DNA of 64,000 nucleotides, from positions 9,272 to 73,271 of the forward strand of contig JBHLQM010000005.1 of assembly GCA_048884785.1 (NCBI GenBank). Direction: 5' to 3'. This DNA comes from Candidatus Thorarchaeota archaeon. Lineage in GTDB: Archaea; Asgardarchaeota; Thorarchaeia; Thorarchaeales; Thorarchaeaceae. Both the position numbers and the translations under genes were made by a program. Below, piece by piece: positions 1 to 64,000 of this stretch. Each line of letters begins with the position of its first letter. The stretch's first letter is position 1. Below the pieces are notes generated by a model. The model ran no database searches, was not told where the DNA came from, and saw only the letters and a program-made list of their open reading frames with translations.

Positions 1-2096
1 TCGCTGGTGTAAATGCATTCATAGACACCATGACAAGCGCAACAATGCCGATTGAATTCAAGATACTCGGATTTACTCCAGAACACTGGCGTCGACTGGA
101 TATCTTCATCTTTGCAAACATGATGACTTGGGGATTGTCGGGAGGCATATCGGACCTCTATTGGCAGTGGATAAGAACTACCTTGGATAATGACACGATG
201 TTTGATGAGCTGGTAGATACTGTAATGCCCTACACAGTTCCAATTATCCCTGAGCAATACAACCTGAGCATAGCTGAATATCCAGAGGCAAACGGAGGCT
301 ATCCTGCATCTCCAAATCCTGCTGCAGTTCTTAGTGATGTTGTGCTCGAAGAGGCAATAATACCCAAGGAGAAGTTGGACGCACTCATTGAGATTATGAA
401 TAATATTGTTATGCCATTCGGTAATTTCGAGTGGGTTGGAAGTAACAACTGGGTTGCCAGTGGCTCAAAGACGGATACTGGATTTCCAATTCTCTGCAAT
501 GACCCACACCTAGGTTTTCAGACACCAGGTCTCTGGTACGAAGCCCATTTGGTTGTGCCAGGAAAACTCGATGTAACAGGTGTAACCCTTCCCGGACTAC
601 CAGGAGTTATTCTAGGACACACAGATCATATGGCATGGGGATTCACTAATGTCGGAGCAGATGTACTAGATGTCTTCGTTGAGCAGCTGAATCCAAGCAA
701 TCCTGACCAGTACATGTATAATGGCGAATACAGGGATTTTGAGATCGTTGATGAAACTATTCACACACTAGAAGGAGTAGATATTCCGTTCGAGGTTAAA
801 GTATCTGTGCACGGACCTCTGATAGACTCTGTTACAAACACATACGATTTGGATTCAGAAAATAACCCGAATATTGCAATGAACTGGACAGGCAGCGCAA
901 TCTCACATCAAATTCTGGCAATAACGCTTCTGAATCAGGCCAAAAATCTTCAAGATTACTATGATGCTATATTCTGGTGGGATAGTCCTGCACAAAACAT
1001 AGTGTATGCCGATGATCAAGGGAACATCGCAATAACTGTTTGCGGTCGATTCCCGATTCGATCTGGCTATTCAGGGAAATATCCCGTTCAGGCACTTGAT
1101 GATTCCGTTGGAATGGTTAGCAACATTCCATACGCCTATATTCCTCGCAGTGTCAATCCTGCTCAAGGCTACCTTCAGTCAGCAAACCAGCTGTCTATTG
1201 ATCCATTGACATATGGATTTGATATCCATGGTCCGTTTGCTGATGGATATCGTGGGAGAAGGATTGACTACCTGTTAGCAAATGATAACAGCATAACAAT
1301 GGACGATATGAAGCGGTTCCAAGCAGATGCCTTGGAAGTTCGCGCTCAAGAAATAGTACCACTAGTAGTTGAAGCATGGAATAATGCTGGGGATTCAAAC
1401 ACTACCATGGAAGAAATCGTTGGTTGGCTTGATGACTGGAACTATGTCATGGAAACAGACATTCCAGCACCAAGTGTATGGATGTTCCTCAGAGATGCCA
1501 TTCACTACGAAGTATTCGATGAAATACGTTCCATCGATGATCGACTGCCTCTCTCTCGAACTCCAATTTTGGAGAAAATTCTGAGAGAGAATAATGAATA
1601 CTACATCGATGACCATACAACATCATCTTCTGTTGAATCCAGAGATGAGATTCTTGTTAGGGCCCTGTATCGTGCAGTTGATGCCATTGCCAATGATCCT
1701 GTCTTTGGCAGCGATATGGCAAATTGGAATTACGGGAATAAGCATGTTGTGTACTATGATCATCTCGCAGATCTGATTTCAGTTGGAGGAATTCCTCATA
1801 GGGGTCAGAATACTCTTGCGAATGCCGGTGGATGGAGAGTTACTAGCGGACCATCCTGGAGGCTAGTAGCTGACATGAGTAACATACAGAACTCTTTTGG
1901 TGTATACTCCCCCGGACAGAGTGGAAATCCATTCAGCAACCACTTCAGGGACCTATTTGACATTCAATATAGCTTCGATGAGGTGTCTCAGCAGTATGGG
2001 TATCATAGTATCTACTTCTATTCCACGGCCGCCTTGTTCAGAGCAGCTGATGCCGAAGGAACGATGATTGAAAGCACCATTACATTTGTGCCATAG
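1..2096 (+). CDS. Penicillin acylase family (peptidase S45, Ntn hydrolase); 5'-truncated by window edge
   Basis: GSNNW beta-chain nucleophile motif, NDPHL, WYEAHL, GFTN, SANQ. The frame is open upstream of 30 (AGVNAFIDT), so the true start lies before the window. Confidence 0.9.
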   Translation, partial: AGVNAFIDTMTSATMPIEFKILGFTPEHWRRLDIFIFANMMTWGLSGGISDLYWQWIRTTLDNDTMFDELVDTVMPYTVPIIPEQYNLSIAEYPEANGGYPASPNPAAVLSDVVLEEAIIPKEKLDALIEIMNNIVMPFGNFEWVGSNNWVASGSKTDTGFPILCNDPHLGFQTPGLWYEAHLVVPGKLDVTGVTLPGLPGVILGHTDHMAWGFTNVGADVLDVFVEQLNPSNPDQYMYNGEYRDFEIVDETIHTLEGVDIPFEVKVSVHGPLIDSVTNTYDLDSENNPNIAMNWTGSAISHQILAITLLNQAKNLQDYYDAIFWWDSPAQNIVYADDQGNIAITVCGRFPIRSGYSGKYPVQALDDSVGMVSNIPYAYIPRSVNPAQGYLQSANQLSIDPLTYGFDIHGPFADGYRGRRIDYLLANDNSITMDDMKRFQADALEVRAQEIVPLVVEAWNNAGDSNTTMEEIVGWLDDWNYVMETDIPAPSVWMFLRDAIHYEVFDEIRSIDDRLPLSRTPILEKILRENNEYYIDDHTTSSSVESRDEILVRALYRAVDAIANDPVFGSDMANWNYGNKHVVYYDHLADLISVGGIPHRGQNTLANAGGWRVTSGPSWRLVADMSNIQNSFGVYSPGQSGNPFSNHFRDLFDIQYSFDEVSQQYGYHSIYFYSTAALFRAADAEGTMIESTITFVP

Positions 2097-2107
2097 GAGG
2101 AAATGAA

Positions 2108-2554
2108 ATGCCAAAGATTGATGATATATTTCCGGATGTGGGAATACTCCCTGCGATGATTATTGTTGTAGTCATAGGAATCGCTTTGCAGTTAAGTGGA
2201 GCATGGATCACAATGATTATCGCTGGTGCGTTCGGAGGACTCTTCACAAGACGTCATCGAAGCTCGTTCTTTGCGGGATTCCTTGGTGTAGCAATAGCAT
2301 GGACTATCTTGTTCATCTATCTCATTATGACGGCACAGGCGCTAGCAATTGCTGAGTTCTTTATTGGGCTTTTAGGAATATCTGGAGGGTTCATTGTAAT
2401 TGTCATTAGCATCATCCTGGGTGCTCTTCTTGGTGGCTTTGGAGGCCTTCTTGGAAGATCGCTTGTTGAACTATTGGATGAATTCCTGACAAGAGACAGT
2501 GATAGAAAGCAACTCTCTGCAGAATCTAGTAAAGGTGCTTCCACAACAGAATAG
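2108..2554 (+). CDS. Small membrane protein (Gly-rich TM helices, DUF5518-like)
   Basis: About 4 hydrophobic helices with GxxGG motifs; GGAGG SD just after the upstream stop. Confidence 0.7.
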   Translation: MPKIDDIFPDVGILPAMIIVVVIGIALQLSGAWITMIIAGAFGGLFTRRHRSSFFAGFLGVAIAWTILFIYLIMTAQALAIAEFFIGLLGISGGFIVIVISIILGALLGGFGGLLGRSLVELLDEFLTRDSDRKQLSAESSKGASTTE

Positions 2555-2596
2555 GAATTGGCAAAAATGATGACTGTGGCGATCGATGCCACAGCA

Positions 2597-3175
2597 TCAT
2601 GCATTTTTCCTGATTCTTCTAACAGCAATAAACACGAAAGAGACGGTACTGACACTCACCAATAGTATCAGTATGATAAATGAGACATTCAGCTGTCCTT
2701 CGTTTTGAAGTATCGATGCGCGAATCTGTTTCCCATAGACAGATGAGTCGTTGTCAAAAATGACATACCATTGTCCCGAGTAGGGAATTTCAACATGCCA
2801 TGAGAGACTTGTAACATCACTGGCACAATATAGCGGAGTGCAGTTCTCTCCAGCAAGCAGCAAATCCATATTGGTCTGATCTGATACATAGAAGTCCACT
2901 CCCGCCCCCCAGCCAACCCATAAATCATATTTCTGCTGGTCGCCATAGTACAGGTCTCCGTCAATTGCTACTGTGAAAGAACCAGTCAATGTGTCACCTG
3001 ACTGGCAAGTGCACATTAGAATCTTGGTCGACAAAGGAAAAAGCCAAAACTCGTAGGAAACCGTATCAATATCCGATATCTCATCCGACTGAACTAATCC
3101 ATATACCGGCATTATTAGTAATAGGGCAATTATTCCTTCGAGTAATACGCGCTTTACCAAAAGCATTTCTGTCAA
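2597..3175 (-). CDS. Type I membrane protein with GOLD/emp24-like beta-sandwich
   Basis: N-terminal signal peptide, GDTLTGSFTV...VDFYV...IPYSGQWYVIFDNDSS..K, C-terminal TM helix and short basic tail. Confidence 0.55.
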   Translation of the reverse strand: MTEMLLVKRVLLEGIIALLLIMPVYGLVQSDEISDIDTVSYEFWLFPLSTKILMCTCQSGDTLTGSFTVAIDGDLYYGDQQKYDLWVGWGAGVDFYVSDQTNMDLLLAGENCTPLYCASDVTSLSWHVEIPYSGQWYVIFDNDSSVYGKQIRASILQNEGQLNVSFIILILLVSVSTVSFVFIAVRRIRKNA

Positions 3176-3292
3176 TGAATAATTCGCCTCATTTACTCAT
3201 ATGTTTTGTGAACGAAGGCTTTCTGACAAATCACATAAGGTAGAGCTTTTATTGCCTGCCTGCAGGAACTAGAACTATAATTCAGGACAGGA

Positions 3293-4483
3293 ATGAAAAT
3301 GCATCGCGAGATAACTAAAGGAGTCTACTATGTCGGAGTTGATGACCATCACACAGATCTATTTGAGAACTTGTGGAAACTCCCCTTTGGCGTGAGCTAT
3401 AACAGCTACTTGATAGTAGATGAGAAGATTGCCATTGTTGAAACAGTCAAGGGGCCTTGGGCAGAGGAATGGCTTGATAATATACGAGAGATTGTTGACC
3501 CTTCTAATATCGATTACATTATACTAAATCACATGGAACCAGACCATACGGGATCGCTGCCGGATTTATCTAAGATTGTCCCTAATGCCACTATTGTCTA
3601 TACTCCCTTTGCATCCAAAATGAGATATTCATTCTATGATGTTCCGAATCCAGAAAAGACTGTTGAGGACCTTGAAGAAATCTCTCTTGGAGGAAAGACT
3701 CTCAAATTCATTCATGCGAAATTCCTTCACTGGCCTGAAACAATGATGACATATCTTGTAGAAGATGAGATTCTCCTTTCTTGTGATGCATTTGGAGCAT
3801 TTGGAGCCCTCAATGGAAAAATATTCGATGATGAAGCAAACATGGAACTCGTTGAGAAGGAAAGCTGGCGATATGTTTCATCAATTATCACAAGTTACTT
3901 CAAGTTCGTGCAGGCAGGAATAAAGAAGGTTCAGGAACTCGGCATTGGCATCAAGGTAATTGGTCCGAGTCATGGACCGGTTTATCGCAAGGATCCCTTG
4001 TGGATTGTTCAAAAGTATGCAGAATGGAGCAGTCCGGAGCTCGAGAAATATTGTACCATCGTCTATGGCACAATGTACGGATTCACCCACAGAGCCGCAA
4101 TGATGCTGAAAAAAGAGCTGATTGAACTGGGAGTTCAAGTAAAACTTCACAATGTGTCCTATAGCGAAATGAGCAAGATAATCACAGATTCCGTTCGTGC
4201 TGGAGTTCTTGTCATTGGCACACCAACCTATGATGCATTTCCGTATCCAAAAGTATGGGCTTTCGTTAATGAAGTTGAGGGCAAAAGGTTTCCAAAACGA
4301 CCAATCGGTCTTTTCGGGACATATGGTTGGGGTGGCGGTGGAGTAAAGAAATTGCGAGAGCAACTGGAGAACAGCAACTACGATATCATTGAACCAGTTG
4401 TTAGGGTTCATGGAAAAGCACGAGAGGACGAACTTGGTTTAATCAGGAATCTTGCCAAAGCCATTGCAGATATTCTGAAATAG
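3293..4483 (+). CDS. fprA: Flavodiiron protein (FprA/A-type flavoprotein; O2/NO reductase)
   Basis: GVSYNSYLI, NHMEPDH, LHWPE, SCDAFG, PSHG metallo-beta-lactamase ligands followed by a flavodoxin domain (TMYG, FGTYGWGG). Confidence 0.93.
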   Translation: MKMHREITKGVYYVGVDDHHTDLFENLWKLPFGVSYNSYLIVDEKIAIVETVKGPWAEEWLDNIREIVDPSNIDYIILNHMEPDHTGSLPDLSKIVPNATIVYTPFASKMRYSFYDVPNPEKTVEDLEEISLGGKTLKFIHAKFLHWPETMMTYLVEDEILLSCDAFGAFGALNGKIFDDEANMELVEKESWRYVSSIITSYFKFVQAGIKKVQELGIGIKVIGPSHGPVYRKDPLWIVQKYAEWSSPELEKYCTIVYGTMYGFTHRAAMMLKKELIELGVQVKLHNVSYSEMSKIITDSVRAGVLVIGTPTYDAFPYPKVWAFVNEVEGKRFPKRPIGLFGTYGWGGGGVKKLREQLENSNYDIIEPVVRVHGKAREDELGLIRNLAKAIADILK

Positions 4484-4494
4484 AAACATAGAGG

Positions 4495-5058
4495 ATGAAA
4501 ACTATGGCTAAAACTGCCGATCCATACTCCCGAGAAGACGAACTAGAAATGGAAATGTATTCTTGGAGTAGAAGCGATGACATAAAGGAAACATTGCACA
4601 CTCTCATCTCACACCATCCACCATCACTCTATTCTCATTGTCTACGTGTTTCATTCCTTGGTCGGTCTATTTACTTCTGCAGTAGATGCAGTGGTATCTA
4701 CGGAGGTATGGGAATTGGTGTACTGGCAATCTTCCTCTTGCAGGTGTCTATGCGGCCATCATGGCTTTGGTTTATGCTGGCATTGGTACTAGGGTTCTCA
4801 ACAGTTGTAGATTGGATGAGTCAGAGGCTTTCACCAAGAAAAACACGAAATTCCGTTCGTTTTATAACAGGCTTTCTATCTGGTGTTGGGCTTGCTATTG
4901 TCTTTCTACTCGCAGACCTGCTCTACATGCTAATAACTTTGGGAATCATGGTTGCAGCTGTGGGGATTGTTGGTTTGTTGGAAAGCAAACTCCGCCCGCC
5001 GGCCGCCAATGCTTTGGTCGATGCATCTGAGGATGAAATCAACAAAGAAACCAAGTAG
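4495..5058 (+). CDS. DUF2085-family membrane protein
   Basis: CSRCSGIYGG motif, DW.SQ, N..R..TG..G pattern, 4 TM helices. Confidence 0.75.
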   Translation: MKTMAKTADPYSREDELEMEMYSWSRSDDIKETLHTLISHHPPSLYSHCLRVSFLGRSIYFCSRCSGIYGGMGIGVLAIFLLQVSMRPSWLWFMLALVLGFSTVVDWMSQRLSPRKTRNSVRFITGFLSGVGLAIVFLLADLLYMLITLGIMVAAVGIVGLLESKLRPPAANALVDASEDEINKETK

Positions 5059-5111
5059 GGGCACATCGCGGCATAGCAAAGGGTTTTAATCTATCTGAAT
5101 GTTCGTGCCAA

Positions 5112-6260
5112 ATGGTGAATGATATGATTCCCTTCGCCAAACCTATTATTGACCGAGAAGAACAAGAGGCCGTTCAGGCAGTTCTAGAGTCAGGAATGCT
5201 TGCAGAGGGCAAGATATCTCGAGAATTTGAGAAGGAATTTGCAGATTTTGTTGGAACAAAATTTGCCACTGTTACATCAAATGGAACAACTGCCCTCAGT
5301 ACTGCTTTGGATGCAATGGGAATTCAGCCTGGTGATGAAGTAGTTACATCTCCATTCACATTCATTGCTTCCGCAAATACAATCGCAATGCAGGGTGCAA
5401 TTCCAATTTTCGTTGACGTGGATTTATCTACGTATAACATAGACCCTCACAAGATTGAAGCCGCAATCACCGAGAAGACCCGCGCAATCATGCCAATTCA
5501 CATCTTTGGTTTACCAAGTGATATGAAGCATATAATGGAGATTGCGGAAAAACATGATCTAATGGTAATAGAGGATGCATGTCAGGCACATGGAGCCAAA
5601 GTTGGGAACAGATTTGTAGGGTCAATTGGACATGTTGGCGCATTCTCATTCTATGCCACCAAAAACATGATGACTGGCGAAGGAGGCATGATAACGACAA
5701 ACGACGAGGAAATTCTTGACCGAGCGCTAATGATTAAGAACCATGGAAGAGGCAAGGGCGGAGGTTATAGCCACTTTCAGATTGGGTACAACAATAGAAT
5801 GATGGATATTGTTTCAGCGCTTGGGCGAGTTCAGCTAAAGAGGCTTCCTAGCTCCACTATGATTCGAAGGAAGAACGCGGAGAGGTACAATAAAATATTC
5901 TCCGAATTTGAAGACGTGACTCCTCAGAAAGAGCCAGAAGGAATCATGTCATCCTATCATGTGTATGCACCTAGAATAAAATCAAATAGAATAAACAGAG
6001 ATGAAATGATCAATAGACTCAAAGAGCAAAATATTGGCGCAAGGACAGTATACGCGTTGCCTTGCCACAAGCAGGAAACCTACCTCAGTATTAAGAATTG
6101 GCGCTGGGCAAAGTTCGTTGAGTACCCCGACTATTCAAAGGTCAGCTTGCCTATTTCAGAAGAGGTTGGTGCAACGCATTTTGATATCCCTGTTCATCCA
6201 AGCCTCACCCAACAGGAGTTAGATCATATTGAAAGCGCTATCCGGTCAATCCTCTCCTGA
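5112..6260 (+). CDS. DegT/DnrJ/EryC1/StrS family PLP-dependent sugar aminotransferase
   Basis: SNGTTAL, EDACQAHGA, FSFYATKNMMTGEGG (PLP Lys), GYNNRM. Confidence 0.93.
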   Translation: MVNDMIPFAKPIIDREEQEAVQAVLESGMLAEGKISREFEKEFADFVGTKFATVTSNGTTALSTALDAMGIQPGDEVVTSPFTFIASANTIAMQGAIPIFVDVDLSTYNIDPHKIEAAITEKTRAIMPIHIFGLPSDMKHIMEIAEKHDLMVIEDACQAHGAKVGNRFVGSIGHVGAFSFYATKNMMTGEGGMITTNDEEILDRALMIKNHGRGKGGGYSHFQIGYNNRMMDIVSALGRVQLKRLPSSTMIRRKNAERYNKIFSEFEDVTPQKEPEGIMSSYHVYAPRIKSNRINRDEMINRLKEQNIGARTVYALPCHKQETYLSIKNWRWAKFVEYPDYSKVSLPISEEVGATHFDIPVHPSLTQQELDHIESAIRSILS

Positions 6261-6460
6261 ATGTCTGGCGAATTTAGAACCTGAGGCACCGCTTTGGACT
6301 AAAAGTCCTGCTCAATAGCATATGTTGTTTCGGTGTAGAGTGCAACTCGATTTCCATTGAAATGAATGGTATGCAGCCTTTAGTAAACTAGTAGTCCATT
6401 CTTTGTTAGAGCAATATAAGAGAAAACATCATAACAGCATTATCAACTCAGAACTCTGAG

Positions 6461-7591
6461 ATGAGATCACTTCCAAATATCAAGCCTAGCAAAGGTACGG
6501 CCTCCAAAGACAAGAAAACCACTGAGTTTACTCTTGGTAGGACTCAACGGAACATCCTTGAAAAGTTGCTAGTTATTTGTGGACGTTTGGAAAGTAGTGA
6601 CATAGGGATTATAGAACGGAAAGCCAATGAACTCAATGTGGATTTTGTGCGAGAAAAGCGCAATTCCTGGATTTTTATTCAACAGACAATTAGGGAGCGC
6701 TTTGATCCAGGGCGTCATGAAGGCATTCTCCTAATTGGATCAAACAAGGAATTGCCTGGCACTCAGATTAGCTATGAAGGCGCCTTTGCATATACGGATT
6801 GGTTTTTTCAAGATGTTGATGGGGATGATTTACCTGATACGCCTGTCGGACGTATCTTTGGACCATTGGAAACAATTCTATATCATCTGGACCCTCGAAT
6901 TATTGACAGCAATATAGCAGTAATATTTGACTCGCAACCAGGAAGGTCAATGAGGCATGTTGAAGGACTCACAAAATTGGGTTTTAACGTTGAGATTCTG
7001 AAGGAATTCTCGCAAAAATACGCTAACCTACTGAGTGTGAGCGAGTTTATTCTTCAATTCTCAGATGGCGTGTTCAGTTCCAGAATACACGGAACTCCTG
7101 AAAAATGGGCAAGTCATAATTCAGATATTTTAACAAGTGTTCAAACCGAACAGATTCAGTTTGAAGGATATCCTGTAGTATATTCCGAGGCTTGCAGTAC
7201 TGCCCAAGAAGGTCCATTACTCAAAGCCTTCCTAAATCAAGGAGCCGCTTACATTGGAGCAACTCTTGATACTTTGAACAATGTTGAACCATTCGATGAA
7301 TGGCAAAGCTGCGCATATGCAGACGGCTGGAAATTTGGTTTCCTTGATTTACTTGATAGTCGAGATACAATTGGACAAGTCAAAATTGGTGTAGATAGAG
7401 AAATCACTGCAAACCTCGGACCAGGACCAGCTGCAGAAATTAATGCAATCAGGCGTGGTGATACATCTGTTCTCCGAGCTGATGAGGCCGTTTCGACAAT
7501 TGAGTGGGTTCTTTTTGGTAATCCCATGCGAAGAAGCACCGTTGGTCCAAATGCAGATTATTCACCAGGGCGACTTATGGTTGATACGTAG
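6461..7591 (+). CDS. Peptidase C25 (gingipain)-like protein, no signal peptide
   Basis: LLIGS...LP, TDWFFQDVDGDDLPDTPVGR, IHG (His), SEACS (Cys), GAAYIGAT, WVLFGNP. Confidence 0.6.
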   Translation: MRSLPNIKPSKGTASKDKKTTEFTLGRTQRNILEKLLVICGRLESSDIGIIERKANELNVDFVREKRNSWIFIQQTIRERFDPGRHEGILLIGSNKELPGTQISYEGAFAYTDWFFQDVDGDDLPDTPVGRIFGPLETILYHLDPRIIDSNIAVIFDSQPGRSMRHVEGLTKLGFNVEILKEFSQKYANLLSVSEFILQFSDGVFSSRIHGTPEKWASHNSDILTSVQTEQIQFEGYPVVYSEACSTAQEGPLLKAFLNQGAAYIGATLDTLNNVEPFDEWQSCAYADGWKFGFLDLLDSRDTIGQVKIGVDREITANLGPGPAAEINAIRRGDTSVLRADEAVSTIEWVLFGNPMRRSTVGPNADYSPGRLMVDT

Positions 7592-7592
7592 C

Positions 7593-7994
7593 TTACTCAA
7601 TCCGGATTCGTTTTCCCAGCAATCCACCAACATATCCTCCAAAGAATCCGACTGCGCTGAGAATTAGGCCAGATACTACAAGCTGCAAATAGAACCACGA
7701 AAGATTTTCATAAATTTCAGCCAGCGTTGCTTGCCCTGACGAAACTAACGAATCGATTATAGCTGGAGCAATAAGTAAAAGCATAGGCAGAAATGAAACC
7801 AGCGAACCTGCAAACGAGGCTAATGCACCTTCTTTTGATTTTTTTATCAGATAGCCTATAATAATTCCAGATACAAAGGGTGTAAAGATGTAAAGCAAGA
7901 AGTAAAGGCCCACATTTAGGAGTGCAGCGGCAATCACGATACCAAAAATGAAGATTCGGTTTGCTTTCTCATTTGGAATCTTTACTTCATTCAT
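7593..7994 (-). CDS. Small membrane protein (DUF5518-like)
   Basis: 4 TM helices, PFVSGIIIGY and GFFGGYVGG motifs; start refined to MNEVK. Confidence 0.7.
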   Translation of the reverse strand: MNEVKIPNEKANRIFIFGIVIAAALLNVGLYFLLYIFTPFVSGIIIGYLIKKSKEGALASFAGSLVSFLPMLLLIAPAIIDSLVSSGQATLAEIYENLSWFYLQLVVSGLILSAVGFFGGYVGGLLGKRIRIE

Positions 7995-8105
7995 GGTTTG
8001 CACTAAATTTATCGAAATCATACGCAATTTAACAATGCCTATTGAACATAATCGCATGTGTTTTGAGATGGTTTTTATTTCATTATGACAAGGAACGGAT
8101 GTTTG

Positions 8106-8996
8106 ATGGAAGCAATATTAGAAGTCCCTGCTCATTACGATCTTATGGCATCGGTCCACTCATGGGTCTATCCAGATATTCAACCTGTTCCAGAAACGAC
8201 ACGGGATAGTGCATTCTCACGAGTGTTCACCATTGGAAATGATTCAATCGCAATCTGCCTAGAGCAAAGCAAACCAGGCGAACCGATCCGAGTACTAACC
8301 AACAGAAACAACATCTCAGTGAAAAGTGTGGTGTCGAAATTACGTTGGATTCTAAATTTGAATCTCAATTTAGAACCAGTTTTGAGAGTCTTTGAAAAAG
8401 ACCCTGTATTAGAACGCATACACAATTCTATCAGAGGAGTTAGACCGTATCTTGCGGACACTCCATATGAAGCTCTTATCAAGTCAATAATACAGCAGCA
8501 AATTTCGTATAAAGCAGCAAACGTGATTACAAAAAAGTTAGTGCTTGGCCTTGGAGAAATATTTGAAAACCACGAAACTCAATACCAATTTCCTAGTGCA
8601 GAACGCATAGTCACTGCAGGCAAAAGCGCGCTTCGATCATATGGACTAGGATATAAGACGGACTATCTCTATGACATCTGTGAGTTAATAGAAAAGGATG
8701 AACTACAGATCCAGGCATTGGTCGGTTTGCCCTATCAAGATGTATATGAGCAACTCATCCCGTTGCGAGGTATTGGGGAGTGGACAATTCAGGCACTGGC
8801 GATAGCAGGGTTGGGAAATTTCACAGTCTTTCCATATTCAGATTTAGCCGTTCAGAAAGCATTGGGACGTCTGTTTTCATTTGGTAAGAGATTTTCAAAG
8901 AATGAAGTTATCACCTTGTCCAACTCGATTGGAGAAAATGGTCCTCTTGTCCTTTACTTGATAATGTGTGCCGAGGTTCTTGGTTTCATAGGCTAG
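8106..8996 (+). CDS. alkA: DNA-3-methyladenine glycosylase II / HhH-GPD family
   Basis: EALIKSIIQQQIS, FPSAE, GLGYK, LRGIGEWT HhH motif, FPYSD catalytic Asp. Confidence 0.85.
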   Translation: MEAILEVPAHYDLMASVHSWVYPDIQPVPETTRDSAFSRVFTIGNDSIAICLEQSKPGEPIRVLTNRNNISVKSVVSKLRWILNLNLNLEPVLRVFEKDPVLERIHNSIRGVRPYLADTPYEALIKSIIQQQISYKAANVITKKLVLGLGEIFENHETQYQFPSAERIVTAGKSALRSYGLGYKTDYLYDICELIEKDELQIQALVGLPYQDVYEQLIPLRGIGEWTIQALAIAGLGNFTVFPYSDLAVQKALGRLFSFGKRFSKNEVITLSNSIGENGPLVLYLIMCAEVLGFIG

Positions 8997-9063
8997 AGAA
9001 GACATCAAGAAATCCATAAAAGGTGAGATTTCACAAACAGATTTGATGAATAGGTGAGCATGA

Positions 9064-10206
9064 TTGGCAGCGATTGGGAAGAAGAACAACAAGATCTGGC
9101 GAATATGGTCCATGTTTCTAAAAGAACTCCAACTGATTCGCAAAGATAAGTTCGCACTTCTTCTTGTCTTCGCATTACCATTGATGATTATGGGCACAAT
9201 GTATATTGCGATTAATCAGGGCACCTTTCAGAATCCGGGAGCGAATACCAGTGCACTTGTAGTTGGCGTAGTTGATGCAGATCCAACTGATACTTTTCCT
9301 GAGCAAGATCTTTCTGCAAACTTCACGTGGTATTTGACACAGAGTGACGATTTCATTGTGATTATCTATGATGATGAGGTAGATGCACGGCTGGCATTGT
9401 ATCAAGACACTGTCAAAGCCTATGCGGTCATTCCCTATGGATTTGAGGGAAACATCACTGGTGATATACCAGCATTTGTAGACATTCATATTAGCAGTAC
9501 GGATTTTGAGAGCCAGGCTAGTGTGTTTGGTGCGTTTTCAAGAGTTGTAAATGATTTTAGATATGATCATGGGTGGATAAAGGGTGAGATAAAGTACGTT
9601 CGAGTTGGAGAATTTCAGCCACAAGGCAATCGAACTGCTGCGACTTTTGGAGTGTTTATGATTGTGTTTTCTGTATTCATCGCAGTTTCGGCAACTGCAG
9701 CTCAAGCAATTGTTGGTGATGTCCCTCTTAACAGAATGCTTCTGACACCCGCCACAAAAATGGAGGCAATTCTGGCGAAAACTCTGGGATATTTCGTTGT
9801 GGGCCTCATTCAGGCAATTTTCCTGCTTGCATTATGGATTGGATTGTTTTCGATAGTTCCGAACACGAGCATTTTTGTTCTTCTATTCATCCTCATGTTG
9901 ATGGCGATATCTGGATCGGCACTAGGAGTTCTCATTTCAACAGTAGTTAGTACTCGACTCCAAGCGAATCAATCGTTCCTATTCCTTTTATTTGGTTCAC
10001 TCATTGTTGGGACAGGATTCATGGACGTTGGAATACTTGATGAACTCTACCCTTTGAATTTAGGCCGCGTTATGATGATTGATACAGCATTCAAGGGAGT
10101 CGATATTGGTCTTTTTACCCGAGAGATTGGATTAATCCTCTTTATGTCATTGGTCTTCATCATGATAGCATATGGAATATACGTAAGAAGAACAACGTTA
10201 GCGTAA
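9064..10206 (+). CDS. ABC-2 type transporter permease (YhhJ/YbhS-like)
   Basis: KEL..I.KDK N-terminus, extracellular loop, LLTP...AK motif, about 6 TM helices. Confidence 0.85.
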   Translation: MAAIGKKNNKIWRIWSMFLKELQLIRKDKFALLLVFALPLMIMGTMYIAINQGTFQNPGANTSALVVGVVDADPTDTFPEQDLSANFTWYLTQSDDFIVIIYDDEVDARLALYQDTVKAYAVIPYGFEGNITGDIPAFVDIHISSTDFESQASVFGAFSRVVNDFRYDHGWIKGEIKYVRVGEFQPQGNRTAATFGVFMIVFSVFIAVSATAAQAIVGDVPLNRMLLTPATKMEAILAKTLGYFVVGLIQAIFLLALWIGLFSIVPNTSIFVLLFILMLMAISGSALGVLISTVVSTRLQANQSFLFLLFGSLIVGTGFMDVGILDELYPLNLGRVMMIDTAFKGVDIGLFTREIGLILFMSLVFIMIAYGIYVRRTTLA

Positions 10207-10273
10207 GGGTATATTTGGCAACAGCAATAAGGGTTGAATCCCTTTGATTATCACCTATACGGTGGTTTTACTC

Positions 10274-10477
10274 ATGGGTGTTGTAAAAGTCATAGAGCTT
10301 ATTGGAGAGAGTCCAAATAGCTGGGAAGAGGCGACAAGAAACGCCTTGGATGTAGCGGCAAAAAGCGTTCGCGGAATAGTTGGAATCGATGTTGATCATT
10401 TTACCGCAAAAGTGGTGGAAAATAAGATTACAGCATTCAGAGCGAATATACGTGTCGCTTTCAAGTATGAGGGATAA
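10274..10477 (+). CDS. Dodecin family flavin-binding protein
   Basis: VKVIELIGESPNSWEEATRNA...A.KSVRGI, typical ~67 aa length. Confidence 0.9.
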   Translation: MGVVKVIELIGESPNSWEEATRNALDVAAKSVRGIVGIDVDHFTAKVVENKITAFRANIRVAFKYEG

Positions 10478-10499
10478 GGTTTTTCCTCAATGATAAATT

Positions 10500-10523
10500 G
10501 AGAGTGGATTTTTTTCCACTCTC
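10500..10523. terminator. 9-bp hairpin between convergent dodecin and CPBP genes
   Basis: GAGAGTGGA-TTTTTT-TCCACTCTC perfect inverted repeat. Confidence 0.55.
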
Positions 10524-10538
10524 GTAATTCTTTCCTGA

Positions 10539-11432
10539 TTAGAATCCTAGGAATGCGAAAACTACAACTGCTGCGTTATTGAATCCATGTGCAACAGTTG
10601 GACCCAAGATGGAATACTGTCGTCTTGCCGCAAGGTATCCCAGGAAAAGCCCAAGGACAAAACGAGCCGCGAATCCTAAAAGATCAAGATGCATGATAGA
10701 GAAAATGGCTGAGGTTATTACTAGAGCAATCATCTTGAAATTCGTTGAGCGGCTTCTGAAGAAAATCTCCATTCTTCTCTGTAGGAAACCACGGAAAAGG
10801 AGTTCTTCACTGAATCCTACTATCAAGAACATTACAACTATCCAGCCAATCAGCTCTAATACATCACTGCTTTGAAAGAGTACTACTGAGTCATCAATCT
10901 CTGCACCAGAACCAAGAGTAACAATCCATGTTATGATTATATTTGATATTAACATTAAAACTCCGAAGCCAAGACCTAGGGCGATGTCCTTTAATGCCTC
11001 AGAACGTGATGACGTAAATGCAACTGGTACACTACGGGGCATATCAGCTCCATCCCCAACACCTTGGATTCCAACTCTTTTAGCAAATCTTCGAGGAATC
11101 TTGATCCCAAGGGAATCCAATCCGAAACCATTTCTACGTGCATACCAAATGGGAGGAATGATGAAACCAAGCTCCGCAAAGGTCAGTAAGATGAGCACCC
11201 ATGGGGCAAATTCAATTTGCCCAGTAAAATAATTAACATCAATAAAACCGAAAAGAAGGAGAGGAAGCTCCAATGCAAATGTAATTCCGAAAGTCAGCGC
11301 GAATCCGACACCTGTTAGAAGCAGCACTCGAAATAGAACATCCCAGTTCACTTCACGCTCAATTACCTTTCCTGGTTCATAAATCTCAATGTCGTAGTAT
11401 TCATCCATATCGTGAAAGTCAGGGTCATCCAT
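10539..11432 (-). CDS. CPBP family intramembrane glutamic endopeptidase (CAAX protease/Abi)
   Basis: EELLFRG, FSIMH, AHGFNN motifs, multiple TM helices. Confidence 0.92.
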   Translation of the reverse strand: MDDPDFHDMDEYYDIEIYEPGKVIEREVNWDVLFRVLLLTGVGFALTFGITFALELPLLLFGFIDVNYFTGQIEFAPWVLILLTFAELGFIIPPIWYARRNGFGLDSLGIKIPRRFAKRVGIQGVGDGADMPRSVPVAFTSSRSEALKDIALGLGFGVLMLISNIIITWIVTLGSGAEIDDSVVLFQSSDVLELIGWIVVMFLIVGFSEELLFRGFLQRRMEIFFRSRSTNFKMIALVITSAIFSIMHLDLLGFAARFVLGLFLGYLAARRQYSILGPTVAHGFNNAAVVVFAFLGF

Positions 11433-11573
11433 AACCAAAAGGGGCAACCTCAAAAGACTTCTAGTGGAACAAGAGATAAGCGTTTAGATAGACGTTATTG
11501 CTGGTTCCACATATGCTTTATCAAGAGAATATATTTCCTTAACATCAGTACATTTACTCTCGAGGTTCTTTTG

Positions 11574-13580
11574 ATGGACGAGATCATTGATGAGAATGGG
11601 CCCAACCGTGGAAAGGCACTACTGGTCATATCAATGGTCATTGTTGCAACAACATTCGCATTCTTGATACTCCCGAGAGCATTTGGACCGCCAGAGCTCA
11701 CAGTAAGAGTGGGTGTAATAGATTCAGGGATGGATAAAGACAGCTTTCTTGTAGGGCACATTGTAGCCGAAGCTAGCTTCATCAATTCAACCTACGGATA
11801 TAGGAATATCGACAGCTCCACTGAAGACTCAAAACCTCACGGTACAAGTCATGGAAATTACGTTGCCAGAATTATTGTTGAAGAAGCTCCACATGCAGCT
11901 ATTATAAATGCCAAGGTTGTCAATTCTGCAAATAAGGCAACAGCTGCTGCAATTATTGCTGCAATTGAATGGGCTGTAATTGAACAAGAATGTGATGTAA
12001 TTAATCTAAGTCTTGGAGGGACACCAAGCAATCTGGACGGAATCCATCAAATTGTCAAATGGGCGTTCTCCCGGGGTGTAGTTATTGTTGCAGCTGCCGG
12101 CAACAATGCTCAGGGAGGAATTACTGGAAGTTCAATAGAATCTCCTGCAGTTTATAGCGAGGTTATTTCTGTTGGTGCTGTGGATGAATCCGAAAAACCG
12201 TATCCCTTCTCTGGAATTGGACCCTTAGTAAACCGAACCCTTAAGCCGGATATTTCCGCACCAGGTTATTTCCATGATACAAGTGTTTCATTATATGGAA
12301 CGAGCTTTGCAACGCCATATGTAACAGCAGGTGCAGCAGAACTAATCAACTACTGCAAAGAGAATGGATGGAAATGGACACCTGGAATGATCAAGGCAAC
12401 CATTTTGGAGAGTTCAAAGTATCTTGGTTATGAGCATTGGCAAGTTGGTGCAGGACTCCTTGATATTGATAGCGCGATAAAACTTATCAATAGTGCAGAG
12501 AAAATCGACAACTTGCCAATTGTTGTGTATATGACATCTGATTTGGGAGAATATGAATTCGAAAGGTGGTTTGCTAATACAACCGTTAGAATTAGAGCTA
12601 GCGTATTCAGTAGCAATAACGCAACATTCATAGTTAGAATCTCAGGAACTGCTCGTCCATGGATAAGTGCGCCTGATAGGATTACAATGAATCAGACCTA
12701 TGAAATTCCTATATCAATCAGATTAGAATCACTCATAACTTGGACGAGTCTTCAGGCTCAAATATCTCTCGAATCAAATGTATATAGATCAGTTTCCTCT
12801 AAATTGACTTTTGGCATGACTATACCATTACGCAAGGTGGCCTTCGACTTGTCACATACACCTTGGTGGATGGATTCCATATATGGGCAGTTCAGAGAAT
12901 TCTACTCGCGAGCAACGTCCCTAGGCATCTCAGTTGAAGAAATAAGGGATAGATCGGATGTAACATTTGAGAACCTCCGTTCATTTGATGCCATCATCAT
13001 TCTTGATCCATGTGCATGGGAATTTATCGAAATCGAAGAAAGAGCTGTGCCCTATCAGTCCATTAGGTATTCAGTGGAGGAGCTGGCTGCCTACAGTACA
13101 TATTGGAATAAGGGAGGCAATATCATGATAGCTGGGGGAAGTAATTTCACTATCGATGTTGAAGGGGCCAATCAGCTTCTCTCAATATTTAATATCACTC
13201 TCAATTTTGATAGTGTCCCTATGTCAACCTTCCTTGTGAATGGTGTAGCAAATTCAATCAAAGTCATTGATATTATAGAACATCCTATAACTGAGTTGGT
13301 TTCATCCTTTGATTATAATGGCGCAACATTATCGGTGACCAAGAATCAAACCATAGTTGCACAGGCCCTAACTGAATGGGTAGATACTGGAGGAGTAAGG
13401 CATTCTGCACTCAAGCCGGTACTTGTGGCAGCTGAAGGTCGAGCAGCAGCAAGGTTGGTTGTGACAGGAAGCAATTTTTTCATCGATAATTGGGGTTTAA
13501 ACGGTATTTATGGTTCCCACGATAATTCGCTCATGATGATCGGGTGCCTGTATTGGCTTACTCATGTGCCAGGATTCTAG
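11574..13580 (+). CDS. Membrane-anchored subtilisin-like S8 serine protease with C-terminal GATase-like/DUF4350-type domain
   Basis: N-terminal TM; triad VIDSG (D), HGNYVA (H), GTSFATP (S); AAGN oxyanion Asn; many NxS/T sequons. Start refined to an ATG with a GAGGT SD. Confidence 0.88.
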   Translation: MDEIIDENGPNRGKALLVISMVIVATTFAFLILPRAFGPPELTVRVGVIDSGMDKDSFLVGHIVAEASFINSTYGYRNIDSSTEDSKPHGTSHGNYVARIIVEEAPHAAIINAKVVNSANKATAAAIIAAIEWAVIEQECDVINLSLGGTPSNLDGIHQIVKWAFSRGVVIVAAAGNNAQGGITGSSIESPAVYSEVISVGAVDESEKPYPFSGIGPLVNRTLKPDISAPGYFHDTSVSLYGTSFATPYVTAGAAELINYCKENGWKWTPGMIKATILESSKYLGYEHWQVGAGLLDIDSAIKLINSAEKIDNLPIVVYMTSDLGEYEFERWFANTTVRIRASVFSSNNATFIVRISGTARPWISAPDRITMNQTYEIPISIRLESLITWTSLQAQISLESNVYRSVSSKLTFGMTIPLRKVAFDLSHTPWWMDSIYGQFREFYSRATSLGISVEEIRDRSDVTFENLRSFDAIIILDPCAWEFIEIEERAVPYQSIRYSVEELAAYSTYWNKGGNIMIAGGSNFTIDVEGANQLLSIFNITLNFDSVPMSTFLVNGVANSIKVIDIIEHPITELVSSFDYNGATLSVTKNQTIVAQALTEWVDTGGVRHSALKPVLVAAEGRAAARLVVTGSNFFIDNWGLNGIYGSHDNSLMMIGCLYWLTHVPGF

Positions 13581-13960
13581 AGCAGAGGGGCTATCTTCTC
13601 AGTTGCTGTCTTTGCAGCATAGACAAGAAGACCGGTTTTCATGTCTTTTCTTGCAGCTAAAACAAGTATCGCCTTCTCACCTGCTCCTTTCATAATTATG
13701 AGACCCTGCTCGTTGGTAATTAGGATTTCCTCGAGAGCACCCTGCTCTAATCTTTCGGCTGCCAAGTCAGCAACACCAAGAATGGAAGCAGACATAGCTG
13801 CTATTTCGGCCTCTTCCAGGCCTTGAGGAACAGCCGATGAGATTGGAAGACCTTCCTTTGATAATAGAAGCCATGCACGAACACCGGTCGCTAGAGCAAG
13901 GGCTTCCTCCATTATCTCTCTGAATTTCCCTTGTAGCTCTTCAAAGCTCGGATCGAACAT
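13577..13960 (-). CDS. Roadblock/LC7 (MglB-like) protein
   Basis: LLSKEGLPISS...IAAMSASIL..A....L.QG.LEEILI....G; GAGGTGA SD before MFDPS. Confidence 0.92.
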   Translation of the reverse strand: MFDPSFEELQGKFREIMEEALALATGVRAWLLLSKEGLPISSAVPQGLEEAEIAAMSASILGVADLAAERLEQGALEEILITNEQGLIIMKGAGEKAILVLAARKDMKTGLLVYAAKTATEKIAPLL

Positions 13961-14101
13961 TTTCACCTCACTTCCGGTGCAAGCATGCCTATACCTTTCA
14001 TGCAATTGCGCATTAATAAAGTTTGGTTGAACATTCGGAATTATTAAGGGTGAAGTATGCATTCTTTTTGAAATAGAGTAAGATGTAGAAAGTGTCAGCC
14101 G

Positions 14102-14737
14102 ATGAATTCAGTTTACAAGTTACCACAAGATGCAAACGGGGAGCATCATATACATTGGAAAACAGGAATCAGAGTACTCGCCATTTCGGAAAGTTTTCGG
14201 AAAGGAGATACCTATAGCTACGTTGCAGGCGTAGTTATGCGCGGTGACCTTCGGATAGATGGTTTTTCTTTTTGCAGACCAACTGTAGGAGGCAGTGATG
14301 CGACAGAAAAGGTACTCGGCTTGTATCGGACATTGAATCGCCAAGACCTCAGAGCATGGTTGTTGGGTGGAAGTATAATATCTTGGTTCAATACGATAGA
14401 CATTCATCAGCTATTAAGGGAAACAAAATTGCCAGTTGTTTGTGTTTCCTATTGGCCTTCAGAGGGTCTTGAGAAGTATGTTAGAGAGTATTTCCCTCAG
14501 GATTGGCAGAACAGAATGAAGACAATTGAATCTGTGGGAGAGAGAGAAGAGATTATTCTATCAGAAAGATTCAAAGTTTTCATCACCAGGGCTGGCATGG
14601 ATTTGCATTCAGCAAGGTCCCTCGTAAATCATTTCACACGTGATGGTAGAATTCCAGAACCAATTAGAGTTGCAAGACAGCTTGCGGCAAGTATCAGAAA
14701 ATTCCACCTGCAAAGTGAAAACTCTCGCGTCTTATAG
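14102..14737 (+). CDS. DUF99/UPF0215 family protein (endonuclease V-like fold)
   Basis: RVLAISESF, GVVMRGD..IDG, VGGSDAT, WFN.ID, IPEPIRVA. Confidence 0.85.
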   Translation: MNSVYKLPQDANGEHHIHWKTGIRVLAISESFRKGDTYSYVAGVVMRGDLRIDGFSFCRPTVGGSDATEKVLGLYRTLNRQDLRAWLLGGSIISWFNTIDIHQLLRETKLPVVCVSYWPSEGLEKYVREYFPQDWQNRMKTIESVGEREEIILSERFKVFITRAGMDLHSARSLVNHFTRDGRIPEPIRVARQLAASIRKFHLQSENSRVL

Positions 14738-15340
14738 CCTTTTCAAATTGGCTTCATGTTCAGCGGAAAGAAAATCGAAGATTTCATTGGCTAGGGGTAG
14801 ATTCAAAGAATTGAGTTTGTCTTGACCCGATCTAAAGAACTGTGCCAGAATGGAGGGCTTCACTCCATTCCTCTCAAGTAGAATTGCGTGAAATAGCATA
14901 TCTAACACATCTGATCCTTGGACGATCTTGCTTTCAAGCGATACAGATTCAGAAAATTCCTGCAATAAACTTACAGATTCCTGACGGAATTCATTTAATC
15001 GGGAGAATATTGCCTTCAATGCAGCTAGCTCAGCATTCCTCTTTCCGATACGAAACTGATCTCCTCCAAGTTCAGTTGCAGTTAGAGGGACATCAGATAT
15101 TTTGGATTCGGCCAAATCATGTATAATAGCCATTGCAAGTGCCTTTTCCAAATCCAGCTTTTCGCCAGAGGATATTAGGCTCTTTGATATAAGCAGTGTA
15201 AGGAATGTTGTTCCCCAAGTATGTTCGGCTACAGATTCATCTCGACCTAGCCGAACCCCTGCAATGCTCCATCCTGTTCTCAACATCCTCTTTGTGGACG
15301 TGGCATGAATAAATGTTTCAATAATGTTTTCTGCATTCAT
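14732..15340 (-). CDS. HD-domain 5'-deoxynucleotidase (YfbR/HDDC2-like)
   Basis: RTGW...G...ESVAEH, IHDLAES..SD, SDVLDM. Confidence 0.88.
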   Translation of the reverse strand: MNAENIIETFIHATSTKRMLRTGWSIAGVRLGRDESVAEHTWGTTFLTLLISKSLISSGEKLDLEKALAMAIIHDLAESKISDVPLTATELGGDQFRIGKRNAELAALKAIFSRLNEFRQESVSLLQEFSESVSLESKIVQGSDVLDMLFHAILLERNGVKPSILAQFFRSGQDKLNSLNLPLANEIFDFLSAEHEANLKRL

Positions 15341-15363
15341 TGTAGCTTCACCGCAGACCAATA

Positions 15364-15383
15364 GAGGGGGTGTCATCCCCCTC
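15364..15383. terminator. GC-rich hairpin downstream of the BMP gene
   Basis: GAGGGGG-TGTCAT-CCCCCTC. Confidence 0.45.
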
Positions 15384-15395
15384 AATCTGTTAAAG

Positions 15396-16529
15396 CTATG
15401 GAGGAACTGGAGAATCTATTGTAATTACACCAGGGTTGGTTCGAATCCATTCCCTATAGTAATCTAGAGCTTCATAGAGTTCAGCCGGCAAGTAAGTCGA
15501 ACTATATGGGAAATCAGTTATATTAACTCCACCATTAGTCAGGTCATACTCAAGAACCTCATTTGCGGGAAATACGTTCCATAGTGTCTTGTTGATTATA
15601 TCGTAAATTGCTTCAGCAGTGCCTGACAGAACACTTGTTGTAATCCAACTTGGAGCAACAGGAATGTCTGGATTATTTGTTCCAAAATAGTCCTGATTTC
15701 CTTCTGCAGCAATAACTAGGGGCATTCTCCCTGCAACTAGTTGACTCGGTGGGAATGAGTCTGCTGCTCTAAGCATACCCTCTCTCACTCCAGGCATACT
15801 GGCTCGAACTGGGGCGAATATCACCGATATGCCATGTATTGCAAACATAGTATATGTCTGAAGTTCTGCATTGATGGTATTGTTCCAGCTGTTTATGTAG
15901 TTGATTTCTGTCAAAGTCACATTCAAATTATAAGTCGAATTCGCAGCCTCTACGCCCTGAATAAATCCGTTAATCAATGGTAGGAGCTCTGTATCGCCTT
16001 CTACAGCTGCTAAGATACCAATCTCACCATCAAATGGCTCGTCTCCATAGTAAGGCATCTCATGTGCCATAAAAGCCGCAACAACTCCACCCAAGAAAGC
16101 ACTCTCTTCTACGGCATAGATAGCTGATGCAACATTATCAAGTGCAACATCTGCTCCAATCATTCCGAACTTTTGGTTGGGAAAGCTAGTTGCAACCGTC
16201 TGCACAGCTGGAGCAAGATCGGCTCCAATAGCTAGAATAAGGTCGTATAAACCTGTAGTTGCAAGTGATTCCATTATTGACCGAGCTTCAGGTACACTTG
16301 TTGGCAATTGAGGTGGAATATAGTACTGTACAGAAACGTCTCCGGCTAGTTGCTCCATGCCTTCAAGGGCAGTATCGGCTTTGCTCATATCGCCGAAGCC
16401 TGGCTCCATGACTACCACGGCAATTCTTGAAGGTTCATATGGATTGGCGATTAAAATCATGGCACCAACACTTCCGAAAACAATAGCAATAATTATGATA
16501 GATATTATCATGTGGGACCTTGAGCTCAA
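15396..16529 (-). CDS. BMP/PnrA family substrate-binding protein with N-terminal TM anchor
   Basis: GFGDMS...ALEG, YDLILAIG, FPNQKF, EESAFLGG.VAA, GF.QGV, QDY, TTSVL. Confidence 0.82.
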   Translation of the reverse strand: MSSRSHMIISIIIIAIVFGSVGAMILIANPYEPSRIAVVVMEPGFGDMSKADTALEGMEQLAGDVSVQYYIPPQLPTSVPEARSIMESLATTGLYDLILAIGADLAPAVQTVATSFPNQKFGMIGADVALDNVASAIYAVEESAFLGGVVAAFMAHEMPYYGDEPFDGEIGILAAVEGDTELLPLINGFIQGVEAANSTYNLNVTLTEINYINSWNNTINAELQTYTMFAIHGISVIFAPVRASMPGVREGMLRAADSFPPSQLVAGRMPLVIAAEGNQDYFGTNNPDIPVAPSWITTSVLSGTAEAIYDIINKTLWNVFPANEVLEYDLTNGGVNITDFPYSSTYLPAELYEALDYYREWIRTNPGVITIDSPVPP

Positions 16530-16699
16530 GATGCTTCCTCCAAGGTAATTGAGCCCTCCTCGAAACGGGTGTGATTTAAACTTGTCGACCTTGGTATCCT
16601 ATATGGAAAAGCAAAAACCATAGGTCTAATTAGGTGAGAGAGTGACGTATAAATAAGACGAATGTCATTGGAATGATAGCTTCGAAGCAGGTTAGGACT

Positions 16700-17416
16700 A
16701 TGCCAGGCAGTGTTTTAGCAGAAGTAGCAACCCTCCTAGAGGAGGCTCTAAAGCTCCATAAAGCAATACGAGGTGTGGTTCTCTGCACAAAAGAGGGGGT
16801 AGTTGTTGCATCTGTTTCCAAGGATGATGAAATTAACCCAACACTACTATCTACAGTTTCTGCGGCATTGGTATGGGCAGGAAATACAACTCTCAATTTG
16901 ATAAGTGGATCTAGGCCTTCATATCTCATTCAAACAACACCAGTTATTAGAATTCTAACCTTATTACAGCAGCACTTTCAAATCGTTGTCGTTCTTTCAA
17001 GAGCAGATGATTCTGAGCTTATTATTGAGGAGTTGCTTCCAACACTCCAATCATTAGGAACTCGTATTGAAATATTGATGAGTTCGAGAAAAGGATTCGA
17101 AACAAGTACAATTCTTGGCCGTATTGTTGAAGCAATGCCTGATGTCACACAAGCAATGGTTTTAACAGCAGAAGGATTGCCCATCGGTTCTGTAGGGTTT
17201 CAGAATGACATTGAAATTGCTGCACTTGTTGGATCGATATTTGCCAATGGCATGACATTTTCTGACCTCACTGATACGATCTTCATCAGTTCGGAGGAAA
17301 TTAATGTGGTAGTTCAGAAAATAGATGATCAGCGCCTCTTGGCGGTTGTATGTAAAGGAGACAGTTCAGAGGGTATAAGTGAAAGAATTAAAGAAATCAC
17401 TGAAATTGGAACCTAG
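16700..17416 (+). CDS. Tandem (two-domain) roadblock/LC7 protein
   Basis: Two repeats: IRGVVLCTKEGVVVAS...LLSTVSAAL and VTQAMVLTAEGLPIGS...IAALVGSI. Confidence 0.75.
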   Translation: MPGSVLAEVATLLEEALKLHKAIRGVVLCTKEGVVVASVSKDDEINPTLLSTVSAALVWAGNTTLNLISGSRPSYLIQTTPVIRILTLLQQHFQIVVVLSRADDSELIIEELLPTLQSLGTRIEILMSSRKGFETSTILGRIVEAMPDVTQAMVLTAEGLPIGSVGFQNDIEIAALVGSIFANGMTFSDLTDTIFISSEEINVVVQKIDDQRLLAVVCKGDSSEGISERIKEITEIGT

Positions 17417-17418
17417 TT

Positions 17419-18096
17419 TTACTCATCAAGCATATCGTCCTCTTCTTCAGTAAAATCAAATTGCCACTCTCTTAGATTGATTCTGATATAGCAATCCTTT
17501 CCTTTTTCTGGACAATCTATACGAATGAGAACTTGTTCAGGAGATGATTCCTTAATCTGCGGATTTAGGCACCCATCTTCCAACTTCTCCATTAGAAACA
17601 AAACGTACGTTTCTGTAATCGTATTTAGAGAACCCTCCATTAGCGCATTTCCTAGATCAGCAAGATAATGTTTCTTCTTGCGACCCGCCCTCTCAACACG
17701 AATCAGGCCAACTTCTTCCATTCTGGATATATGCCATCTCACGGTATCGTGGTGGACGCCTAAACTCTCAGCCATTTGCTCTTGATAGCATCCGGGATTA
17801 TTCACTACAAAGGCAAAGACTTTCCTAGCAGTTTCGCTCCGCATGGTCAAGAATGCCATCTCAGCTTCTCTTGATCTCAGCATTCTAGGATAGTACAGGC
17901 GCTTTCCTGCAAATTTGATTGATTTAACGAGCCCCTCTCGTTCAAGAATTCTCAGGTGCCAAGTGAGGGTGCCTAGTGGACTCTCAAGCAGATCCACGAG
18001 CTCGAGCAAGTATGTACCAGGATTCTCGCAGAGGATCTGATAAAGGTCTCTTCTAAACGGATGCAGCAGCAATGTCAATCGTTTCTGCTTACCCAT
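17419..18096 (-). CDS. Tandem winged-HTH (ArsR-like) transcriptional regulator
   Basis: Two repeats of NPG...EL...L....TL.WHL..LE..GL (ENPGTY/NNPGCY). Confidence 0.85.
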   Translation of the reverse strand: MGKQKRLTLLLHPFRRDLYQILCENPGTYLLELVDLLESPLGTLTWHLRILEREGLVKSIKFAGKRLYYPRMLRSREAEMAFLTMRSETARKVFAFVVNNPGCYQEQMAESLGVHHDTVRWHISRMEEVGLIRVERAGRKKKHYLADLGNALMEGSLNTITETYVLFLMEKLEDGCLNPQIKESSPEQVLIRIDCPEKGKDCYIRINLREWQFDFTEEEDDMLDE

Positions 18097-18258
18097 TTTG
18101 AAATCCTCTCTCTTCCTCATCAAATTATACAAAGCGGTGATAAAAGCACTACGGAAGAGCACGAAACATAAGTCTTTTCTAACAATGTCTAGAGACAGAA
18201 TTCTTATTACCATTGAATTGCGGCAAAAGCGTCAGAGGAAAACTGGTGAGGTGTTTTT

Positions 18259-20091
18259 GTGTGCGGCATTACCGGAATTGTCAGCGAATCGAGGAGTGAC
18301 ATTGGACGAATATTAGTCGAATGTAGTAGAAAGCTTACATATCGTGGATATGACTCAGTGGGAATTGCCGCAGTAAATGCAGGGCGAGTTGACTTGAGAA
18401 AGGATGTCGGGACGATAGATGTCGTAGATAGAGAACTTGGCCTTTCCATGATGGAGGGCGATAGAGGAATTGCCCAGCTTCGTTGGGCAACTTATGGTGC
18501 ACCGACACGCGTTAATGCGCAGCCGCACTTTGGATGTAAGCCGGTCTTTTATGGCGCACACAATGGCAATCTTCACAATTACTATGAATACAGGCAGGAG
18601 CTAATCGAAACCGGTCACAATGTAAGATCTGAAAACGATGGTGAACTTTGTGTTCATGCAGTTGACAAGTACTACGAATCAACTGGAGATATGTTTGAGG
18701 CAGTGAGATTTTCAACAAAGGATCTCAAGGGTGCATTTGCTTATGCAGTTGGCCGGGCTGATGAAGACAAGATATATGCCGTTAAGATGGGGTCTTCCCT
18801 CGTTGCTGGAGTAGCGGAGAGTGATACAATCGTATCGAGCGACCTCCCTTCGATTCTGCCATTAACAAACAACGTGATTTACCTGCAAGATGGAGAGATG
18901 GCAGTACTTACGCCCGATGATGTAAGAGTCTATAGAGTTGAGGATGGCAAACATCTTCATCGCGTTCCTGAAATCACCGATGTAGATGCCAGAGCTGCCG
19001 AGAAGGGCGGCTATCCACATTTCATGTTGAAAGAGATTCACGAACAGCCGCAAATAGCCAAGGATGTTATTGGACTATTAAGCAAAGCCAAATCTGAGAA
19101 ATGGCTGAAAATGATCGAAGATGCGTCCAAGAGATATCTTGTTGCCTGTGGCTCTTCCTATAATGCAGGAATTCTAGGAACATACTACTTCAATCGACTT
19201 GCAGGTATCCCCTTAATACCAGCAATTGGTGGGCAGTTTGAGCCCATGTATGGACGAACTTTGGATGAAAACAGTCTGTGCATGCTGATCTCACAGAGTG
19301 GAGAAACAAAGGATATCCTTAATGTCCTGAATTTGGTGAGAAACAACAACTTAGGCAAAACTCTGGGAATACTGAATGTTATTGGCAGCACATTGATGTT
19401 CAATGCTGATTCATACATTCCAATGGCTTGTGGATATGAGGTCAGTGTTCCTGCAACAAAGACCTATTTCTCACAAACAATAATTTTCGCATATCTTGCA
19501 GCGAAATTGGGAGAGAGGAGCGGGCATCTTGATGAGAGTGAAGCCAAAGGCTTCATTACTCAACTGCATAATGACCTCCCTTTGCTGATTGACCAGACAA
19601 TAGGTCGAACAGGGATCCTGGCGAAAGATCTCGCCAAATCTCTTGTAAATGTTCCCGATCTCTATTGCCTAGGCTATGGGCTAACTGATGGTGTTGCACG
19701 TGAAGGCGCCCTTAAAATAAAGGAAATTTGCTACAATCACTGCGAAGGGATGTATAGCTCAGAGTTCAAACATGGCCCTCTTAGCATTGTAACTAATGGG
19801 TACCCTGTTGTTTTCGTAACAACCACGGAAGACTCCTGGATGATTATTAATCATATTAACGAAGTGATTTGCAGAGGAGGAAGAACAATAATTGTTGGTG
19901 AGCATGAGGAGAAGCTTGAGCCCTATGTACAAACCCCCACTGATTACATGGTTGTGCCAAAATCCAATCCGCTGCTGAATGCGATGCTAGATGTTATTCC
20001 ATTGCAGCTACTAAGCTATTATCTTTCCATTAGTAAGGGAATTGATCCGGATTTGCCCCGGAATCTATCAAAAACACTAACTGTCGACTAG
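18259..20091 (+). CDS. glmS: Glutamine--fructose-6-phosphate transaminase (isomerizing)
   Basis: N-terminal CGI, YRGYDS, RWAT, HNG, MLKEIHEQP, SQSGET, EGALK.KE, FKHGP, PRNLSKTLTVD. Confidence 0.96.
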   Translation: MCGITGIVSESRSDIGRILVECSRKLTYRGYDSVGIAAVNAGRVDLRKDVGTIDVVDRELGLSMMEGDRGIAQLRWATYGAPTRVNAQPHFGCKPVFYGAHNGNLHNYYEYRQELIETGHNVRSENDGELCVHAVDKYYESTGDMFEAVRFSTKDLKGAFAYAVGRADEDKIYAVKMGSSLVAGVAESDTIVSSDLPSILPLTNNVIYLQDGEMAVLTPDDVRVYRVEDGKHLHRVPEITDVDARAAEKGGYPHFMLKEIHEQPQIAKDVIGLLSKAKSEKWLKMIEDASKRYLVACGSSYNAGILGTYYFNRLAGIPLIPAIGGQFEPMYGRTLDENSLCMLISQSGETKDILNVLNLVRNNNLGKTLGILNVIGSTLMFNADSYIPMACGYEVSVPATKTYFSQTIIFAYLAAKLGERSGHLDESEAKGFITQLHNDLPLLIDQTIGRTGILAKDLAKSLVNVPDLYCLGYGLTDGVAREGALKIKEICYNHCEGMYSSEFKHGPLSIVTNGYPVVFVTTTEDSWMIINHINEVICRGGRTIIVGEHEEKLEPYVQTPTDYMVVPKSNPLLNAMLDVIPLQLLSYYLSISKGIDPDLPRNLSKTLTVD

Positions 20092-20094
20092 ATT

Positions 20095-20502
20095 CTATTC
20101 AAGTTCTCCACCAGATTCACCAATGCGAATTGCCCTCATGGCTGGATCTGTGACACTCTGAGCATCATATCCGGATCTAATATCCGTTATTTCCTCATCA
20201 GCAACTTCAAACAACCCTAGGAGAATGTTACTTTCATGTAGAGCCCACTGACCATAGATATTTGGACGACGAGGTAGCTCGCATTCAAGTAGACCTATGG
20301 ATCCAGCACCAGACCACCAGCTAATACAAGCTTCTGAATGACCTAATTCGGCAAGCAACTCAGCCCACTGGCGTTTCAGCTCTGTAGGACCATGCTTTTG
20401 TCTAAAAGTAATCAAAACATTTGTTTTGGTCTTTTTTACAAAATCCTTGATGCGTGCAGTTTCATGTTCAGAGAAAAGAGTCATCGGTTTCAGCAATGGC
20501 AT
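20095..20502 (-). CDS. Hypothetical protein
   Basis: 135-aa ORF filling the gap between glmS and the rimK-like gene; no recognisable motif. Confidence 0.6.
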   Translation of the reverse strand: MPLLKPMTLFSEHETARIKDFVKKTKTNVLITFRQKHGPTELKRQWAELLAELGHSEACISWWSGAGSIGLLECELPRRPNIYGQWALHESNILLGLFEVADEEITDIRSGYDAQSVTDPAMRAIRIGESGGELE

Positions 20503-20573
20503 TTCTCAGATTCCCATAAAAGGACCTCGTTATGGATAAAAGGTAATCAGATTCTTCTATTGAATCGATTCTA

Positions 20574-21470
20574 ATGAAACGAGCATCGAGTATAGGCCTG
20601 TTCTCATCTGATCCCTGGTCAGCACGAGTTGCAAAGCTCGGACAGGCATTTCGAAAATTCGAGGTTGATGTCATAAATGTACTTCCATGGAAAGTTGCTC
20701 GGGAGGGATCTAGTAAACATCATGTAATCTCCATGGATGGCAAAGACCTTAGTAGACTTGATAGACTGATTGTATTAGACCTTGGTGCAAACGATATTGG
20801 CGCCTTTTTCAATAGGGTGGGTCTACTATCAGCACTTGCTGAGATGGATGTTGAGATAATTAATCCAGTCAACTCGATTTTGGTGATGAGGAACAAGGCT
20901 GAAACCATGCGAAAGCTGGCTTCAGCCAAAGTTGAGGTTCCAAAAACGCTAATCACTGAATCCATTGACGATGCGGCTAACTTTATTCGACAGAATTTCC
21001 CATGCATTCTAAAGCCTATTACAGGATTTGGTGGAGAAGGAGTTCAGCTCATAGACAAGCAATTTGACATTGATAATGTATATGACTATCTGAAGTTCCA
21101 TAGTCAAATGTTTGGCAAGGGTGCATATCTCCTTCAGGAATATATCAGGAATCCGGGCTATGATATTAGAGCTCTAGTTTTGGAGAGCCAAGTCATTGCC
21201 ACAATGCAACGAGTTGGTACTCATGGTGTTGTGACCAACCTTCATTCAGGAGGCTTCCCGCGCAAGAATGATATTGACGTCAATGAGGTCGCATTGAGAG
21301 CTGCGGCATCAGTTCGTGGAAGACTAGTGGGTGTTGATTTGATTCCCGATCTTGAAGGTGTAATATGGGTTCTTGAAGTAAATGCCACTCCAGGATGGAC
21401 AGGGATACAGAAAGTCACAGATTTTGATATCTCTGAGAGAATCGCTGACGTACTCTCCAGGAATCGCTGA
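20574..21470 (+). CDS. RimK family ATP-grasp alpha-L-glutamate ligase
   Basis: RNK, VPKT, ILKP..GFGG.GV, LLQEYI, DIR, TNLHSGG, GVD, LEVNATPGW. Confidence 0.9.
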   Translation: MKRASSIGLFSSDPWSARVAKLGQAFRKFEVDVINVLPWKVAREGSSKHHVISMDGKDLSRLDRLIVLDLGANDIGAFFNRVGLLSALAEMDVEIINPVNSILVMRNKAETMRKLASAKVEVPKTLITESIDDAANFIRQNFPCILKPITGFGGEGVQLIDKQFDIDNVYDYLKFHSQMFGKGAYLLQEYIRNPGYDIRALVLESQVIATMQRVGTHGVVTNLHSGGFPRKNDIDVNEVALRAAASVRGRLVGVDLIPDLEGVIWVLEVNATPGWTGIQKVTDFDISERIADVLSRNR

Positions 21471-21619
21471 TTTCATGTTGACGAATAAGAATACTTTTAA
21501 GACGATTGCGGGCGGAAACAAACTGTATCAACGAGTTGAACTACTTAATGATACAAAATGCAGATGGAATCCGTCCTGCTCAGCAGGGCTCGTAAAACGA
21601 AATTCTGAGGTTTCAGATT

Positions 21620-22594
21620 TTGACAGAAGCGACTGAGACGAGTATAGAGAATATAGAGTTCCTTAGAGCCAAGCTCCGAGAACTCAAAACCCAGGCAAGA
21701 GAAGATTTAGAGGTTCTGAGAAGAAACCGTGACCAGATGAGAGAGTACAAACGAATTAGAGACGAACATAACAAAGAAGTTCGAGGACTAATCGAATCGG
21801 TTAAGGCAGAACGAGAAGAACGTGATCGGATAAACAAGGAGATCACTGAGGCAAAAGATAGAAGGTCCGCTCTCCACGCTCAATTAAAGAGTGTGTATGA
21901 TGAAATTCGTGAGTTAAGAGGACGATTGGTGGGAAGTCCATCAAACGATCAGCGGAGAATGATGCGACGGGTTGAGGAGCTTGAATGGCGTCAGCAGACT
22001 GAGCAGTTGACTGTTGAAGAAGAGAGAAATCTTGTCGAAGAGATTGCCAAGATTGAAGCAAAGCTTGTCAAAATAGGACAGGAGAAAGAAAAGCAAGACA
22101 GGATAATGGAACTCCGAAGACTCGCACGAAATCTAAAGATGGAAGCAGGAGACGCACATCAGAAAGTAATTGTCCTTTCAGAGCAGTCTCAAGTTCATCA
22201 TCAGGAAGTTGTTAGAATCAGACCTCAGTTAGAGGAATACAAGAAGAGCGCAGATACGGCTCATCAAAACTTCGTCGAGTGGCTGAAGAAGGTTAAGGAT
22301 GGAGAAACAGTACTAAAGACTATCAGAACTCAGATTGATGAGATTCAGGGCAAGATTAGGAAGCATGTTTCCACTTCCAAAGAGTCCGAACGTTCCGAGA
22401 AGCGTACAAAGCAAAAGGTGCATGAACAAGAAAAAATCGATGATGCTGTTGATAAGCTCAAAGCTGGAAAGAGGCTAACTTTTGACGAATTCATCCTGGC
22501 TCGAAGAGCCGATGATGATAAAGGTCGGAAGACTTCAAAGGAAAGCACGGCTTCACAGGATGAAGAATCTGAAGAAGCTCAGACCGATGAGTGA
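21620..22594 (+). CDS. Archaeal coiled-coil protein (COG1340-like)
   Basis: Continuous heptads, RDE.N.EV, LEW.QQT..LT.EEE..LV, C-terminal KLKAGKRLTFDE. Confidence 0.8.
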   Translation: MTEATETSIENIEFLRAKLRELKTQAREDLEVLRRNRDQMREYKRIRDEHNKEVRGLIESVKAEREERDRINKEITEAKDRRSALHAQLKSVYDEIRELRGRLVGSPSNDQRRMMRRVEELEWRQQTEQLTVEEERNLVEEIAKIEAKLVKIGQEKEKQDRIMELRRLARNLKMEAGDAHQKVIVLSEQSQVHHQEVVRIRPQLEEYKKSADTAHQNFVEWLKKVKDGETVLKTIRTQIDEIQGKIRKHVSTSKESERSEKRTKQKVHEQEKIDDAVDKLKAGKRLTFDEFILARRADDDKGRKTSKESTASQDEESEEAQTDE

Positions 22595-22604
22595 TTTCTA
22601 TGAT

Positions 22605-22624
22605 GGAGGGGTAGAACACCCTCC
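22605..22624. terminator. Hairpin after the coiled-coil gene
   Basis: GGAGGG-GTAGAACA-CCCTCC. Confidence 0.35.
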
Positions 22625-22650
22625 TAATCATATCTTTGTGAGGGGGAAGA

Positions 22651-23910
22651 ATGAGCAGCAGGAATCAACGACCGGTAAGTAAGCGTGCAGCCGCAACCGT
22701 CTTCTATATGTTGGCAATAGGTTCAGGCGTACTGAGATCATTTTCGGTTGGCTTCGATATTGTAGCACTTAACACTGTATTGAGTGATCCCATAGTTTAT
22801 GGATTCATGTCACAGTGGGTTAGTTTCATTTGTACATTTGCGGCAGTTGCGATACTCAGTATTAGAGTGAGAATGGATGGGAAGCGTCAGCCGCTAGGTT
22901 TTTCGCTGGACCCAGACTTTGGTAGAATTGGACTGCTTCCAAAAAAGCCTATGACTTACATTGTACTGTCAGGGATTTTTGCGGGGATCTCCACTTTCTC
23001 GTACTACTTCATTGTAGGTCAAATGGATGCATCAACTGTTTTGCCCTATGGGCAACTGGTCATCATCTATTTGCTGATGGGCGATTTGTGGGCTGAAAAG
23101 GACACCCCAACAATAGTCGAACTTCAATGCATCATCTCAATTCTGATTGGTGTCTTGCTGGTTGGTGTCCAGCCTGGCGGTTTTGATGTCATCACTTTGC
23201 TGATAGTTTTGGTACCAATGAACATTTCATCAGCATTCATGACATTCTACCAGAGGAAAACCAAGAGATATGAAATACGACCAGGCTTGCGGGTTGATTC
23301 TCTAAACATGCGCCTATGGACCCTCTTTGTTTTGAATTCTGTCATGAGCCTTCTAATGATTCCTCTTCTACCACTAAATTTCGTAGATATCATGTATCAG
23401 CATTTTAGCCCACTTCTTCTTCTAATGGTAGGGTCCTCTCTAACTGCATTTTTTGGACTGGTAATGTATATCCGGGCTCTTGGACGAGGATCAATGGCAA
23501 TCGTAAACTCCCTGGCGTCAGTATCCGTGATTCTAGGGATACCAATGACCCTGATAGGGAATATGCTGATTCCTGGGGCATTTGGCACGATTTCTGGAGA
23601 TGCATTTTTTGCCGTTCTGAAAGTCTTTGGAGTATTACTTGTCCTTGTTGGGGTGGTATCACTTCAGGGAACCGAGGTGAGGTCTATTGTTATTATAAAG
23701 GTCAAACCTCTTACAGGAGATATACTACCCGAATTATTTGAAATCAAAGGAGTCGAAACTGCTTCAGGACTTGCCGGTGGATATGATTATCTCCTTACAA
23801 TAAGAAGTAGAAGCCTCGGCAAAACTAGCACTAACATATTGAAGAAGATTCACGCTATTCCTGAAATATACTCGGTTGAAACAATGGTCGCATTGAGAGA
23901 ATATAGGTAA
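22651..23910 (+). CDS. EamA/DMT-type 10-TM transporter fused to a C-terminal Lrp/AsnC ligand-binding (RAM) domain
   Basis: About 10 TM helices in two repeats (Y..AL..G..A.V.SL); C-terminus IKGVE....LAGGYDYLL.I...IPEIYSVETMV. Confidence 0.75.
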   Translation: MSSRNQRPVSKRAAATVFYMLAIGSGVLRSFSVGFDIVALNTVLSDPIVYGFMSQWVSFICTFAAVAILSIRVRMDGKRQPLGFSLDPDFGRIGLLPKKPMTYIVLSGIFAGISTFSYYFIVGQMDASTVLPYGQLVIIYLLMGDLWAEKDTPTIVELQCIISILIGVLLVGVQPGGFDVITLLIVLVPMNISSAFMTFYQRKTKRYEIRPGLRVDSLNMRLWTLFVLNSVMSLLMIPLLPLNFVDIMYQHFSPLLLLMVGSSLTAFFGLVMYIRALGRGSMAIVNSLASVSVILGIPMTLIGNMLIPGAFGTISGDAFFAVLKVFGVLLVLVGVVSLQGTEVRSIVIIKVKPLTGDILPELFEIKGVETASGLAGGYDYLLTIRSRSLGKTSTNILKKIHAIPEIYSVETMVALREYR

Positions 23911-23925
23911 GGTGAGGAAAAAACT

Positions 23926-24177
23926 ATGTCAAACAAAGTTATGGCGTATATCCTAATGAGGGTTGAACTAGGTTGGACTGACAAGGTCATTGAGGGACTT
24001 CGCAGTATTGATGAAGCTACAAAGGTGTCAGTCACTACAGGTGAGTATGACATTGTTGTGCTTGTCGAAGTGGAAGACCTCGAAACTCTCTACGAGATAA
24101 CAGTTAATCGAGTTCATAAGATACCAGGCATTGCTGAAACCACAACTGCGGTAATTGAGAAGATGATAACTTCATAG
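23926..24177 (+). CDS. Stand-alone Lrp/AsnC ligand-binding (RAM) domain protein
   Basis: AYILM.V, VTTGEYDIVVLVE, IPGI..TTT; no HTH. Confidence 0.9.
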   Translation: MSNKVMAYILMRVELGWTDKVIEGLRSIDEATKVSVTTGEYDIVVLVEVEDLETLYEITVNRVHKIPGIAETTTAVIEKMITS

Positions 24178-24269
24178 CTGTTAGTATTTTGGTGCAGAAA
24201 CAGCGGTCTTTTTAATCGCGTTGCTTCTATACTGCATGTGGGCTTCAAAAAAAGCTCAAATTCATTGCT

Positions 24270-25226
24270 TTGAAGGTGCCAATAGTGGATGTATTATTAT
24301 CACACTTAACAAAGAATTTCGGTGAGCTAATAGCTGTCAATGATGTAGACCTAGAAGTGCCTGCCGGAACCGTATTTGGTCTTCTTGGACCGAATGGAGC
24401 AGGGAAGAGTACTACAACAAGACTTCTCAGTACCCTCTTGAAGCCTACCAGTGGTACTGCCCAGATTGCAGGCTACGATATCATTGAAGAACCAGTGAAG
24501 GTAAGAGAAGTAACTGGAGTTCTTCCAGAGGAATCCAATCATACACTATATGAATTGATGTCTGCGTATGAAAATCTAGAGTATTTCGCTCGCCTTTATG
24601 GCGTTCCGAAAGAGGAAATTGAACCGAGAATCAAAGAGTTACTGGGGTTCATGGACCTGTGGGATCGGAAGGATGACCTTGCTGGTGAGTTGAGTAGCGG
24701 GAATCGCCAACGTCTTGCATTATGTAGAGCTCTTCTTCATAAGCCAACAGTTTTGTTGCTCGACGAACCCACAAGTACTCTTGACCCAATCGCAGCGAAG
24801 AAAGTCCGGGAACTCATTCTTGGACTCTCTGAGAAATTCGGACAGACATTCTTCATTAATTCCCATAACCTTGCGGAAGTTCAACGGATCTGTAATCGCA
24901 TTGCCATAATTGATGAGGGCAAAATACTCCTAACTGGAAAAACAGAGGAATTGCGATTAAAACTGAGAGCTCAGCAGCGATTCAGACTCCTGATTCATGG
25001 AGATATTTCTACAGCTGAAAGCATAGTAAGGAATCTTGATTTTGTAAAAGATGTGAAATCGGAAATTGATACTCTAGAATGTGAAATTGAGAATCCGATT
25101 GATAACAATTCCAAGCTTTTGAGAACACTGCTCGATAAGGGCGTCAACATTATTGAGCTTGCAGAAGAGGAAGCATCGTTGGAAGACCTCTATCTTGAAG
25201 TAATTAAGGGAGGTGGCAAGAAATGA
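24270..25226 (+). CDS. ABC transporter ATP-binding protein
   Basis: GPNGAGKST, LSSGNRQR, LLLDEPT, H-loop SH. Confidence 0.93.
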   Translation: MKVPIVDVLLSHLTKNFGELIAVNDVDLEVPAGTVFGLLGPNGAGKSTTTRLLSTLLKPTSGTAQIAGYDIIEEPVKVREVTGVLPEESNHTLYELMSAYENLEYFARLYGVPKEEIEPRIKELLGFMDLWDRKDDLAGELSSGNRQRLALCRALLHKPTVLLLDEPTSTLDPIAAKKVRELILGLSEKFGQTFFINSHNLAEVQRICNRIAIIDEGKILLTGKTEELRLKLRAQQRFRLLIHGDISTAESIVRNLDFVKDVKSEIDTLECEIENPIDNNSKLLRTLLDKGVNIIELAEEEASLEDLYLEVIKGGGKK

Positions 25227-25975
25227 GCAAGGCAATGGTTGTGGCAATCACAGATTTCAGGAACGCGATTAAACTTCGATTTGTAAAATGGGGTCTCATT
25301 CTTGCAGCGGCATTTGGACCCATAATGAATATTTTCTTGGTCTTGGCTTTGGTTTTGGCTTTGCCGCCAAGTGAATTCAATATGATAGTTGGGTTCATAG
25401 GTCCAACTGTAGCAGCTATGCTGGCAATCTTTGCGATTATTCCCACAACAATGATTTCAGCAAATTCCCTTGTAGGTGAAAAAGAACAGAATACCCTTGA
25501 ACCACTTCTATGTACTCCACTAACAGACATGGAAATCCTATGGGGCAAGACAATGGCATCTGCAATTCCAAGTCTCATCATTCTCGTTAGCAGTACTGCG
25601 GCAACAATAATAGTGACCAATGTTATTCTTCTTGCATTAGGCTATCCAATGTTGCTGATTCCTGATCTTGCGGGATTGTATCTCTTGAGTACAGCAACTC
25701 CTGTGATGATATTCGCTGTCATTGCTGTGATGATTATAATAAGCGGGAAGGTTAAACGAGTATATGAAGCCTACCAGGTAAGTAGTGCAGTGGTACTTGT
25801 ATTCATCATCCCAATGATTGGACCAATGATAGGCATGGGATCCGGAGGTGTTGCTGCGAGTCAAGTTTGGTTGATGAACCTCATTACAGTAATAATTGCA
25901 ATCGCCTTATTCGCAGTAGCATGGGCAATTGCATTGAAAAGATTCGATAGAGACAGACTAGTATCCATGGTTTGA
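25223..25975 (+). CDS. ABC-2 transporter permease
   Basis: GEKEQNTLEPLLCTP...GK motif, 6 TM helices, ATGA overlap with the ATPase gene. Confidence 0.9.
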   Translation: MSKAMVVAITDFRNAIKLRFVKWGLILAAAFGPIMNIFLVLALVLALPPSEFNMIVGFIGPTVAAMLAIFAIIPTTMISANSLVGEKEQNTLEPLLCTPLTDMEILWGKTMASAIPSLIILVSSTAATIIVTNVILLALGYPMLLIPDLAGLYLLSTATPVMIFAVIAVMIIISGKVKRVYEAYQVSSAVVLVFIIPMIGPMIGMGSGGVAASQVWLMNLITVIIAIALFAVAWAIALKRFDRDRLVSMV

Positions 25976-25977
25976 AA

Positions 25978-26008
25978 GTGAATTGGGGGCATGTACCCCT
26001 ATATTCAC
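25978..26008. terminator. Hairpin between convergent permease and gamma-CA genes
   Basis: GTGAAT-TGGGGG-CATGTA-CCCCTA-T-ATTCAC. Confidence 0.5.
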
Positions 26009-26011
26009 CAT

Positions 26012-26536
26012 TTAATAGAGCCTCTTTAGACCAATAGGATATCTTTTTGCTAGACTTCTATAGATTCTCTTAAACTCACTCAGTTCTTCTTTGTGATGAG
26101 TTTGAGTATCTCCAATAATCTTAGCGGGAACACCAACCACGATAGTCGCATCTGGGACTTCAAACCTTGCTCTGACAACAGCACCTTCTCCCACGATGGC
26201 CCATCTACCTATTGATGCATAATCAGATACAATGGCACCCATGCCTACAACCGCTTCGTCAAGTATTGTTGCATTGTGAATGATGCAGCCGTGTCCCAAA
26301 GTAACATTTCTCCCAATTTCTGTAGATTCATTTGGTCGTGCATGGACGATTACATTATCTTGAATGCTGGTTCCATCTCCAACTGTTATTTTCCCATAGT
26401 CACCTTTTACGACCGCGCCTGGGGCAATATAACATTCCTCTCCTACTGTTACGTCCCCAATAACAGATGCCGTTTCGCTGACATATGTAGTCGCACCAAT
26501 TCTAGGAATTCTTCCTTCAAACTCATAGACACCCAT
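26012..26536 (-). CDS. Gamma-class carbonic anhydrase family (LbH) protein
   Basis: Hexapeptide repeats, VIGDV, SIQDN..VH, TLGH...IH, GMGA, GVPAK. Confidence 0.92.
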   Translation of the reverse strand: MGVYEFEGRIPRIGATTYVSETASVIGDVTVGEECYIAPGAVVKGDYGKITVGDGTSIQDNVIVHARPNESTEIGRNVTLGHGCIIHNATILDEAVVGMGAIVSDYASIGRWAIVGEGAVVRARFEVPDATIVVGVPAKIIGDTQTHHKEELSEFKRIYRSLAKRYPIGLKRLY

Positions 26537-26693
26537 TGTTAAACACCAGTTTCAATTCATTCATACAGAATATTAGGTTGGCTGTAGCGCATTGATTTTC
26601 ATTACTCTGGCTGAAACCATCATCTCCGAAATATTAAAGGCACACGGATGTAGAAGTGCCACTGTAGGTATGCAAGTTCCAAGGTGTGATGCT

Positions 26694-27095
26694 ATGCCGC
26701 GAATTGATAGAGACGATCAAGATGATTCAGTAGCATTCCCAATACTTCGTGGAGAATCAGTAGGTGAGTCGGGAGAATTCAGAGGCTATGTTGCGATAAT
26801 AAGAGATGCAAGTCACCTAAGCAGGAAATTAACAGGCAATCATGTTGCTGTTTTACATCATTTATTGGAACCCCATTTTGCCAAGAATCCGGACGACTTG
26901 GATGAGCTAATGAAGAAAGTATCTGCAGTAATCTCCGAATTCGGTGATGCTGTTAGTGATTTTGCTGCGGCCGCATACCACCGAGAAACCATTGCTGTTG
27001 TAAAGGTTGTTGATGCTTGCCATGTGCTGGAAGAAAACATGCACATTCGCATTATTGCTCACGAGAATAATGGAGATATTTTCTTCATTGATTGA
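26694..27095 (+). CDS. Stand-alone PEP-utilising enzyme mobile (swivelling) domain homolog with phospho-His replaced by Asp
   Basis: LRG.S...G...G...I, then AVISEFGDAVSDFAAAAYHRETIAVVKVVDA aligning with consensus AIVTEEGGxTSHAAIVARELGIPAVVGV; AGGTG SD before MPRID. Confidence 0.6.
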   Translation: MPRIDRDDQDDSVAFPILRGESVGESGEFRGYVAIIRDASHLSRKLTGNHVAVLHHLLEPHFAKNPDDLDELMKKVSAVISEFGDAVSDFAAAAYHRETIAVVKVVDACHVLEENMHIRIIAHENNGDIFFID

Positions 27096-27172
27096 AACTC
27101 CAAAGCACTTCTAACAAGATTAATTATGGAGACCTGTTCAGCATCAACGGATGAGTTGAACGGGAATGTCAT

Positions 27173-28159
27173 ATGAAGACGCAAGCAATATTTGACTGGT
27201 CAAGGGTTCATAGGTATGATCACAAGGTACTGCTTCTCAGTATACCTCTGTTTATACTATATGCAGCCCTGCTCAATGTCATTTGCATTATCGAAGAAGT
27301 GCTTATTGTTGGAATGCTCTATCTCATTGTTCAGCTTGCTGTTGGAATGACAGCAACACGGATTTGCCATCGATTAGGCAATAGAGCGAAGGCTGCATTA
27401 GCATTGATTGATCCGTCAACTTTGAACTCCTCTTGGCAGCTCACAAAAACAGCAATCCATCAGGGTGAGATTGGCAGAATCTTTGAGAAATTCTATAAAT
27501 CGATACAGGAAGCCGATAAAAAGACTGCAGATGACATAAATGACATTGCATGGTTTCTAGTTGCTGTTTGGACAATGGTAAGTACTCTTGCGGTAATGAC
27601 CGTTGATGCCTTTAGACCGTTTTGCCTGATTTCTGCAGGAGTATTGGCACTAATATGCTTTCTCACCTATTATGAGGGGCATAGAGGTCTAACAAATGGA
27701 TACTTTGAAGACGAAATCGATCATTTGGAATTTCATGTGATTTCCCGGATGAGTCTTCTTTCCTCAATTACACCGGACGCAAGAACTAATGTGATTTGGA
27801 AAGAAAGAAATAGCAAAATGGTACTCTATGATTTTTCTGTTGCATTTGAATTCAATGAGAAGATAAAGCTCAGTCTGGAGTATTTTCTTGGACTGCCCTC
27901 CTCAGATTATGAAAGATTCGTTATTAATGGTAGCGAGAACGAGATCAAACGGATTGAAGCTTCCCTAGGCTCGCTACTTTCCGATTTCCCAGGGTGGGAG
28001 CCTATCAAAACTAGCAATGCATCCATGATTCTCATGAATACCGAACACCAGACCGAGCTAGGAAATCGAGATTCATTAATTCGAAGCCCAGAAAAGCCAG
28101 TTTACCTTGAAAAGATTGCAATGCTGGTGATGTCAACCGTGATAAATGGCCGACATTGA
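27173..28159 (+). CDS. Hypothetical membrane protein (2+2 TM helices, soluble C-terminal domain)
   Basis: 328-aa ORF with hydrophobic segments. Confidence 0.65.
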   Translation: MKTQAIFDWSRVHRYDHKVLLLSIPLFILYAALLNVICIIEEVLIVGMLYLIVQLAVGMTATRICHRLGNRAKAALALIDPSTLNSSWQLTKTAIHQGEIGRIFEKFYKSIQEADKKTADDINDIAWFLVAVWTMVSTLAVMTVDAFRPFCLISAGVLALICFLTYYEGHRGLTNGYFEDEIDHLEFHVISRMSLLSSITPDARTNVIWKERNSKMVLYDFSVAFEFNEKIKLSLEYFLGLPSSDYERFVINGSENEIKRIEASLGSLLSDFPGWEPIKTSNASMILMNTEHQTELGNRDSLIRSPEKPVYLEKIAMLVMSTVINGRH

Positions 28160-28295
28160 GCAATAGCCATAAGGCTCCAAAAACAGTTGCTAAGTGAAGG
28201 AAGCAATGATATACTAACTACAATATGCGAGTGACCACTAAATGAAGGTAAGAATGAAAGTTGAGAGAAGATGGCTTCAGTTAGAGCGCAAAAGC

Positions 28296-29576
28296 ATGGC
28301 AAAGATGAAGAGAGACTATGCTTCATGGGAAGCAGAAACACTTCAGAGAGCGAAAAAAGCAAAAGATCTCAGGTCGCTTAGAGATGTATTTTATGAGTTA
28401 GGAGATCGTTGGGAGTGGAATCAAGCCGCAGGCGCGTGGCTAGAGAATGGAGAGCCCCTTGACACCGTAGGTTTGATTCTTCGAATACCCGGATTTGATC
28501 CATGTAAGGAGAGGTATGTTGTTTATGGTGTCATGGCGTACAGTAAAGGCTTCACAGGTCAATTCGATCATCTGGGTGACAAGGAACGTATCATAATTGA
28601 AAAGGACATCAAAACAGGGAAGATGTATGCATGGTCAACAACTGGGCATGGAGCAATGGATTTGGTACCCACAGATGTCAGTAGATTTCATTCCATACAA
28701 ACCTTGCTGGAGAGCTGCTTTATCGTTGCTCAGCCAGGAGATCATGCAATGAGACTTGAAGTGCCAAAAGAAAAGAGGACGCTACGAGACATTACTCAGC
28801 GAATGTGGGAAATAGCTACAGGAGGGATTACTTATGAGGCAAAGGAAATCAGCCTCTTAGACTCCGAGGATATCGAGAAAACATTGGATTTTAGATTCTA
28901 TAGATTTGCACAGTCTGTAATTGAGTTAGAGAGAATATGGAAGCAGCTTCAGGTTGGTGCTTTTGAAGGAGCAATGGAAGCAGTATTGGACAAGATTCCG
29001 GATCATATCGAAAAACGTGTGGAGAGAACATTAAAACGTGTAGAGGGTCTCTTGCATCTTCTTTGGTTTAAGCCTCCAGCAAAGTGTCTGCAGCCTGCTC
29101 GCAGACTATACGAAGAGATGAGACATGAACCCACACCAACAGATGTTGAGAGAACTCTCATTCCATATATGGGTGAAGTTGTATACAGCTTGAATGACAT
29201 TATCGAGAAAGCGAAATACATCAAATGGAAAAGCGTGATGGATAAAAAGGCATTTGGGGATAGCGATGCTTTTCGGGGACTTGACCTATCAAGCATTGAA
29301 AAGGAAGCATTTGCAGTAGCACTCGAGGACATCCTCCGGGAACATACCCTATCCTATATTGGGTACCCCGAAAGAGGAACTATGAAGAACAAGATAATGA
29401 GGATAGCATTTGGAACTTTCATGCTTCCACTGCGTCTGGTTTCTACATTCACAAAATCCTTGAGAGCAAGAATATCTGTACCGCTTCAACTCCTCGGCAA
29501 GAAAAAGCAAAATGAAAATGTGTCAGAGGATGATTATTCAAGAGATACGACCTCAGATGGTGAGATGAAGACCTGA
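28296..29576 (+). CDS. Hypothetical protein with possible Vps62/NPP1-like N-terminal domain and helical C-terminus
   Basis: DHLGDKERIII...STTGHG...VAQPGDHA motif order. Confidence 0.6.
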   Translation: MAKMKRDYASWEAETLQRAKKAKDLRSLRDVFYELGDRWEWNQAAGAWLENGEPLDTVGLILRIPGFDPCKERYVVYGVMAYSKGFTGQFDHLGDKERIIIEKDIKTGKMYAWSTTGHGAMDLVPTDVSRFHSIQTLLESCFIVAQPGDHAMRLEVPKEKRTLRDITQRMWEIATGGITYEAKEISLLDSEDIEKTLDFRFYRFAQSVIELERIWKQLQVGAFEGAMEAVLDKIPDHIEKRVERTLKRVEGLLHLLWFKPPAKCLQPARRLYEEMRHEPTPTDVERTLIPYMGEVVYSLNDIIEKAKYIKWKSVMDKKAFGDSDAFRGLDLSSIEKEAFAVALEDILREHTLSYIGYPERGTMKNKIMRIAFGTFMLPLRLVSTFTKSLRARISVPLQLLGKKKQNENVSEDDYSRDTTSDGEMKT

Positions 29577-30292
29577 AGAAGTTCTGATGGCTTTTCAAAA
29601 ACTAGCGTGCCCTCCGGCGCTTTTAATTCTTCGCCAGGATTTGCCCACGTTAGCAAAGTTGGAATCATTTCGCACCTTCTTGCAGCTTCGATATCAATAC
29701 CCACATAGTTGCCAACAAAAACACATTTGCGTGGATTGACGCCCAGCTCGATTGCAGCTTTAATCAAAGTGTAGGGATTTGGTTTGGCGAAACCTATGAC
29801 ACCAGTCCACTGCAGTGTACGAAACATGGCTCTGATTCCAAATCTATTTAGTAGTGGCTCTGGGTCATGATTTCTTCTTGTACAAATTCCAAGAAGAAAA
29901 CCTCGATTATATAGCTCTTTAATTGTGAATAGAGCATCCGAGGTGAAGTACTCAAAATCACCAATAAGAGCGTCATGCCACTGTGACTCAATTGAATGAA
30001 TCACATCATCTGACAGATTGGCAATGCCAAGATGCTCAAAATGAATCCTGTCAAAAGGAATCCAATCACTTGGTTTAGTTCCCCAATGCATATCAACGCA
30101 ATTCTTCAGCTGAAATGCATTCAAAGCTTCAATAGATATCTGATTGGCCTGGTCCATCTGGTCATCACTAAACGGACTAAGGTCTATTCCATGTTTTGCA
30201 GAAATCCTGCGGAACACCGACGTAATGCTTTCTTTTAGTTCTGTCAGTGTGTGATGTAGGTCAAAAAGGATAGCTGATGCATCCATGGTCAA
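29534..30292 (-). CDS. HAD family hydrolase
   Basis: FDLHHTL (motif I variant), GICT, AKPNP, FVGN...DI.AA. Confidence 0.85.
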   Translation of the reverse strand: MTMDASAILFDLHHTLTELKESITSVFRRISAKHGIDLSPFSDDQMDQANQISIEALNAFQLKNCVDMHWGTKPSDWIPFDRIHFEHLGIANLSDDVIHSIESQWHDALIGDFEYFTSDALFTIKELYNRGFLLGICTRRNHDPEPLLNRFGIRAMFRTLQWTGVIGFAKPNPYTLIKAAIELGVNPRKCVFVGNYVGIDIEAARRCEMIPTLLTWANPGEELKAPEGTLVFEKPSELLQVFISPSEVVSLE

Positions 30293-30428
30293 GTTTCCTC
30301 ACTGTAGTATTCAGTTTTGTAAGGATTATTAGGGATTAGAAGAGTGTTCCTGTCATCAGAAATCTCTATGCGATACCTTCAAGAATGATTATACTTCGCA
30401 TGCTCTAGGATACCCGGGAGAATCTAGT

Positions 30429-31622
30429 ATGAAGAATGTGGCCATCATTGGAAATGGCATGGCAGCTGTGACTGCCATCCGTGAAATTCGGAGTTTTGAT
30501 GAAGATATTCCAATTGATGTTTTTACCGAGGAGCATTACACTTACTATCCGAGACCAAAGCTCATTGACTATATCAGGGGAGATTTAGATGAAGATAAGG
30601 TGATTCAGTATGATGCGAATTGGTACTCGGAAAAGCTTGTGAATCTCCATTTATCCGAAAAGGTGCATGATATAATTCCGGATTCAAGAAGTGTGCTGAC
30701 AAAAACTAATACCTATATTGGATATGACCGAATACTATTAGCAATGGGGAGCCGCCCATTTGTCCCCCCCATTCATGGAACTGAAAAGAAGAATGTTCAT
30801 GTTTTAAGAACACTAGATGATGCAGTTGATATCAGGGAAGCTGTGAAAGGAACAGGTCGAGAGATAATTATTGGCGGAGGAATTTTGGGTATTGAGCTTG
30901 CCGCAGCCATCAAACATTCTGGTGGAGATCCCATAGTAATTTCCAATATCGGTACGCTCTTGCCAGCCCAACTCGACCAAGGAGCAAGTAATGTATTAAT
31001 GTCCAGTCTTCAAAGGATGGGAATCTCTGTTTTGCTTGGTTTCTCCTGCAGCCAAGTTCTAGGACATGAATTGGCAACAGGAGTTATGTCAGATAAGGGA
31101 GATAAAGTAAAAGGAGATTTGATCATAATTGCCGCAGGCATAAGAGCTAACACTCAGATTGCAAAAGATGCTGGTCTTGAAATTGGCCCCGGAAAGGCAA
31201 TCCTAGTTGACAAGTATATGCAGACATCCAAACGAGGCATTTATGCTGCCGGTGATTGTACAGAGTGGAACGGAATCTGTTGGGGAATAATTCCTGTTGC
31301 AATTGATACCGCAAAGATTGCAGCGCAAAACATGATTAATGAAGGGAGCGCAATCTATGAAGGAACTACGCCAAGCAACACACTGCAGGTTGCGAGTATT
31401 GATTTGACTTCAATCGGATTGTTCGAGCCAAAATCCACTGAATACGAGTCGATAGTCATGTCTAGATCTGAGGAAGGTACGTATTATAAGGCAGTTATGA
31501 AGGACCATGTAGTGGTTGGCGGCATCTCTCTCGGAAATAGAAAGGTCGCAATGAAGCTGCGGAAATTGATTCGTGAAAAAACTGATGTATCAGATGTCCG
31601 CCATGAGATATTCGAAGTCTGA
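30429..31622 (+). CDS. NAD(P)H/FAD-dependent oxidoreductase (NADH:rubredoxin oxidoreductase / NirB N-terminal-like)
   Basis: IIGNGMAA, Y.RP.L, LAMGS, IGGGILGIE, IYAAGDC. Confidence 0.88.
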   Translation: MKNVAIIGNGMAAVTAIREIRSFDEDIPIDVFTEEHYTYYPRPKLIDYIRGDLDEDKVIQYDANWYSEKLVNLHLSEKVHDIIPDSRSVLTKTNTYIGYDRILLAMGSRPFVPPIHGTEKKNVHVLRTLDDAVDIREAVKGTGREIIIGGGILGIELAAAIKHSGGDPIVISNIGTLLPAQLDQGASNVLMSSLQRMGISVLLGFSCSQVLGHELATGVMSDKGDKVKGDLIIIAAGIRANTQIAKDAGLEIGPGKAILVDKYMQTSKRGIYAAGDCTEWNGICWGIIPVAIDTAKIAAQNMINEGSAIYEGTTPSNTLQVASIDLTSIGLFEPKSTEYESIVMSRSEEGTYYKAVMKDHVVVGGISLGNRKVAMKLRKLIREKTDVSDVRHEIFEV

Positions 31623-31625
31623 TTT

Positions 31626-32915
31626 CTATTCTATCTCCTCTACCAAAGGCTGACGTTCTTTTCCTTGGGGAATCAAGGAAATCACACGTTTCGCCGAATC
31701 ACGTAGTTCTTCCATATGAGTTACTACGATTACTTGATTAACTGACTTTAGTCCTGAAATTGCCTGTGGCAACCACATTCGTCTGCGTGAGTCGAGACCG
31801 GCGCCTGGTTCATCCAAGATAATTAGCCCAGGAGGTGGTCCAGTTTTGGAATGTTTCTGCAATGCAGTATTAACAGCAACACGCAAGGCAAAATTAACAC
31901 ACACATCTTCACCGCCAGATGCAGCACTCAAACTCACTTTGTTTCCTCTTAGGTCATAGAGCGAAACTTCGTAGTCATCGTCAATGATTAGGTCACTGTA
32001 CCGATCCCCAAAGATTCCTCGAAAAATATCTCGAGCTTCTTCTCGGATATACGGACGCAACTGATTCTCTGCAATATCTGGCACTATCTCCAATATCGTT
32101 TTCAAATATTTAGCAATATCAGTTTCTTCCTTTAGGTCCTTATATTCATCCGTGATTTCTGAAGAATCCAATTGCTCCAGAACAGTATTTAGGGATTTTT
32201 CAACTTTGAGCAGCACCAATTTGACCGAGGCCAATTCATCACCAACTTTCATCTCCTCAATTAGCTTGGCTATAGTTTCGAGTGCCGTTCTTATTTCATC
32301 AACCGAAGGGAGGTGGGTCTTTATGGCCTCCAAACGAGTACGAGTGTCTTCAATCGTCTCGATTTGCTTCTTCAAATCTCGTAGCTGTTTTTGAACACGC
32401 TCACCAGTTTTATCATAGATACCCAATCCCATCATATTGTAAAGGTCTGACCTTCTCGTTTTTGGAGTCATCCTAGACAATCTGTCAATCTCGCCTTGCC
32501 TCACATAAGTGAGAGCTGAAAATGCGTGCCGATCCATTCCAATTAGCTTGACAATCTCTTCATCAACTTTTGAAGCCCCTGAAAGGAATGGTTGCTTTTC
32601 ATTTTCCTCGTAGAGATCTGCATTGGTTTCGCTAGGATGTATTGAACGCTTTACAACATATGATCTTCTATTCACGGGAGCTATAAAGCTCAGTTCGACC
32701 AATGCCCTTTTCCTTCCGTGGCGAATTAAATCCTCAACACGAGGCACTTTTTTCTCCTTGCGCGTCACCTGTCTAAAAAGTGCGAATTCAATTGCTTCGA
32801 GTATTGTTGTCTTTCCAGAACCATTTGGTCCAACGATTGCCGTGGTTCCCGGATGGAAAACAAACTCCTGATCATTGAATACCTTGAAATCATTGAGATA
32901 GAGTCTTGAGAGCAT
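31626..32915 (-). CDS. rad50: Rad50/SbcC-like SMC-family ATPase with very short coiled coil and no zinc hook
   Basis: GPNGSGKTT..EAI.FAL, Q-loop YVRQGEI, SGGE signature, ILDEP, VTH; only 429 aa. Confidence 0.8.
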   Translation of the reverse strand: MLSRLYLNDFKVFNDQEFVFHPGTTAIVGPNGSGKTTILEAIEFALFRQVTRKEKKVPRVEDLIRHGRKRALVELSFIAPVNRRSYVVKRSIHPSETNADLYEENEKQPFLSGASKVDEEIVKLIGMDRHAFSALTYVRQGEIDRLSRMTPKTRRSDLYNMMGLGIYDKTGERVQKQLRDLKKQIETIEDTRTRLEAIKTHLPSVDEIRTALETIAKLIEEMKVGDELASVKLVLLKVEKSLNTVLEQLDSSEITDEYKDLKEETDIAKYLKTILEIVPDIAENQLRPYIREEARDIFRGIFGDRYSDLIIDDDYEVSLYDLRGNKVSLSAASGGEDVCVNFALRVAVNTALQKHSKTGPPPGLIILDEPGAGLDSRRRMWLPQAISGLKSVNQVIVVTHMEELRDSAKRVISLIPQGKERQPLVEEIE

Positions 32916-33989
32916 TCAGATACCTCCAATCTTATTCAGTTCGCTGAGAACTCTATCGGAATCTTTGTACTTCATATGACTCAGATATTCTTTCAAAGAA
33001 GTCTCAACATTCAATGGGGCAGAGAGTTCAACTGAGTCGGGTCCCACTACCTGCCAATTGGGCTCAATATGAAGGAATAGAGGATTTAACTGGGATTCTC
33101 CAAATTCAATCAATCCGTTTCTCTCAATGCCGCTTTCGGTTTCAAGGTCTACGATTCCATTTACATTCACAATAATAATCGGTTTGCCCTTCTTCCTAGG
33201 AGAGAGACCGTTCAACCAAGACTTGATCGCAGCATTTGCTTCTTCTGAATTCATACCGGTAATGTCGAGACCCGTATGGAACTTGAACTCTCTCACATCA
33301 TTCAGCTTTTCTGTCGAGAACTCAATACCATTAGCATCAATGTCAGCAATAATCAGCTTCCTTGTTCCATTCATCTCTCGCTTCCAATCCACAACGCATG
33401 TAGAACCGGGTCTACCAATTGCGTACTCCTCATCAAGTCGAAAAGTATGTGCATGTCCATATCCAATGTAGTCGTACCGAGCAGGCATCTCATCAGCGGG
33501 CAATGATAAATCATGAGAGAATAGCAAAGTAATGGCACCTTGGGTTTCCATTTCTGACATATACCTCTCAAAAGATCTATTTCGAGTCCAAGATATCAAA
33601 TGCATCTGAACATGCTTGCCGTCTACTTCCATTGCTATGTCGCGTACGTCACTTTCTCCTGTTGAGATGAAAAGCCCTGTATTTTCCAACATCCATAATG
33701 GGCTCTGTGCATGATGATATCCATAGGGGACATCATGATTTCCGTGCAAAACTACGACTATTGCTTTATCATTTACATTCTTGAGCAAGTCAATCGCAAA
33801 ATTAGTATCCTCATATGTAGGAAATGGAGTATCAAATAGGTCACCTGTGTGAACAAGGATATCGGGCGAATGTCGCATAGCCATGTCCACAGCTTTTTGC
33901 AAACACCTACGAGCGTCTTCACGTCGCTCCACTAATTGAAAAAGTGAAGAGCCAAGATGGGAGTCTGATATGTGCGCTATGCGAACCAT
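32916..33989 (-). CDS. mre11: Mre11/SbcD-like metallophosphoesterase nuclease
   Basis: SDSHLG, TGDLFD, GNHD, SHD, GHAH, RPGS; abuts the Rad50-like gene. Confidence 0.85.
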   Translation of the reverse strand: MVRIAHISDSHLGSSLFQLVERREDARRCLQKAVDMAMRHSPDILVHTGDLFDTPFPTYEDTNFAIDLLKNVNDKAIVVVLHGNHDVPYGYHHAQSPLWMLENTGLFISTGESDVRDIAMEVDGKHVQMHLISWTRNRSFERYMSEMETQGAITLLFSHDLSLPADEMPARYDYIGYGHAHTFRLDEEYAIGRPGSTCVVDWKREMNGTRKLIIADIDANGIEFSTEKLNDVREFKFHTGLDITGMNSEEANAAIKSWLNGLSPRKKGKPIIIVNVNGIVDLETESGIERNGLIEFGESQLNPLFLHIEPNWQVVGPDSVELSAPLNVETSLKEYLSHMKYKDSDRVLSELNKIGGI

Positions 33990-34198
33990 TGAGCCCCTGT
34001 CCTCCAAGTGGACCGTATATAGCCAAGAGGTTCCTCGAATCTCTGGCTCATGACTCCCGAGTATTTGAATGATTTTGTTAAAGATAGTAAATCCAAATTA
34101 AATGGTCTTTGCGTATCCTTTAATAGCAACCAACATGATGCCTAACCAAAACCTTGACTTCGTCGCATTTCCGAGGAGGTCAACAATGGTGATTAACA

Positions 34199-34786
34199 AT
34201 GAAATTGAGAGGATCAAAAACTGAGAAGAACCTCCTAACTTCATTTGCTGGCGAATCGCAGGCACGCAATAGGTATACTATGGCTGCCAAAACTGCCAAG
34301 AATGAAGGCTATGCTCACATATCTGCAATCTTTCTGGAAACTGCAGGTCATGAACTAGAGCATGCAAAGCGGTTCTTCAAACTCCTCAAAGAGGGCGGAG
34401 CGACTGAGACAATAAAAGTGGAATGGGATTTCCCAACTTCAGGCTCATATGAGAGCACGGAAGAAATCCTTAGACACGCTGCTGCTGGTGAAAAATTCGA
34501 GTTCACAGAGATGTACCCAGGATATGCGAAGATTGCTGAAGAAGAGGGCTTTCCAAATATTGCTCACGCATGGAAATCTATTGCCCATGCAGAATCTTGG
34601 CATCACAGTAGATACATCGCACTTGCAGGTCAAATTGCAGATGGCTCGATATTTAAGAAGAAGGAGAAGGTCCAGTGGCGATGTGAGAACTGTGGATATA
34701 TCCACGAAGGCAATTATCCTCCCGACAAATGTCCCGCATGCCTTCACGAAAAGGGATACTTTATGCTCCACTTTAAGGAGTACTAA
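34199..34786 (+). CDS. rbr: Rubrerythrin
   Basis: FAGESQARNRY, ETA..E.EHAK, GE..E...MY, E..H, C-terminal CENC...CPAC rubredoxin-like site. Confidence 0.95.
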   Translation: MKLRGSKTEKNLLTSFAGESQARNRYTMAAKTAKNEGYAHISAIFLETAGHELEHAKRFFKLLKEGGATETIKVEWDFPTSGSYESTEEILRHAAAGEKFEFTEMYPGYAKIAEEEGFPNIAHAWKSIAHAESWHHSRYIALAGQIADGSIFKKKEKVQWRCENCGYIHEGNYPPDKCPACLHEKGYFMLHFKEY

Positions 34787-34801
34787 TTCCCAACACATCT
34801 A

Positions 34802-34842
34802 GCCTTGGTTTAACGTAGAACCAAGGCAGACACTCTTTTTTG
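34802..34842 (+). terminator. Hairpin plus oligo-T after rubrerythrin
   Basis: GCCTTGGTT-taacgtag-AACCAAGGC followed by CTCTTTTTT. Confidence 0.55.
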
Positions 34843-35107
34843 CGATATATACGAAGATAGAGAGTGATGGAACAGAGAGTAAAACGCCAATCTCGGAAGG
34901 GGGTGTTTGTGTTGAATCAGGGGGTGTCAAAAACATGTCGGTCGCTTTACCTCTGTCCTCAAGCACAGCCAAATCATTCCCGAGATATAGAAATGTGTAT
35001 TACTGGGTTCTTGTATTGATTCGTTTTTGGGAGAGTTGCTTGTTCAAAGCTAGAGAGAAATGCCTAAATGCCGGATTCCAAATCGCCTCATCAGGAGTTT
35101 GATTTTG

Positions 35108-35437
35108 ATGAGTAGCCAACCATTGCTGGATCTTATGAGAGAACGAATCGCCATTGGACTTGAAAGGGAGAAAACAATGCAAGCCATTGATGGGTGGGAA
35201 AGAACAGCCCTATTAATGCTGAAAGATGGTCCAATGTATCACTTCATTGTGAAAGACAACATCATCACAGTTCATGAAGGTTTGCTAGAGAATGCAGATA
35301 TGAAGATTGAGAGTGATGAGGAAACAATAAGAAAGCTTTTCCTTGAAGAAATGAGCGCCGCCTCGGCTCTTCTGAAACGTAAGCTCAAAGTTAAGGGATC
35401 TGCAAGTGATTTAATGAAAATCCGGCATATCTTCTAA
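35108..35437 (+). CDS. SCP2 sterol/lipid-binding domain protein
   Basis: ADMKIESDEET...LF...SA.SALLKRKLKVKGS..DLMK. Confidence 0.85.
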   Translation: MSSQPLLDLMRERIAIGLEREKTMQAIDGWERTALLMLKDGPMYHFIVKDNIITVHEGLLENADMKIESDEETIRKLFLEEMSAASALLKRKLKVKGSASDLMKIRHIF

Positions 35438-38400
35438 GGCTTTTTCCCACTCTCCAATCCTAGCTCTTTTGTGTCTCCGGTATAATTCAGTTAAGCCAAT
35501 GGCTACAGTGACTATGGATATCGATGCCAAAGTTGCCATCTCGCTGGAGATCTTAAGTCTAACTAGAATATTCACTTGGCTGCTTTGAAAAGCCCCCGAT
35601 GCTGCGAAAACTGCAAGAGTGAGAGTATGTTCACCAAGAAGGAGATGATCTAATCTTGTCGATATTATGCCTGACACGTTAAGAGTGCCATATGAAATCT
35701 CAGCGCCATCATATGAGATAGTGTACTCTACAGGCTCGTCAATCCAAACCACCCATGTCACTTGAGCGAATGATTGATTGGTGTAGATTACTAGGTCCCC
35801 TTGATTGCTGATTAGTGGAAAAGTATAATCAGTGCCTGAAATGTGCAGTGGATGCAGATCATATGAGTTGGAATCTACTCCAATTGAGTAATTTCCCTCT
35901 CCACCGTAGTCATCCCAAAGATTCCCGATACCATCCGAATTATCCCAGGTGTTCCCACTTTCTCCTCGTACATGCGCATTTTGATTATCATGAAATAGGT
36001 TTCCGTATATTGAATTCCCATTGCTGGATTCAATGACCATTCCGGCATCATCGCTGAAAGCTATTTCATTAAATGCAATTGTGTTATCTTGGGATTCTGA
36101 AACATAGATTCCAGTGAACCGCGATGATAGGATATGGTTTCCAATCACGTTTGTACGAATAGACCGAGAAATATGGATTCCCATATAACATTGAGAAAAT
36201 GTATTTCCCACAATATCCACGGGGTTTCTGTAGTTGACCTGATAGACGAATATGCCAGCCCATCCAGCACTGATTCTATTTCCAGTGATTTCTGCTTCAA
36301 TATACCAATATAGAGTGATGCCCTCCGTATCAGCGGTTATTTGGTTTTCTGATATCATGATAAAACCTGAATCACTGACAAACAGTCCTCTTGCAGCAAG
36401 AAATGAGTTTCTGGCAATATGAATATCGGAACTACCCCAAATATTAAGTCCCAAACCGTAGATTGAAACAAAATCTGAATTATGGATTGAAACAAAATCC
36501 GACGCGATAATATCGATTCCCAAATCGTTGACTTCAAGACTGGAATTATTGATTGACACAGAATCAGAATATCTAATCCTTATTCCAGAACGTCCGTGAT
36601 GCATTGTAATTTTGTGTAATGTTACATCGTTGGAATAATCGACAGTCAAGCCATATTCAGTGAAATAAGAAAGAAAGATGTTGGCAATAGAGATATTGTG
36701 GGAGAACGCGATTTGGAAAGGCCTCCCGACACTCGATATGCTCCCCTTCTCGATTATAATGTCACTGCAGCTGACGAGAATCACTTGCCCATAATTATCA
36801 GCCGTAAGTATGCTGCGCTCCATTCCGACCAGAAATGCCAACGGTTTGCCATTCACACTAATATTTGAGAATTGATGAATGTATTCCATCAATTGGGATC
36901 CCTCTATGGTAATCCCATTTCCTAGAAAATTCGAATCAGCTACTTCAATCTGCTTTGAGAAAAAAATTCCCAGACCAGACGTAGAGGGCAATGATGATGG
37001 TAGAAAAAGTGATTCGATTATAGAAATATTGTTTGAAAAGCCAACACGAAATTCCTCCATTTGGCATTTCTCAATTTTAAAGTCATTACTCGCACCAACA
37101 TCAAAGGATTTGACCTTGACATTCTCAATGGATGTTTCGTTACAGTTCGAGGTGGAGAAGGAGCCATAGATGGTTGAGTTTGCTACTGTAATTTGCTTGG
37201 AATCTGATAAGTAGAGATGTTCTGTGAAAATATTTGCAATGGATGTTTCATTACAGTTCGAGCTGGAGAAGGTATCATAGATAATAGTGTTCGTTATTGT
37301 TGTCTTGTTGCAGTTCGAGCTGGAGAAGGAGCCATAGATGGTTGAGTTTGCTACTGTGATTTGCTTAGAATCTGATAAGTAGAGATATTCTGTGAAAACA
37401 TTTCTTAGCGATACATTTTCCGACCGGGTAACACTGATCCCGAGTTCAATACTTAATCCGTGTTCATTGGATATTTCGACATTCCTAATAGATTGAAGCA
37501 GTAGAAAGGAGAAATCAGTTGCATTTATTGTCATATCGTGAATATTCCCAAAATAGCCAATTGGCTTGTCCTCGATCGTCACGTTAACTAATTCATAGCT
37601 TGCGCTTAGGGGATCAAGAACCCCTTTTGGGATGAAAGCATTTCGTACCTCAGAAATAGCCGTATTCATAATTTTGCCGTTCTTGTTGCCTGAAAAGGCA
37701 AATCCTATTTCAGATTCAAGTATTTGGCATCGTTCTATCAGAAAACTTTCTGTATACGAAATGCTAATAGCTAGGTATTGTCCTTTGAGAGTTGAATCCA
37801 CAAGAGAAATGTTTGTGCAACTGTAAACGTAGAGTGCAGTACTCCCATAGTATGCTCCAATGTAACCTATGAAAAAGCACTCTGATATGATTAGGTCTCT
37901 GGAAGAATCGACATGGATTCCACGACCATAGATTGTGTTTTTGTGTATGATGATGCTTTCTGAATTCAAAACATCCAAACTAGAAAGAAAGGAATTAGCT
38001 ATTGTACAATAATTCGAACCATTAATCTGAAATGCTGATTCAGTGGGTATGTTAGTTATATTATCAATCATGATATGAGAAGATTTCTCAATAGACACCC
38101 CGATGTCTTTCTGCAGGATATTCACTCTTCTGATGATCCCATTCGTTACATTCTCGAGAAGAATTCCGATTACTAAACCGTATCCAATTGGATATATGAT
38201 GGTGTTCAAGGATATATTGTCCAGCTCAAAAAACGCATCTGTATTTCTTATGTCTATAGCTGCCACAGGTTCTCCAACTTCGGAAGAACTGTTTTGGTCG
38301 TGGTTGATATTTGCTAGTTTGTATGGATCCTCAGGAGTACCAGATCCCGACCATCCCTGAATCTCAAAATCCTGGTTCCCATTTATGATGATTGGTTGAT

Positions 38401-38551
38401 CAGAAGAAGCAGGATTTCCTTCCAATGAAATTGGATTTGGCTTCAATGATGGGTTGGAGTCCATTCTAGAACCTTCAGTGGAAAGAGAGATTGATACATT
38501 GTAAAGGGAGCATAGTATGATAAGAGAAAGGATAATCGATAGCAATTTCAT
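35411..38551 (-). CDS. Large cell-surface right-handed parallel beta-helix (NosD/PbH1) protein with C-terminal TM anchor
   Basis: Signal peptide, PIIINGN...GSGTPEDPY, many (G/A)I.I..S.N..I.N repeats, GNLWDDY.G...D.HPL, Ig-like segment, TM and basic tail. Confidence 0.88.
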   Translation of the reverse strand: MKLLSIILSLIILCSLYNVSISLSTEGSRMDSNPSLKPNPISLEGNPASSDQPIIINGNQDFEIQGWSGSGTPEDPYKLANINHDQNSSSEVGEPVAAIDIRNTDAFFELDNISLNTIIYPIGYGLVIGILLENVTNGIIRRVNILQKDIGVSIEKSSHIMIDNITNIPTESAFQINGSNYCTIANSFLSSLDVLNSESIIIHKNTIYGRGIHVDSSRDLIISECFFIGYIGAYYGSTALYVYSCTNISLVDSTLKGQYLAISISYTESFLIERCQILESEIGFAFSGNKNGKIMNTAISEVRNAFIPKGVLDPLSASYELVNVTIEDKPIGYFGNIHDMTINATDFSFLLLQSIRNVEISNEHGLSIELGISVTRSENVSLRNVFTEYLYLSDSKQITVANSTIYGSFSSSNCNKTTITNTIIYDTFSSSNCNETSIANIFTEHLYLSDSKQITVANSTIYGSFSTSNCNETSIENVKVKSFDVGASNDFKIEKCQMEEFRVGFSNNISIIESLFLPSSLPSTSGLGIFFSKQIEVADSNFLGNGITIEGSQLMEYIHQFSNISVNGKPLAFLVGMERSILTADNYGQVILVSCSDIIIEKGSISSVGRPFQIAFSHNISIANIFLSYFTEYGLTVDYSNDVTLHKITMHHGRSGIRIRYSDSVSINNSSLEVNDLGIDIIASDFVSIHNSDFVSIYGLGLNIWGSSDIHIARNSFLAARGLFVSDSGFIMISENQITADTEGITLYWYIEAEITGNRISAGWAGIFVYQVNYRNPVDIVGNTFSQCYMGIHISRSIRTNVIGNHILSSRFTGIYVSESQDNTIAFNEIAFSDDAGMVIESSNGNSIYGNLFHDNQNAHVRGESGNTWDNSDGIGNLWDDYGGEGNYSIGVDSNSYDLHPLHISGTDYTFPLISNQGDLVIYTNQSFAQVTWVVWIDEPVEYTISYDGAEISYGTLNVSGIISTRLDHLLLGEHTLTLAVFAASGAFQSSQVNILVRLKISSEMATLASISIVTVAIGLTELYRRHKRARIGEWEKALEDMPDFH
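37126..37403. repeat. Recent intragenic tandem duplication (168-nt period) within the beta-helix gene
   Basis: 37143-37235 vs 37311-37403 show 5 mismatches in ~93 nt; a further partial copy at ~37237-37272. Confidence 0.85.
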
Positions 38552-38761
38552 TCTCAATATAGTATACTCCAGTGTAGAACAATGTGATACCATAGCTAAA
38601 GCGGTTGATTCTTTCCATTTGACAAATCAAAGCAAATTAATTAGCTGGTTACCAAAAGTATAGTAACTATACAGATTCTACTGCATGCAATCTACGTAAA
38701 TATTCAGGAATCTTTATTTCACGGATTAGGGAGTTCTGTCCTCTGACTTGGAGGTTCGAAG

Positions 38762-47319: not shown

Positions 47320-48831
47320 ATGACTGAGCAACAGTTGACGTCAGGAGAGAGATTAGTTCTAATTGAGCTAATCAAGACCGACACAAAGATTACTGCTACT
47401 CATCTTTCCAACATGCTCAACGAAAACACGGAACGTGTGATTTCTATTCTCAATGCATTGGCGGAAAGGTCTTTAGTTAGGCTTGAAACGATTGAGAATG
47501 TATCTCTCCAGCTGACGGAAGAGGGGAAAGACTATGCAATGAATTGGCTTCCTGAAGTTCGTTTGTTCGGTGCGGTTCAGGAGCTTGGTGGAAAGGCCAT
47601 ACTTGAGGATGCTGTTAAAAAATCGGGTATGGATTCCAAAGCAAAGGGTATAGCAATCATTTGGGCTCGCAAGAATGGATGGTTGGAAATAACAAAGGAC
47701 CAAGGAAATACATTACTAGAATCCAAGGTTAATGAAGCAGACTCTCCGGTCATGAGAGTATTGAAGAGAATAAGCGATGGAGAAGAAAGGCTTCCTGAGC
47801 ATCTTGCTGACGCTGTAAAGGTTGCAGTTCAACGTAACTTGATCTCTGAAGCGATAGCAAAGGAGTTTGAAGCTTCTATTATTCCAGAAGAGAAGGAAAG
47901 GGCGAAGCATCTATTATCTGAAGAAAATGTCGGTGTAATTGATTTGACTCCAGAAATGTTGGTGTCAGGAACGTGGAAGAGTACTACATTCAGATCATTC
48001 AATGTTAGTTCTGATCCACCTTATGTCTACTATGGCAGAAAGCATCCATATGCCGAGTTTAGCGACTGGCTTAAGGAGATTCTAGTTGGGCTTGGATTCA
48101 CAGAATGGTTTGGCCCCTATGTTGAAACTGAGTTTTGGAATAATGATGCATTATTTGTACCTCAAGACCATGTTGCAAGAGAAGTACAGGACCAGTTTCA
48201 AGTAGTGAAACCATATGACCATGGAGGCATTTTGGATGACAAGTACTTCAACGAGGTAAAGAGTGTTCATGAGAATGGAGGGACAACAGGTTCAACTGGA
48301 TGGGAAGCTCCATTCAGCCGAGAGGTTTCTTCAAGACTAGTTCTCAGAGCTCACACTACTCCTGTATCAATGAGATACCTTGCAGAACATCGTGAACCGC
48401 CTCAAAAGATGTTCATCATTGATCGCAACTTCAGATCAGAATCTCTGAGTGCAAGTCATGCAATGGAGTTTGATCAGTGTGAGGGAATCATCATGGACAA
48501 GGGATTAACACTGAGAGACCTCATGGGCTATATTTCAGAGATTGTGAGAGCGGTGGGAATTACAAAGATTAAATTCAAACCAGGGCAATTTCCATTCACT
48601 GAACCTAGTGTTGAGTGCTTCGCAAAGCATGATTTGTTGGGTTGGATTGAGGTCGCTCCTGGTGGGATATTCAGGCCAGAGGTTACATATCCACTCGGGA
48701 TAAAAGACACAGTGCTTGCTTGGGGTATCGGTTCAGGCCGCCTTTACATGGCGTCAATGGGAATCAACGACATCCGTGAACTACATTCTCGCGATCTAGC
48801 GTGGATACGCAGGAAATACTTTGTGAGGTGA
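47320..48831 (+). CDS. pheS: Phenylalanine--tRNA ligase alpha subunit (archaeal type)
   Basis: N-terminal wHTH extension, GRKHP, FWNNDALFVPQDH.AR, LRAHTT, FR.E, FPFTEPS, G.FRPE, AWG.G..RL. Confidence 0.97.
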   Translation: MTEQQLTSGERLVLIELIKTDTKITATHLSNMLNENTERVISILNALAERSLVRLETIENVSLQLTEEGKDYAMNWLPEVRLFGAVQELGGKAILEDAVKKSGMDSKAKGIAIIWARKNGWLEITKDQGNTLLESKVNEADSPVMRVLKRISDGEERLPEHLADAVKVAVQRNLISEAIAKEFEASIIPEEKERAKHLLSEENVGVIDLTPEMLVSGTWKSTTFRSFNVSSDPPYVYYGRKHPYAEFSDWLKEILVGLGFTEWFGPYVETEFWNNDALFVPQDHVAREVQDQFQVVKPYDHGGILDDKYFNEVKSVHENGGTTGSTGWEAPFSREVSSRLVLRAHTTPVSMRYLAEHREPPQKMFIIDRNFRSESLSASHAMEFDQCEGIIMDKGLTLRDLMGYISEIVRAVGITKIKFKPGQFPFTEPSVECFAKHDLLGWIEVAPGGIFRPEVTYPLGIKDTVLAWGIGSGRLYMASMGINDIRELHSRDLAWIRRKYFVR

Positions 48832-48836
48832 GATAA

Positions 48837-50498
48837 TTGATAGTTGAATGTAGAATTGATGCCTTGATGAGTCTAATCGGGAAGAAACTCACCATAAAAC
48901 AGCTAGAGGACACACTCTTCCTTCTAAAAGCAGAAGTTGAACGATGTGAAGGAAATGATATCCTGATTGAAATAAATCCTGATAGGCAAGACATGCTGTC
49001 AGCAGAAGGAATAGCACGAACCGTTAGAGCGTTCATTGGGATAAAGAAAAGTCTTCCAGTATTTCCCGTAAGAAAATCAAAGAAGAAGGTGATAGTAGGG
49101 AAAGGCCTGGAGAAGATAAGAAAATACATCTCTTGCGGGATTGTCAAGGGTATAGAAATCAATGATGATCTCTTGAAGGACTATATGCATCTTCAAGAAG
49201 CACTAACTTCTACGCATGGACGCAACCGAAAGAAAGCAAGCATCGGACTATACCTGCTCGAGGGGCTTCAGTTTCCGGTAAAGTACTATGTTGAGAAGCC
49301 AGAGAATATTCGCTTTGTTCCACTTGGATATGAGGACATAATGGATGGCCCTGCAATACTTCAGAAGCATGAGAAGGGGATAGAATTTGGCGCAATAATC
49401 GCAGAGTTCAAGAAATGGCCCCTATTGGTTGACTCAGCAAATCAAGTTCTAAGCTTACCTCCAATTATTAATAGCAATGATTTGGGCAGGCTAACGGTTG
49501 ACACCAAAGATGTGTTTGTTGAGGTAACAGGAACACATCAGCCAACAGTAGACCAAGCCCTTAATATCATGGTCACATCTCTCGCAGAACGAGGGGGCGA
49601 ATTGGAATCCGTGACCATTGAATATCCGGATGGCACGGTTCAGGAAACTCCAAAGCTGAAGCCAAAGGTACTCAAGGTACCCAAGAAAGACATTTCGAAT
49701 CTCACGGGTCTGGAATTGGGAGATTCAGATATCATTGAGAGCCTTGAGAAGATGTGCTATGGTGCTAGAATTGTTGGCAATTCTGTGGCCGTCGAGATAC
49801 CACAGTATCGTACTGACATTCTCCATCCAGTGGATATAATTGAGGACATCAGTATTGGCTATGGGTTTGATCGAATCGAGCCAACATGGCCAACAACCAT
49901 GACCATAGGGAAACTCCTTCCACTCACTCGACTCAAGAGAAAAGCTAGGGATTTAATGGTTGGACTTGGGTATCAGGAAATTCTCAGCTATATCATGTCA
50001 TCACCTGAGATGTTGAATACGAAAATGCTCCGCAAAGAAGAATTGGTCATGACTGGAAATCCAAAAAGCAGGGATTATTCAGTTCTCCGAAATTCATTAC
50101 TGCCGATACTTCTCGATTTCACGTCTCAAAATCAACATGTTGATCTGCCACACAAGGTTTTCGAAGTGGGCGATGTGGTGGTACCAAATGCAAGCACAGA
50201 AACGCGAACAAACCAAGTGGCAAGTGTATGTGGTCTCTGGACAGATGTCAGAGTGAATCTAACAAACCTAATTGCTGAGATAGGCTTCCTACTGAGAGGA
50301 ATGAATCTTGATGGTAGATTCAAGTTTCTGACAGCAACAAATCCAAGTTTCATCACTGGAAGATGTGCTACCATTTTGGTGGATGACAGTGAGATTGGAG
50401 TCTTCGGTGAAATCTCACCAGAGGTCCTATCTGCATTCGAAATAGGCACTCCAGTAGTTGCATTTGAATTGAGTCTTCCGATGGAAGGAAAGTGGTAA
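48837..50498 (+). CDS. pheT: Phenylalanine--tRNA ligase beta subunit
   Basis: DR.D.LS.EGIAR, QE.L....GR.R.KASIG, SLPPIINS, YR.DILH.VD..ED, LR.SLLP. Confidence 0.96.
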   Translation: MIVECRIDALMSLIGKKLTIKQLEDTLFLLKAEVERCEGNDILIEINPDRQDMLSAEGIARTVRAFIGIKKSLPVFPVRKSKKKVIVGKGLEKIRKYISCGIVKGIEINDDLLKDYMHLQEALTSTHGRNRKKASIGLYLLEGLQFPVKYYVEKPENIRFVPLGYEDIMDGPAILQKHEKGIEFGAIIAEFKKWPLLVDSANQVLSLPPIINSNDLGRLTVDTKDVFVEVTGTHQPTVDQALNIMVTSLAERGGELESVTIEYPDGTVQETPKLKPKVLKVPKKDISNLTGLELGDSDIIESLEKMCYGARIVGNSVAVEIPQYRTDILHPVDIIEDISIGYGFDRIEPTWPTTMTIGKLLPLTRLKRKARDLMVGLGYQEILSYIMSSPEMLNTKMLRKEELVMTGNPKSRDYSVLRNSLLPILLDFTSQNQHVDLPHKVFEVGDVVVPNASTETRTNQVASVCGLWTDVRVNLTNLIAEIGFLLRGMNLDGRFKFLTATNPSFITGRCATILVDDSEIGVFGEISPEVLSAFEIGTPVVAFELSLPMEGKW

Positions 50499-50641
50499 GA
50501 AATAGCAGATAAAAAAGTAAAAACTGTTCTCTTTTGAATCCTGAATGCGGGCTTTCTGTAAACGGGTTAGAGCGCAGAAGACATATAAGAAATGGGGGAA
50601 TTTGAAGCCCCTAGTGCCAAGTTCCATGAGGTATTTGTGTG

Positions 50642-51223
50642 ATGAATGAAAGAACTACTGATGCCGAGAGCTTTGATGGGTTCAAATTCAGGGTAGTTCT
50701 TCTTGGAGAAGCAACAGTTGGAAAAACATCACTCCTCCGACGGTTCACTGAAAATACCTTTGACGAGGAATACAAGCAGACTATTGGCACAACATTTGCC
50801 TCAAAAGATGTCGAAATCACTGACGACGAAGGCACCAAGCGAGTTGTGAGATTAGTTATTTGGGATATGGGCGGTCAAGCAACATACAAAGAACTCCGAC
50901 GTCAATACATGAAAGGAGCTGCAGCCGCGATTATTGTATATGATGTAACTCAACCGGAATCATTTATGGCTATGAATACATGGTATGAGTCGTTTAGAGA
51001 AGTTTGTCCCTCCGCAATGGCGGTCATTTGTGCAAACAAGATAGATCTTACTGAAAAGCGAATGGTTCCTGTTGAACCAGGAACGATGCTACGAGACTGG
51101 TTCCAAGCAGCATACTATGAGACTTCAGCTAAAACCGGTGACAGTGTATACGAGGTGTTCATTAGAGTGGCAGAAGAAGTGTTTAGGAGTCGGATTCCAG
51201 ATTCTGGTGTGCCACAGATGTAA
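50642..51223 (+). CDS. Rab-like small GTPase (Ras superfamily)
   Basis: G1 GEATVGKTS, G2 TIG, G3 WDMGGQ, G4 NKID, G5 ETSAK. Confidence 0.93.
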   Translation: MNERTTDAESFDGFKFRVVLLGEATVGKTSLLRRFTENTFDEEYKQTIGTTFASKDVEITDDEGTKRVVRLVIWDMGGQATYKELRRQYMKGAAAAIIVYDVTQPESFMAMNTWYESFREVCPSAMAVICANKIDLTEKRMVPVEPGTMLRDWFQAAYYETSAKTGDSVYEVFIRVAEEVFRSRIPDSGVPQM

Positions 51224-51265
51224 TTATGTTCATCTATTACAATTGACATAGGAGAGAATCAAGAA

Positions 51266-51670
51266 GTGATAGTTAGAGACTTCATGACATCGATGATTGT
51301 GACCGCAGAATCAGATGCATTAGTTAGTGAAGCTGCAAAGATTATGGCAGTAGAAAATGTAGGCAGCTTGATAATTACCAGAAACGAAGTTCTTGCAGGA
51401 ATAGTAACACGGAGAGAGCTTGTAGCATCCCAACTCCTATCAGATGAGATCTATCATTCGCTCACACTTGAAGACATTATGATTTCCCCTGTGGTATCAG
51501 TCCAACCTGAAGCTGATCTTGGACAGGTTGTTGCACTCATGAATCAATCCGGAAGAATGCATTTGCCAGTAATAGAAGGGGATGATATTATTGGGATTGT
51601 TTCTGCGTCAGATATAATTCGCGTTCTTGCGACTGTAAAACTAATTGCTGAAGGCTCAAGTTCGGAATAG
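51266..51670 (+). CDS. CBS-pair domain protein
   Basis: VRDFM, GSL, GIVT, IM.SPV.SV, HLPV, GIVS..D. Confidence 0.9.
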   Translation: MIVRDFMTSMIVTAESDALVSEAAKIMAVENVGSLIITRNEVLAGIVTRRELVASQLLSDEIYHSLTLEDIMISPVVSVQPEADLGQVVALMNQSGRMHLPVIEGDDIIGIVSASDIIRVLATVKLIAEGSSSE

Positions 51671-51672
51671 CA

Positions 51673-52395
51673 CTAAGCAGGTCGATATTTCTGGATCTCT
51701 TCTTTTAGTTCTTTCTTAAGTTTAAGTATGTCTTTCGCTTGTAGCTCATGTCGTTTTGAATATGTGCTCACAATTCCAGCCCATTTGTCAATCTTCACCA
51801 TTATTTGGTCAGAAGGTACGATTTTCATAATCTCATCCTTTGACCCTGCCATTACATCAAGTACGTCCCCTGCTTTGCAGCCCATCTTTAGTGAGTCCAA
51901 AATAATGTCCAACTGATCTGCAACTTTCATTGACCGATCAGGAGAGAGTGTAGAACTTGCAGATACAGCAGGGGCACTATCAGCAACTTGAGTGGCGGCT
52001 CCCCTCACAGGCATTTCTGGAGCTACCATACTGATACCCTGCAACTGAGCGTCAAACTCATCTTTCAATTCATAGATTGCTCCCAGCAATTGCTCTAGGA
52101 TACTGCCCAGCTCAGCTTTCATGATATGGGACACGTCATCTGTTGAGAGACCTCCTCCACCTGATGGCAGATTGCTCATAATATCAACAAGATCCTGCTT
52201 TGTTACGCCGATTCCAGCTGCAGAAGGTTGAGGAATGCTCTTTATGGAGTCTAAAAGTTCCTCTTTCACTATCCTGATGTCGCTCTTTAGCTCGGTCACA
52301 TTGCCAAGGATAGTAATCATCCGCATTAGTGTTTCACCCAGGCCATCTACCTTCTTTTCTAGCTTATTTAGACGATTTAGGAACTCTTCTGCCAT
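51673..52395 (-). CDS. Hypothetical protein (N-terminal coiled coil, low-complexity linker, helical C-terminal domain)
   Basis: 240-aa ORF with heptads; no recognised family. Confidence 0.7.
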   Translation of the reverse strand: MAEEFLNRLNKLEKKVDGLGETLMRMITILGNVTELKSDIRIVKEELLDSIKSIPQPSAAGIGVTKQDLVDIMSNLPSGGGGLSTDDVSHIMKAELGSILEQLLGAIYELKDEFDAQLQGISMVAPEMPVRGAATQVADSAPAVSASSTLSPDRSMKVADQLDIILDSLKMGCKAGDVLDVMAGSKDEIMKIVPSDQIMVKIDKWAGIVSTYSKRHELQAKDILKLKKELKEEIQKYRPA

Positions 52396-52595
52396 GTCGG
52401 TTACACTCCATATTCACTTGTGAAATGCAATTGGTCCAGAAAAGGGTTTGGCTGATATAATCGAATGCGTGCAAGTAAAGTCTAAAACGGGTTTTTTCTC
52501 CTCAAACATAATACATGGTAATATACACCTAAGGAATTTCCCATATTCCTTAAATCCAAAAGATGGTGTTTTACCTATTGCAGAGGGTATCCCAG

Positions 52596-53186
52596 ATGTC
52601 TGCTGACTCTATATCTCATATGTTTAAACTGGTGGCTCTGGGTGATGGAGCTGTTGGGAAAACCAGTTGTATTAAGAGATATACAGAGGGGAGCTTCAGT
52701 GACCGCTATATTATGACAATTGGAACAACCTTTGCACTCAAAACTGTTCATGTTGAAAATCCGGGATCAGACCCTCTAACAGCAAGAATTGTTCTGTGGG
52801 ACCTTGCGGGGCAACCAACATACAACGAGCTACGCCGACGGTATATGGCTGGCGCAGCTATGGCAATAATTGTCTACGATGTGACTCGTCCTCAAACATT
52901 TCTTGATGTTGGAGAGTGGTTTACAAAACTGATCACAGTATGTCCTAATGCTGTAGTAGCTGTTGTCGCAAATAAGATTGACCGATCTGATAGATTGGTC
53001 CCACCTGAAGCTGGCGAGATGATTAAGAAGTGGCTGGATGTAGACCATTACGAAACATCGGCAAAGACCGGAGAGAACATCGATATCATGTTCGCCACTC
53101 TCGTATCAAAGGCAATACAGAAGCAGAAGGAACTGGGGCCAATTGATACAACGGGTTCAGATACTCAACCTCACAAAATGATTTGA
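52596..53186 (+). CDS. Rab-like small GTPase (second paralog)
   Basis: GDGAVGKTS, TIG, WDLAGQ, NKID, ETSAK. Confidence 0.93.
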   Translation: MSADSISHMFKLVALGDGAVGKTSCIKRYTEGSFSDRYIMTIGTTFALKTVHVENPGSDPLTARIVLWDLAGQPTYNELRRRYMAGAAMAIIVYDVTRPQTFLDVGEWFTKLITVCPNAVVAVVANKIDRSDRLVPPEAGEMIKKWLDVDHYETSAKTGENIDIMFATLVSKAIQKQKELGPIDTTGSDTQPHKMI

Positions 53187-53246
53187 GTTGCCCCCAATTG
53201 CACAGAATCCTTTTTACGTAGTATATATTGGAAAAGAGGGGATACA

Positions 53247-53786
53247 ATGCCAGAGAAGAGAAGAATCTTCAGGGGTTTGATTGGACATATTGCTCTGTTA
53301 GTTCTTAGCTTTCTTGTATTACTGGGAATAGTAGAGAGCTTTCAAATATTCACCTTCGACCTTCCCATACTGAACTTGCTTGTTCTCGGCTACATGCTAA
53401 TTCATACTACACTCCTGCTATCTGTACAGCTTGGCATCCAGATATTGGAGCTAATTCGAATGAGAATGCCAACATTACTTATCAGCTATTATTTTCAGCT
53501 AGATGATTCTCAAACAATTCCAATTCAATTGCTAGATCCCACGAAGAGCAGACTTGCTGTTATGATTCTCTTTCTTGTTGTAACAGGTGGACCAGTGCTC
53601 TTCCCTATTTTTGCAGTATATGGATTTCTACTGCTATATTCATTCCTAACAGTAGTTCCTATCGATGTGGGAACGTTGCTTTATTATTTTGGCTACTTCT
53701 TCCTTAACTGGACACCGCCTATTCTGGCACTTATAGTCGGTATAATTATTCTCTCGATTGTAATTGTGGAATTCAAGCATCTCTAG
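53247..53786 (+). CDS. Hypothetical membrane protein
   Basis: 179 aa, 4-5 hydrophobic helices. Confidence 0.65.
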   Translation: MPEKRRIFRGLIGHIALLVLSFLVLLGIVESFQIFTFDLPILNLLVLGYMLIHTTLLLSVQLGIQILELIRMRMPTLLISYYFQLDDSQTIPIQLLDPTKSRLAVMILFLVVTGGPVLFPIFAVYGFLLLYSFLTVVPIDVGTLLYYFGYFFLNWTPPILALIVGIIILSIVIVEFKHL

Positions 53787-55071
53787 AGGGAAGTAGACTT
53801 CCCGGGGCAAAAAGCGTATCTTTCCTATCTGGGCCAAGAGAGAGAATCGATATTCTGCAGTTTGCTGACTGTTCAATGAAGGCAAGATATTCTCTTAATG
53901 CTCCAGGTAAATTATCATATGATTCCTTGGGGTCAAATGAAAAGTTATCCCATCCGGGCATCTCTTCATAGATAGGTTTCACTCTTGAGTATTCAGATGC
54001 CGAAGCAGGGATACTTCTCATTTCATCTCCATCTAGCTCATATTTGATGCATACCTTCAATGTCTCAAAATCATTCAGCACATCTAGTTTTGTTATTGCT
54101 ATGAAAGCAGCTCCGTTGATTCGCACAGCATACTTCAATGCAACAGCGTCTAGCCAGCCACATCTTCTCGGTCTGCCTGTGACGGTCCCGAATTCTCCCC
54201 CCTGATTCCGAATCCTCTCACCTATTGTATCAAACAGCTCTGTCGGAAAAGGGCCAGTTCCCACTCTTGTCGTGTATGATTTGCATATGCCGAGAACAGA
54301 CTTAATGTGCAGGGGGGAAATGCCAGTTCCAGTTGCTGCGGCAGCTGACATGCAGTTGGAGCTAGTGACAAAGGGATAGGTTCCATGGTCAACGTCGAGC
54401 AGTGCTCCTTGCGCCCCTTCGAAAAGGACTCTATTTCCTCTGGAAATCGACTCTTCTAGAAAATCTCCAGAGTCGCCCACATAAGGCTGAAGCTTCATCA
54501 TGAGATTTCTATAGTAACTGAATTGAACGGGAGTCGCCAATTTAGAACCAGATAGCTGTTCAATTCTTGAAATGGACGCATCTTGAAGTTGCTGCCATTG
54601 CGAAGTATCCCCACTGAAAAAATCACAGACTCGAATCCCTAGACGAGAAGCCTTGTCTGAATAGGCGGGTCCGATGCCACGTCCTGTTGTTCCTACCTTT
54701 TTGCCGCCTTTTGAAGCCTCTTGGAGGCGGTCCATTTGTATCTGGTACTCTGTAATTACATGAGCTCGGTCGCTGATGAGTAGCTTGACTTCAATCCCCG
54801 CCGCTCTTAGCCTATTGATTTCATCCAACAGAACAACTGGATCAATAACTACACCATTACCTATGACCACCTGCTTTCCTCGTATGGACCCAGCTGGCAT
54901 TATGCGAAATTTGTAGACATCTTCACCAACGACAACTGTATGTCCCGCGTTGCTGCCGCCTTGAAAGCGCACTATAATGTCGAAAAACTCTGACAAGTAG
55001 TCTACAATCTTTCCCTTTCCCTCATCACCCCATTGAAGTCCGACAACAACAAGATTTTGCATCCTATTCAC
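53773..55071 (-). CDS. purA: Adenylosuccinate synthetase
   Basis: QWGDEGKGK, GG.NAGHT, GTTGRGIGPAY.DK, EGAQG, GTYPFVTSS, GTVTGRPRRCGW, TKLDVL. Confidence 0.97.
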   Translation of the reverse strand: MNRMQNLVVVGLQWGDEGKGKIVDYLSEFFDIIVRFQGGSNAGHTVVVGEDVYKFRIMPAGSIRGKQVVIGNGVVIDPVVLLDEINRLRAAGIEVKLLISDRAHVITEYQIQMDRLQEASKGGKKVGTTGRGIGPAYSDKASRLGIRVCDFFSGDTSQWQQLQDASISRIEQLSGSKLATPVQFSYYRNLMMKLQPYVGDSGDFLEESISRGNRVLFEGAQGALLDVDHGTYPFVTSSNCMSAAAATGTGISPLHIKSVLGICKSYTTRVGTGPFPTELFDTIGERIRNQGGEFGTVTGRPRRCGWLDAVALKYAVRINGAAFIAITKLDVLNDFETLKVCIKYELDGDEMRSIPASASEYSRVKPIYEEMPGWDNFSFDPKESYDNLPGALREYLAFIEQSANCRISILSLGPDRKDTLFAPGSLLPSRDA

Positions 55072-55076
55072 GGCTC

Positions 55077-55093
55077 GAGGGAAAATTTCCCTC
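55077..55093. promoter_or_regulatory. Palindrome in the purA / geranylgeranyl reductase divergent intergenic region
   Basis: GAGGGAAA-A-TTTCCCTC, 8-bp arms, just upstream of the purA start. Confidence 0.35.
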
Positions 55094-55185
55094 TAGATAA
55101 TCATTGTGACTACTCGAACTAGGCGATTTGCTAGTGGTGACGCTTGAATTTATAACTAGTTTAACATCTCATTCAGCGAGTTACC

Positions 55186-56547
55186 TTGAGACGTGCTGAT
55201 GTAGTTGTAGTTGGAGCAGGTTCTGCGGGATGTGTGACTGCTAGAAGATGTGCCGAATTAGGACTTAGGACTCTTCTACTTGATAGAAAGGAAAAGGATG
55301 TAGTAGGAGAGAAGGTATGCGGTGATGAAGTAAGTAGAACACATTTCGAGGCAACAGGAATTGATTTTCCAGAGGGCAAAGAAGTATCTAGTATTGTTGC
55401 GGGAGCAGATGTCTACCCTCCCAATATGGAGTATAGACTCGAGGTAAGAGGCTGGAGGGACTTCGATGGATGGACTGTTAACAGATTGAATTTTGGTCAG
55501 CGACTTCTTGAAGAGGCGATAAGAGCTGGAGTGCTTTTTAGACCTGGCCGCCATGTAACAGGGCCATTGTTCAAAGGTGATTCAGTATCTGGGGTAAGTT
55601 TCAAGGATTTGAAAACAGGCCAAGAAGGATCTGCCCAATCCAAGATTGTTGTTGATGCTAGTGGGTTTGCATCTGTTATCAGAAAGAAGATAGACAATCC
55701 GCTTGTAGAGGATAAAATCGAAAAGAGTGACATTGCCCTGTGCTATAGAGAGATCTTGCAGTTGAAGATGCCTCTTGCAGAACCCGAAGTTGCTAGAGTA
55801 TTTCTTGGAGGAAAATACGCACCAAAGGGATATGCTTGGATTTTTCCCAAAGGAGTTCAGCAGGTAAATGCTGGAGTAGGAGTCACAGGTGGCCAGGGTA
55901 GAGGGTCACCCAAGAGCCTGTTTCTGGCATTTAAAGAGGAATATCCCCTTCTATTCAGAAGCGAAGCGATTTCAGCTGGAGGTGGTGCTGTGCCCGTCCG
56001 ACGACCAATATGGAGTCTCGTGAGTAATGGAGTTGCATTTGTAGGAGATGCCGCATTAATGGTAAATCCAATTCATGGTGGCGGCATTGGAGCTGGTATA
56101 AGAGCTGGAATCATACTCGGTGAAGTTGCCAAGGAAGCTATCGCCAAAGGTGACGTGAGCGCAAAGGGTCTCTGGGACTATAATATGCGCTTCTTAACCA
56201 ACTTTGGCAGGAGGCTTGCTTCATTGGAGATTTTCAAGAGGCTACTGGCTGATGTTTCTGATGATGAGATGAATTTTGGATTTGAGAAACAGCTTCTTGA
56301 GGCAAGTGATCTTATGGCCGCAAACAGGGGAGACGGTCTTTCACTGAGCTTTATTGATAAAATGAAACGAGTAAAAAGGGGAGCTGGTCGACTGGGTCTC
56401 TTACTCAGCCTTCAACGAGCTTCATCACTAATGAAGAGAATAGACAAGGAATATGTGAATTATCCCACAAGCCCATCAGGTCTTGATAGTTGGAAAATAC
56501 GAGTACAGGAAATTATTGATGCTGCGGTTTTTCAAAAAGGAAGATAG
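55186..56547 (+). CDS. Geranylgeranyl reductase family (digeranylgeranylglycerophospholipid reductase-like)
   Basis: VGAGSAG, KVCGD, DASG, GYAWIFP, VGDAA...NP.HGGGI. Confidence 0.88.
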   Translation: MRRADVVVVGAGSAGCVTARRCAELGLRTLLLDRKEKDVVGEKVCGDEVSRTHFEATGIDFPEGKEVSSIVAGADVYPPNMEYRLEVRGWRDFDGWTVNRLNFGQRLLEEAIRAGVLFRPGRHVTGPLFKGDSVSGVSFKDLKTGQEGSAQSKIVVDASGFASVIRKKIDNPLVEDKIEKSDIALCYREILQLKMPLAEPEVARVFLGGKYAPKGYAWIFPKGVQQVNAGVGVTGGQGRGSPKSLFLAFKEEYPLLFRSEAISAGGGAVPVRRPIWSLVSNGVAFVGDAALMVNPIHGGGIGAGIRAGIILGEVAKEAIAKGDVSAKGLWDYNMRFLTNFGRRLASLEIFKRLLADVSDDEMNFGFEKQLLEASDLMAANRGDGLSLSFIDKMKRVKRGAGRLGLLLSLQRASSLMKRIDKEYVNYPTSPSGLDSWKIRVQEIIDAAVFQKGR

Positions 56548-56577
56548 TGGTCTCGCGGACCACCAATCTTCAATCAT

Positions 56578-57600
56578 CTATACGTCTCTTATTCCTTCCT
56601 TCAAAACGGAGAACACTGCTTCACCTTCAGGCAGATTTGGCGAATCCACCAGCCTACATATCCTTCGTTCCCCTTTTGACTTGCGAAGGTAACATCTCGT
56701 TTGCGGAACATGAGCAAGTACATGACCACCAACTGGTGCAGTAGGATCGCCAAAGAATGCATCTGGACGAGACATGACTTGATTCGTGATGTATACAGCC
56801 ATGTTGTTTATCTCTGCTCCGCGTTGCAGATGATGCAGATGCTTGTTGAGTTTTTGCTGACGTGCCGCCAGTGTCCCTCTTCCAGTATATTCTGCTCGAA
56901 AATGACTCGTGACGGAATCAACAACTAGCAATTTTGCATTCTTTTCAGCTGCCATCTCCATTGCTTGATCACAAAGTAGAATCTGGTGATCGGAGTTATA
57001 GGCACGTGCCCAGACAACATTCTTCAATACTTTCGAGCTATCTATTCCCAATGCCTCAGCCATGTCAACAAGTCTCTCTGGTCTAAAGGTACCCTCAGTA
57101 TCAACATAGATGGCAGTTGCATCCAGTCCTCCTTCATCAGACGGTAATTGAATATTCACAGCGAGTTGATGGGCCATTTGTGTTTTACCAGATCTGAAAG
57201 ATCCATACATCTCGGTGATGCTCTGAGTTTCTATACCACCACCAAATAATTCATCCAATGCCTTCGAACCAGTTGTGATTCTGCCAGCTGTTCTTCTGCG
57301 TTCAAGAAGAAGATCAGCTGTTTCAAAACCGATATCCAGCATTTCACGAGCTGCTTTGATGATTTTTGTAGCAGTAGTTTCGCCAATGGATCCGGCTGCG
57401 GCTAGCTCACTAGGTGAAGCAACAGCGATTGCCTCGACACTCTTGTAACCAGCCTCTGCAAGACGTTTCCCAATTGCTGGACCCACGCCAGGTAAATCAG
57501 TGACCTCTATACCGGACTCTCCTTCAACGCCAACATCCGGACTCTCTTCATCTTCTTTTTCAGGATCATCAAAGTCTTCATAATCGAAATCTTCATCCAT
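56578..57600 (-). CDS. radA: DNA repair and recombination protein RadA
   Basis: N-terminal HhH domain, GFETA polymerisation motif, [41 protein letters not shown]. Confidence 0.97.
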
Positions 57601-57784
57601 TCTATTCGTAGACCTCCCTTGAATGCTTGAGCTAATTTTCTAGCTATCTCAAGACATCCTGCCAACTTCTAGTTCACTTAGGACAGTATAAAAATAGCAC
57701 TAGTGGCCGAACCGAGTGACCCAGTTATAGACAAACCAGTATTATCAATTATGAAACGCTTCAAATGCTGTGATTTGATTCGGT

Positions 57785-58108
57785 TTAGCTCTTGGTCAAG
57801 GTAACAAGAATGAATTCTTCTTGTGGAGCGACTCTGATTCCGCCCATATCTGTTTGAATCTGAATGAATTGGAGCGCCCCGCCTTCCTTCACTTGTCTGA
57901 TTACCTCTTTGGTCTTCCCGATTAACGCACTAAGAAGAGCTGAGATTTCCTCTGCACGTTCAAGAGAAACACCCCAAGTGTTGATTGGAAATCCTTCCGG
58001 ACTGATGAAAAGCGCAGCATATACATCCGGGAACTTGCTAGTTATGTTCTGGATAATTCTTTCAAATATTTCACGCTTCGGCATCGCTGGCATCAATTGC
58101 ACATCCAC
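57785..58108 (-). CDS. Roadblock/LC7 domain protein
   Basis: ALFISPEGFPI, ISALLSALIGK, LQFIQIQT..G.I.VAP. Confidence 0.85.
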   Translation of the reverse strand: MDVQLMPAMPKREIFERIIQNITSKFPDVYAALFISPEGFPINTWGVSLERAEEISALLSALIGKTKEVIRQVKEGGALQFIQIQTDMGGIRVAPQEEFILVTLTKS

Positions 58109-58225
58109 AGAAGTTTCTCAATGTTCAGTGGCTTCAGAGTTGTTGAAATTACAACATAAGGGTTTTCGTCACAGACTCCATCCAACGTTGGAAAAGATTC
58201 AAGACTCAAATATCAACGCTTTGGC

Positions 58226-58852
58226 TTGATTCAAATGAGATTTGGTGACGAATATCTGGATATTTCCGGCAGAAAAGTGAAATTTGCGAGGATTATTTCC
58301 AGATTGCTGCCGGCCCCGCTTTTCAATTTCTATTTGGGCATTATTCTGGCTTTCTATTCACCTGTGGGTTTGGGGCCATATCTCAATTCGTGGACATCAT
58401 TGGCGATTTGCATTGTTTTCATGGTGATTCTCCCTGTGTCCCCTATAATTCTAGAAGCAAAACGAGGAAATGTAGATCTTGATGTCTCAGAGCAGGCAAA
58501 GAGAAATAGATTCTTTTTAGCCGCAATTGCTTTCTATGTAGCTGCCTTTGACATTTACTATGTTGCGGCTTGTGATGTCATGGCCGTCTTCGCTGCCGCA
58601 TATGCTACTGTCACCACAGGCATAATGATTGCTACCAGATGGTCAAAAGTCTCTGTCCATGCAGCTGGCGTCGGAGGTCCTGGTACAGCTTTGCTATTCA
58701 TTTATGGTGCTATGGGATTGCTAGTAGTAGCAATTTGGTTTCTGGTGATCTGGGCAAGGATTATTCTTAGACAGCACTCCCTTCAACAGTCACTCCTTGG
58801 TCTAGGGCTTGCAATACTGATTACAATTGCCACATATGCGGCGTTGTGGTAG
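58226..58852 (+). CDS. Membrane protein with PAP2-like C-terminus
   Basis: D.DVS....R, WSKVSVHAAG, WAR..L..HS..Q...G. Confidence 0.65.
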   Translation: MIQMRFGDEYLDISGRKVKFARIISRLLPAPLFNFYLGIILAFYSPVGLGPYLNSWTSLAICIVFMVILPVSPIILEAKRGNVDLDVSEQAKRNRFFLAAIAFYVAAFDIYYVAACDVMAVFAAAYATVTTGIMIATRWSKVSVHAAGVGGPGTALLFIYGAMGLLVVAIWFLVIWARIILRQHSLQQSLLGLGLAILITIATYAALW

Positions 58853-58956
58853 TAAAATTGGGGTTCGAGCAGGTTTTATTCATATGCGAACAATATAGGA
58901 ATTAGATAGGGAATGGTGATACATCAATCATCATTACTACGCAAAAGGTCCCCACA

Positions 58957-60231
58957 ATGACAGACTCTATTATTTGCCCCAAGTGCGGAACTAGCATGAG
59001 AAAAGGCTCAACATTCTGCCTCAAATGCGGGACTCCTTTAGCTGGAGATTCCAAATCATTTGTTGACACTTCTGAAGCTGAAGATATGTCGGAGATCGGA
59101 TCCGAAGATACCTTTGAGAAGGATGAAGGTGATGTCGTACTACCTGAACTTGATGACTGGGGAACACAAGAAGATGAAACCGACACTCTCAATGAAGAAA
59201 CTATGGTATCTCTCTCTGAAGCCGCAAGCATGATGAGTGAATCACCATTGGAGGAAGAAGTGGAAGTTGCTCCATCAGATGAATTGAGCTGGGATGAAGA
59301 ATCGCTTTTGAGTAGAACTCCAAAAACAGAGTCTGATGATGAAAAGCTGACTGAAACATCGCCAGATACGAAAGAAAAAATCCCAGTTTCTCCTAATTCA
59401 TCATGGGAAACTCCCAATGAATATTCACCCGAGATAAAGGTGGGCATGCCATTTCAGGAGGTCGCCCCGCCCAAAGTTGTGGATAGCGATATGGTTGCAC
59501 TTCCTGAGAAAGATGTAATGGCGCATCTATTTCCCGATGAACAGGATGCGCCAACACGAGAGGCTGTTTCGCATCTATTCCCTCATGGCAGAGGAGAAAC
59601 AACAAAGGACTTTGTCGATATTGTGGTTGGTAAACCAAAACGTATTGGAGCGGATATATCTCCATCATATCTTGAAACGCCGACATGCACTGAATGTGGG
59701 CATACCACCGGTTCAGATTCCTTCGAATATCCACCAGCAGTCTATGAAGTGATGGGAAAGGCTCGCTTGAATCATGGCTTAGATCTTATGAAGGACAACG
59801 AACATGAAAAGGCAATCGAGCAGTTTGAAATTGCGAAGAAATTGTTTGAACACGCAGATCTAAGCAAATGGGTTGATGAAGCAACTAAGCGTGTTGATGA
59901 AGGATATGATGCCATGGCTGAACATCATTACATCCAAGGTGAGAATCATCTCAAAGAAAAGCAATTTGAATGGGCGGTTGTACAATTCAAGAAAGCCAGA
60001 GAACTCTACATGTTTAGTACTGATGCAAAGAAACGCGCAAAGTGTTCTGAGCGAGCGAGAGACGCCTACGAAGAATGGGGCAGGATACTTGAAAGCGAGG
60101 GAGATCAGCAGGCGAAAGAAGGGAACACACGAGAAGCTTTGGCGACCTATACTGAAGCTGCGGAAAAATATCGAGAAGCAGATGCACCAAAAAGGATTCA
60201 AGGATTGGAAAAGAAAATCAGAAAGGCATAG
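58957..60231 (+). CDS. Zinc-ribbon, acidic disordered linker and TPR/alpha-solenoid protein
   Basis: CPKCG...FCLKCG, ~150-aa D/E/S-rich region, CTECG, C-terminal A...F..A..L(F/Y) helical repeats. Confidence 0.7.
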   Translation: MTDSIICPKCGTSMRKGSTFCLKCGTPLAGDSKSFVDTSEAEDMSEIGSEDTFEKDEGDVVLPELDDWGTQEDETDTLNEETMVSLSEAASMMSESPLEEEVEVAPSDELSWDEESLLSRTPKTESDDEKLTETSPDTKEKIPVSPNSSWETPNEYSPEIKVGMPFQEVAPPKVVDSDMVALPEKDVMAHLFPDEQDAPTREAVSHLFPHGRGETTKDFVDIVVGKPKRIGADISPSYLETPTCTECGHTTGSDSFEYPPAVYEVMGKARLNHGLDLMKDNEHEKAIEQFEIAKKLFEHADLSKWVDEATKRVDEGYDAMAEHHYIQGENHLKEKQFEWAVVQFKKARELYMFSTDAKKRAKCSERARDAYEEWGRILESEGDQQAKEGNTREALATYTEAAEKYREADAPKRIQGLEKKIRKA

Positions 60232-60237
60232 TCCAAT

Positions 60238-61170
60238 TTACTTCGGCTTGAATCCAGTTAGATTGAGAATATTCTTTCGGAAAACCAGATCTATGTCATC
60301 TGATGAGTAACAAAACTGAGGACATATAGCTCGCACCGCATTATATTGCTCTTCGAGGATGTTGTATCTATATCCTCGTGGAAAGAATGAGGAGTCTGTG
60401 CCAAACACTATTCGTGATGGGCCTCCAGCCTTCAATGCCTTTTCGAACACCTTTGTGATTGAGAGGTCGTACGGAAGGTAGTTCATCCAAGAATTGCTGC
60501 CGCTGGAATCCATGTGTATGTTTTCCGTTTGATACATCAGCATAAGCACTTCTCTAAAGAATCCCGCCCCAAAGTGCGCAATCATAAAATTAAGATCAGG
60601 AAAATCGGAAGCTGGTTTTTGCAAGTCTAATGGATTTCCGTATCTGAGATTCGCCTGAGTTCCTATCGTTATTCCAAAGTGAGCAATTACGAGGAGTTTC
60701 TGTTTTAATGCCTCCTCATATACAGGATAAACACAATGATCATTTGCGTGGAATTCCCAGGAAGTGGGATATAGTTTGATTCCTTGAAATCCATCTCTTC
60801 CTGCTCTTCTAACCAAATCTACTGCATCTTCATCTGCAGGATTAATATTGGCATAACCCAGAAATCTGCCCGGAAAACGTCTTCTAGTTTCATTGAACTC
60901 ATCCCACGATTCTTTGCCTATCATCATCCCAATGGCTGAAATTCCATATTTATCGAGCTCATTTACCCAGACCTGACCTGTATCCCAGTTCTCATCGGGA
61001 AGTCTGAACTCCTTCATATCAGTAAGGGATGATACCCTCTTCTGTATCCTCTTGAACTGATCCTCAGCGGATTGTTGACCGGCTCTTTCAAGAATTCCCT
61101 TTACGGTGTTATATGTCATGAAATGAGCATGAGCGTCTACTACTTCAATTCCGATTCTTGAAACTACCAA
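60238..61170 (-). CDS. Amidohydrolase_2 family protein
   Basis: DAHAH, GIKLYP, H.G, IAHFG, D.S, FGTD. Confidence 0.9.
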   Translation of the reverse strand: MVVSRIGIEVVDAHAHFMTYNTVKGILERAGQQSAEDQFKRIQKRVSSLTDMKEFRLPDENWDTGQVWVNELDKYGISAIGMMIGKESWDEFNETRRRFPGRFLGYANINPADEDAVDLVRRAGRDGFQGIKLYPTSWEFHANDHCVYPVYEEALKQKLLVIAHFGITIGTQANLRYGNPLDLQKPASDFPDLNFMIAHFGAGFFREVLMLMYQTENIHMDSSGSNSWMNYLPYDLSITKVFEKALKAGGPSRIVFGTDSSFFPRGYRYNILEEQYNAVRAICPQFCYSSDDIDLVFRKNILNLTGFKPK

Positions 61171-61296
61171 TTCTAATCCTCCGGTCTATTACAGAAGGCT
61201 GATTCACGATAGTTTAATCCATATATGACTGTTACACTAGGTGCCAAACCAGAGCTGGACAATGAAGCCGGAGTTTCACATTACAGCAGTCATCTA

Positions 61297-63486
61297 TTAT
61301 ATCCAATCGCCTGTTTCAAGCTTTCTAGGTAGATAGACATCCGTTAGATATTCGAAAGAATGGCTTGCAAATGCCTGAATCTCAGCCTTCTCCTTCAACC
61401 GTAGCATCAACTGCAGGTCTTCAACCCATTCTTTATTCTTCTGAACAAAAGGTTCCTTCAGCATCTCTCTCACACGTTTGATGTCCGCAGGCTCCATTGG
61501 AATTCGGACACTCTTTGGAATGTCGAATGCATCAAGATCCCGGCTCAAAACACCGAGCAATTTCAATTCAGGAGTTGCGATAAATGGAGATTCGTAGCTA
61601 AGTCGTTTACTACCTCTAAGAAAGACGGAGTAGATATAGTGTCCATATGGATCGCTGTCGACTAGTGCAAATGCCGGAATTTCAAGTTCTTTCACAAGCA
61701 TCTTTAGAAACGCACGGGTGGCAATATCACCTGACCCCTTTCCAGTGATGACAATGCATGGTTGGCGATTCCAGTATTTTGCCTCTGATAATCTCATAAC
61801 TGCAGCATCCTTCTCAGACACTAGGATGAATTCGGCATCACTCTCAAGAATCTCCAATTGGTCCAAGAACGGTGTTACTGCCCATCCACCCGTTCCCATC
61901 TTTGTAAGATCTATGGTATCGCCACCATCTCTTATGACAACCCGTCCCATCGCTGAACCTCTGGCACTTGCAACAACATGAACACTGTCTCTTGTCGTAT
62001 TCAGCATCGATGATACGTCTTCAATTATTTTATCGCTATACTTCTGGTCTCTGAAGAGGTTCACATCGCTGTAGAAGACCTCACGTTTAGAAGCGTGAAG
62101 ATTGGATCGAAGTAATTGATAGATTATCTCCATAACCCTTGCTGTTCTTGTTGCATCCACCACCGAAGCAAGTGAATGGTAAGGTCTCGACACCGTTTTC
62201 ATACCCAGCAGAAGGAGGTCTCGAAACTCATCCCAGACAATATTGTCACTAGAACGACTTGGAATTTCAAACGCCGGACGACCGGTCATGAGTGTTTCAT
62301 TGAGAACATCAGCCGCAGTTGAAACAAGCCGGTCCGTGGTATCTTTGGACTCCAAGTTGACCACTTCTACTGTTTCTGGTAGATCAGTTGGTAATTCTCC
62401 TGCCTGTTCCATCCTATCAACTTCAGCCCATTGTAGTCTCATCTCTTTGGCGAGTTTCTGCACTGCACGGGGAACTGGAAGGCCAGATTCTTTTCGCAAT
62501 ACTTTGGGTTTTTTCCTTACTGGCGTGTGTACCTTCTTGCGTTTGCTCACAACTACTTCCTCTTGTTTCTTCTTGGTTGTCCGTTTGGGTTTTGTAGATG
62601 GCTTCTCGGCTTGTTCTTCAATGGGTTCAACAAGCGCTTCGTCTTCGTCAATGGTCGGTTCTTCTCCAAGGGGGAGCTTCTTTTCCTTTTCTTTGGATTT
62701 TGGAGCTTTGGTTGATTTGACTGAAATTGTTTCGGGCTCCCCTGCAACAGTCCTTAATTCATAGGCTTTCATATAATCACGAGCAGCTGCAACGATCCGG
62801 GTCGCTTTATCAAGTCCAAGACCTTCTATTCTCGCGGCTATTCCTGAAGGAGATGCTCTTGAGAGTCGTGCAATTGAGTTGTATCCAGCGGAGTCAAGGG
62901 TCATAGCTAGTTTTGATCCCACTCCAGGAATCTCTGTTAGTGCAGGTCTTGTGCTTTCTTCTTCTTCTCCTCCACTCACCACCTGATCCTCAGGTGCTTG
63001 TTCAGAGGGTGGTTTCAGTAGTTTCTTTGCATCCAATACAAGCCTTTCTGCACCACTCTTGCTGAGTCCTTCCACCTTCTTTGATAGTGAGTCAGCTCGA
63101 GCTCGAGAAATCTTCTCCACGGAGCCATATCCTGCAGAGATCAGTCTTTCTGCTAGTTTTGCCCCAACACCGGGGAGAGTCATTGGACTGGTCCCCTCAG
63201 GCTCAGGCGCGGGTGATTCTTTCTTGACTGCCTGTTTCTTCGAAGATGTATCATCCTTCTTTTTCTTAGTAGAATCTTTGGCTTTCTTCACGGGCTTTTT
63301 TGCTAATGGCTCCTTGCCTGTTTTTTTCTTTGAAGACCTCTTCTTGCTAGTGCTCTTTTTAGTCGGAGCCTTTTGTCCAGTAACTTTTTCTTTCTTGGGA
63401 GACGCTTTCTTTTTTGGGGACGATTCGTTCATTACATCGCCTAGAGTTGTTTGAACTGCCTTATCTGGTAGTTTTTTCTTCGCCAT
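61297..63486 (-). CDS. top6A: DNA topoisomerase VI subunit A with long N-terminal Lys-rich/HhH extension
   Basis: IPSRS..N, KREVFY (catalytic Tyr), EKDA, TGKG..D.ATR, DSDPYG TOPRIM, KAEIQA. Confidence 0.93.
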   Translation of the reverse strand: MAKKKLPDKAVQTTLGDVMNESSPKKKASPKKEKVTGQKAPTKKSTSKKRSSKKKTGKEPLAKKPVKKAKDSTKKKKDDTSSKKQAVKKESPAPEPEGTSPMTLPGVGAKLAERLISAGYGSVEKISRARADSLSKKVEGLSKSGAERLVLDAKKLLKPPSEQAPEDQVVSGGEEEESTRPALTEIPGVGSKLAMTLDSAGYNSIARLSRASPSGIAARIEGLGLDKATRIVAAARDYMKAYELRTVAGEPETISVKSTKAPKSKEKEKKLPLGEEPTIDEDEALVEPIEEQAEKPSTKPKRTTKKKQEEVVVSKRKKVHTPVRKKPKVLRKESGLPVPRAVQKLAKEMRLQWAEVDRMEQAGELPTDLPETVEVVNLESKDTTDRLVSTAADVLNETLMTGRPAFEIPSRSSDNIVWDEFRDLLLLGMKTVSRPYHSLASVVDATRTARVMEIIYQLLRSNLHASKREVFYSDVNLFRDQKYSDKIIEDVSSMLNTTRDSVHVVASARGSAMGRVVIRDGGDTIDLTKMGTGGWAVTPFLDQLEILESDAEFILVSEKDAAVMRLSEAKYWNRQPCIVITGKGSGDIATRAFLKMLVKELEIPAFALVDSDPYGHYIYSVFLRGSKRLSYESPFIATPELKLLGVLSRDLDAFDIPKSVRIPMEPADIKRVREMLKEPFVQKNKEWVEDLQLMLRLKEKAEIQAFASHSFEYLTDVYLPRKLETGDWI

Positions 63487-63491
63487 TCTGC

Positions 63492-64000
63492 CTATTCCTC
63501 CTCACCCTCTTCCAAGCCTTCTCCCAGTGGCATGTCTGCAATCAAATCTGAGCCTTCAATGTCGGTTTCCGTTTCTTCTTGATCAGTATCCAATTCGAAG
63601 CCTGAGATAGAATCTCTGATCTTGCTGGCAATGGTTTCGGGATCATATTTCGTTTTTCCACTTGCATCATTCACAATATTCGACAGACTTGATGCGAATT
63701 GATCAGCATACATTGCAAGAATTCCAGCACGTTTTGCTTTTCGCCTGGCAGTTTCTCTCCTAGTAATGAAGCGTCGGAATTTGCGGCCTGCATCTTCCAG
63801 GGCTAATTTTATCTCCTTAAGTAGAACTTCATCTTCAGCCAATGCCTGTTTGCTCTGACCCTTGAACATGACATGTACATATGCCCCAGCAACATGGATG
63901 AAAACCATGATTGGCCCTCTAGGAATACCGTTATCGAATGTTGCTACTTTGTAATTCTTCCAATTAACAGAGGTTGAAGCTTTCCATGTGGCGCAGTCGC
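63492..64000 (-). CDS. top6B: DNA topoisomerase VI subunit B, C-terminal (transducer) part; 5'-truncated
   Basis: Frame open to the window edge: DCATWKA...VNWKNY...P.GP...IH......F.GQSKQALA...EIKLAL..AGR; immediately upstream of top6A. Confidence 0.88.
   Translation of the reverse strand, partial: DCATWKASTSVNWKNYKVATFDNGIPRGPIMVFIHVAGAYVHVMFKGQSKQALAEDEVLLKEIKLALEDAGRKFRRFITRRETARRKAKRAGILAMYADQFASSLSNIVNDASGKTKYDPETIASKIRDSISGFELDTDQEETETDIEGSDLIADMPLGEGLEEGEEE

Follow-up and report, generated by a model that had tools for sequence, protein, structure and literature searches.

A Thorarchaeota subtilase with a predicted N-terminal membrane tether and a predicted three-part body resembling that of human site-1 protease

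The window analyzed here, a 64,000-nucleotide stretch of contig JBHLQM010000005.1 from Candidatus Thorarchaeota archaeon, carries the genes of an S8 subtilase and of a CPBP/Rce1-like glutamic intramembrane protease as intact open reading frames in head-to-head orientation (Table 1). Alignments of orthologs fixed the start codons at ATG 11574 for the subtilase and ATG 11432 for the CPBP protein, and the gap between them, put at about 140 nt in the initial annotation, measured 141 nt. When this spacer was aligned with six orthologous spacers, 19 columns were invariant and the short blocks GATAAG, TTGCT, and CTTTAT were conserved. Judged by sequence, these blocks may represent two back-to-back core promoters, and because they are conserved and the adjacency of the two genes is kept across loci, CPBP and S8 may be co-regulated. 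On the far side of CPBP lie a dodecin gene and then the gene of an ABC-2 permease, which is transcribed convergently with CPBP.

The three CPBP motifs earlier reported as intact were present and invariant in seven orthologs (EExxxR as E209-E210-x3-R214, FxxxH as F244-x3-H248, and HxxxN as H282-x3-N286), and together with the Pfam match they place the protein in the CPBP/Rce1-like family (PF02517). The Thorarchaeota genome holds 10 Rce1-like loci, this one among them, and three M50 (S2P-type) loci, none of which is on the contig analyzed here. The catalytic triad described for the subtilase was likewise intact: D50, H93, and S244, as well as the oxyanion residue N177, were unchanged across 41 aligned homologs. 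Among 131 distinct family members, the Asp was kept in 127 and the His in 120, with Asn and Ser present in all 131. Fold, Asp-His-Ser order, and oxyanion Asn assign the protein to the S8 family (PF00082). Neither the S8 protein nor CPBP passed a family cut-off in NCBIfam. The post-catalytic strings that had first suggested a likeness to eukaryotic MBTPS1 (RKVAFDLSH, GQFREFY, SLGISVE, EELAA, GGNI, ANQLLS.FN, and RLVV.G) were all found in the translation.

Table 1. Coordinates of genes, domains, and active-site residues at the S8/CPBP locus (positions in the window)
Feature	Position	Strand	Basis or description
ABC-2 permease gene	9064..10206	+	Pfam ABC2_membrane_3, E 4.6e-25
CPBP/Rce1-like glutamic intramembrane protease gene	10539..11432	-	297 aa; Pfam Rce1-like, residues 194-287, E 7.3e-18
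CPBP HxxxN	10575-10589	-	Invariant in 7 orthologs
CPBP FxxxH	10689-10703	-	Invariant in 7 orthologs
CPBP EExxxR	10791-10808	-	Invariant in 7 orthologs
Divergent intergenic region, 141 nt	11433..11573	no strand	Short blocks conserved among orthologs
S8-GIFT subtilase gene	11574..13580	+	668 aa, stop included; ORF and translation; Pfam Peptidase_S8, residues 44-289, E 1.1e-40
Predicted N-terminal transmembrane signal-anchor, residues ~12-33	11607..11672	+	AlphaFold helix 12-31; hydrophobic window from residue 13
S8 catalytic domain, residues 41-305	11694..12488	+	BPN' superposition, invariant active site
D50	11721-11723	+	Catalytic residue
H93	11850-11852	+	Catalytic residue
N177, oxyanion	12102-12104	+	Active-site residue
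S244	12303-12305	+	Catalytic residue
Beta-sandwich ("P-like") domain, residues 306-418	12489..12827	+	All-beta segment of AlphaFold model
GIFT domain (GATase1-like fold), residues 419-668	12828..13577	+	Domain model pLDDT 87.9

In the AlphaFold model of the S8-GIFT protein (pLDDT 90.5, pTM 0.86), only about 8 residues separate the N-terminal helix from the S8 domain, leaving no prodomain, and the chain ends right after the GIFT domain with no C-terminal helix. The catalytic domain resembles those of bacterial subtilisins (BPN', Carlsberg; S8A), superposing on BPN' with a Z of 34.8 and an rmsd of 1.4 Å over 234 residues at 35% identity. Profile searches, whose alignment was confined to the S8 stretch, also scored BPN' (2e-43) ahead of site-1 protease (S1P; 3e-29), and, taken as a proxy, these scores would put the S8 domain nearer to subtilisin than to MBTPS1, against the relationship considered in the initial annotation. 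Unlike the Thorarchaeota protein, the subtilisins have a cleavable propeptide, are secreted and unanchored, and carry neither sandwich nor GIFT domain.

When the whole model was searched with Foldseek, the best matches were instead structures of human S1P (MBTPS1/SKI-1; 9csd_A, E 1.3e-35, and 8uw8_A, E 1.9e-32; TM 0.69 to 0.71); the next match after the S1P entries reached E 1.3e-23, and subtilisins had a TM of 0.33. VIA-align placed model residues 41-668 on residues 206-876 of 8uw8_A with a Z of 41.0 and an rmsd of 3.1 Å over 562 residues, the overall identity being 19%. On the predicted model, the S8, beta-sandwich, and GIFT domains superpose on S1P as a single rigid body, in the same order and with the same mutual packing as in S1P (PDB 8UW8, 9CSD), whose P-like subdomain is given as residues 479-616 in an excerpt of PMC11231238. 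Tk-SP (PDB 3AFG, 9UES), a subtilase of the archaeon Thermococcus kodakarensis in which S8 is likewise followed by a beta-sandwich (a beta-jelly-roll), has its sandwich placed differently and has no GIFT domain; it fitted the whole Thorarchaeota model poorly (rmsd 9.6 to 11.9 Å), and the predicted placement of the sandwich is therefore S1P-like rather than generic. Intact triad, oxyanion Asn, and a membrane tether are further features in common with S1P. In contrast to S1P, the Thorarchaeota protein has neither a signal peptide nor autoprocessed A/B prodomains; its predicted anchor is an N-terminal helix in place of the C-terminal transmembrane helix and basic cytosolic tail of S1P; its GIFT domain spans about 250 rather than about 380 residues; and no S2P-type partner adjoins its gene.

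The GIFT assignment of the C-terminal domain rests on both fold and profile similarity to GIFT families. By VIA-align, the domain matched the IFT52 N-terminal region with a Z of 22.4, OST48 with 20.3, and S1P residues 616-877 with 19.2, and the top five structural matches were all IFT52, OST48, or S1P (Z 22.4 to 17.2). A broad Asgard profile (A6) reached IFT52 at E 1.3e-10 and the GIFT domain of S1P, in register, at E 5.2e-4; with a profile built from Thorarchaeota sequences only (A2), S1P was absent even at E ≤ 10, and the broader one alone detected it. The Thorarchaeota protein did not reach the cut-off of the Pfam model IFT52_GIFT (E 0.095), which the relative P0222 exceeded (29.8 bits), and a search of the C-terminal region as a single sequence against PDB sequences gave nothing significant. 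The domain is thus nearer to IFT52 than to S1P, IFT52 being the best match by sequence as well, although IFT52 and OST48/Wbp1 contain no protease and are subunits of intraflagellar transport and oligosaccharyltransferase complexes, respectively. The S1P-specific Pfam models MBTPS1_3rd (PF23094) and MBTPS1_4th (PF23090) did not match the Thorarchaeota protein at E ≤ 0.01; at E ≤ 10, MBTPS1_4th appeared in one of 12 family members (E 0.026) and MBTPS1_3rd in none, and a search of the genome with PF23090 did not match the S8-GIFT gene. The suggestion that the protein is an S1P relative consequently stands for fold, domain order, and domain packing, with S1P as the top structural match, and is weak at the sequence level. 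As for its C-terminal domain in particular, the proposed likeness to S1P was found, but GIFT domains of IFT52 and OST48 match at least equally well, and the similarities then grade into GATase1-like folds.

Homologs of about 665 aa formed 52 clusters, every named one of which was from Thorarchaeota or Promethearchaeota; one source labels a homolog "major intracellular serine protease." The C-terminal profile retrieved 509 representatives at E ≤ 1e-3, and among 400 genomes from the phylum, 361 had a family match at E ≤ 1e-5. Named clusters came from the Thor, Njord, Odin, and Heimdall groups, and among 30 clusters looked up, all seven with a taxon name were labeled Asgard. One Njord cluster also contains partial members labeled Korarchaeota and Latescibacterota. 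The 133 distinct full-coverage members comprised 58 short and 75 long forms, a split with 99% SH-like support in a FastTree phylogeny. Short forms, of which the Thorarchaeota protein, N-terminally anchored and without prodomain, is one, mostly have an N-terminal helix only (52 of 58). A C-terminal helix is found in 65 of the 75 long forms, and long relatives carry pro-regions of 60 residues or more; those of Njord, Odin, and family f22 run from signal peptide and pro-region through S8, sandwich, and GIFT domains to a C-terminal helix and basic tail. Two long-form loci (L131 and L132) sit among peptide ABC-importer genes, and a nutritional role is possible for these relatives. The 620-residue polytopic N terminus that precedes a short-form S8 in P0088 was considered as a CPBP fusion and rejected, as it had no CPBP similarity (best E 0.56).

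Flanking charges and sequon counts indicate that the body of the protein most likely faces outward. It contains nine N-x-S/T sequons (13.5 per 1000 residues), five of which are kept in at least 30 of 41 homologs, and none occurs in seven neighboring proteins of the window. Since secreted subtilases do not usually lack a propeptide, an inward-facing orientation may also be considered.

The divergent gene pair had been read as a candidate two-step module, in which the S8 protease would cut a membrane-bound substrate outside the membrane and CPBP would then cut within it, by analogy with S1P followed by S2P. Besides the narrow spacer with its conserved blocks and the intact active sites of both enzymes, this reading draws on the adjacency of CPBP and S8 in all six ortholog loci and in 28 of 30 further family loci. 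The pairing, whose conservation the initial annotation had named as a check, is conserved only as part of one 12-gene block that is syntenic throughout the paired loci, and the adjacency therefore adds no information. In three genomes (G392, G394, and G319), the block and CPBP are retained, yet no S8 gene stands between CPBP and the Roadblock gene. Conversely, of 14 other, more distant S8-GIFT loci searched with a CPBP profile, 13 yielded no CPBP open reading frame; in the exception (L129), three genes and 4.4 kb intervene, and the same single case emerged when 12 of the 14 loci were scanned with Pfam. In G002, 277 kb lie between the S8-GIFT gene and the closest CPBP relative; in G149, the two are on different contigs. 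The neighbor of S8 is, moreover, only one of several Rce1-like proteins of the genome and not an M50 enzyme. Among the 8000 best candidates scored, none of 24 longer CPBP relatives contained an S8 domain, which speaks weakly against the module, and 22 of them were fusions of an ABC-2 permease with CPBP. Neither co-occurrence beyond synteny nor fusion of the kind that would indicate S1P-S2P-type coupling was found, and we regard two-step proteolysis by this pair as very unlikely; CPBP lies beside S8 because of conserved gene order. Genomes without an S8 copy beside CPBP still have a paralog elsewhere, and in G352 an insert of 2.3 kb separates CPBP from the Roadblock gene. The ABC-2 permease is the more plausible associate of CPBP than S8. 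In alignments to P0227, one of these fusions, the permease of the window pairs with the N-terminal part and CPBP with the C-terminal part (E 2e-9 for both). The NCBIfam model for fused ABC-2 permease/CPBP proteins (NF041647, ABC_perm_CPBP) gave a match to CPBP through its CPBP end at E 4.5e-13, but with 48.8 bits against a cut-off of 435 bits; the window permease gave no match to this model, and, unlike the fused proteins, the two are encoded here by separate, convergent genes with the dodecin gene between them. The same permease could also be thought of as a partner of the subtilase, the GIFT domain docking the S8 protein on an ABC-2 transporter much as the GIFT protein GldG docks on GldF. 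Its gene lies a short way (1.4 kb) upstream of S8, and two paralogs (L126 and L136, the latter on contig 69 of the Thorarchaeota genome) directly adjoin ABC-2 transporter genes. The window protein has an intact active site, however, and those of the paralogs are dead (Ser replaced by Leu or His by Pro, and Asn by Asp); two genes separate the permease from S8, which belongs to a different transcription unit; and the permease remains in genomes without the window-type S8. Such an accessory role is accordingly rated as highly improbable.

How the S1P-like body came about is a separate matter. Asgard membrane proteases of the S8-sandwich-GIFT type could have given rise to MBTPS1, both descending from one three-domain enzyme whose layout the long forms have kept, with the Thorarchaeota protein as a shortened, re-anchored offshoot. 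The joint superposition of the three modeled domains on S1P argues for common descent, as do the long Njord, Odin, and f22 forms with their layout from signal peptide to basic tail, the in-register meeting of the broad profile with the S1P GIFT domain, and the uniformly Asgard labels of the taxon-named clusters. ESM Atlas searches, taken as leads only, point the same way: for the Njord protein P0091, eukaryotic MBTPS1 clusters ranked 2 to 10 (score 0.93), before bacterial S8 clusters, and residues 305-668 of the Thorarchaeota protein matched an MBTPS1 cluster with a TM of 0.73. Against this stand the preference of the S8 profile for BPN', the closer relation of the GIFT domain to IFT52, the near absence of the MBTPS1 Pfam domains from the 12 family members scanned, and the occurrence of the sandwich and GIFT pair behind other peptidases in bacteria. 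By sequence, moreover, the long forms match Tk-SP best (E 1.7e-37, or 3.1e-48 with propeptide), and S1P lies outside their 60 best PDB matches. A long paralog on contig 33 was evaluated as a nearer relative of S1P and dismissed on the same grounds (best match Tk-SP, E 3.1e-48; S1P outside the best 60). The tree of the family has no outgroup and so does not tell whether the short or the long form came first. An excerpt of PMC6713707 gives the S1P group a likely eukaryotic origin. We therefore treat common descent as possible but, on balance, doubtful.

Overall, we conclude that the gene at 11574-13580 probably encodes an intact, N-terminally tethered subtilase with an S1P-like three-part body, as judged from the predicted model, and that CPBP is a separate protein, its neighbor by gene order. 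A single N-terminal helix would tether the subtilase to the membrane with its body outward, and the S8 domain, beta-sandwich, and non-catalytic GIFT domain would pack as in human site-1 protease, the latter two presumably buttressing the catalytic domain. Its job would most likely be proteolysis at the cell surface, where it might process envelope proteins or degrade external ones. CPBP would act as an intact intramembrane protease in its own right, more plausibly linked to the ABC-2 permease encoded on its far side, and the picture of an S1P next to an intramembrane protease at the Thorarchaeota locus is a product of gene order. SREBP, ATF6, and related factors are activated by proteolysis that S1P initiates. 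Literature searches joining Asgard with MBTPS1/S1P, GIFT, IFT52, or subtilase returned no relevant paper, and no prokaryotic counterpart of the full S1P body plan was described in the literature found. With an Asgard-wide family that has the three-domain body, and with long forms that have the membrane topology of S1P, the origin of S1P becomes directly testable; if common descent is true, S1P, a gatekeeper of SREBP/ATF6 signaling, would count as a eukaryotic signature protein of Asgard origin. The Asgard S8-GIFT forms are, in addition, less complex enzymes in which the contribution of the sandwich and GIFT domains to a subtilase can be studied.

The divergent gene pair described in the initial annotation, an S8 subtilase (S8-GIFT) beside a CPBP protease (Rce1-like glutamic intramembrane protease), was borne out as two intact genes by Pfam matches, invariant catalytic residues and motifs, and the spacer between them. 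The length of this spacer follows from placing both starts at ATGs fixed by ortholog alignments, as the mechanically listed longer reading frames overlap. The subtilase has an intact active site, with D50, H93, N177, and S244 invariant across 41 aligned homologs, a single N-terminal helix, and a predicted three-domain body like that of human MBTPS1/SKI-1 (S1P); all three CPBP motifs are invariant in an alignment of 7 orthologs. For the C25-like protein of the same conserved block, a faint match to Pfam Peptidase_C25 (gingipain-like; E 7.7e-6, residues 83-132) was obtained, and NCBIfam gave no match.

Features of the window and of the compared loci (L) and genomes (G); P, protein
Feature	Source	Coordinates	Strand	Remarks
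C25-like conserved protein, 376 aa	window	6461-7591	+	55-69% identity among orthologs
ABC-2 permease	window	9064-10206	+	convergent with the CPBP gene
CPBP/Rce1-like gene	window	10539-11432	-	297 aa; Pfam Rce1-like E 7.3e-18
31-residue loop insertion in CPBP	window	11007-11099	-	residues ~112-142; absent from 6/6 aligned orthologs
Divergent spacer between CPBP and subtilase genes	window			141 nt
S8-GIFT subtilase gene	window	11574-13580	+	668 aa; Pfam Peptidase_S8 E 1.1e-40
Roadblock/LC7 gene 1	window	13577-14062	-	convergent; overlaps subtilase stop codon by 4 nt
Roadblock/LC7 gene 2	window	16673-17416	+	same conserved block as subtilase
P0222 gene	L137 (G149)	4233-8231		1333 aa
ABC-2-linked S8-GIFT locus	L136 (window's genome)	1-5509
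Importer-associated S8-GIFT locus	L131 (G291)	5369-10738
Importer-associated S8-GIFT locus	L132 (G296)	902-13671
Tandem-duplicated segment	L123 (G015)	7874-17492
S8-GIFT locus with Vps4-like gene	L127 (G085)	6422-8546

The whole subtilase was folded from the alignment of 41 homologs (pLDDT 90.5, pTM 0.86), and the predicted model comprises a helix (residues 12-31), an S8 domain (~41-305), an all-beta domain (~306-418), and an alpha/beta domain (419-668). Foldseek searches of the PDB with this model ranked human S1P highest (9csd_A, E 1.3e-35; 8uw8_A, E 1.9e-32), with TM scores of 0.69 to 0.71 over 745 columns, compared to E 1.3e-23 for the next entry and a TM score of 0.33 for classical subtilisins. 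Using VIA-align, model residues 41-668 were superposed on residues 206-876 of 8uw8_A (Z 41.0, rmsd 3.1 Å, 562 residues), while BPN' was aligned over 234 residues (Z 34.8, rmsd 1.4 Å, 35% identity). In its account of domain organization, the S1P-SPRING cryo-EM study divides mature S1P into Peptidase S8 (187-478), P-like beta-sandwich (479-616), and GIFT (617-998) subdomains, with prodomains before and a C-terminal helix after them (PMC11231238). Taken together, that division and the superposition indicate that the predicted model is collinear with S1P and that the three domains superpose together. Although Tk-SP likewise joins an S8 domain to a beta-jelly-roll domain, it aligned to the whole model only at rmsd 9.6-11.9 Å; the S1P match would therefore amount to more than an S8 domain plus some sandwich.

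Residues 417-668 were also folded separately with 12 sequences (pLDDT 87.9). Foldseek placed the N-terminal GIFT domain of IFT52 first (E 6.8e-13), followed by S1P (5.2e-10), OST48/Wbp1 (~7e-9), and then ThuA-like and GATase1-like folds, and exhaustive VIA-align comparisons gave Z scores of 22.4 for IFT52, 20.3 for OST48, 19.2 for S1P 616-877, and at most 16.3 for GATase1-like folds. On the predicted fold, the C-terminal domain is a GIFT domain, yet not specifically that of S1P. The likeness to S1P first noticed in the post-catalytic region was thus upheld insofar as S1P is among the best structural matches, but IFT52 ranks ahead of it by both methods.

At the sequence level, a profile of the whole family matched BPN' (E 2e-43) more strongly than S1P (3e-29), with the alignment confined to the S8 stretch. 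A C-terminal profile built from Thorarchaeota only matched IFT52 (8.9e-4) and did not reach S1P; a broader one of 17 Asgard sequences matched IFT52 (1.3e-10), S1P (5.2e-4; profile 99-322, chain 601-854), and OST48 (0.012). Pfam MBTPS1_4th was found in one of 12 family members (E 0.026) and MBTPS1_3rd in none of the 12, and a genome-wide search with PF23090 did not match the window subtilase gene. In the ESM Atlas, consulted for leads only, a eukaryotic MBTPS1 cluster was top by features for the subtilase (0.87), and residues 305-668 matched an MBTPS1 cluster by structure (TM 0.73); bacterial proteins carrying the sandwich and GIFT pair behind other domains, e.g., an M28 peptidase, were also returned. 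The long form P0091 from Njord was closest to its own Asgard cluster (0.98); next came nine clusters of eukaryotic MBTPS1 (0.93), which outranked the bacterial S8 clusters. In its treatment of the S1P group, a published subtilase phylogeny proposes a eukaryotic origin (PMC6713707). We hold common descent of the Asgard S8-GIFT family and eukaryotic S1P to be a tentative and somewhat doubtful reading.

CPBP and S8 had also been proposed to act as partners in two-step proteolysis. CPBP lies divergently upstream of the subtilase in 6/6 ortholog loci from other species, and its N-terminal part was present in 28 of 30 further family loci (the window's own among the 30), the two exceptions being a locus cut by a contig end and one, in G352, with CPBP 2.3 kb away. 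However, a whole block is collinear in those loci (C25-like, DUF5518, HhH-GPD, ABC-2 permease, dodecin, CPBP, S8, Roadblock, endonuclease dU, HD, Bmp, Roadblock, wHTH), so the adjacency says no more than that they belong to the same family. Moreover, in three genomes (G392, G394, and G319; completeness 96, 88, and 97%) belonging to two genera, the block and CPBP were kept with no S8 gene between CPBP and Roadblock. Across 14 loci of other S8-GIFT genes, comprising paralogs and other Asgard families, the CPBP profile gave one match: at L129, in a genome of the same order, CPBP is 4.4 kb from S8 with three genes between and still adjoins an ABC-2 permease though S8 has moved away. When 12 of the 14 loci were scanned with Pfam, the same single case emerged; L128 and L133 were left out, as their profile matches stand in the same order as those of L127. 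In Asgard genomes, the pair is thus conserved within the family's collinear block but nearly absent from the 14 other S8-GIFT loci.

The closest CPBP relatives beyond the family were weak (E 1e-13 to 1e-24), and the nearest was 277 kb from the S8-GIFT gene in G002 and on another contig in G149. The window's genome holds 10 Rce1-like loci and, on other contigs, three M50 (S2P-type) loci. An S8 domain was found on none of 24 longer CPBP-profile proteins, which is weak evidence, with the best 8000 candidates scored. Overall, given CPBP retention without S8, the single case among other loci, and the lack of S8 fusions, the two-step partnership was not supported, and we consider it highly improbable. 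Among the same 24 proteins from the best 8000 candidates, 22 were fusions of an ABC-2 permease with a CPBP domain; in one, P0227, the window permease aligned to residues 8-152 and CPBP to 431-626 (each E 2e-9). By sequence comparison, these fusions and alignments make the ABC-2 permease, on the other side of CPBP, a better-supported candidate associate than S8. The window permease and CPBP look as if the known fusion had been divided into two convergent genes; the curated model of the fused ABC-2 permease/CPBP did not match the window permease.

Close homologs of the subtilase formed 52 clusters of ~665 aa, and every named cluster was from Thorarchaeota or Promethearchaeota. A sandwich plus GIFT profile searched against 1.84 billion representatives drew 509 protein matches at E <= 1e-3, of which 40 were at E <= 1e-30, and Peptidase_S8 was present in all 30 proteins scanned. 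Nine of 30 clusters looked up had a source name, seven of them naming a taxon: Njordarchaeia (2), Odinarchaeota (1), Thorarchaeota (2), Heimdallarchaeota (1), and a mixed Njord cluster that includes Korarchaeota- and Latescibacterota-labelled partial members; the remaining two were named "parallel beta-helix repeat protein" and "hypothetical protein." At E <= 1e-5, a family match was found in 361 of 400 genomes of the phylum and in 84 of 85 of the window's own family; weak matches were checked in five genomes only, where the best frame always lay behind an S8 domain and spanned sandwich and GIFT in four genomes and part of the GIFT region in the fifth (G149).

A census of 133 distinct members, each covering the whole profile, comprised 75 long forms and 58 short forms; the window subtilase is of the short kind, anchored N-terminally and without a prodomain. 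The N-terminal helix alone was seen in 52 short forms, the other six being N-terminally incomplete and without it, and a C-terminal helix in 65 long forms. Across 131 members, the catalytic residues were D in 127, H in 120, and N and S in 131 each. In P0077, P0091 (Njord), P0085 (Odin), and P0222 (Asgard family f22), S8 is preceded by a hydrophobic signal at the N-terminus and then ~130-220 residues of pro-region, and followed by sandwich, GIFT, Ig-like extras in some, and finally a C-terminal helix with a basic tail. FastTree separated short and long forms with 99% SH-like support in a tree without an outgroup, and the narrower distribution of the short form suggests that it is derived. In P0222, a cytosolic zinc ribbon (Pfam Zn_Ribbon_1, E 2.2e-5) follows the C-terminal membrane helix, joining an S1P-like ectodomain to a zinc finger in the cytoplasm.

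The window's genome also encodes a second short S8-GIFT paralog (contig 22, 39% identity), a long form (contig 33, 976 aa), and an ABC-2-linked copy whose active site is dead (contig 69, L136). This copy and the paralog at L126 (G117) directly adjoin ABC-2 transporter genes (ABC_tran, ABC2_membrane_3), and their active sites are dead through His to Pro or Ser to Leu, plus oxyanion Asn to Asp. Njordarchaeia-type long S8-GIFT genes at L131 and L132 stand amid oligopeptide ABC-importer genes (SBP_bac_5, BPD_transp_1, oligo_HPY), which suggests a protease-plus-peptide-uptake unit and nutritional protein degradation in those relatives; the window subtilase gene has no peptide-importer context of this kind. 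At L123, a tandem-duplicated segment carries S8-GIFT, HMG-CoA-synthase-like, and thiolase genes; in the second S8 copy, cut short at 606 aa, a TAG falls within the match. In a sister group, a 730-aa S8-GIFT gene at L127 adjoins Vps4-like (MIT + AAA + Vps4_C) and ESCRT-II-like genes.

Literature searches combining Asgard with MBTPS1/S1P, GIFT, IFT52, or subtilase terms returned no relevant paper among those listed. The subtilase contains nine N-x-S/T sequons, five of which are kept in at least 30 of 41 homologs, and seven neighbouring window proteins contain none; on these counts, its body would face outward. The sandwich and GIFT domains may support the catalytic domain by analogy with S1P, whose GIFT subdomain is described in the structural account of PMC11231238 as stabilising loops around the oxyanion residue. 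The role of the subtilase would probably be surface proteolysis.

What the first reader, a model, noticed from the sequence alone, without database searches (positions are those of the whole stretch)
62460..63486. Topo VI-A (Spo11 homolog) carrying histone-H1-like tails and two RadA-NTD-like HhH domains
Seen: the protein is 729 aa. Residues 1-95 are extremely Lys-rich with two SPKK motifs. Residues ~102-157 (63016-63183) and ~183-240 (62767-62940) read LPGVGAKLAERLISAGYGSVEKI... and IPGVGSKLAMTLDSAGYNSIARL..., closely matching this window's RadA N-domain ([23 protein letters not shown]). A second basic tract follows, then an intact catalytic core. The N-terminal QTTLGDVM resembles a degenerate PCNA-binding PIP box. 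Known: typical Top6A is ~360-390 aa; SPKK motifs bind the minor groove in H1; (HhH)2 domains bind DNA non-specifically. Inference: a built-in chromatin-tethering or processivity module, comparable to Topo II C-terminal tails or plant Topo VI accessory subunits, and of interest for Spo11 origins.
Basis: partly seen in the sequence, partly recalled or inferred. Interest (0 to 1): 0.75.

Follow-up and report, generated by a model that had tools for sequence, protein, structure and literature searches.

The report
Topoisomerase VI-A with HhH tethering arm
In this Asgard archaeon (Thorarchaeota family) the DNA-cutting subunit of the main topoisomerase VI carries a real, conserved 335-residue flexible arm (lysine-rich tracts, two small helix-hairpin-helix domains, and a tip that resembles a sliding-clamp docking motif), which most likely holds the enzyme on DNA and perhaps at replication forks.

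Summary
Window 61297-63486 (-) is one 729-aa ORF, 5 nt after the top6B stop and behind a GAGGAGGA ribosome-binding site. It holds an intact Top6A core (Tyr472, Glu558, Asp610/612 invariant) after a ~335-aa extension.

- **Extension layout:** an invariant N-terminal motif ([VI]-Q-x-T-L-G-[DE]-[VL]-[VIL]), an 80-aa Lys-rich disordered tract (35% K, net +20), two (HhH)2 domains, a second disordered tract and a conserved basic segment.
- **Distribution:** 84 of 85 genomes of the same family have the long form, with 2, 4 or 7 HhH domains by genus. Other Asgard families have a ~400-aa orthologue without it.
- **PCNA docking:** a complex prediction puts the tip in the canonical PIP site of this genome's PCNA (0.79 against 0.30 for the best control). 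This shows likeness to solved PIP complexes, not binding.
- **Weaker claims:** the "H1-like" label is compositional only, and SPKK is not conserved. RadA's N-domain is a family-level relative, not the closest one. The arm is lineage-specific, so it does not bear on Spo11 origins.

Most likely function: a DNA-tethering or processivity arm, possibly clamp-linked. I found no paper describing it. Earlier agents of this scan reported the same design in other Thorarchaeota genomes.

The parts
63492..64000 (-). 3' end of top6B. The gene runs beyond the window and is 662 aa in the genome. It ends in an acidic C-terminal tail containing GSDLIADM.
   Evidence: The full protein matches M. mazei Top6B at 1e-56 and carries the Pfam transducer domain at 5.2e-43.
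63496..63503 (-). GAGGAGGA Shine-Dalgarno-like site about 10 nt upstream of the top6A ATG. The top6B stop codon (63492-63494) lies 5 nt before that ATG.
   Evidence: Read directly from the sequence.
63430..63465 (-). N-terminal tip, residues 8-19: the conserved PIP-like motif V-Q-T-T-L-G-D-V-M.
   Evidence: K4, Q12, T14 and L15 are invariant in 50 of 50 aligned orthologues. The motif is present in 116 of 116 full-length orthologues. Residues 8-16 and 18-19 contact PCNA in the predicted complex.
63187..63426 (-). Lys-rich disordered tract, residues 21-100, with two SPKK motifs.
   Evidence: 35% K and net charge +20. pLDDT is 34-45. Composition is conserved across orthologues but sequence is not.
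63016..63183 (-). (HhH)2 domain 1, residues 102-157.
   Evidence: Pfam HHH_5, pLDDT 82-89, invariant P105, G108, G140 and S142, net charge +6.
62941..63015 (-). Acidic, poorly conserved linker, residues 158-182.
   Evidence: Net charge -6 over residues 159-181. pLDDT is below 50.
62752..62940 (-). (HhH)2 domain 2, residues 183-245.
   Evidence: Pfam HHH_5 and NCBIfam RadA N-terminal hit at 3.7e-13. pLDDT is 84-92. It is 44% identical to domain 1.
62527..62751 (-). Mixed-charge, Lys/Glu-rich disordered tract, residues 246-320.
62470..62526 (-). Conserved basic segment P-x-R-K-K-P-K ... K-x-S-G-L-P-V-P, residues 321-339. Specific to this family; function unknown.
   Evidence: S334 is invariant, and P322, K326, P327, K332, L336 and V338 are at least 90% conserved. 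The segment is present in all family genera inspected and absent from family f2 and other Asgard lineages.
62404..62469 (-). Helix at residues 340-361. This is where the orthologues of other Asgard families begin to align. It is a candidate for the Asgard/eukaryote-specific extra N-terminal helix of TopoVIA.
   Evidence: Helix in the AF2 model, pLDDT about 60. Matches in other Asgard genomes start at about residue 344. The extra helix is described in PMC9665070.
61300..62403 (-). Top6A catalytic core: 5Y-CAP domain with Tyr472 (codon 62071-62073) and Toprim domain at residues 553-723 with Glu558, Asp610 and Asp612. The stop codon is at 61297-61299.
   Evidence: All four catalytic residues are invariant.

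Best explanation
This gene encodes the A (DNA-cleaving) subunit of the organism's conserved, eukaryote-like topoisomerase VI, co-translated with Top6B. Each A subunit carries a flexible ~335-residue N-terminal arm that starts at the A-B junction. Reading outward from the core, the arm holds a conserved basic segment, a disordered spacer, two basic (HhH)2 domains, an 80-residue poly-lysine-like tract and a PIP-like tip. The A2B2 enzyme therefore has two arms. I infer that the (HhH)2 domains and the Lys tracts bind the DNA backbone without sequence preference. That would keep the enzyme on DNA between strand-passage cycles, giving higher processivity, better DNA capture and salt tolerance, as the tandem (HhH)2 domains do in topoisomerase V. 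I further infer, less firmly, that the tip docks in the PIP pocket of PCNA and places the enzyme at or behind replication forks, where positive supercoils and precatenanes arise. Shown here: the architecture, its conservation, the fold and charge of the domains, the intact catalytic residues and the partner gene. Inferred: DNA binding (about 0.85), PCNA binding (about 0.5) and any effect on activity.
For: - **Architecture and homology:**
- **Start site:** a 5-nt gap after top6B and a GAGGAGGA site precede the first ATG. Met349 and Met359 have no comparable site.
- **Conservation of the arm:** both HhH hairpins have invariant residues. The composition of the tails is conserved but their sequence is not.
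- **Distribution:** 84 of 85 family genomes carry the long form.
- **Copy number:** HhH domains number 2, 4 or 7 by genus, as expected for an additive DNA-binding array.
- **Fold and charge:** the HhH domains fold confidently and superpose on RadA/Rad51 N-domains at 0.9-1.2 A over 55-59 residues. The tandem also matches the Topo V array. They are basic (+6 and +3), unlike the acidic, protein-binding NusA repeats.
- **Precedent:** Topo V (HhH)2 domains wrap DNA, act as a processivity factor, and transfer processivity and salt resistance to other enzymes (PMC9489208).
- **Tip motif:** [VI]-Q-x-T-L-G-[DE]-[VL]-[VIL] is present in 116 of 116 full-length orthologues, 11-19 residues from the N-terminus and flanked by Lys. 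It resembles this genome's own terminal PIP boxes: Fen1 QSSLTDFF and QTTLEQWV, RNase HII QTKLEDY.
- **Complex prediction with this genome's PCNA:** score 0.79, best of 3 controls 0.30. That mark was reached by 58 of 80 solved complexes and 2 of 110 mismatched pairs. Partner pLDDT is at least 51, and the runs agree in at least 52% of contacts. The interface is PCNA residues 40, 43-47, 130-135, 207, 209, 234 and 250-259, which is the connector loop, the pocket and the C-tail.
- **Genome context:** GyrA was not found in this 91%-complete genome, so the three Topo VI pairs are the only type II topoisomerases detected.
Against: - No experiment exists on any member of this group.
- The tip lacks the two aromatic residues of a canonical PIP box. 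In the deeper genera with 4-7 HhH domains, positions 7-8 are not even hydrophobic (AN, HE, HD); only Q-x-T-L is kept.
- PIP-PCNA complexes are abundant among solved structures, so the complex pass may reflect likeness rather than binding by this copy.
- (HhH)2 folds can also bind proteins, as the NusA acidic repeats do; NusA was the top tandem match.
- The full-length model was poor (mean pLDDT 51), so nothing is known about how the arm sits relative to the DNA gate.
Confidence: 0.55

Rival explanations
1. The arm is a DNA tether only. It binds DNA, but the conserved N-terminal Q-x-T-L motif is not a PCNA ligand. It binds some other partner, docks back on Topo VI (for example on the conserved acidic Top6B tail), or is a processing or regulatory signal.
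For: The aromatic PIP positions are missing, and positions 7-8 are variable in genera with 4-7 HhH domains. The Top6B C-tail is acidic and carries its own conserved GSDL[IV]AD motif next to where the arm begins. The complex pass may come from memory of solved PIP complexes.
Against: The predicted interface is exactly the canonical PIP site, and the score is 0.49 above the best control. The motif's terminal position, its basic flanks and the Q-[ST]-[ST]-L core match this genome's Fen1 and RNase HII PIP boxes.
Confidence: 0.3
2. The arm is a topology-selectivity module. By wrapping or bending DNA flanking the G-segment, as the GyrA/ParC C-terminal domains do, it changes which DNA crossings the enzyme acts on (supercoils versus catenanes, or chirality) rather than simply raising affinity. 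This would divide labour among the three Topo VI paralogues in a gyrase-less cell.
For: The genome has three Top6B-Top6A pairs, and GyrA was not found. The arm starts at the A-B junction beside the DNA gate. This placement rests on established Topo VI structures and is an inference. HhH number varies between genera.
Against: The HhH domains are joined by long disordered, poorly conserved linkers, which is unlike a rigid wrapping surface. No structural or biochemical data exist.
Confidence: 0.1
3. The arm links the enzyme to recombination or chromatin. The RadA-like HhH domains or the H1-like tail would recruit it to RadA filaments or to histone-bound DNA, giving a Spo11-like or linker-histone-like role.
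For: radA lies 3.7 kb away in the same window, and its N-domain is 35-40% identical to the HhH domains. The tail composition is K/S/T/P-rich with two SPKK motifs.
Against: RadA is not the closest HhH relative, and 16 HHH_5 matches exist in this genome. radA is not in the same operon: two genes on differing strands lie between. The Top6B partner is a complete Top6B homologue, so this is a topoisomerase and not a Spo11-type break-maker. SPKK is not conserved, and there is no linker-histone globular domain.
Confidence: 0.04
4. The fusion is an artefact, or the arm is not translated: a mis-assembled fusion or mis-called start, with the real protein starting near residue 340.
For: None positive. 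Internal Met349 and Met359 exist, and leaderless or internal initiation cannot be excluded from sequence alone.
Against: The same continuous ORF occurs in 84 of 85 family genomes from independent assemblies. The HhH domains and the tip are conserved at the amino-acid level. A strong ribosome-binding site precedes the first ATG and none precedes the internal Mets.
Confidence: 0.01

Closest known systems
Canonical archaeal topoisomerase VI A subunit (S. shibatae 2zbk_A, 389 aa; M. mazei 2q2e_A, 369 aa; M. jannaschii 1d3y)
   Same: 5Y-CAP domain with the catalytic Tyr, Toprim domain with Glu and DxD, and a top6B-top6A operon. E-values are 1.6e-58 to 3.1e-32 over residues 385-729.
   Different: These proteins have no N-terminal arm. 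Here about 335 extra residues precede the core. The core is also of the Asgard/eukaryote-like type rather than the euryarchaeal or crenarchaeal type.
Conserved Asgard / eukaryotic TopoVIA (PMC9665070; PMC12680538)
   Same: The core is orthologous to the single ~400-aa Top6A of other Asgard families at 55-66% identity. A diatom Top6A ranks 5th among all 50%-identity clusters at 2.3e-96. In a quick tree the core sits on the eukaryote side of a split with 99% SH-aLRT support, apart from this genome's copies 2 and 3. PMC12680538 reports three Top6A copies in Thorarchaeia.
   Different: Neither paper mentions HhH domains or a PIP-like motif. The arm is absent from every other Asgard family searched.
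Topoisomerase V of Methanopyrus kandleri (type IC, 12 tandem (HhH)2 domains; PMC9489208)
   Same: A topoisomerase fused to a variable tandem array of (HhH)2 domains. The PDB sequence hit is at 1e-4 over residues 95-155, and there is a Foldseek match to 8df9_B. In Topo V the array wraps DNA and acts as a processivity factor.
   Different: The catalytic domain is unrelated (type IC versus type IIB). The Topo V array is C-terminal, compact and contains AP-lyase sites. Here the array is N-terminal, has 2-7 domains and is separated by long disordered charged linkers.
RadA/Rad51 N-terminal (HhH)2 domain
   Same: The same Pfam family (HHH_5), 30-40% identity, and 0.9-1.2 A rmsd over 55-59 residues.
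   Different: There is no recombinase core and no special kinship. The HhH modules on this genome's Rpo6 and on a membrane protein are equally close or closer.
Archaeal PIP-box clients of PCNA (Fen1, RNase HII, RFC-L, ligase)
   Same: A terminal Q-x-x-L motif with basic or acidic flanks, and predicted docking in the connector-loop pocket.
   Different: Positions 7-8 are aliphatic (V/L, V/I/L) rather than aromatic, and they are not conserved in some genera. No topoisomerase VI is reported as a PCNA client in the papers I could search.
C-terminal domains of type IIA topoisomerases (GyrA/ParC CTD, eukaryotic Topo II CTD)
   Same: Appended, non-catalytic DNA- or chromatin-binding regions that tune processivity, substrate choice and localisation. 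This comparison rests on my own knowledge.
   Different: The folds are unrelated (beta-pinwheel or a purely disordered tail), the attachment point differs, and the enzyme family differs.

Membership tests
Topoisomerase VI subunit A / Spo11 (type IIB) | 5Y-CAP (winged-helix) domain with the catalytic tyrosine | tested here: met
   Pfam TP6A_N at 3e-19, residues 446-504. Tyr472 in K-R-E-V-F-Y-S aligns with the second Tyr of R-E-A-Y-Y in M. jannaschii 1d3y and is invariant in 50 orthologues.
Topoisomerase VI subunit A / Spo11 (type IIB) | Toprim domain with the metal-binding Glu and DxD | tested here: met
   PF21180 at 9.6e-54, residues 553-723. E558, D610 and D612 are invariant.
Topoisomerase VI subunit A / Spo11 (type IIB) | A Top6B partner, which separates a topoisomerase from a Spo11-type break-maker | tested here: met
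   A 662-aa Top6B is encoded immediately upstream. It matches M. mazei Top6B at 1e-56 over residues 157-603. By eye the sequence shows N-box, G1 and G2 ATP-binding motifs, but Pfam did not call the GHKL domain at E<0.001.
Topoisomerase VI subunit A / Spo11 (type IIB) | ATP-dependent strand passage (relaxation, decatenation) | not testable with these tools
   Needs purified A2B2 enzyme.
(HhH)2 domain, Pfam HHH_5 (RadA-NTD type) | Two helix-hairpin-helix motifs joined by a connector helix, with Gly-rich hairpins | tested here: met
   HHH_5 at 3.7e-23 in two stretches. The AF2 model has four or five helices per domain at pLDDT 82-92. Foldseek matches RadA N-domains at about 1 A rmsd. P105, G108, G140 and S142, and G188, G190 and G222, are invariant.
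(HhH)2 domain, Pfam HHH_5 (RadA-NTD type) | Non-sequence-specific DNA binding | not testable with these tools
   Supported only indirectly, by the net positive charge of +6 and +3.
PIP-box PCNA ligand | Consensus Q-x-x-[LIM]-x-x-[FYW]-[FYW] | tested here: not met
   Q12 and L15 fit the consensus and are invariant, but positions 7-8 are V and M here, V/L and V/I/L in 116 orthologues, and AN, HE or HD in three other genera. At best this is a non-canonical PIP-like motif.
PIP-box PCNA ligand | Docking into the connector-loop and hydrophobic pocket of PCNA | tested here: inconclusive
   The prediction scored 0.79 against 0.30 for the best of 3 controls. That mark was reached by 58 of 80 solved complexes and 2 of 110 mismatched pairs. 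Partner pLDDT is at least 51, and the runs agree in at least 52% of contacts. The interface is the canonical site. Because similar complexes are solved, this shows likeness and not binding.
Linker histone H1 / H1-like tail | Globular winged-helix (GH1/GH5) domain | tested here: not met
   No linker-histone family among the Pfam hits at E up to 1.
Linker histone H1 / H1-like tail | K/A/P-rich tail with recurring S/TPKK motifs | tested here: inconclusive
   The tail is 35% K, 10% P and 24% S+T but only 7% A. There are two SPKK motifs here. [ST]P[KR][KR] occurs in 57 of 116 orthologues, a mean of 0.66 against 0.29 in shuffles, at no fixed position.

The most novel reading that the evidence does not exclude
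Asgard topoisomerase VI may in general be a clamp-tethered enzyme whose DNA-binding arms were invented repeatedly at the same structural spot, the junction of the Top6A N-terminus and the Top6B C-terminus. In Thorarchaeaceae the arm is an HhH array plus a PIP-like tip on Top6A. In the Loki-type family Top6B has a long C-terminal extension with a conserved Q-T-x-L-P-I-I-T-T motif. In Heimdall-group genomes earlier scan notes, which I did not test, report giant HhH arms with a PIP tail on Top6B. If so, coupling of the type II topoisomerase to the replisome and to bulk DNA, the role the Topo II C-terminal domain and plant Topo VI accessory proteins play in eukaryotes, would already have been explored in the archaeal relatives of eukaryotes.
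Probability: 0.3. Interest if true: 0.75.

Novelty: new variant of a known kind. Interest (0 to 1): 0.55.

Why it matters
Topoisomerase VI is the main decatenating and relaxing type II enzyme of most archaea and the ancestor-like relative of Spo11. All characterised examples are bare A2B2 cores. A natural Topo VI with a built-in (HhH)2 array and a possible PCNA-docking tip would be the first type IIB enzyme with its own processivity or localisation module. It offers a direct test of how DNA tethering changes type IIB activity, using full-length enzyme against arm-deletion enzyme with 2, 4 or 7 HhH domains. It also shows how a cell in which no gyrase was found, and which has three Topo VI paralogues, may divide labour among them. 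It does not inform Spo11 origins, because the arm is a late, family-specific addition.

Tried and rejected
- **Full-length AF2 model:** mean pLDDT 51 and pTM 0.26. It was usable only for the HhH domains and the disorder calls, not for the geometry of arm against core.
- **SPKK as a functional motif:** only about 2.3-fold over shuffles and not positionally conserved, so I dropped it as a defining feature.
- **Special kinship with RadA:** rejected.
- **Internal start near residue 340-360:** no ribosome-binding site. This is weak evidence, because leaderless starts are common in archaea.
- **HhH domains in other extended Top6A/Spo11 representatives:** ten proteins of 461-673 aa, including a diatom Top6A, have none.
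- **SAP-like domain in Loki-family Top6B:** below the Pfam cut-off (21.9 against 26.3 bits), so it stays a lead only.
- **Literature:** seven full-text searches and reading of PMC9665070, PMC11302465, PMC8185306, PMC11894792, PMC12680538 and PMC7614492 found no description of an HhH-Top6A fusion or a Topo VI-PCNA link. Subscription-only papers were not searched.
- **Careful phylogeny:** it did not finish in the time allowed. Only the quick tree (SH-aLRT support, midpoint root) is reported. Rows shorter than 340 aa or longer than 500 aa were left out.
Full report
**What is there.** The window holds one uninterrupted ORF at 61297..63486 on the minus strand, 729 aa. It starts 5 nt after the stop codon of a top6B gene whose 3' end occupies 63492-64000. 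A GAGGAGGA site lies about 10 nt upstream of the ATG.

Pfam finds two HHH_5 domains (E 3.7e-23; residues 103-155 and about 183-240), TP6A_N (446-504, 3e-19) and the Top6A/Spo11 Toprim domain (553-723, 9.6e-54). NCBIfam Top6A models align only to residues about 377-729. Solved Top6A structures of 369-389 aa also align only to residues 385-729, best 2zbk_A at 1.6e-58.

**Is it real?** Yes.
- A word-indexed search returned 491 relatives. The best 120 are all 659-795 aa with the same domain set, and those that carry a source name are almost all labelled Thorarchaeota.
- A six-frame search of 400 genomes of the phylum shows the long form in 84 of 85 genomes of the window's own family, with open frames of about 700-950 aa.
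- In the other families the best match covers only residues about 344-729, at 55-66% identity, in frames of about 395-412 aa.
- The arm is therefore a fixed, family-specific addition to an otherwise conserved gene, seen in many independent assemblies.

**Anatomy and conservation**.

| Residues | Feature | Key evidence |
|---|---|---|
| 1-20 | Basic start, then [VI]-Q-x-T-L-G-[DE]-[VL]-[VIL] | Q, T and L present in 116 of 116 full-length orthologues; K4, Q12, T14 and L15 invariant in a 50-sequence alignment |
| 21-100 | Lys-rich disordered tract | 35% Lys, net +20, pLDDT below 45; composition conserved, sequence not |
| 102-157 | (HhH)2 domain 1 | Strongly conserved, pLDDT 82-92, net +6 |
| 158-182 | Acidic linker | Poorly conserved, net -6 over residues 159-181, pLDDT below 50 |
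| 183-245 | (HhH)2 domain 2 | Strongly conserved, pLDDT 82-92, net +3 |
| 246-320 | Disordered K/E-rich spacer | Poorly conserved |
| 321-339 | Basic segment ending K-x-S-G-L-P-V-P | Conserved; S334 invariant |
| 340-361 | Helix | Where other Asgard orthologues begin to align |
| 362-729 | Catalytic core | Nearly invariant; Tyr472, Glu558, Asp610 and Asp612 invariant |

Foldseek places each HhH domain on RadA/Rad51 N-terminal domains at 0.9-1.2 A over 55-59 residues and 30-40% identity. The tandem pair matches NusA's tandem repeats and the Topo V array.

**Variation in the arm.** Other genera of the family have four HHH_5 domains (frames of 747, 779 and 863 aa) or seven (951 aa). The single genome of the sister family has a 420-aa protein with only a short Lys-rich start. 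One genome of another Asgard family carries P-P-P-A-E-V-K-K repeats instead. Among the 150 best 50%-identity clusters of the whole Top6A/Spo11 family, only the two clusters at 76-80% identity to this core (746 and 950 aa) are this long. Ten other extended representatives contain no HhH domain.

**Which Topo VI is this?** The genome has three top6B-top6A pairs. The other two A subunits are 355 and 381 aa and only 26-28% identical to this core. PMC12680538 reports that Thorarchaeia have three copies and that the conserved copy is sister to eukaryotic Top6A/Spo11.

My data agree that the window's copy is the conserved one:
- It is the orthologue of the single copy in other Asgard families.
- A diatom Top6A ranks 5th of all clusters, at 2.3e-96.
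- A quick tree has a split with 99% SH-aLRT support. Copies 2 and 3 fall with 23 unnamed representative clusters on one side. This core, the other Asgard conserved copies and the named eukaryotes fall on the other. The tree is quick, midpoint-rooted, and omits rows under 340 aa or over 500 aa.

The upstream Top6B is complete: 662 aa, 1e-56 to M. mazei Top6B. GyrA was not found in this 91%-complete genome, and one type IA enzyme is present.

**The PIP-like tip.** This genome's own terminal PIP boxes read QSSLTDFF and QTTLEQWV (two Fen1 paralogues) and QTKLEDY (RNase HII). Top6A reads QTTLGDVM.

I predicted a complex between residues 1-45, supplied with the orthologue alignment, and this genome's PCNA, supplied with an alignment of 29 Asgard PCNAs:
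- The score was 0.79, and the best of 3 controls scored 0.30.
- That mark was reached by 58 of 80 solved complexes and 2 of 110 mismatched pairs.
- Partner pLDDT is at least 51, and the runs agree in at least 52% of contacts.
- The contacts are Top6A residues 8-16 and 18-19 with PCNA residues 40, 43-47, 130-135, 207, 209, 234 and 250-259. These are the connector loop, the hydrophobic pocket and the C-terminal tail, which together form the canonical PIP site.

PIP-PCNA complexes are well represented among solved structures, so this shows likeness and not binding. Two points count against the PCNA reading. The aromatic pair is missing. In the genera with 4-7 HhH domains, positions 7-8 are not hydrophobic.

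**What it most likely does.** The arm leaves the core at the Top6A N-terminus, which in solved Topo VI structures packs against the end of the Top6B transducer. That placement rests on established structures; its application here is an inference.

Two arms per A2B2 enzyme give four basic (HhH)2 domains, two +20 Lys tracts and two tips on long flexible tethers. In Topo V, tandem (HhH)2 domains wrap DNA and act as a processivity factor, and they transfer processivity and salt resistance to polymerases (PMC9489208). I therefore read the arm as a DNA tether that keeps the enzyme on its substrate (about 0.85). It may also be anchored to PCNA at forks (about 0.5).

The rivals are:
- a tether whose tip has another partner;
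- a module that changes topological selectivity;
- a recombination or chromatin link, for which I found no specific support;
- an artefact, which the data effectively exclude.

- *'H1-like':* the resemblance is compositional only. No linker-histone domain is present, Ala is only 7%, and SPKK occurs in 57 of 116 orthologues at no fixed place.
- *'RadA-NTD-like':* correct at the family level. However, the two domains are closest to each other (44%). They are as close to the HhH modules on this genome's Rpo6 and on a membrane protein (40-42%) as to RadA (35-40%). The genome has 16 HHH_5 matches.
- *'Spo11 origins':* the core is of the eukaryote-like type, which is already published, but the arm is a late, family-specific addition.

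**Novelty.** Seven full-text searches and six papers read found no description of this architecture or of a Topo VI-PCNA link. Public annotation calls these proteins only 'helix-hairpin-helix domain-containing protein' or 'SPO11'.

I consulted the scan's own notes after forming my reading. They show that other agents found the same design in other Thorarchaeota genomes and reached similar conclusions. Those notes are not independent evidence, and I re-derived each shared claim here.

I rate this a new variant of a known kind.

Noticed in passing
Own genome, contigs C30:12105-13130 (locus L002) and C60:10164-10814 (locus L003): There are two further top6B-top6A operons. The A subunits are 355 and 381 aa, 26-28% identical to the window's core, and have no arm. 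Copy 3 is very divergent, with a branch length of 3.1 in the tree. GyrA was not found in the genome, which is 91% complete.
   Followed up: partly
Own genome, C36 about 31162-31479 (-) (locus L005): RNA polymerase subunit Rpo6/RpoK carries an acidic N-tail, one HHH_5 domain and a Lys-rich linker in a 251-aa frame. This domain is 42% identical to Top6A HhH1. PMC13257274 notes a long structured N-terminus in Thorarchaeota Rpo6 but calls it a helix-loop-helix fragment.
   Followed up: partly
Own genome, C32:16913-17125 (+) (locus L004): A 561-aa frame with many hydrophobic, membrane-span-like segments ends in an HHH_5 domain followed by a Lys-rich tail. HhH modules seem to have been spread across unrelated proteins in this lineage; the genome has 16 HHH_5 matches.
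   Followed up: no
window 63492-63600 (-): The Top6B C-terminal tail is strongly acidic and contains G-S-D-L-[IV]-A-D-[MV], which is shared with Top6B of two other genera of the family (loci L008 and L012). It sits next to where the basic Top6A arm begins and could mask the arm electrostatically or serve as a second docking motif.
   Followed up: no
window 62470-62526 (-): The basic segment P-x-R-K-K-P-K...K-x-S-G-L-P-V-P (residues 321-339, S334 invariant) is conserved in every genus of the family inspected and absent from other Asgard Top6A proteins. No function is proposed.
   Followed up: no
Loci L016 and L049-L078 (Loki-type family f22): Top6B is about 1000-1270 aa in most of the 60 of 61 genomes sampled that have a match. 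Its C-terminal extension contains a weak SAP-like hit below the Pfam cut-off, a conserved K-x-x-Q-T-x-L-P-[ILV]-I-T-T motif and a conserved ~70-aa terminal domain. The Q-T-x-L core resembles the Thorarchaeal Top6A tip.
   Followed up: partly
Locus L011 (G123, family f17): Here the Top6A core is preceded by more than 200 residues of P-P-P-A-E-V-K-K-type proline/lysine repeats instead of HhH domains. This is an independent basic extension at the same position.
   Followed up: no
Own genome, C30:19827-20108 and C10:15912-16157: Two Fen1 paralogues have different C-terminal PIP boxes (QSSLTDFF and QTTLEQWV). This matches the Fen1-1/Fen1-2 duplication reported for Asgard archaea in PMC12680538.
   Followed up: no
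Representative proteins P0137, P0140, P0155, P0161, P0182, P0188, P0193, P0207, P0225, P0233: These Top6A relatives of 770-950 aa match the core in two separated stretches. That pattern would fit a large insertion, such as an intein, in the core. I did not examine them.
   Followed up: no
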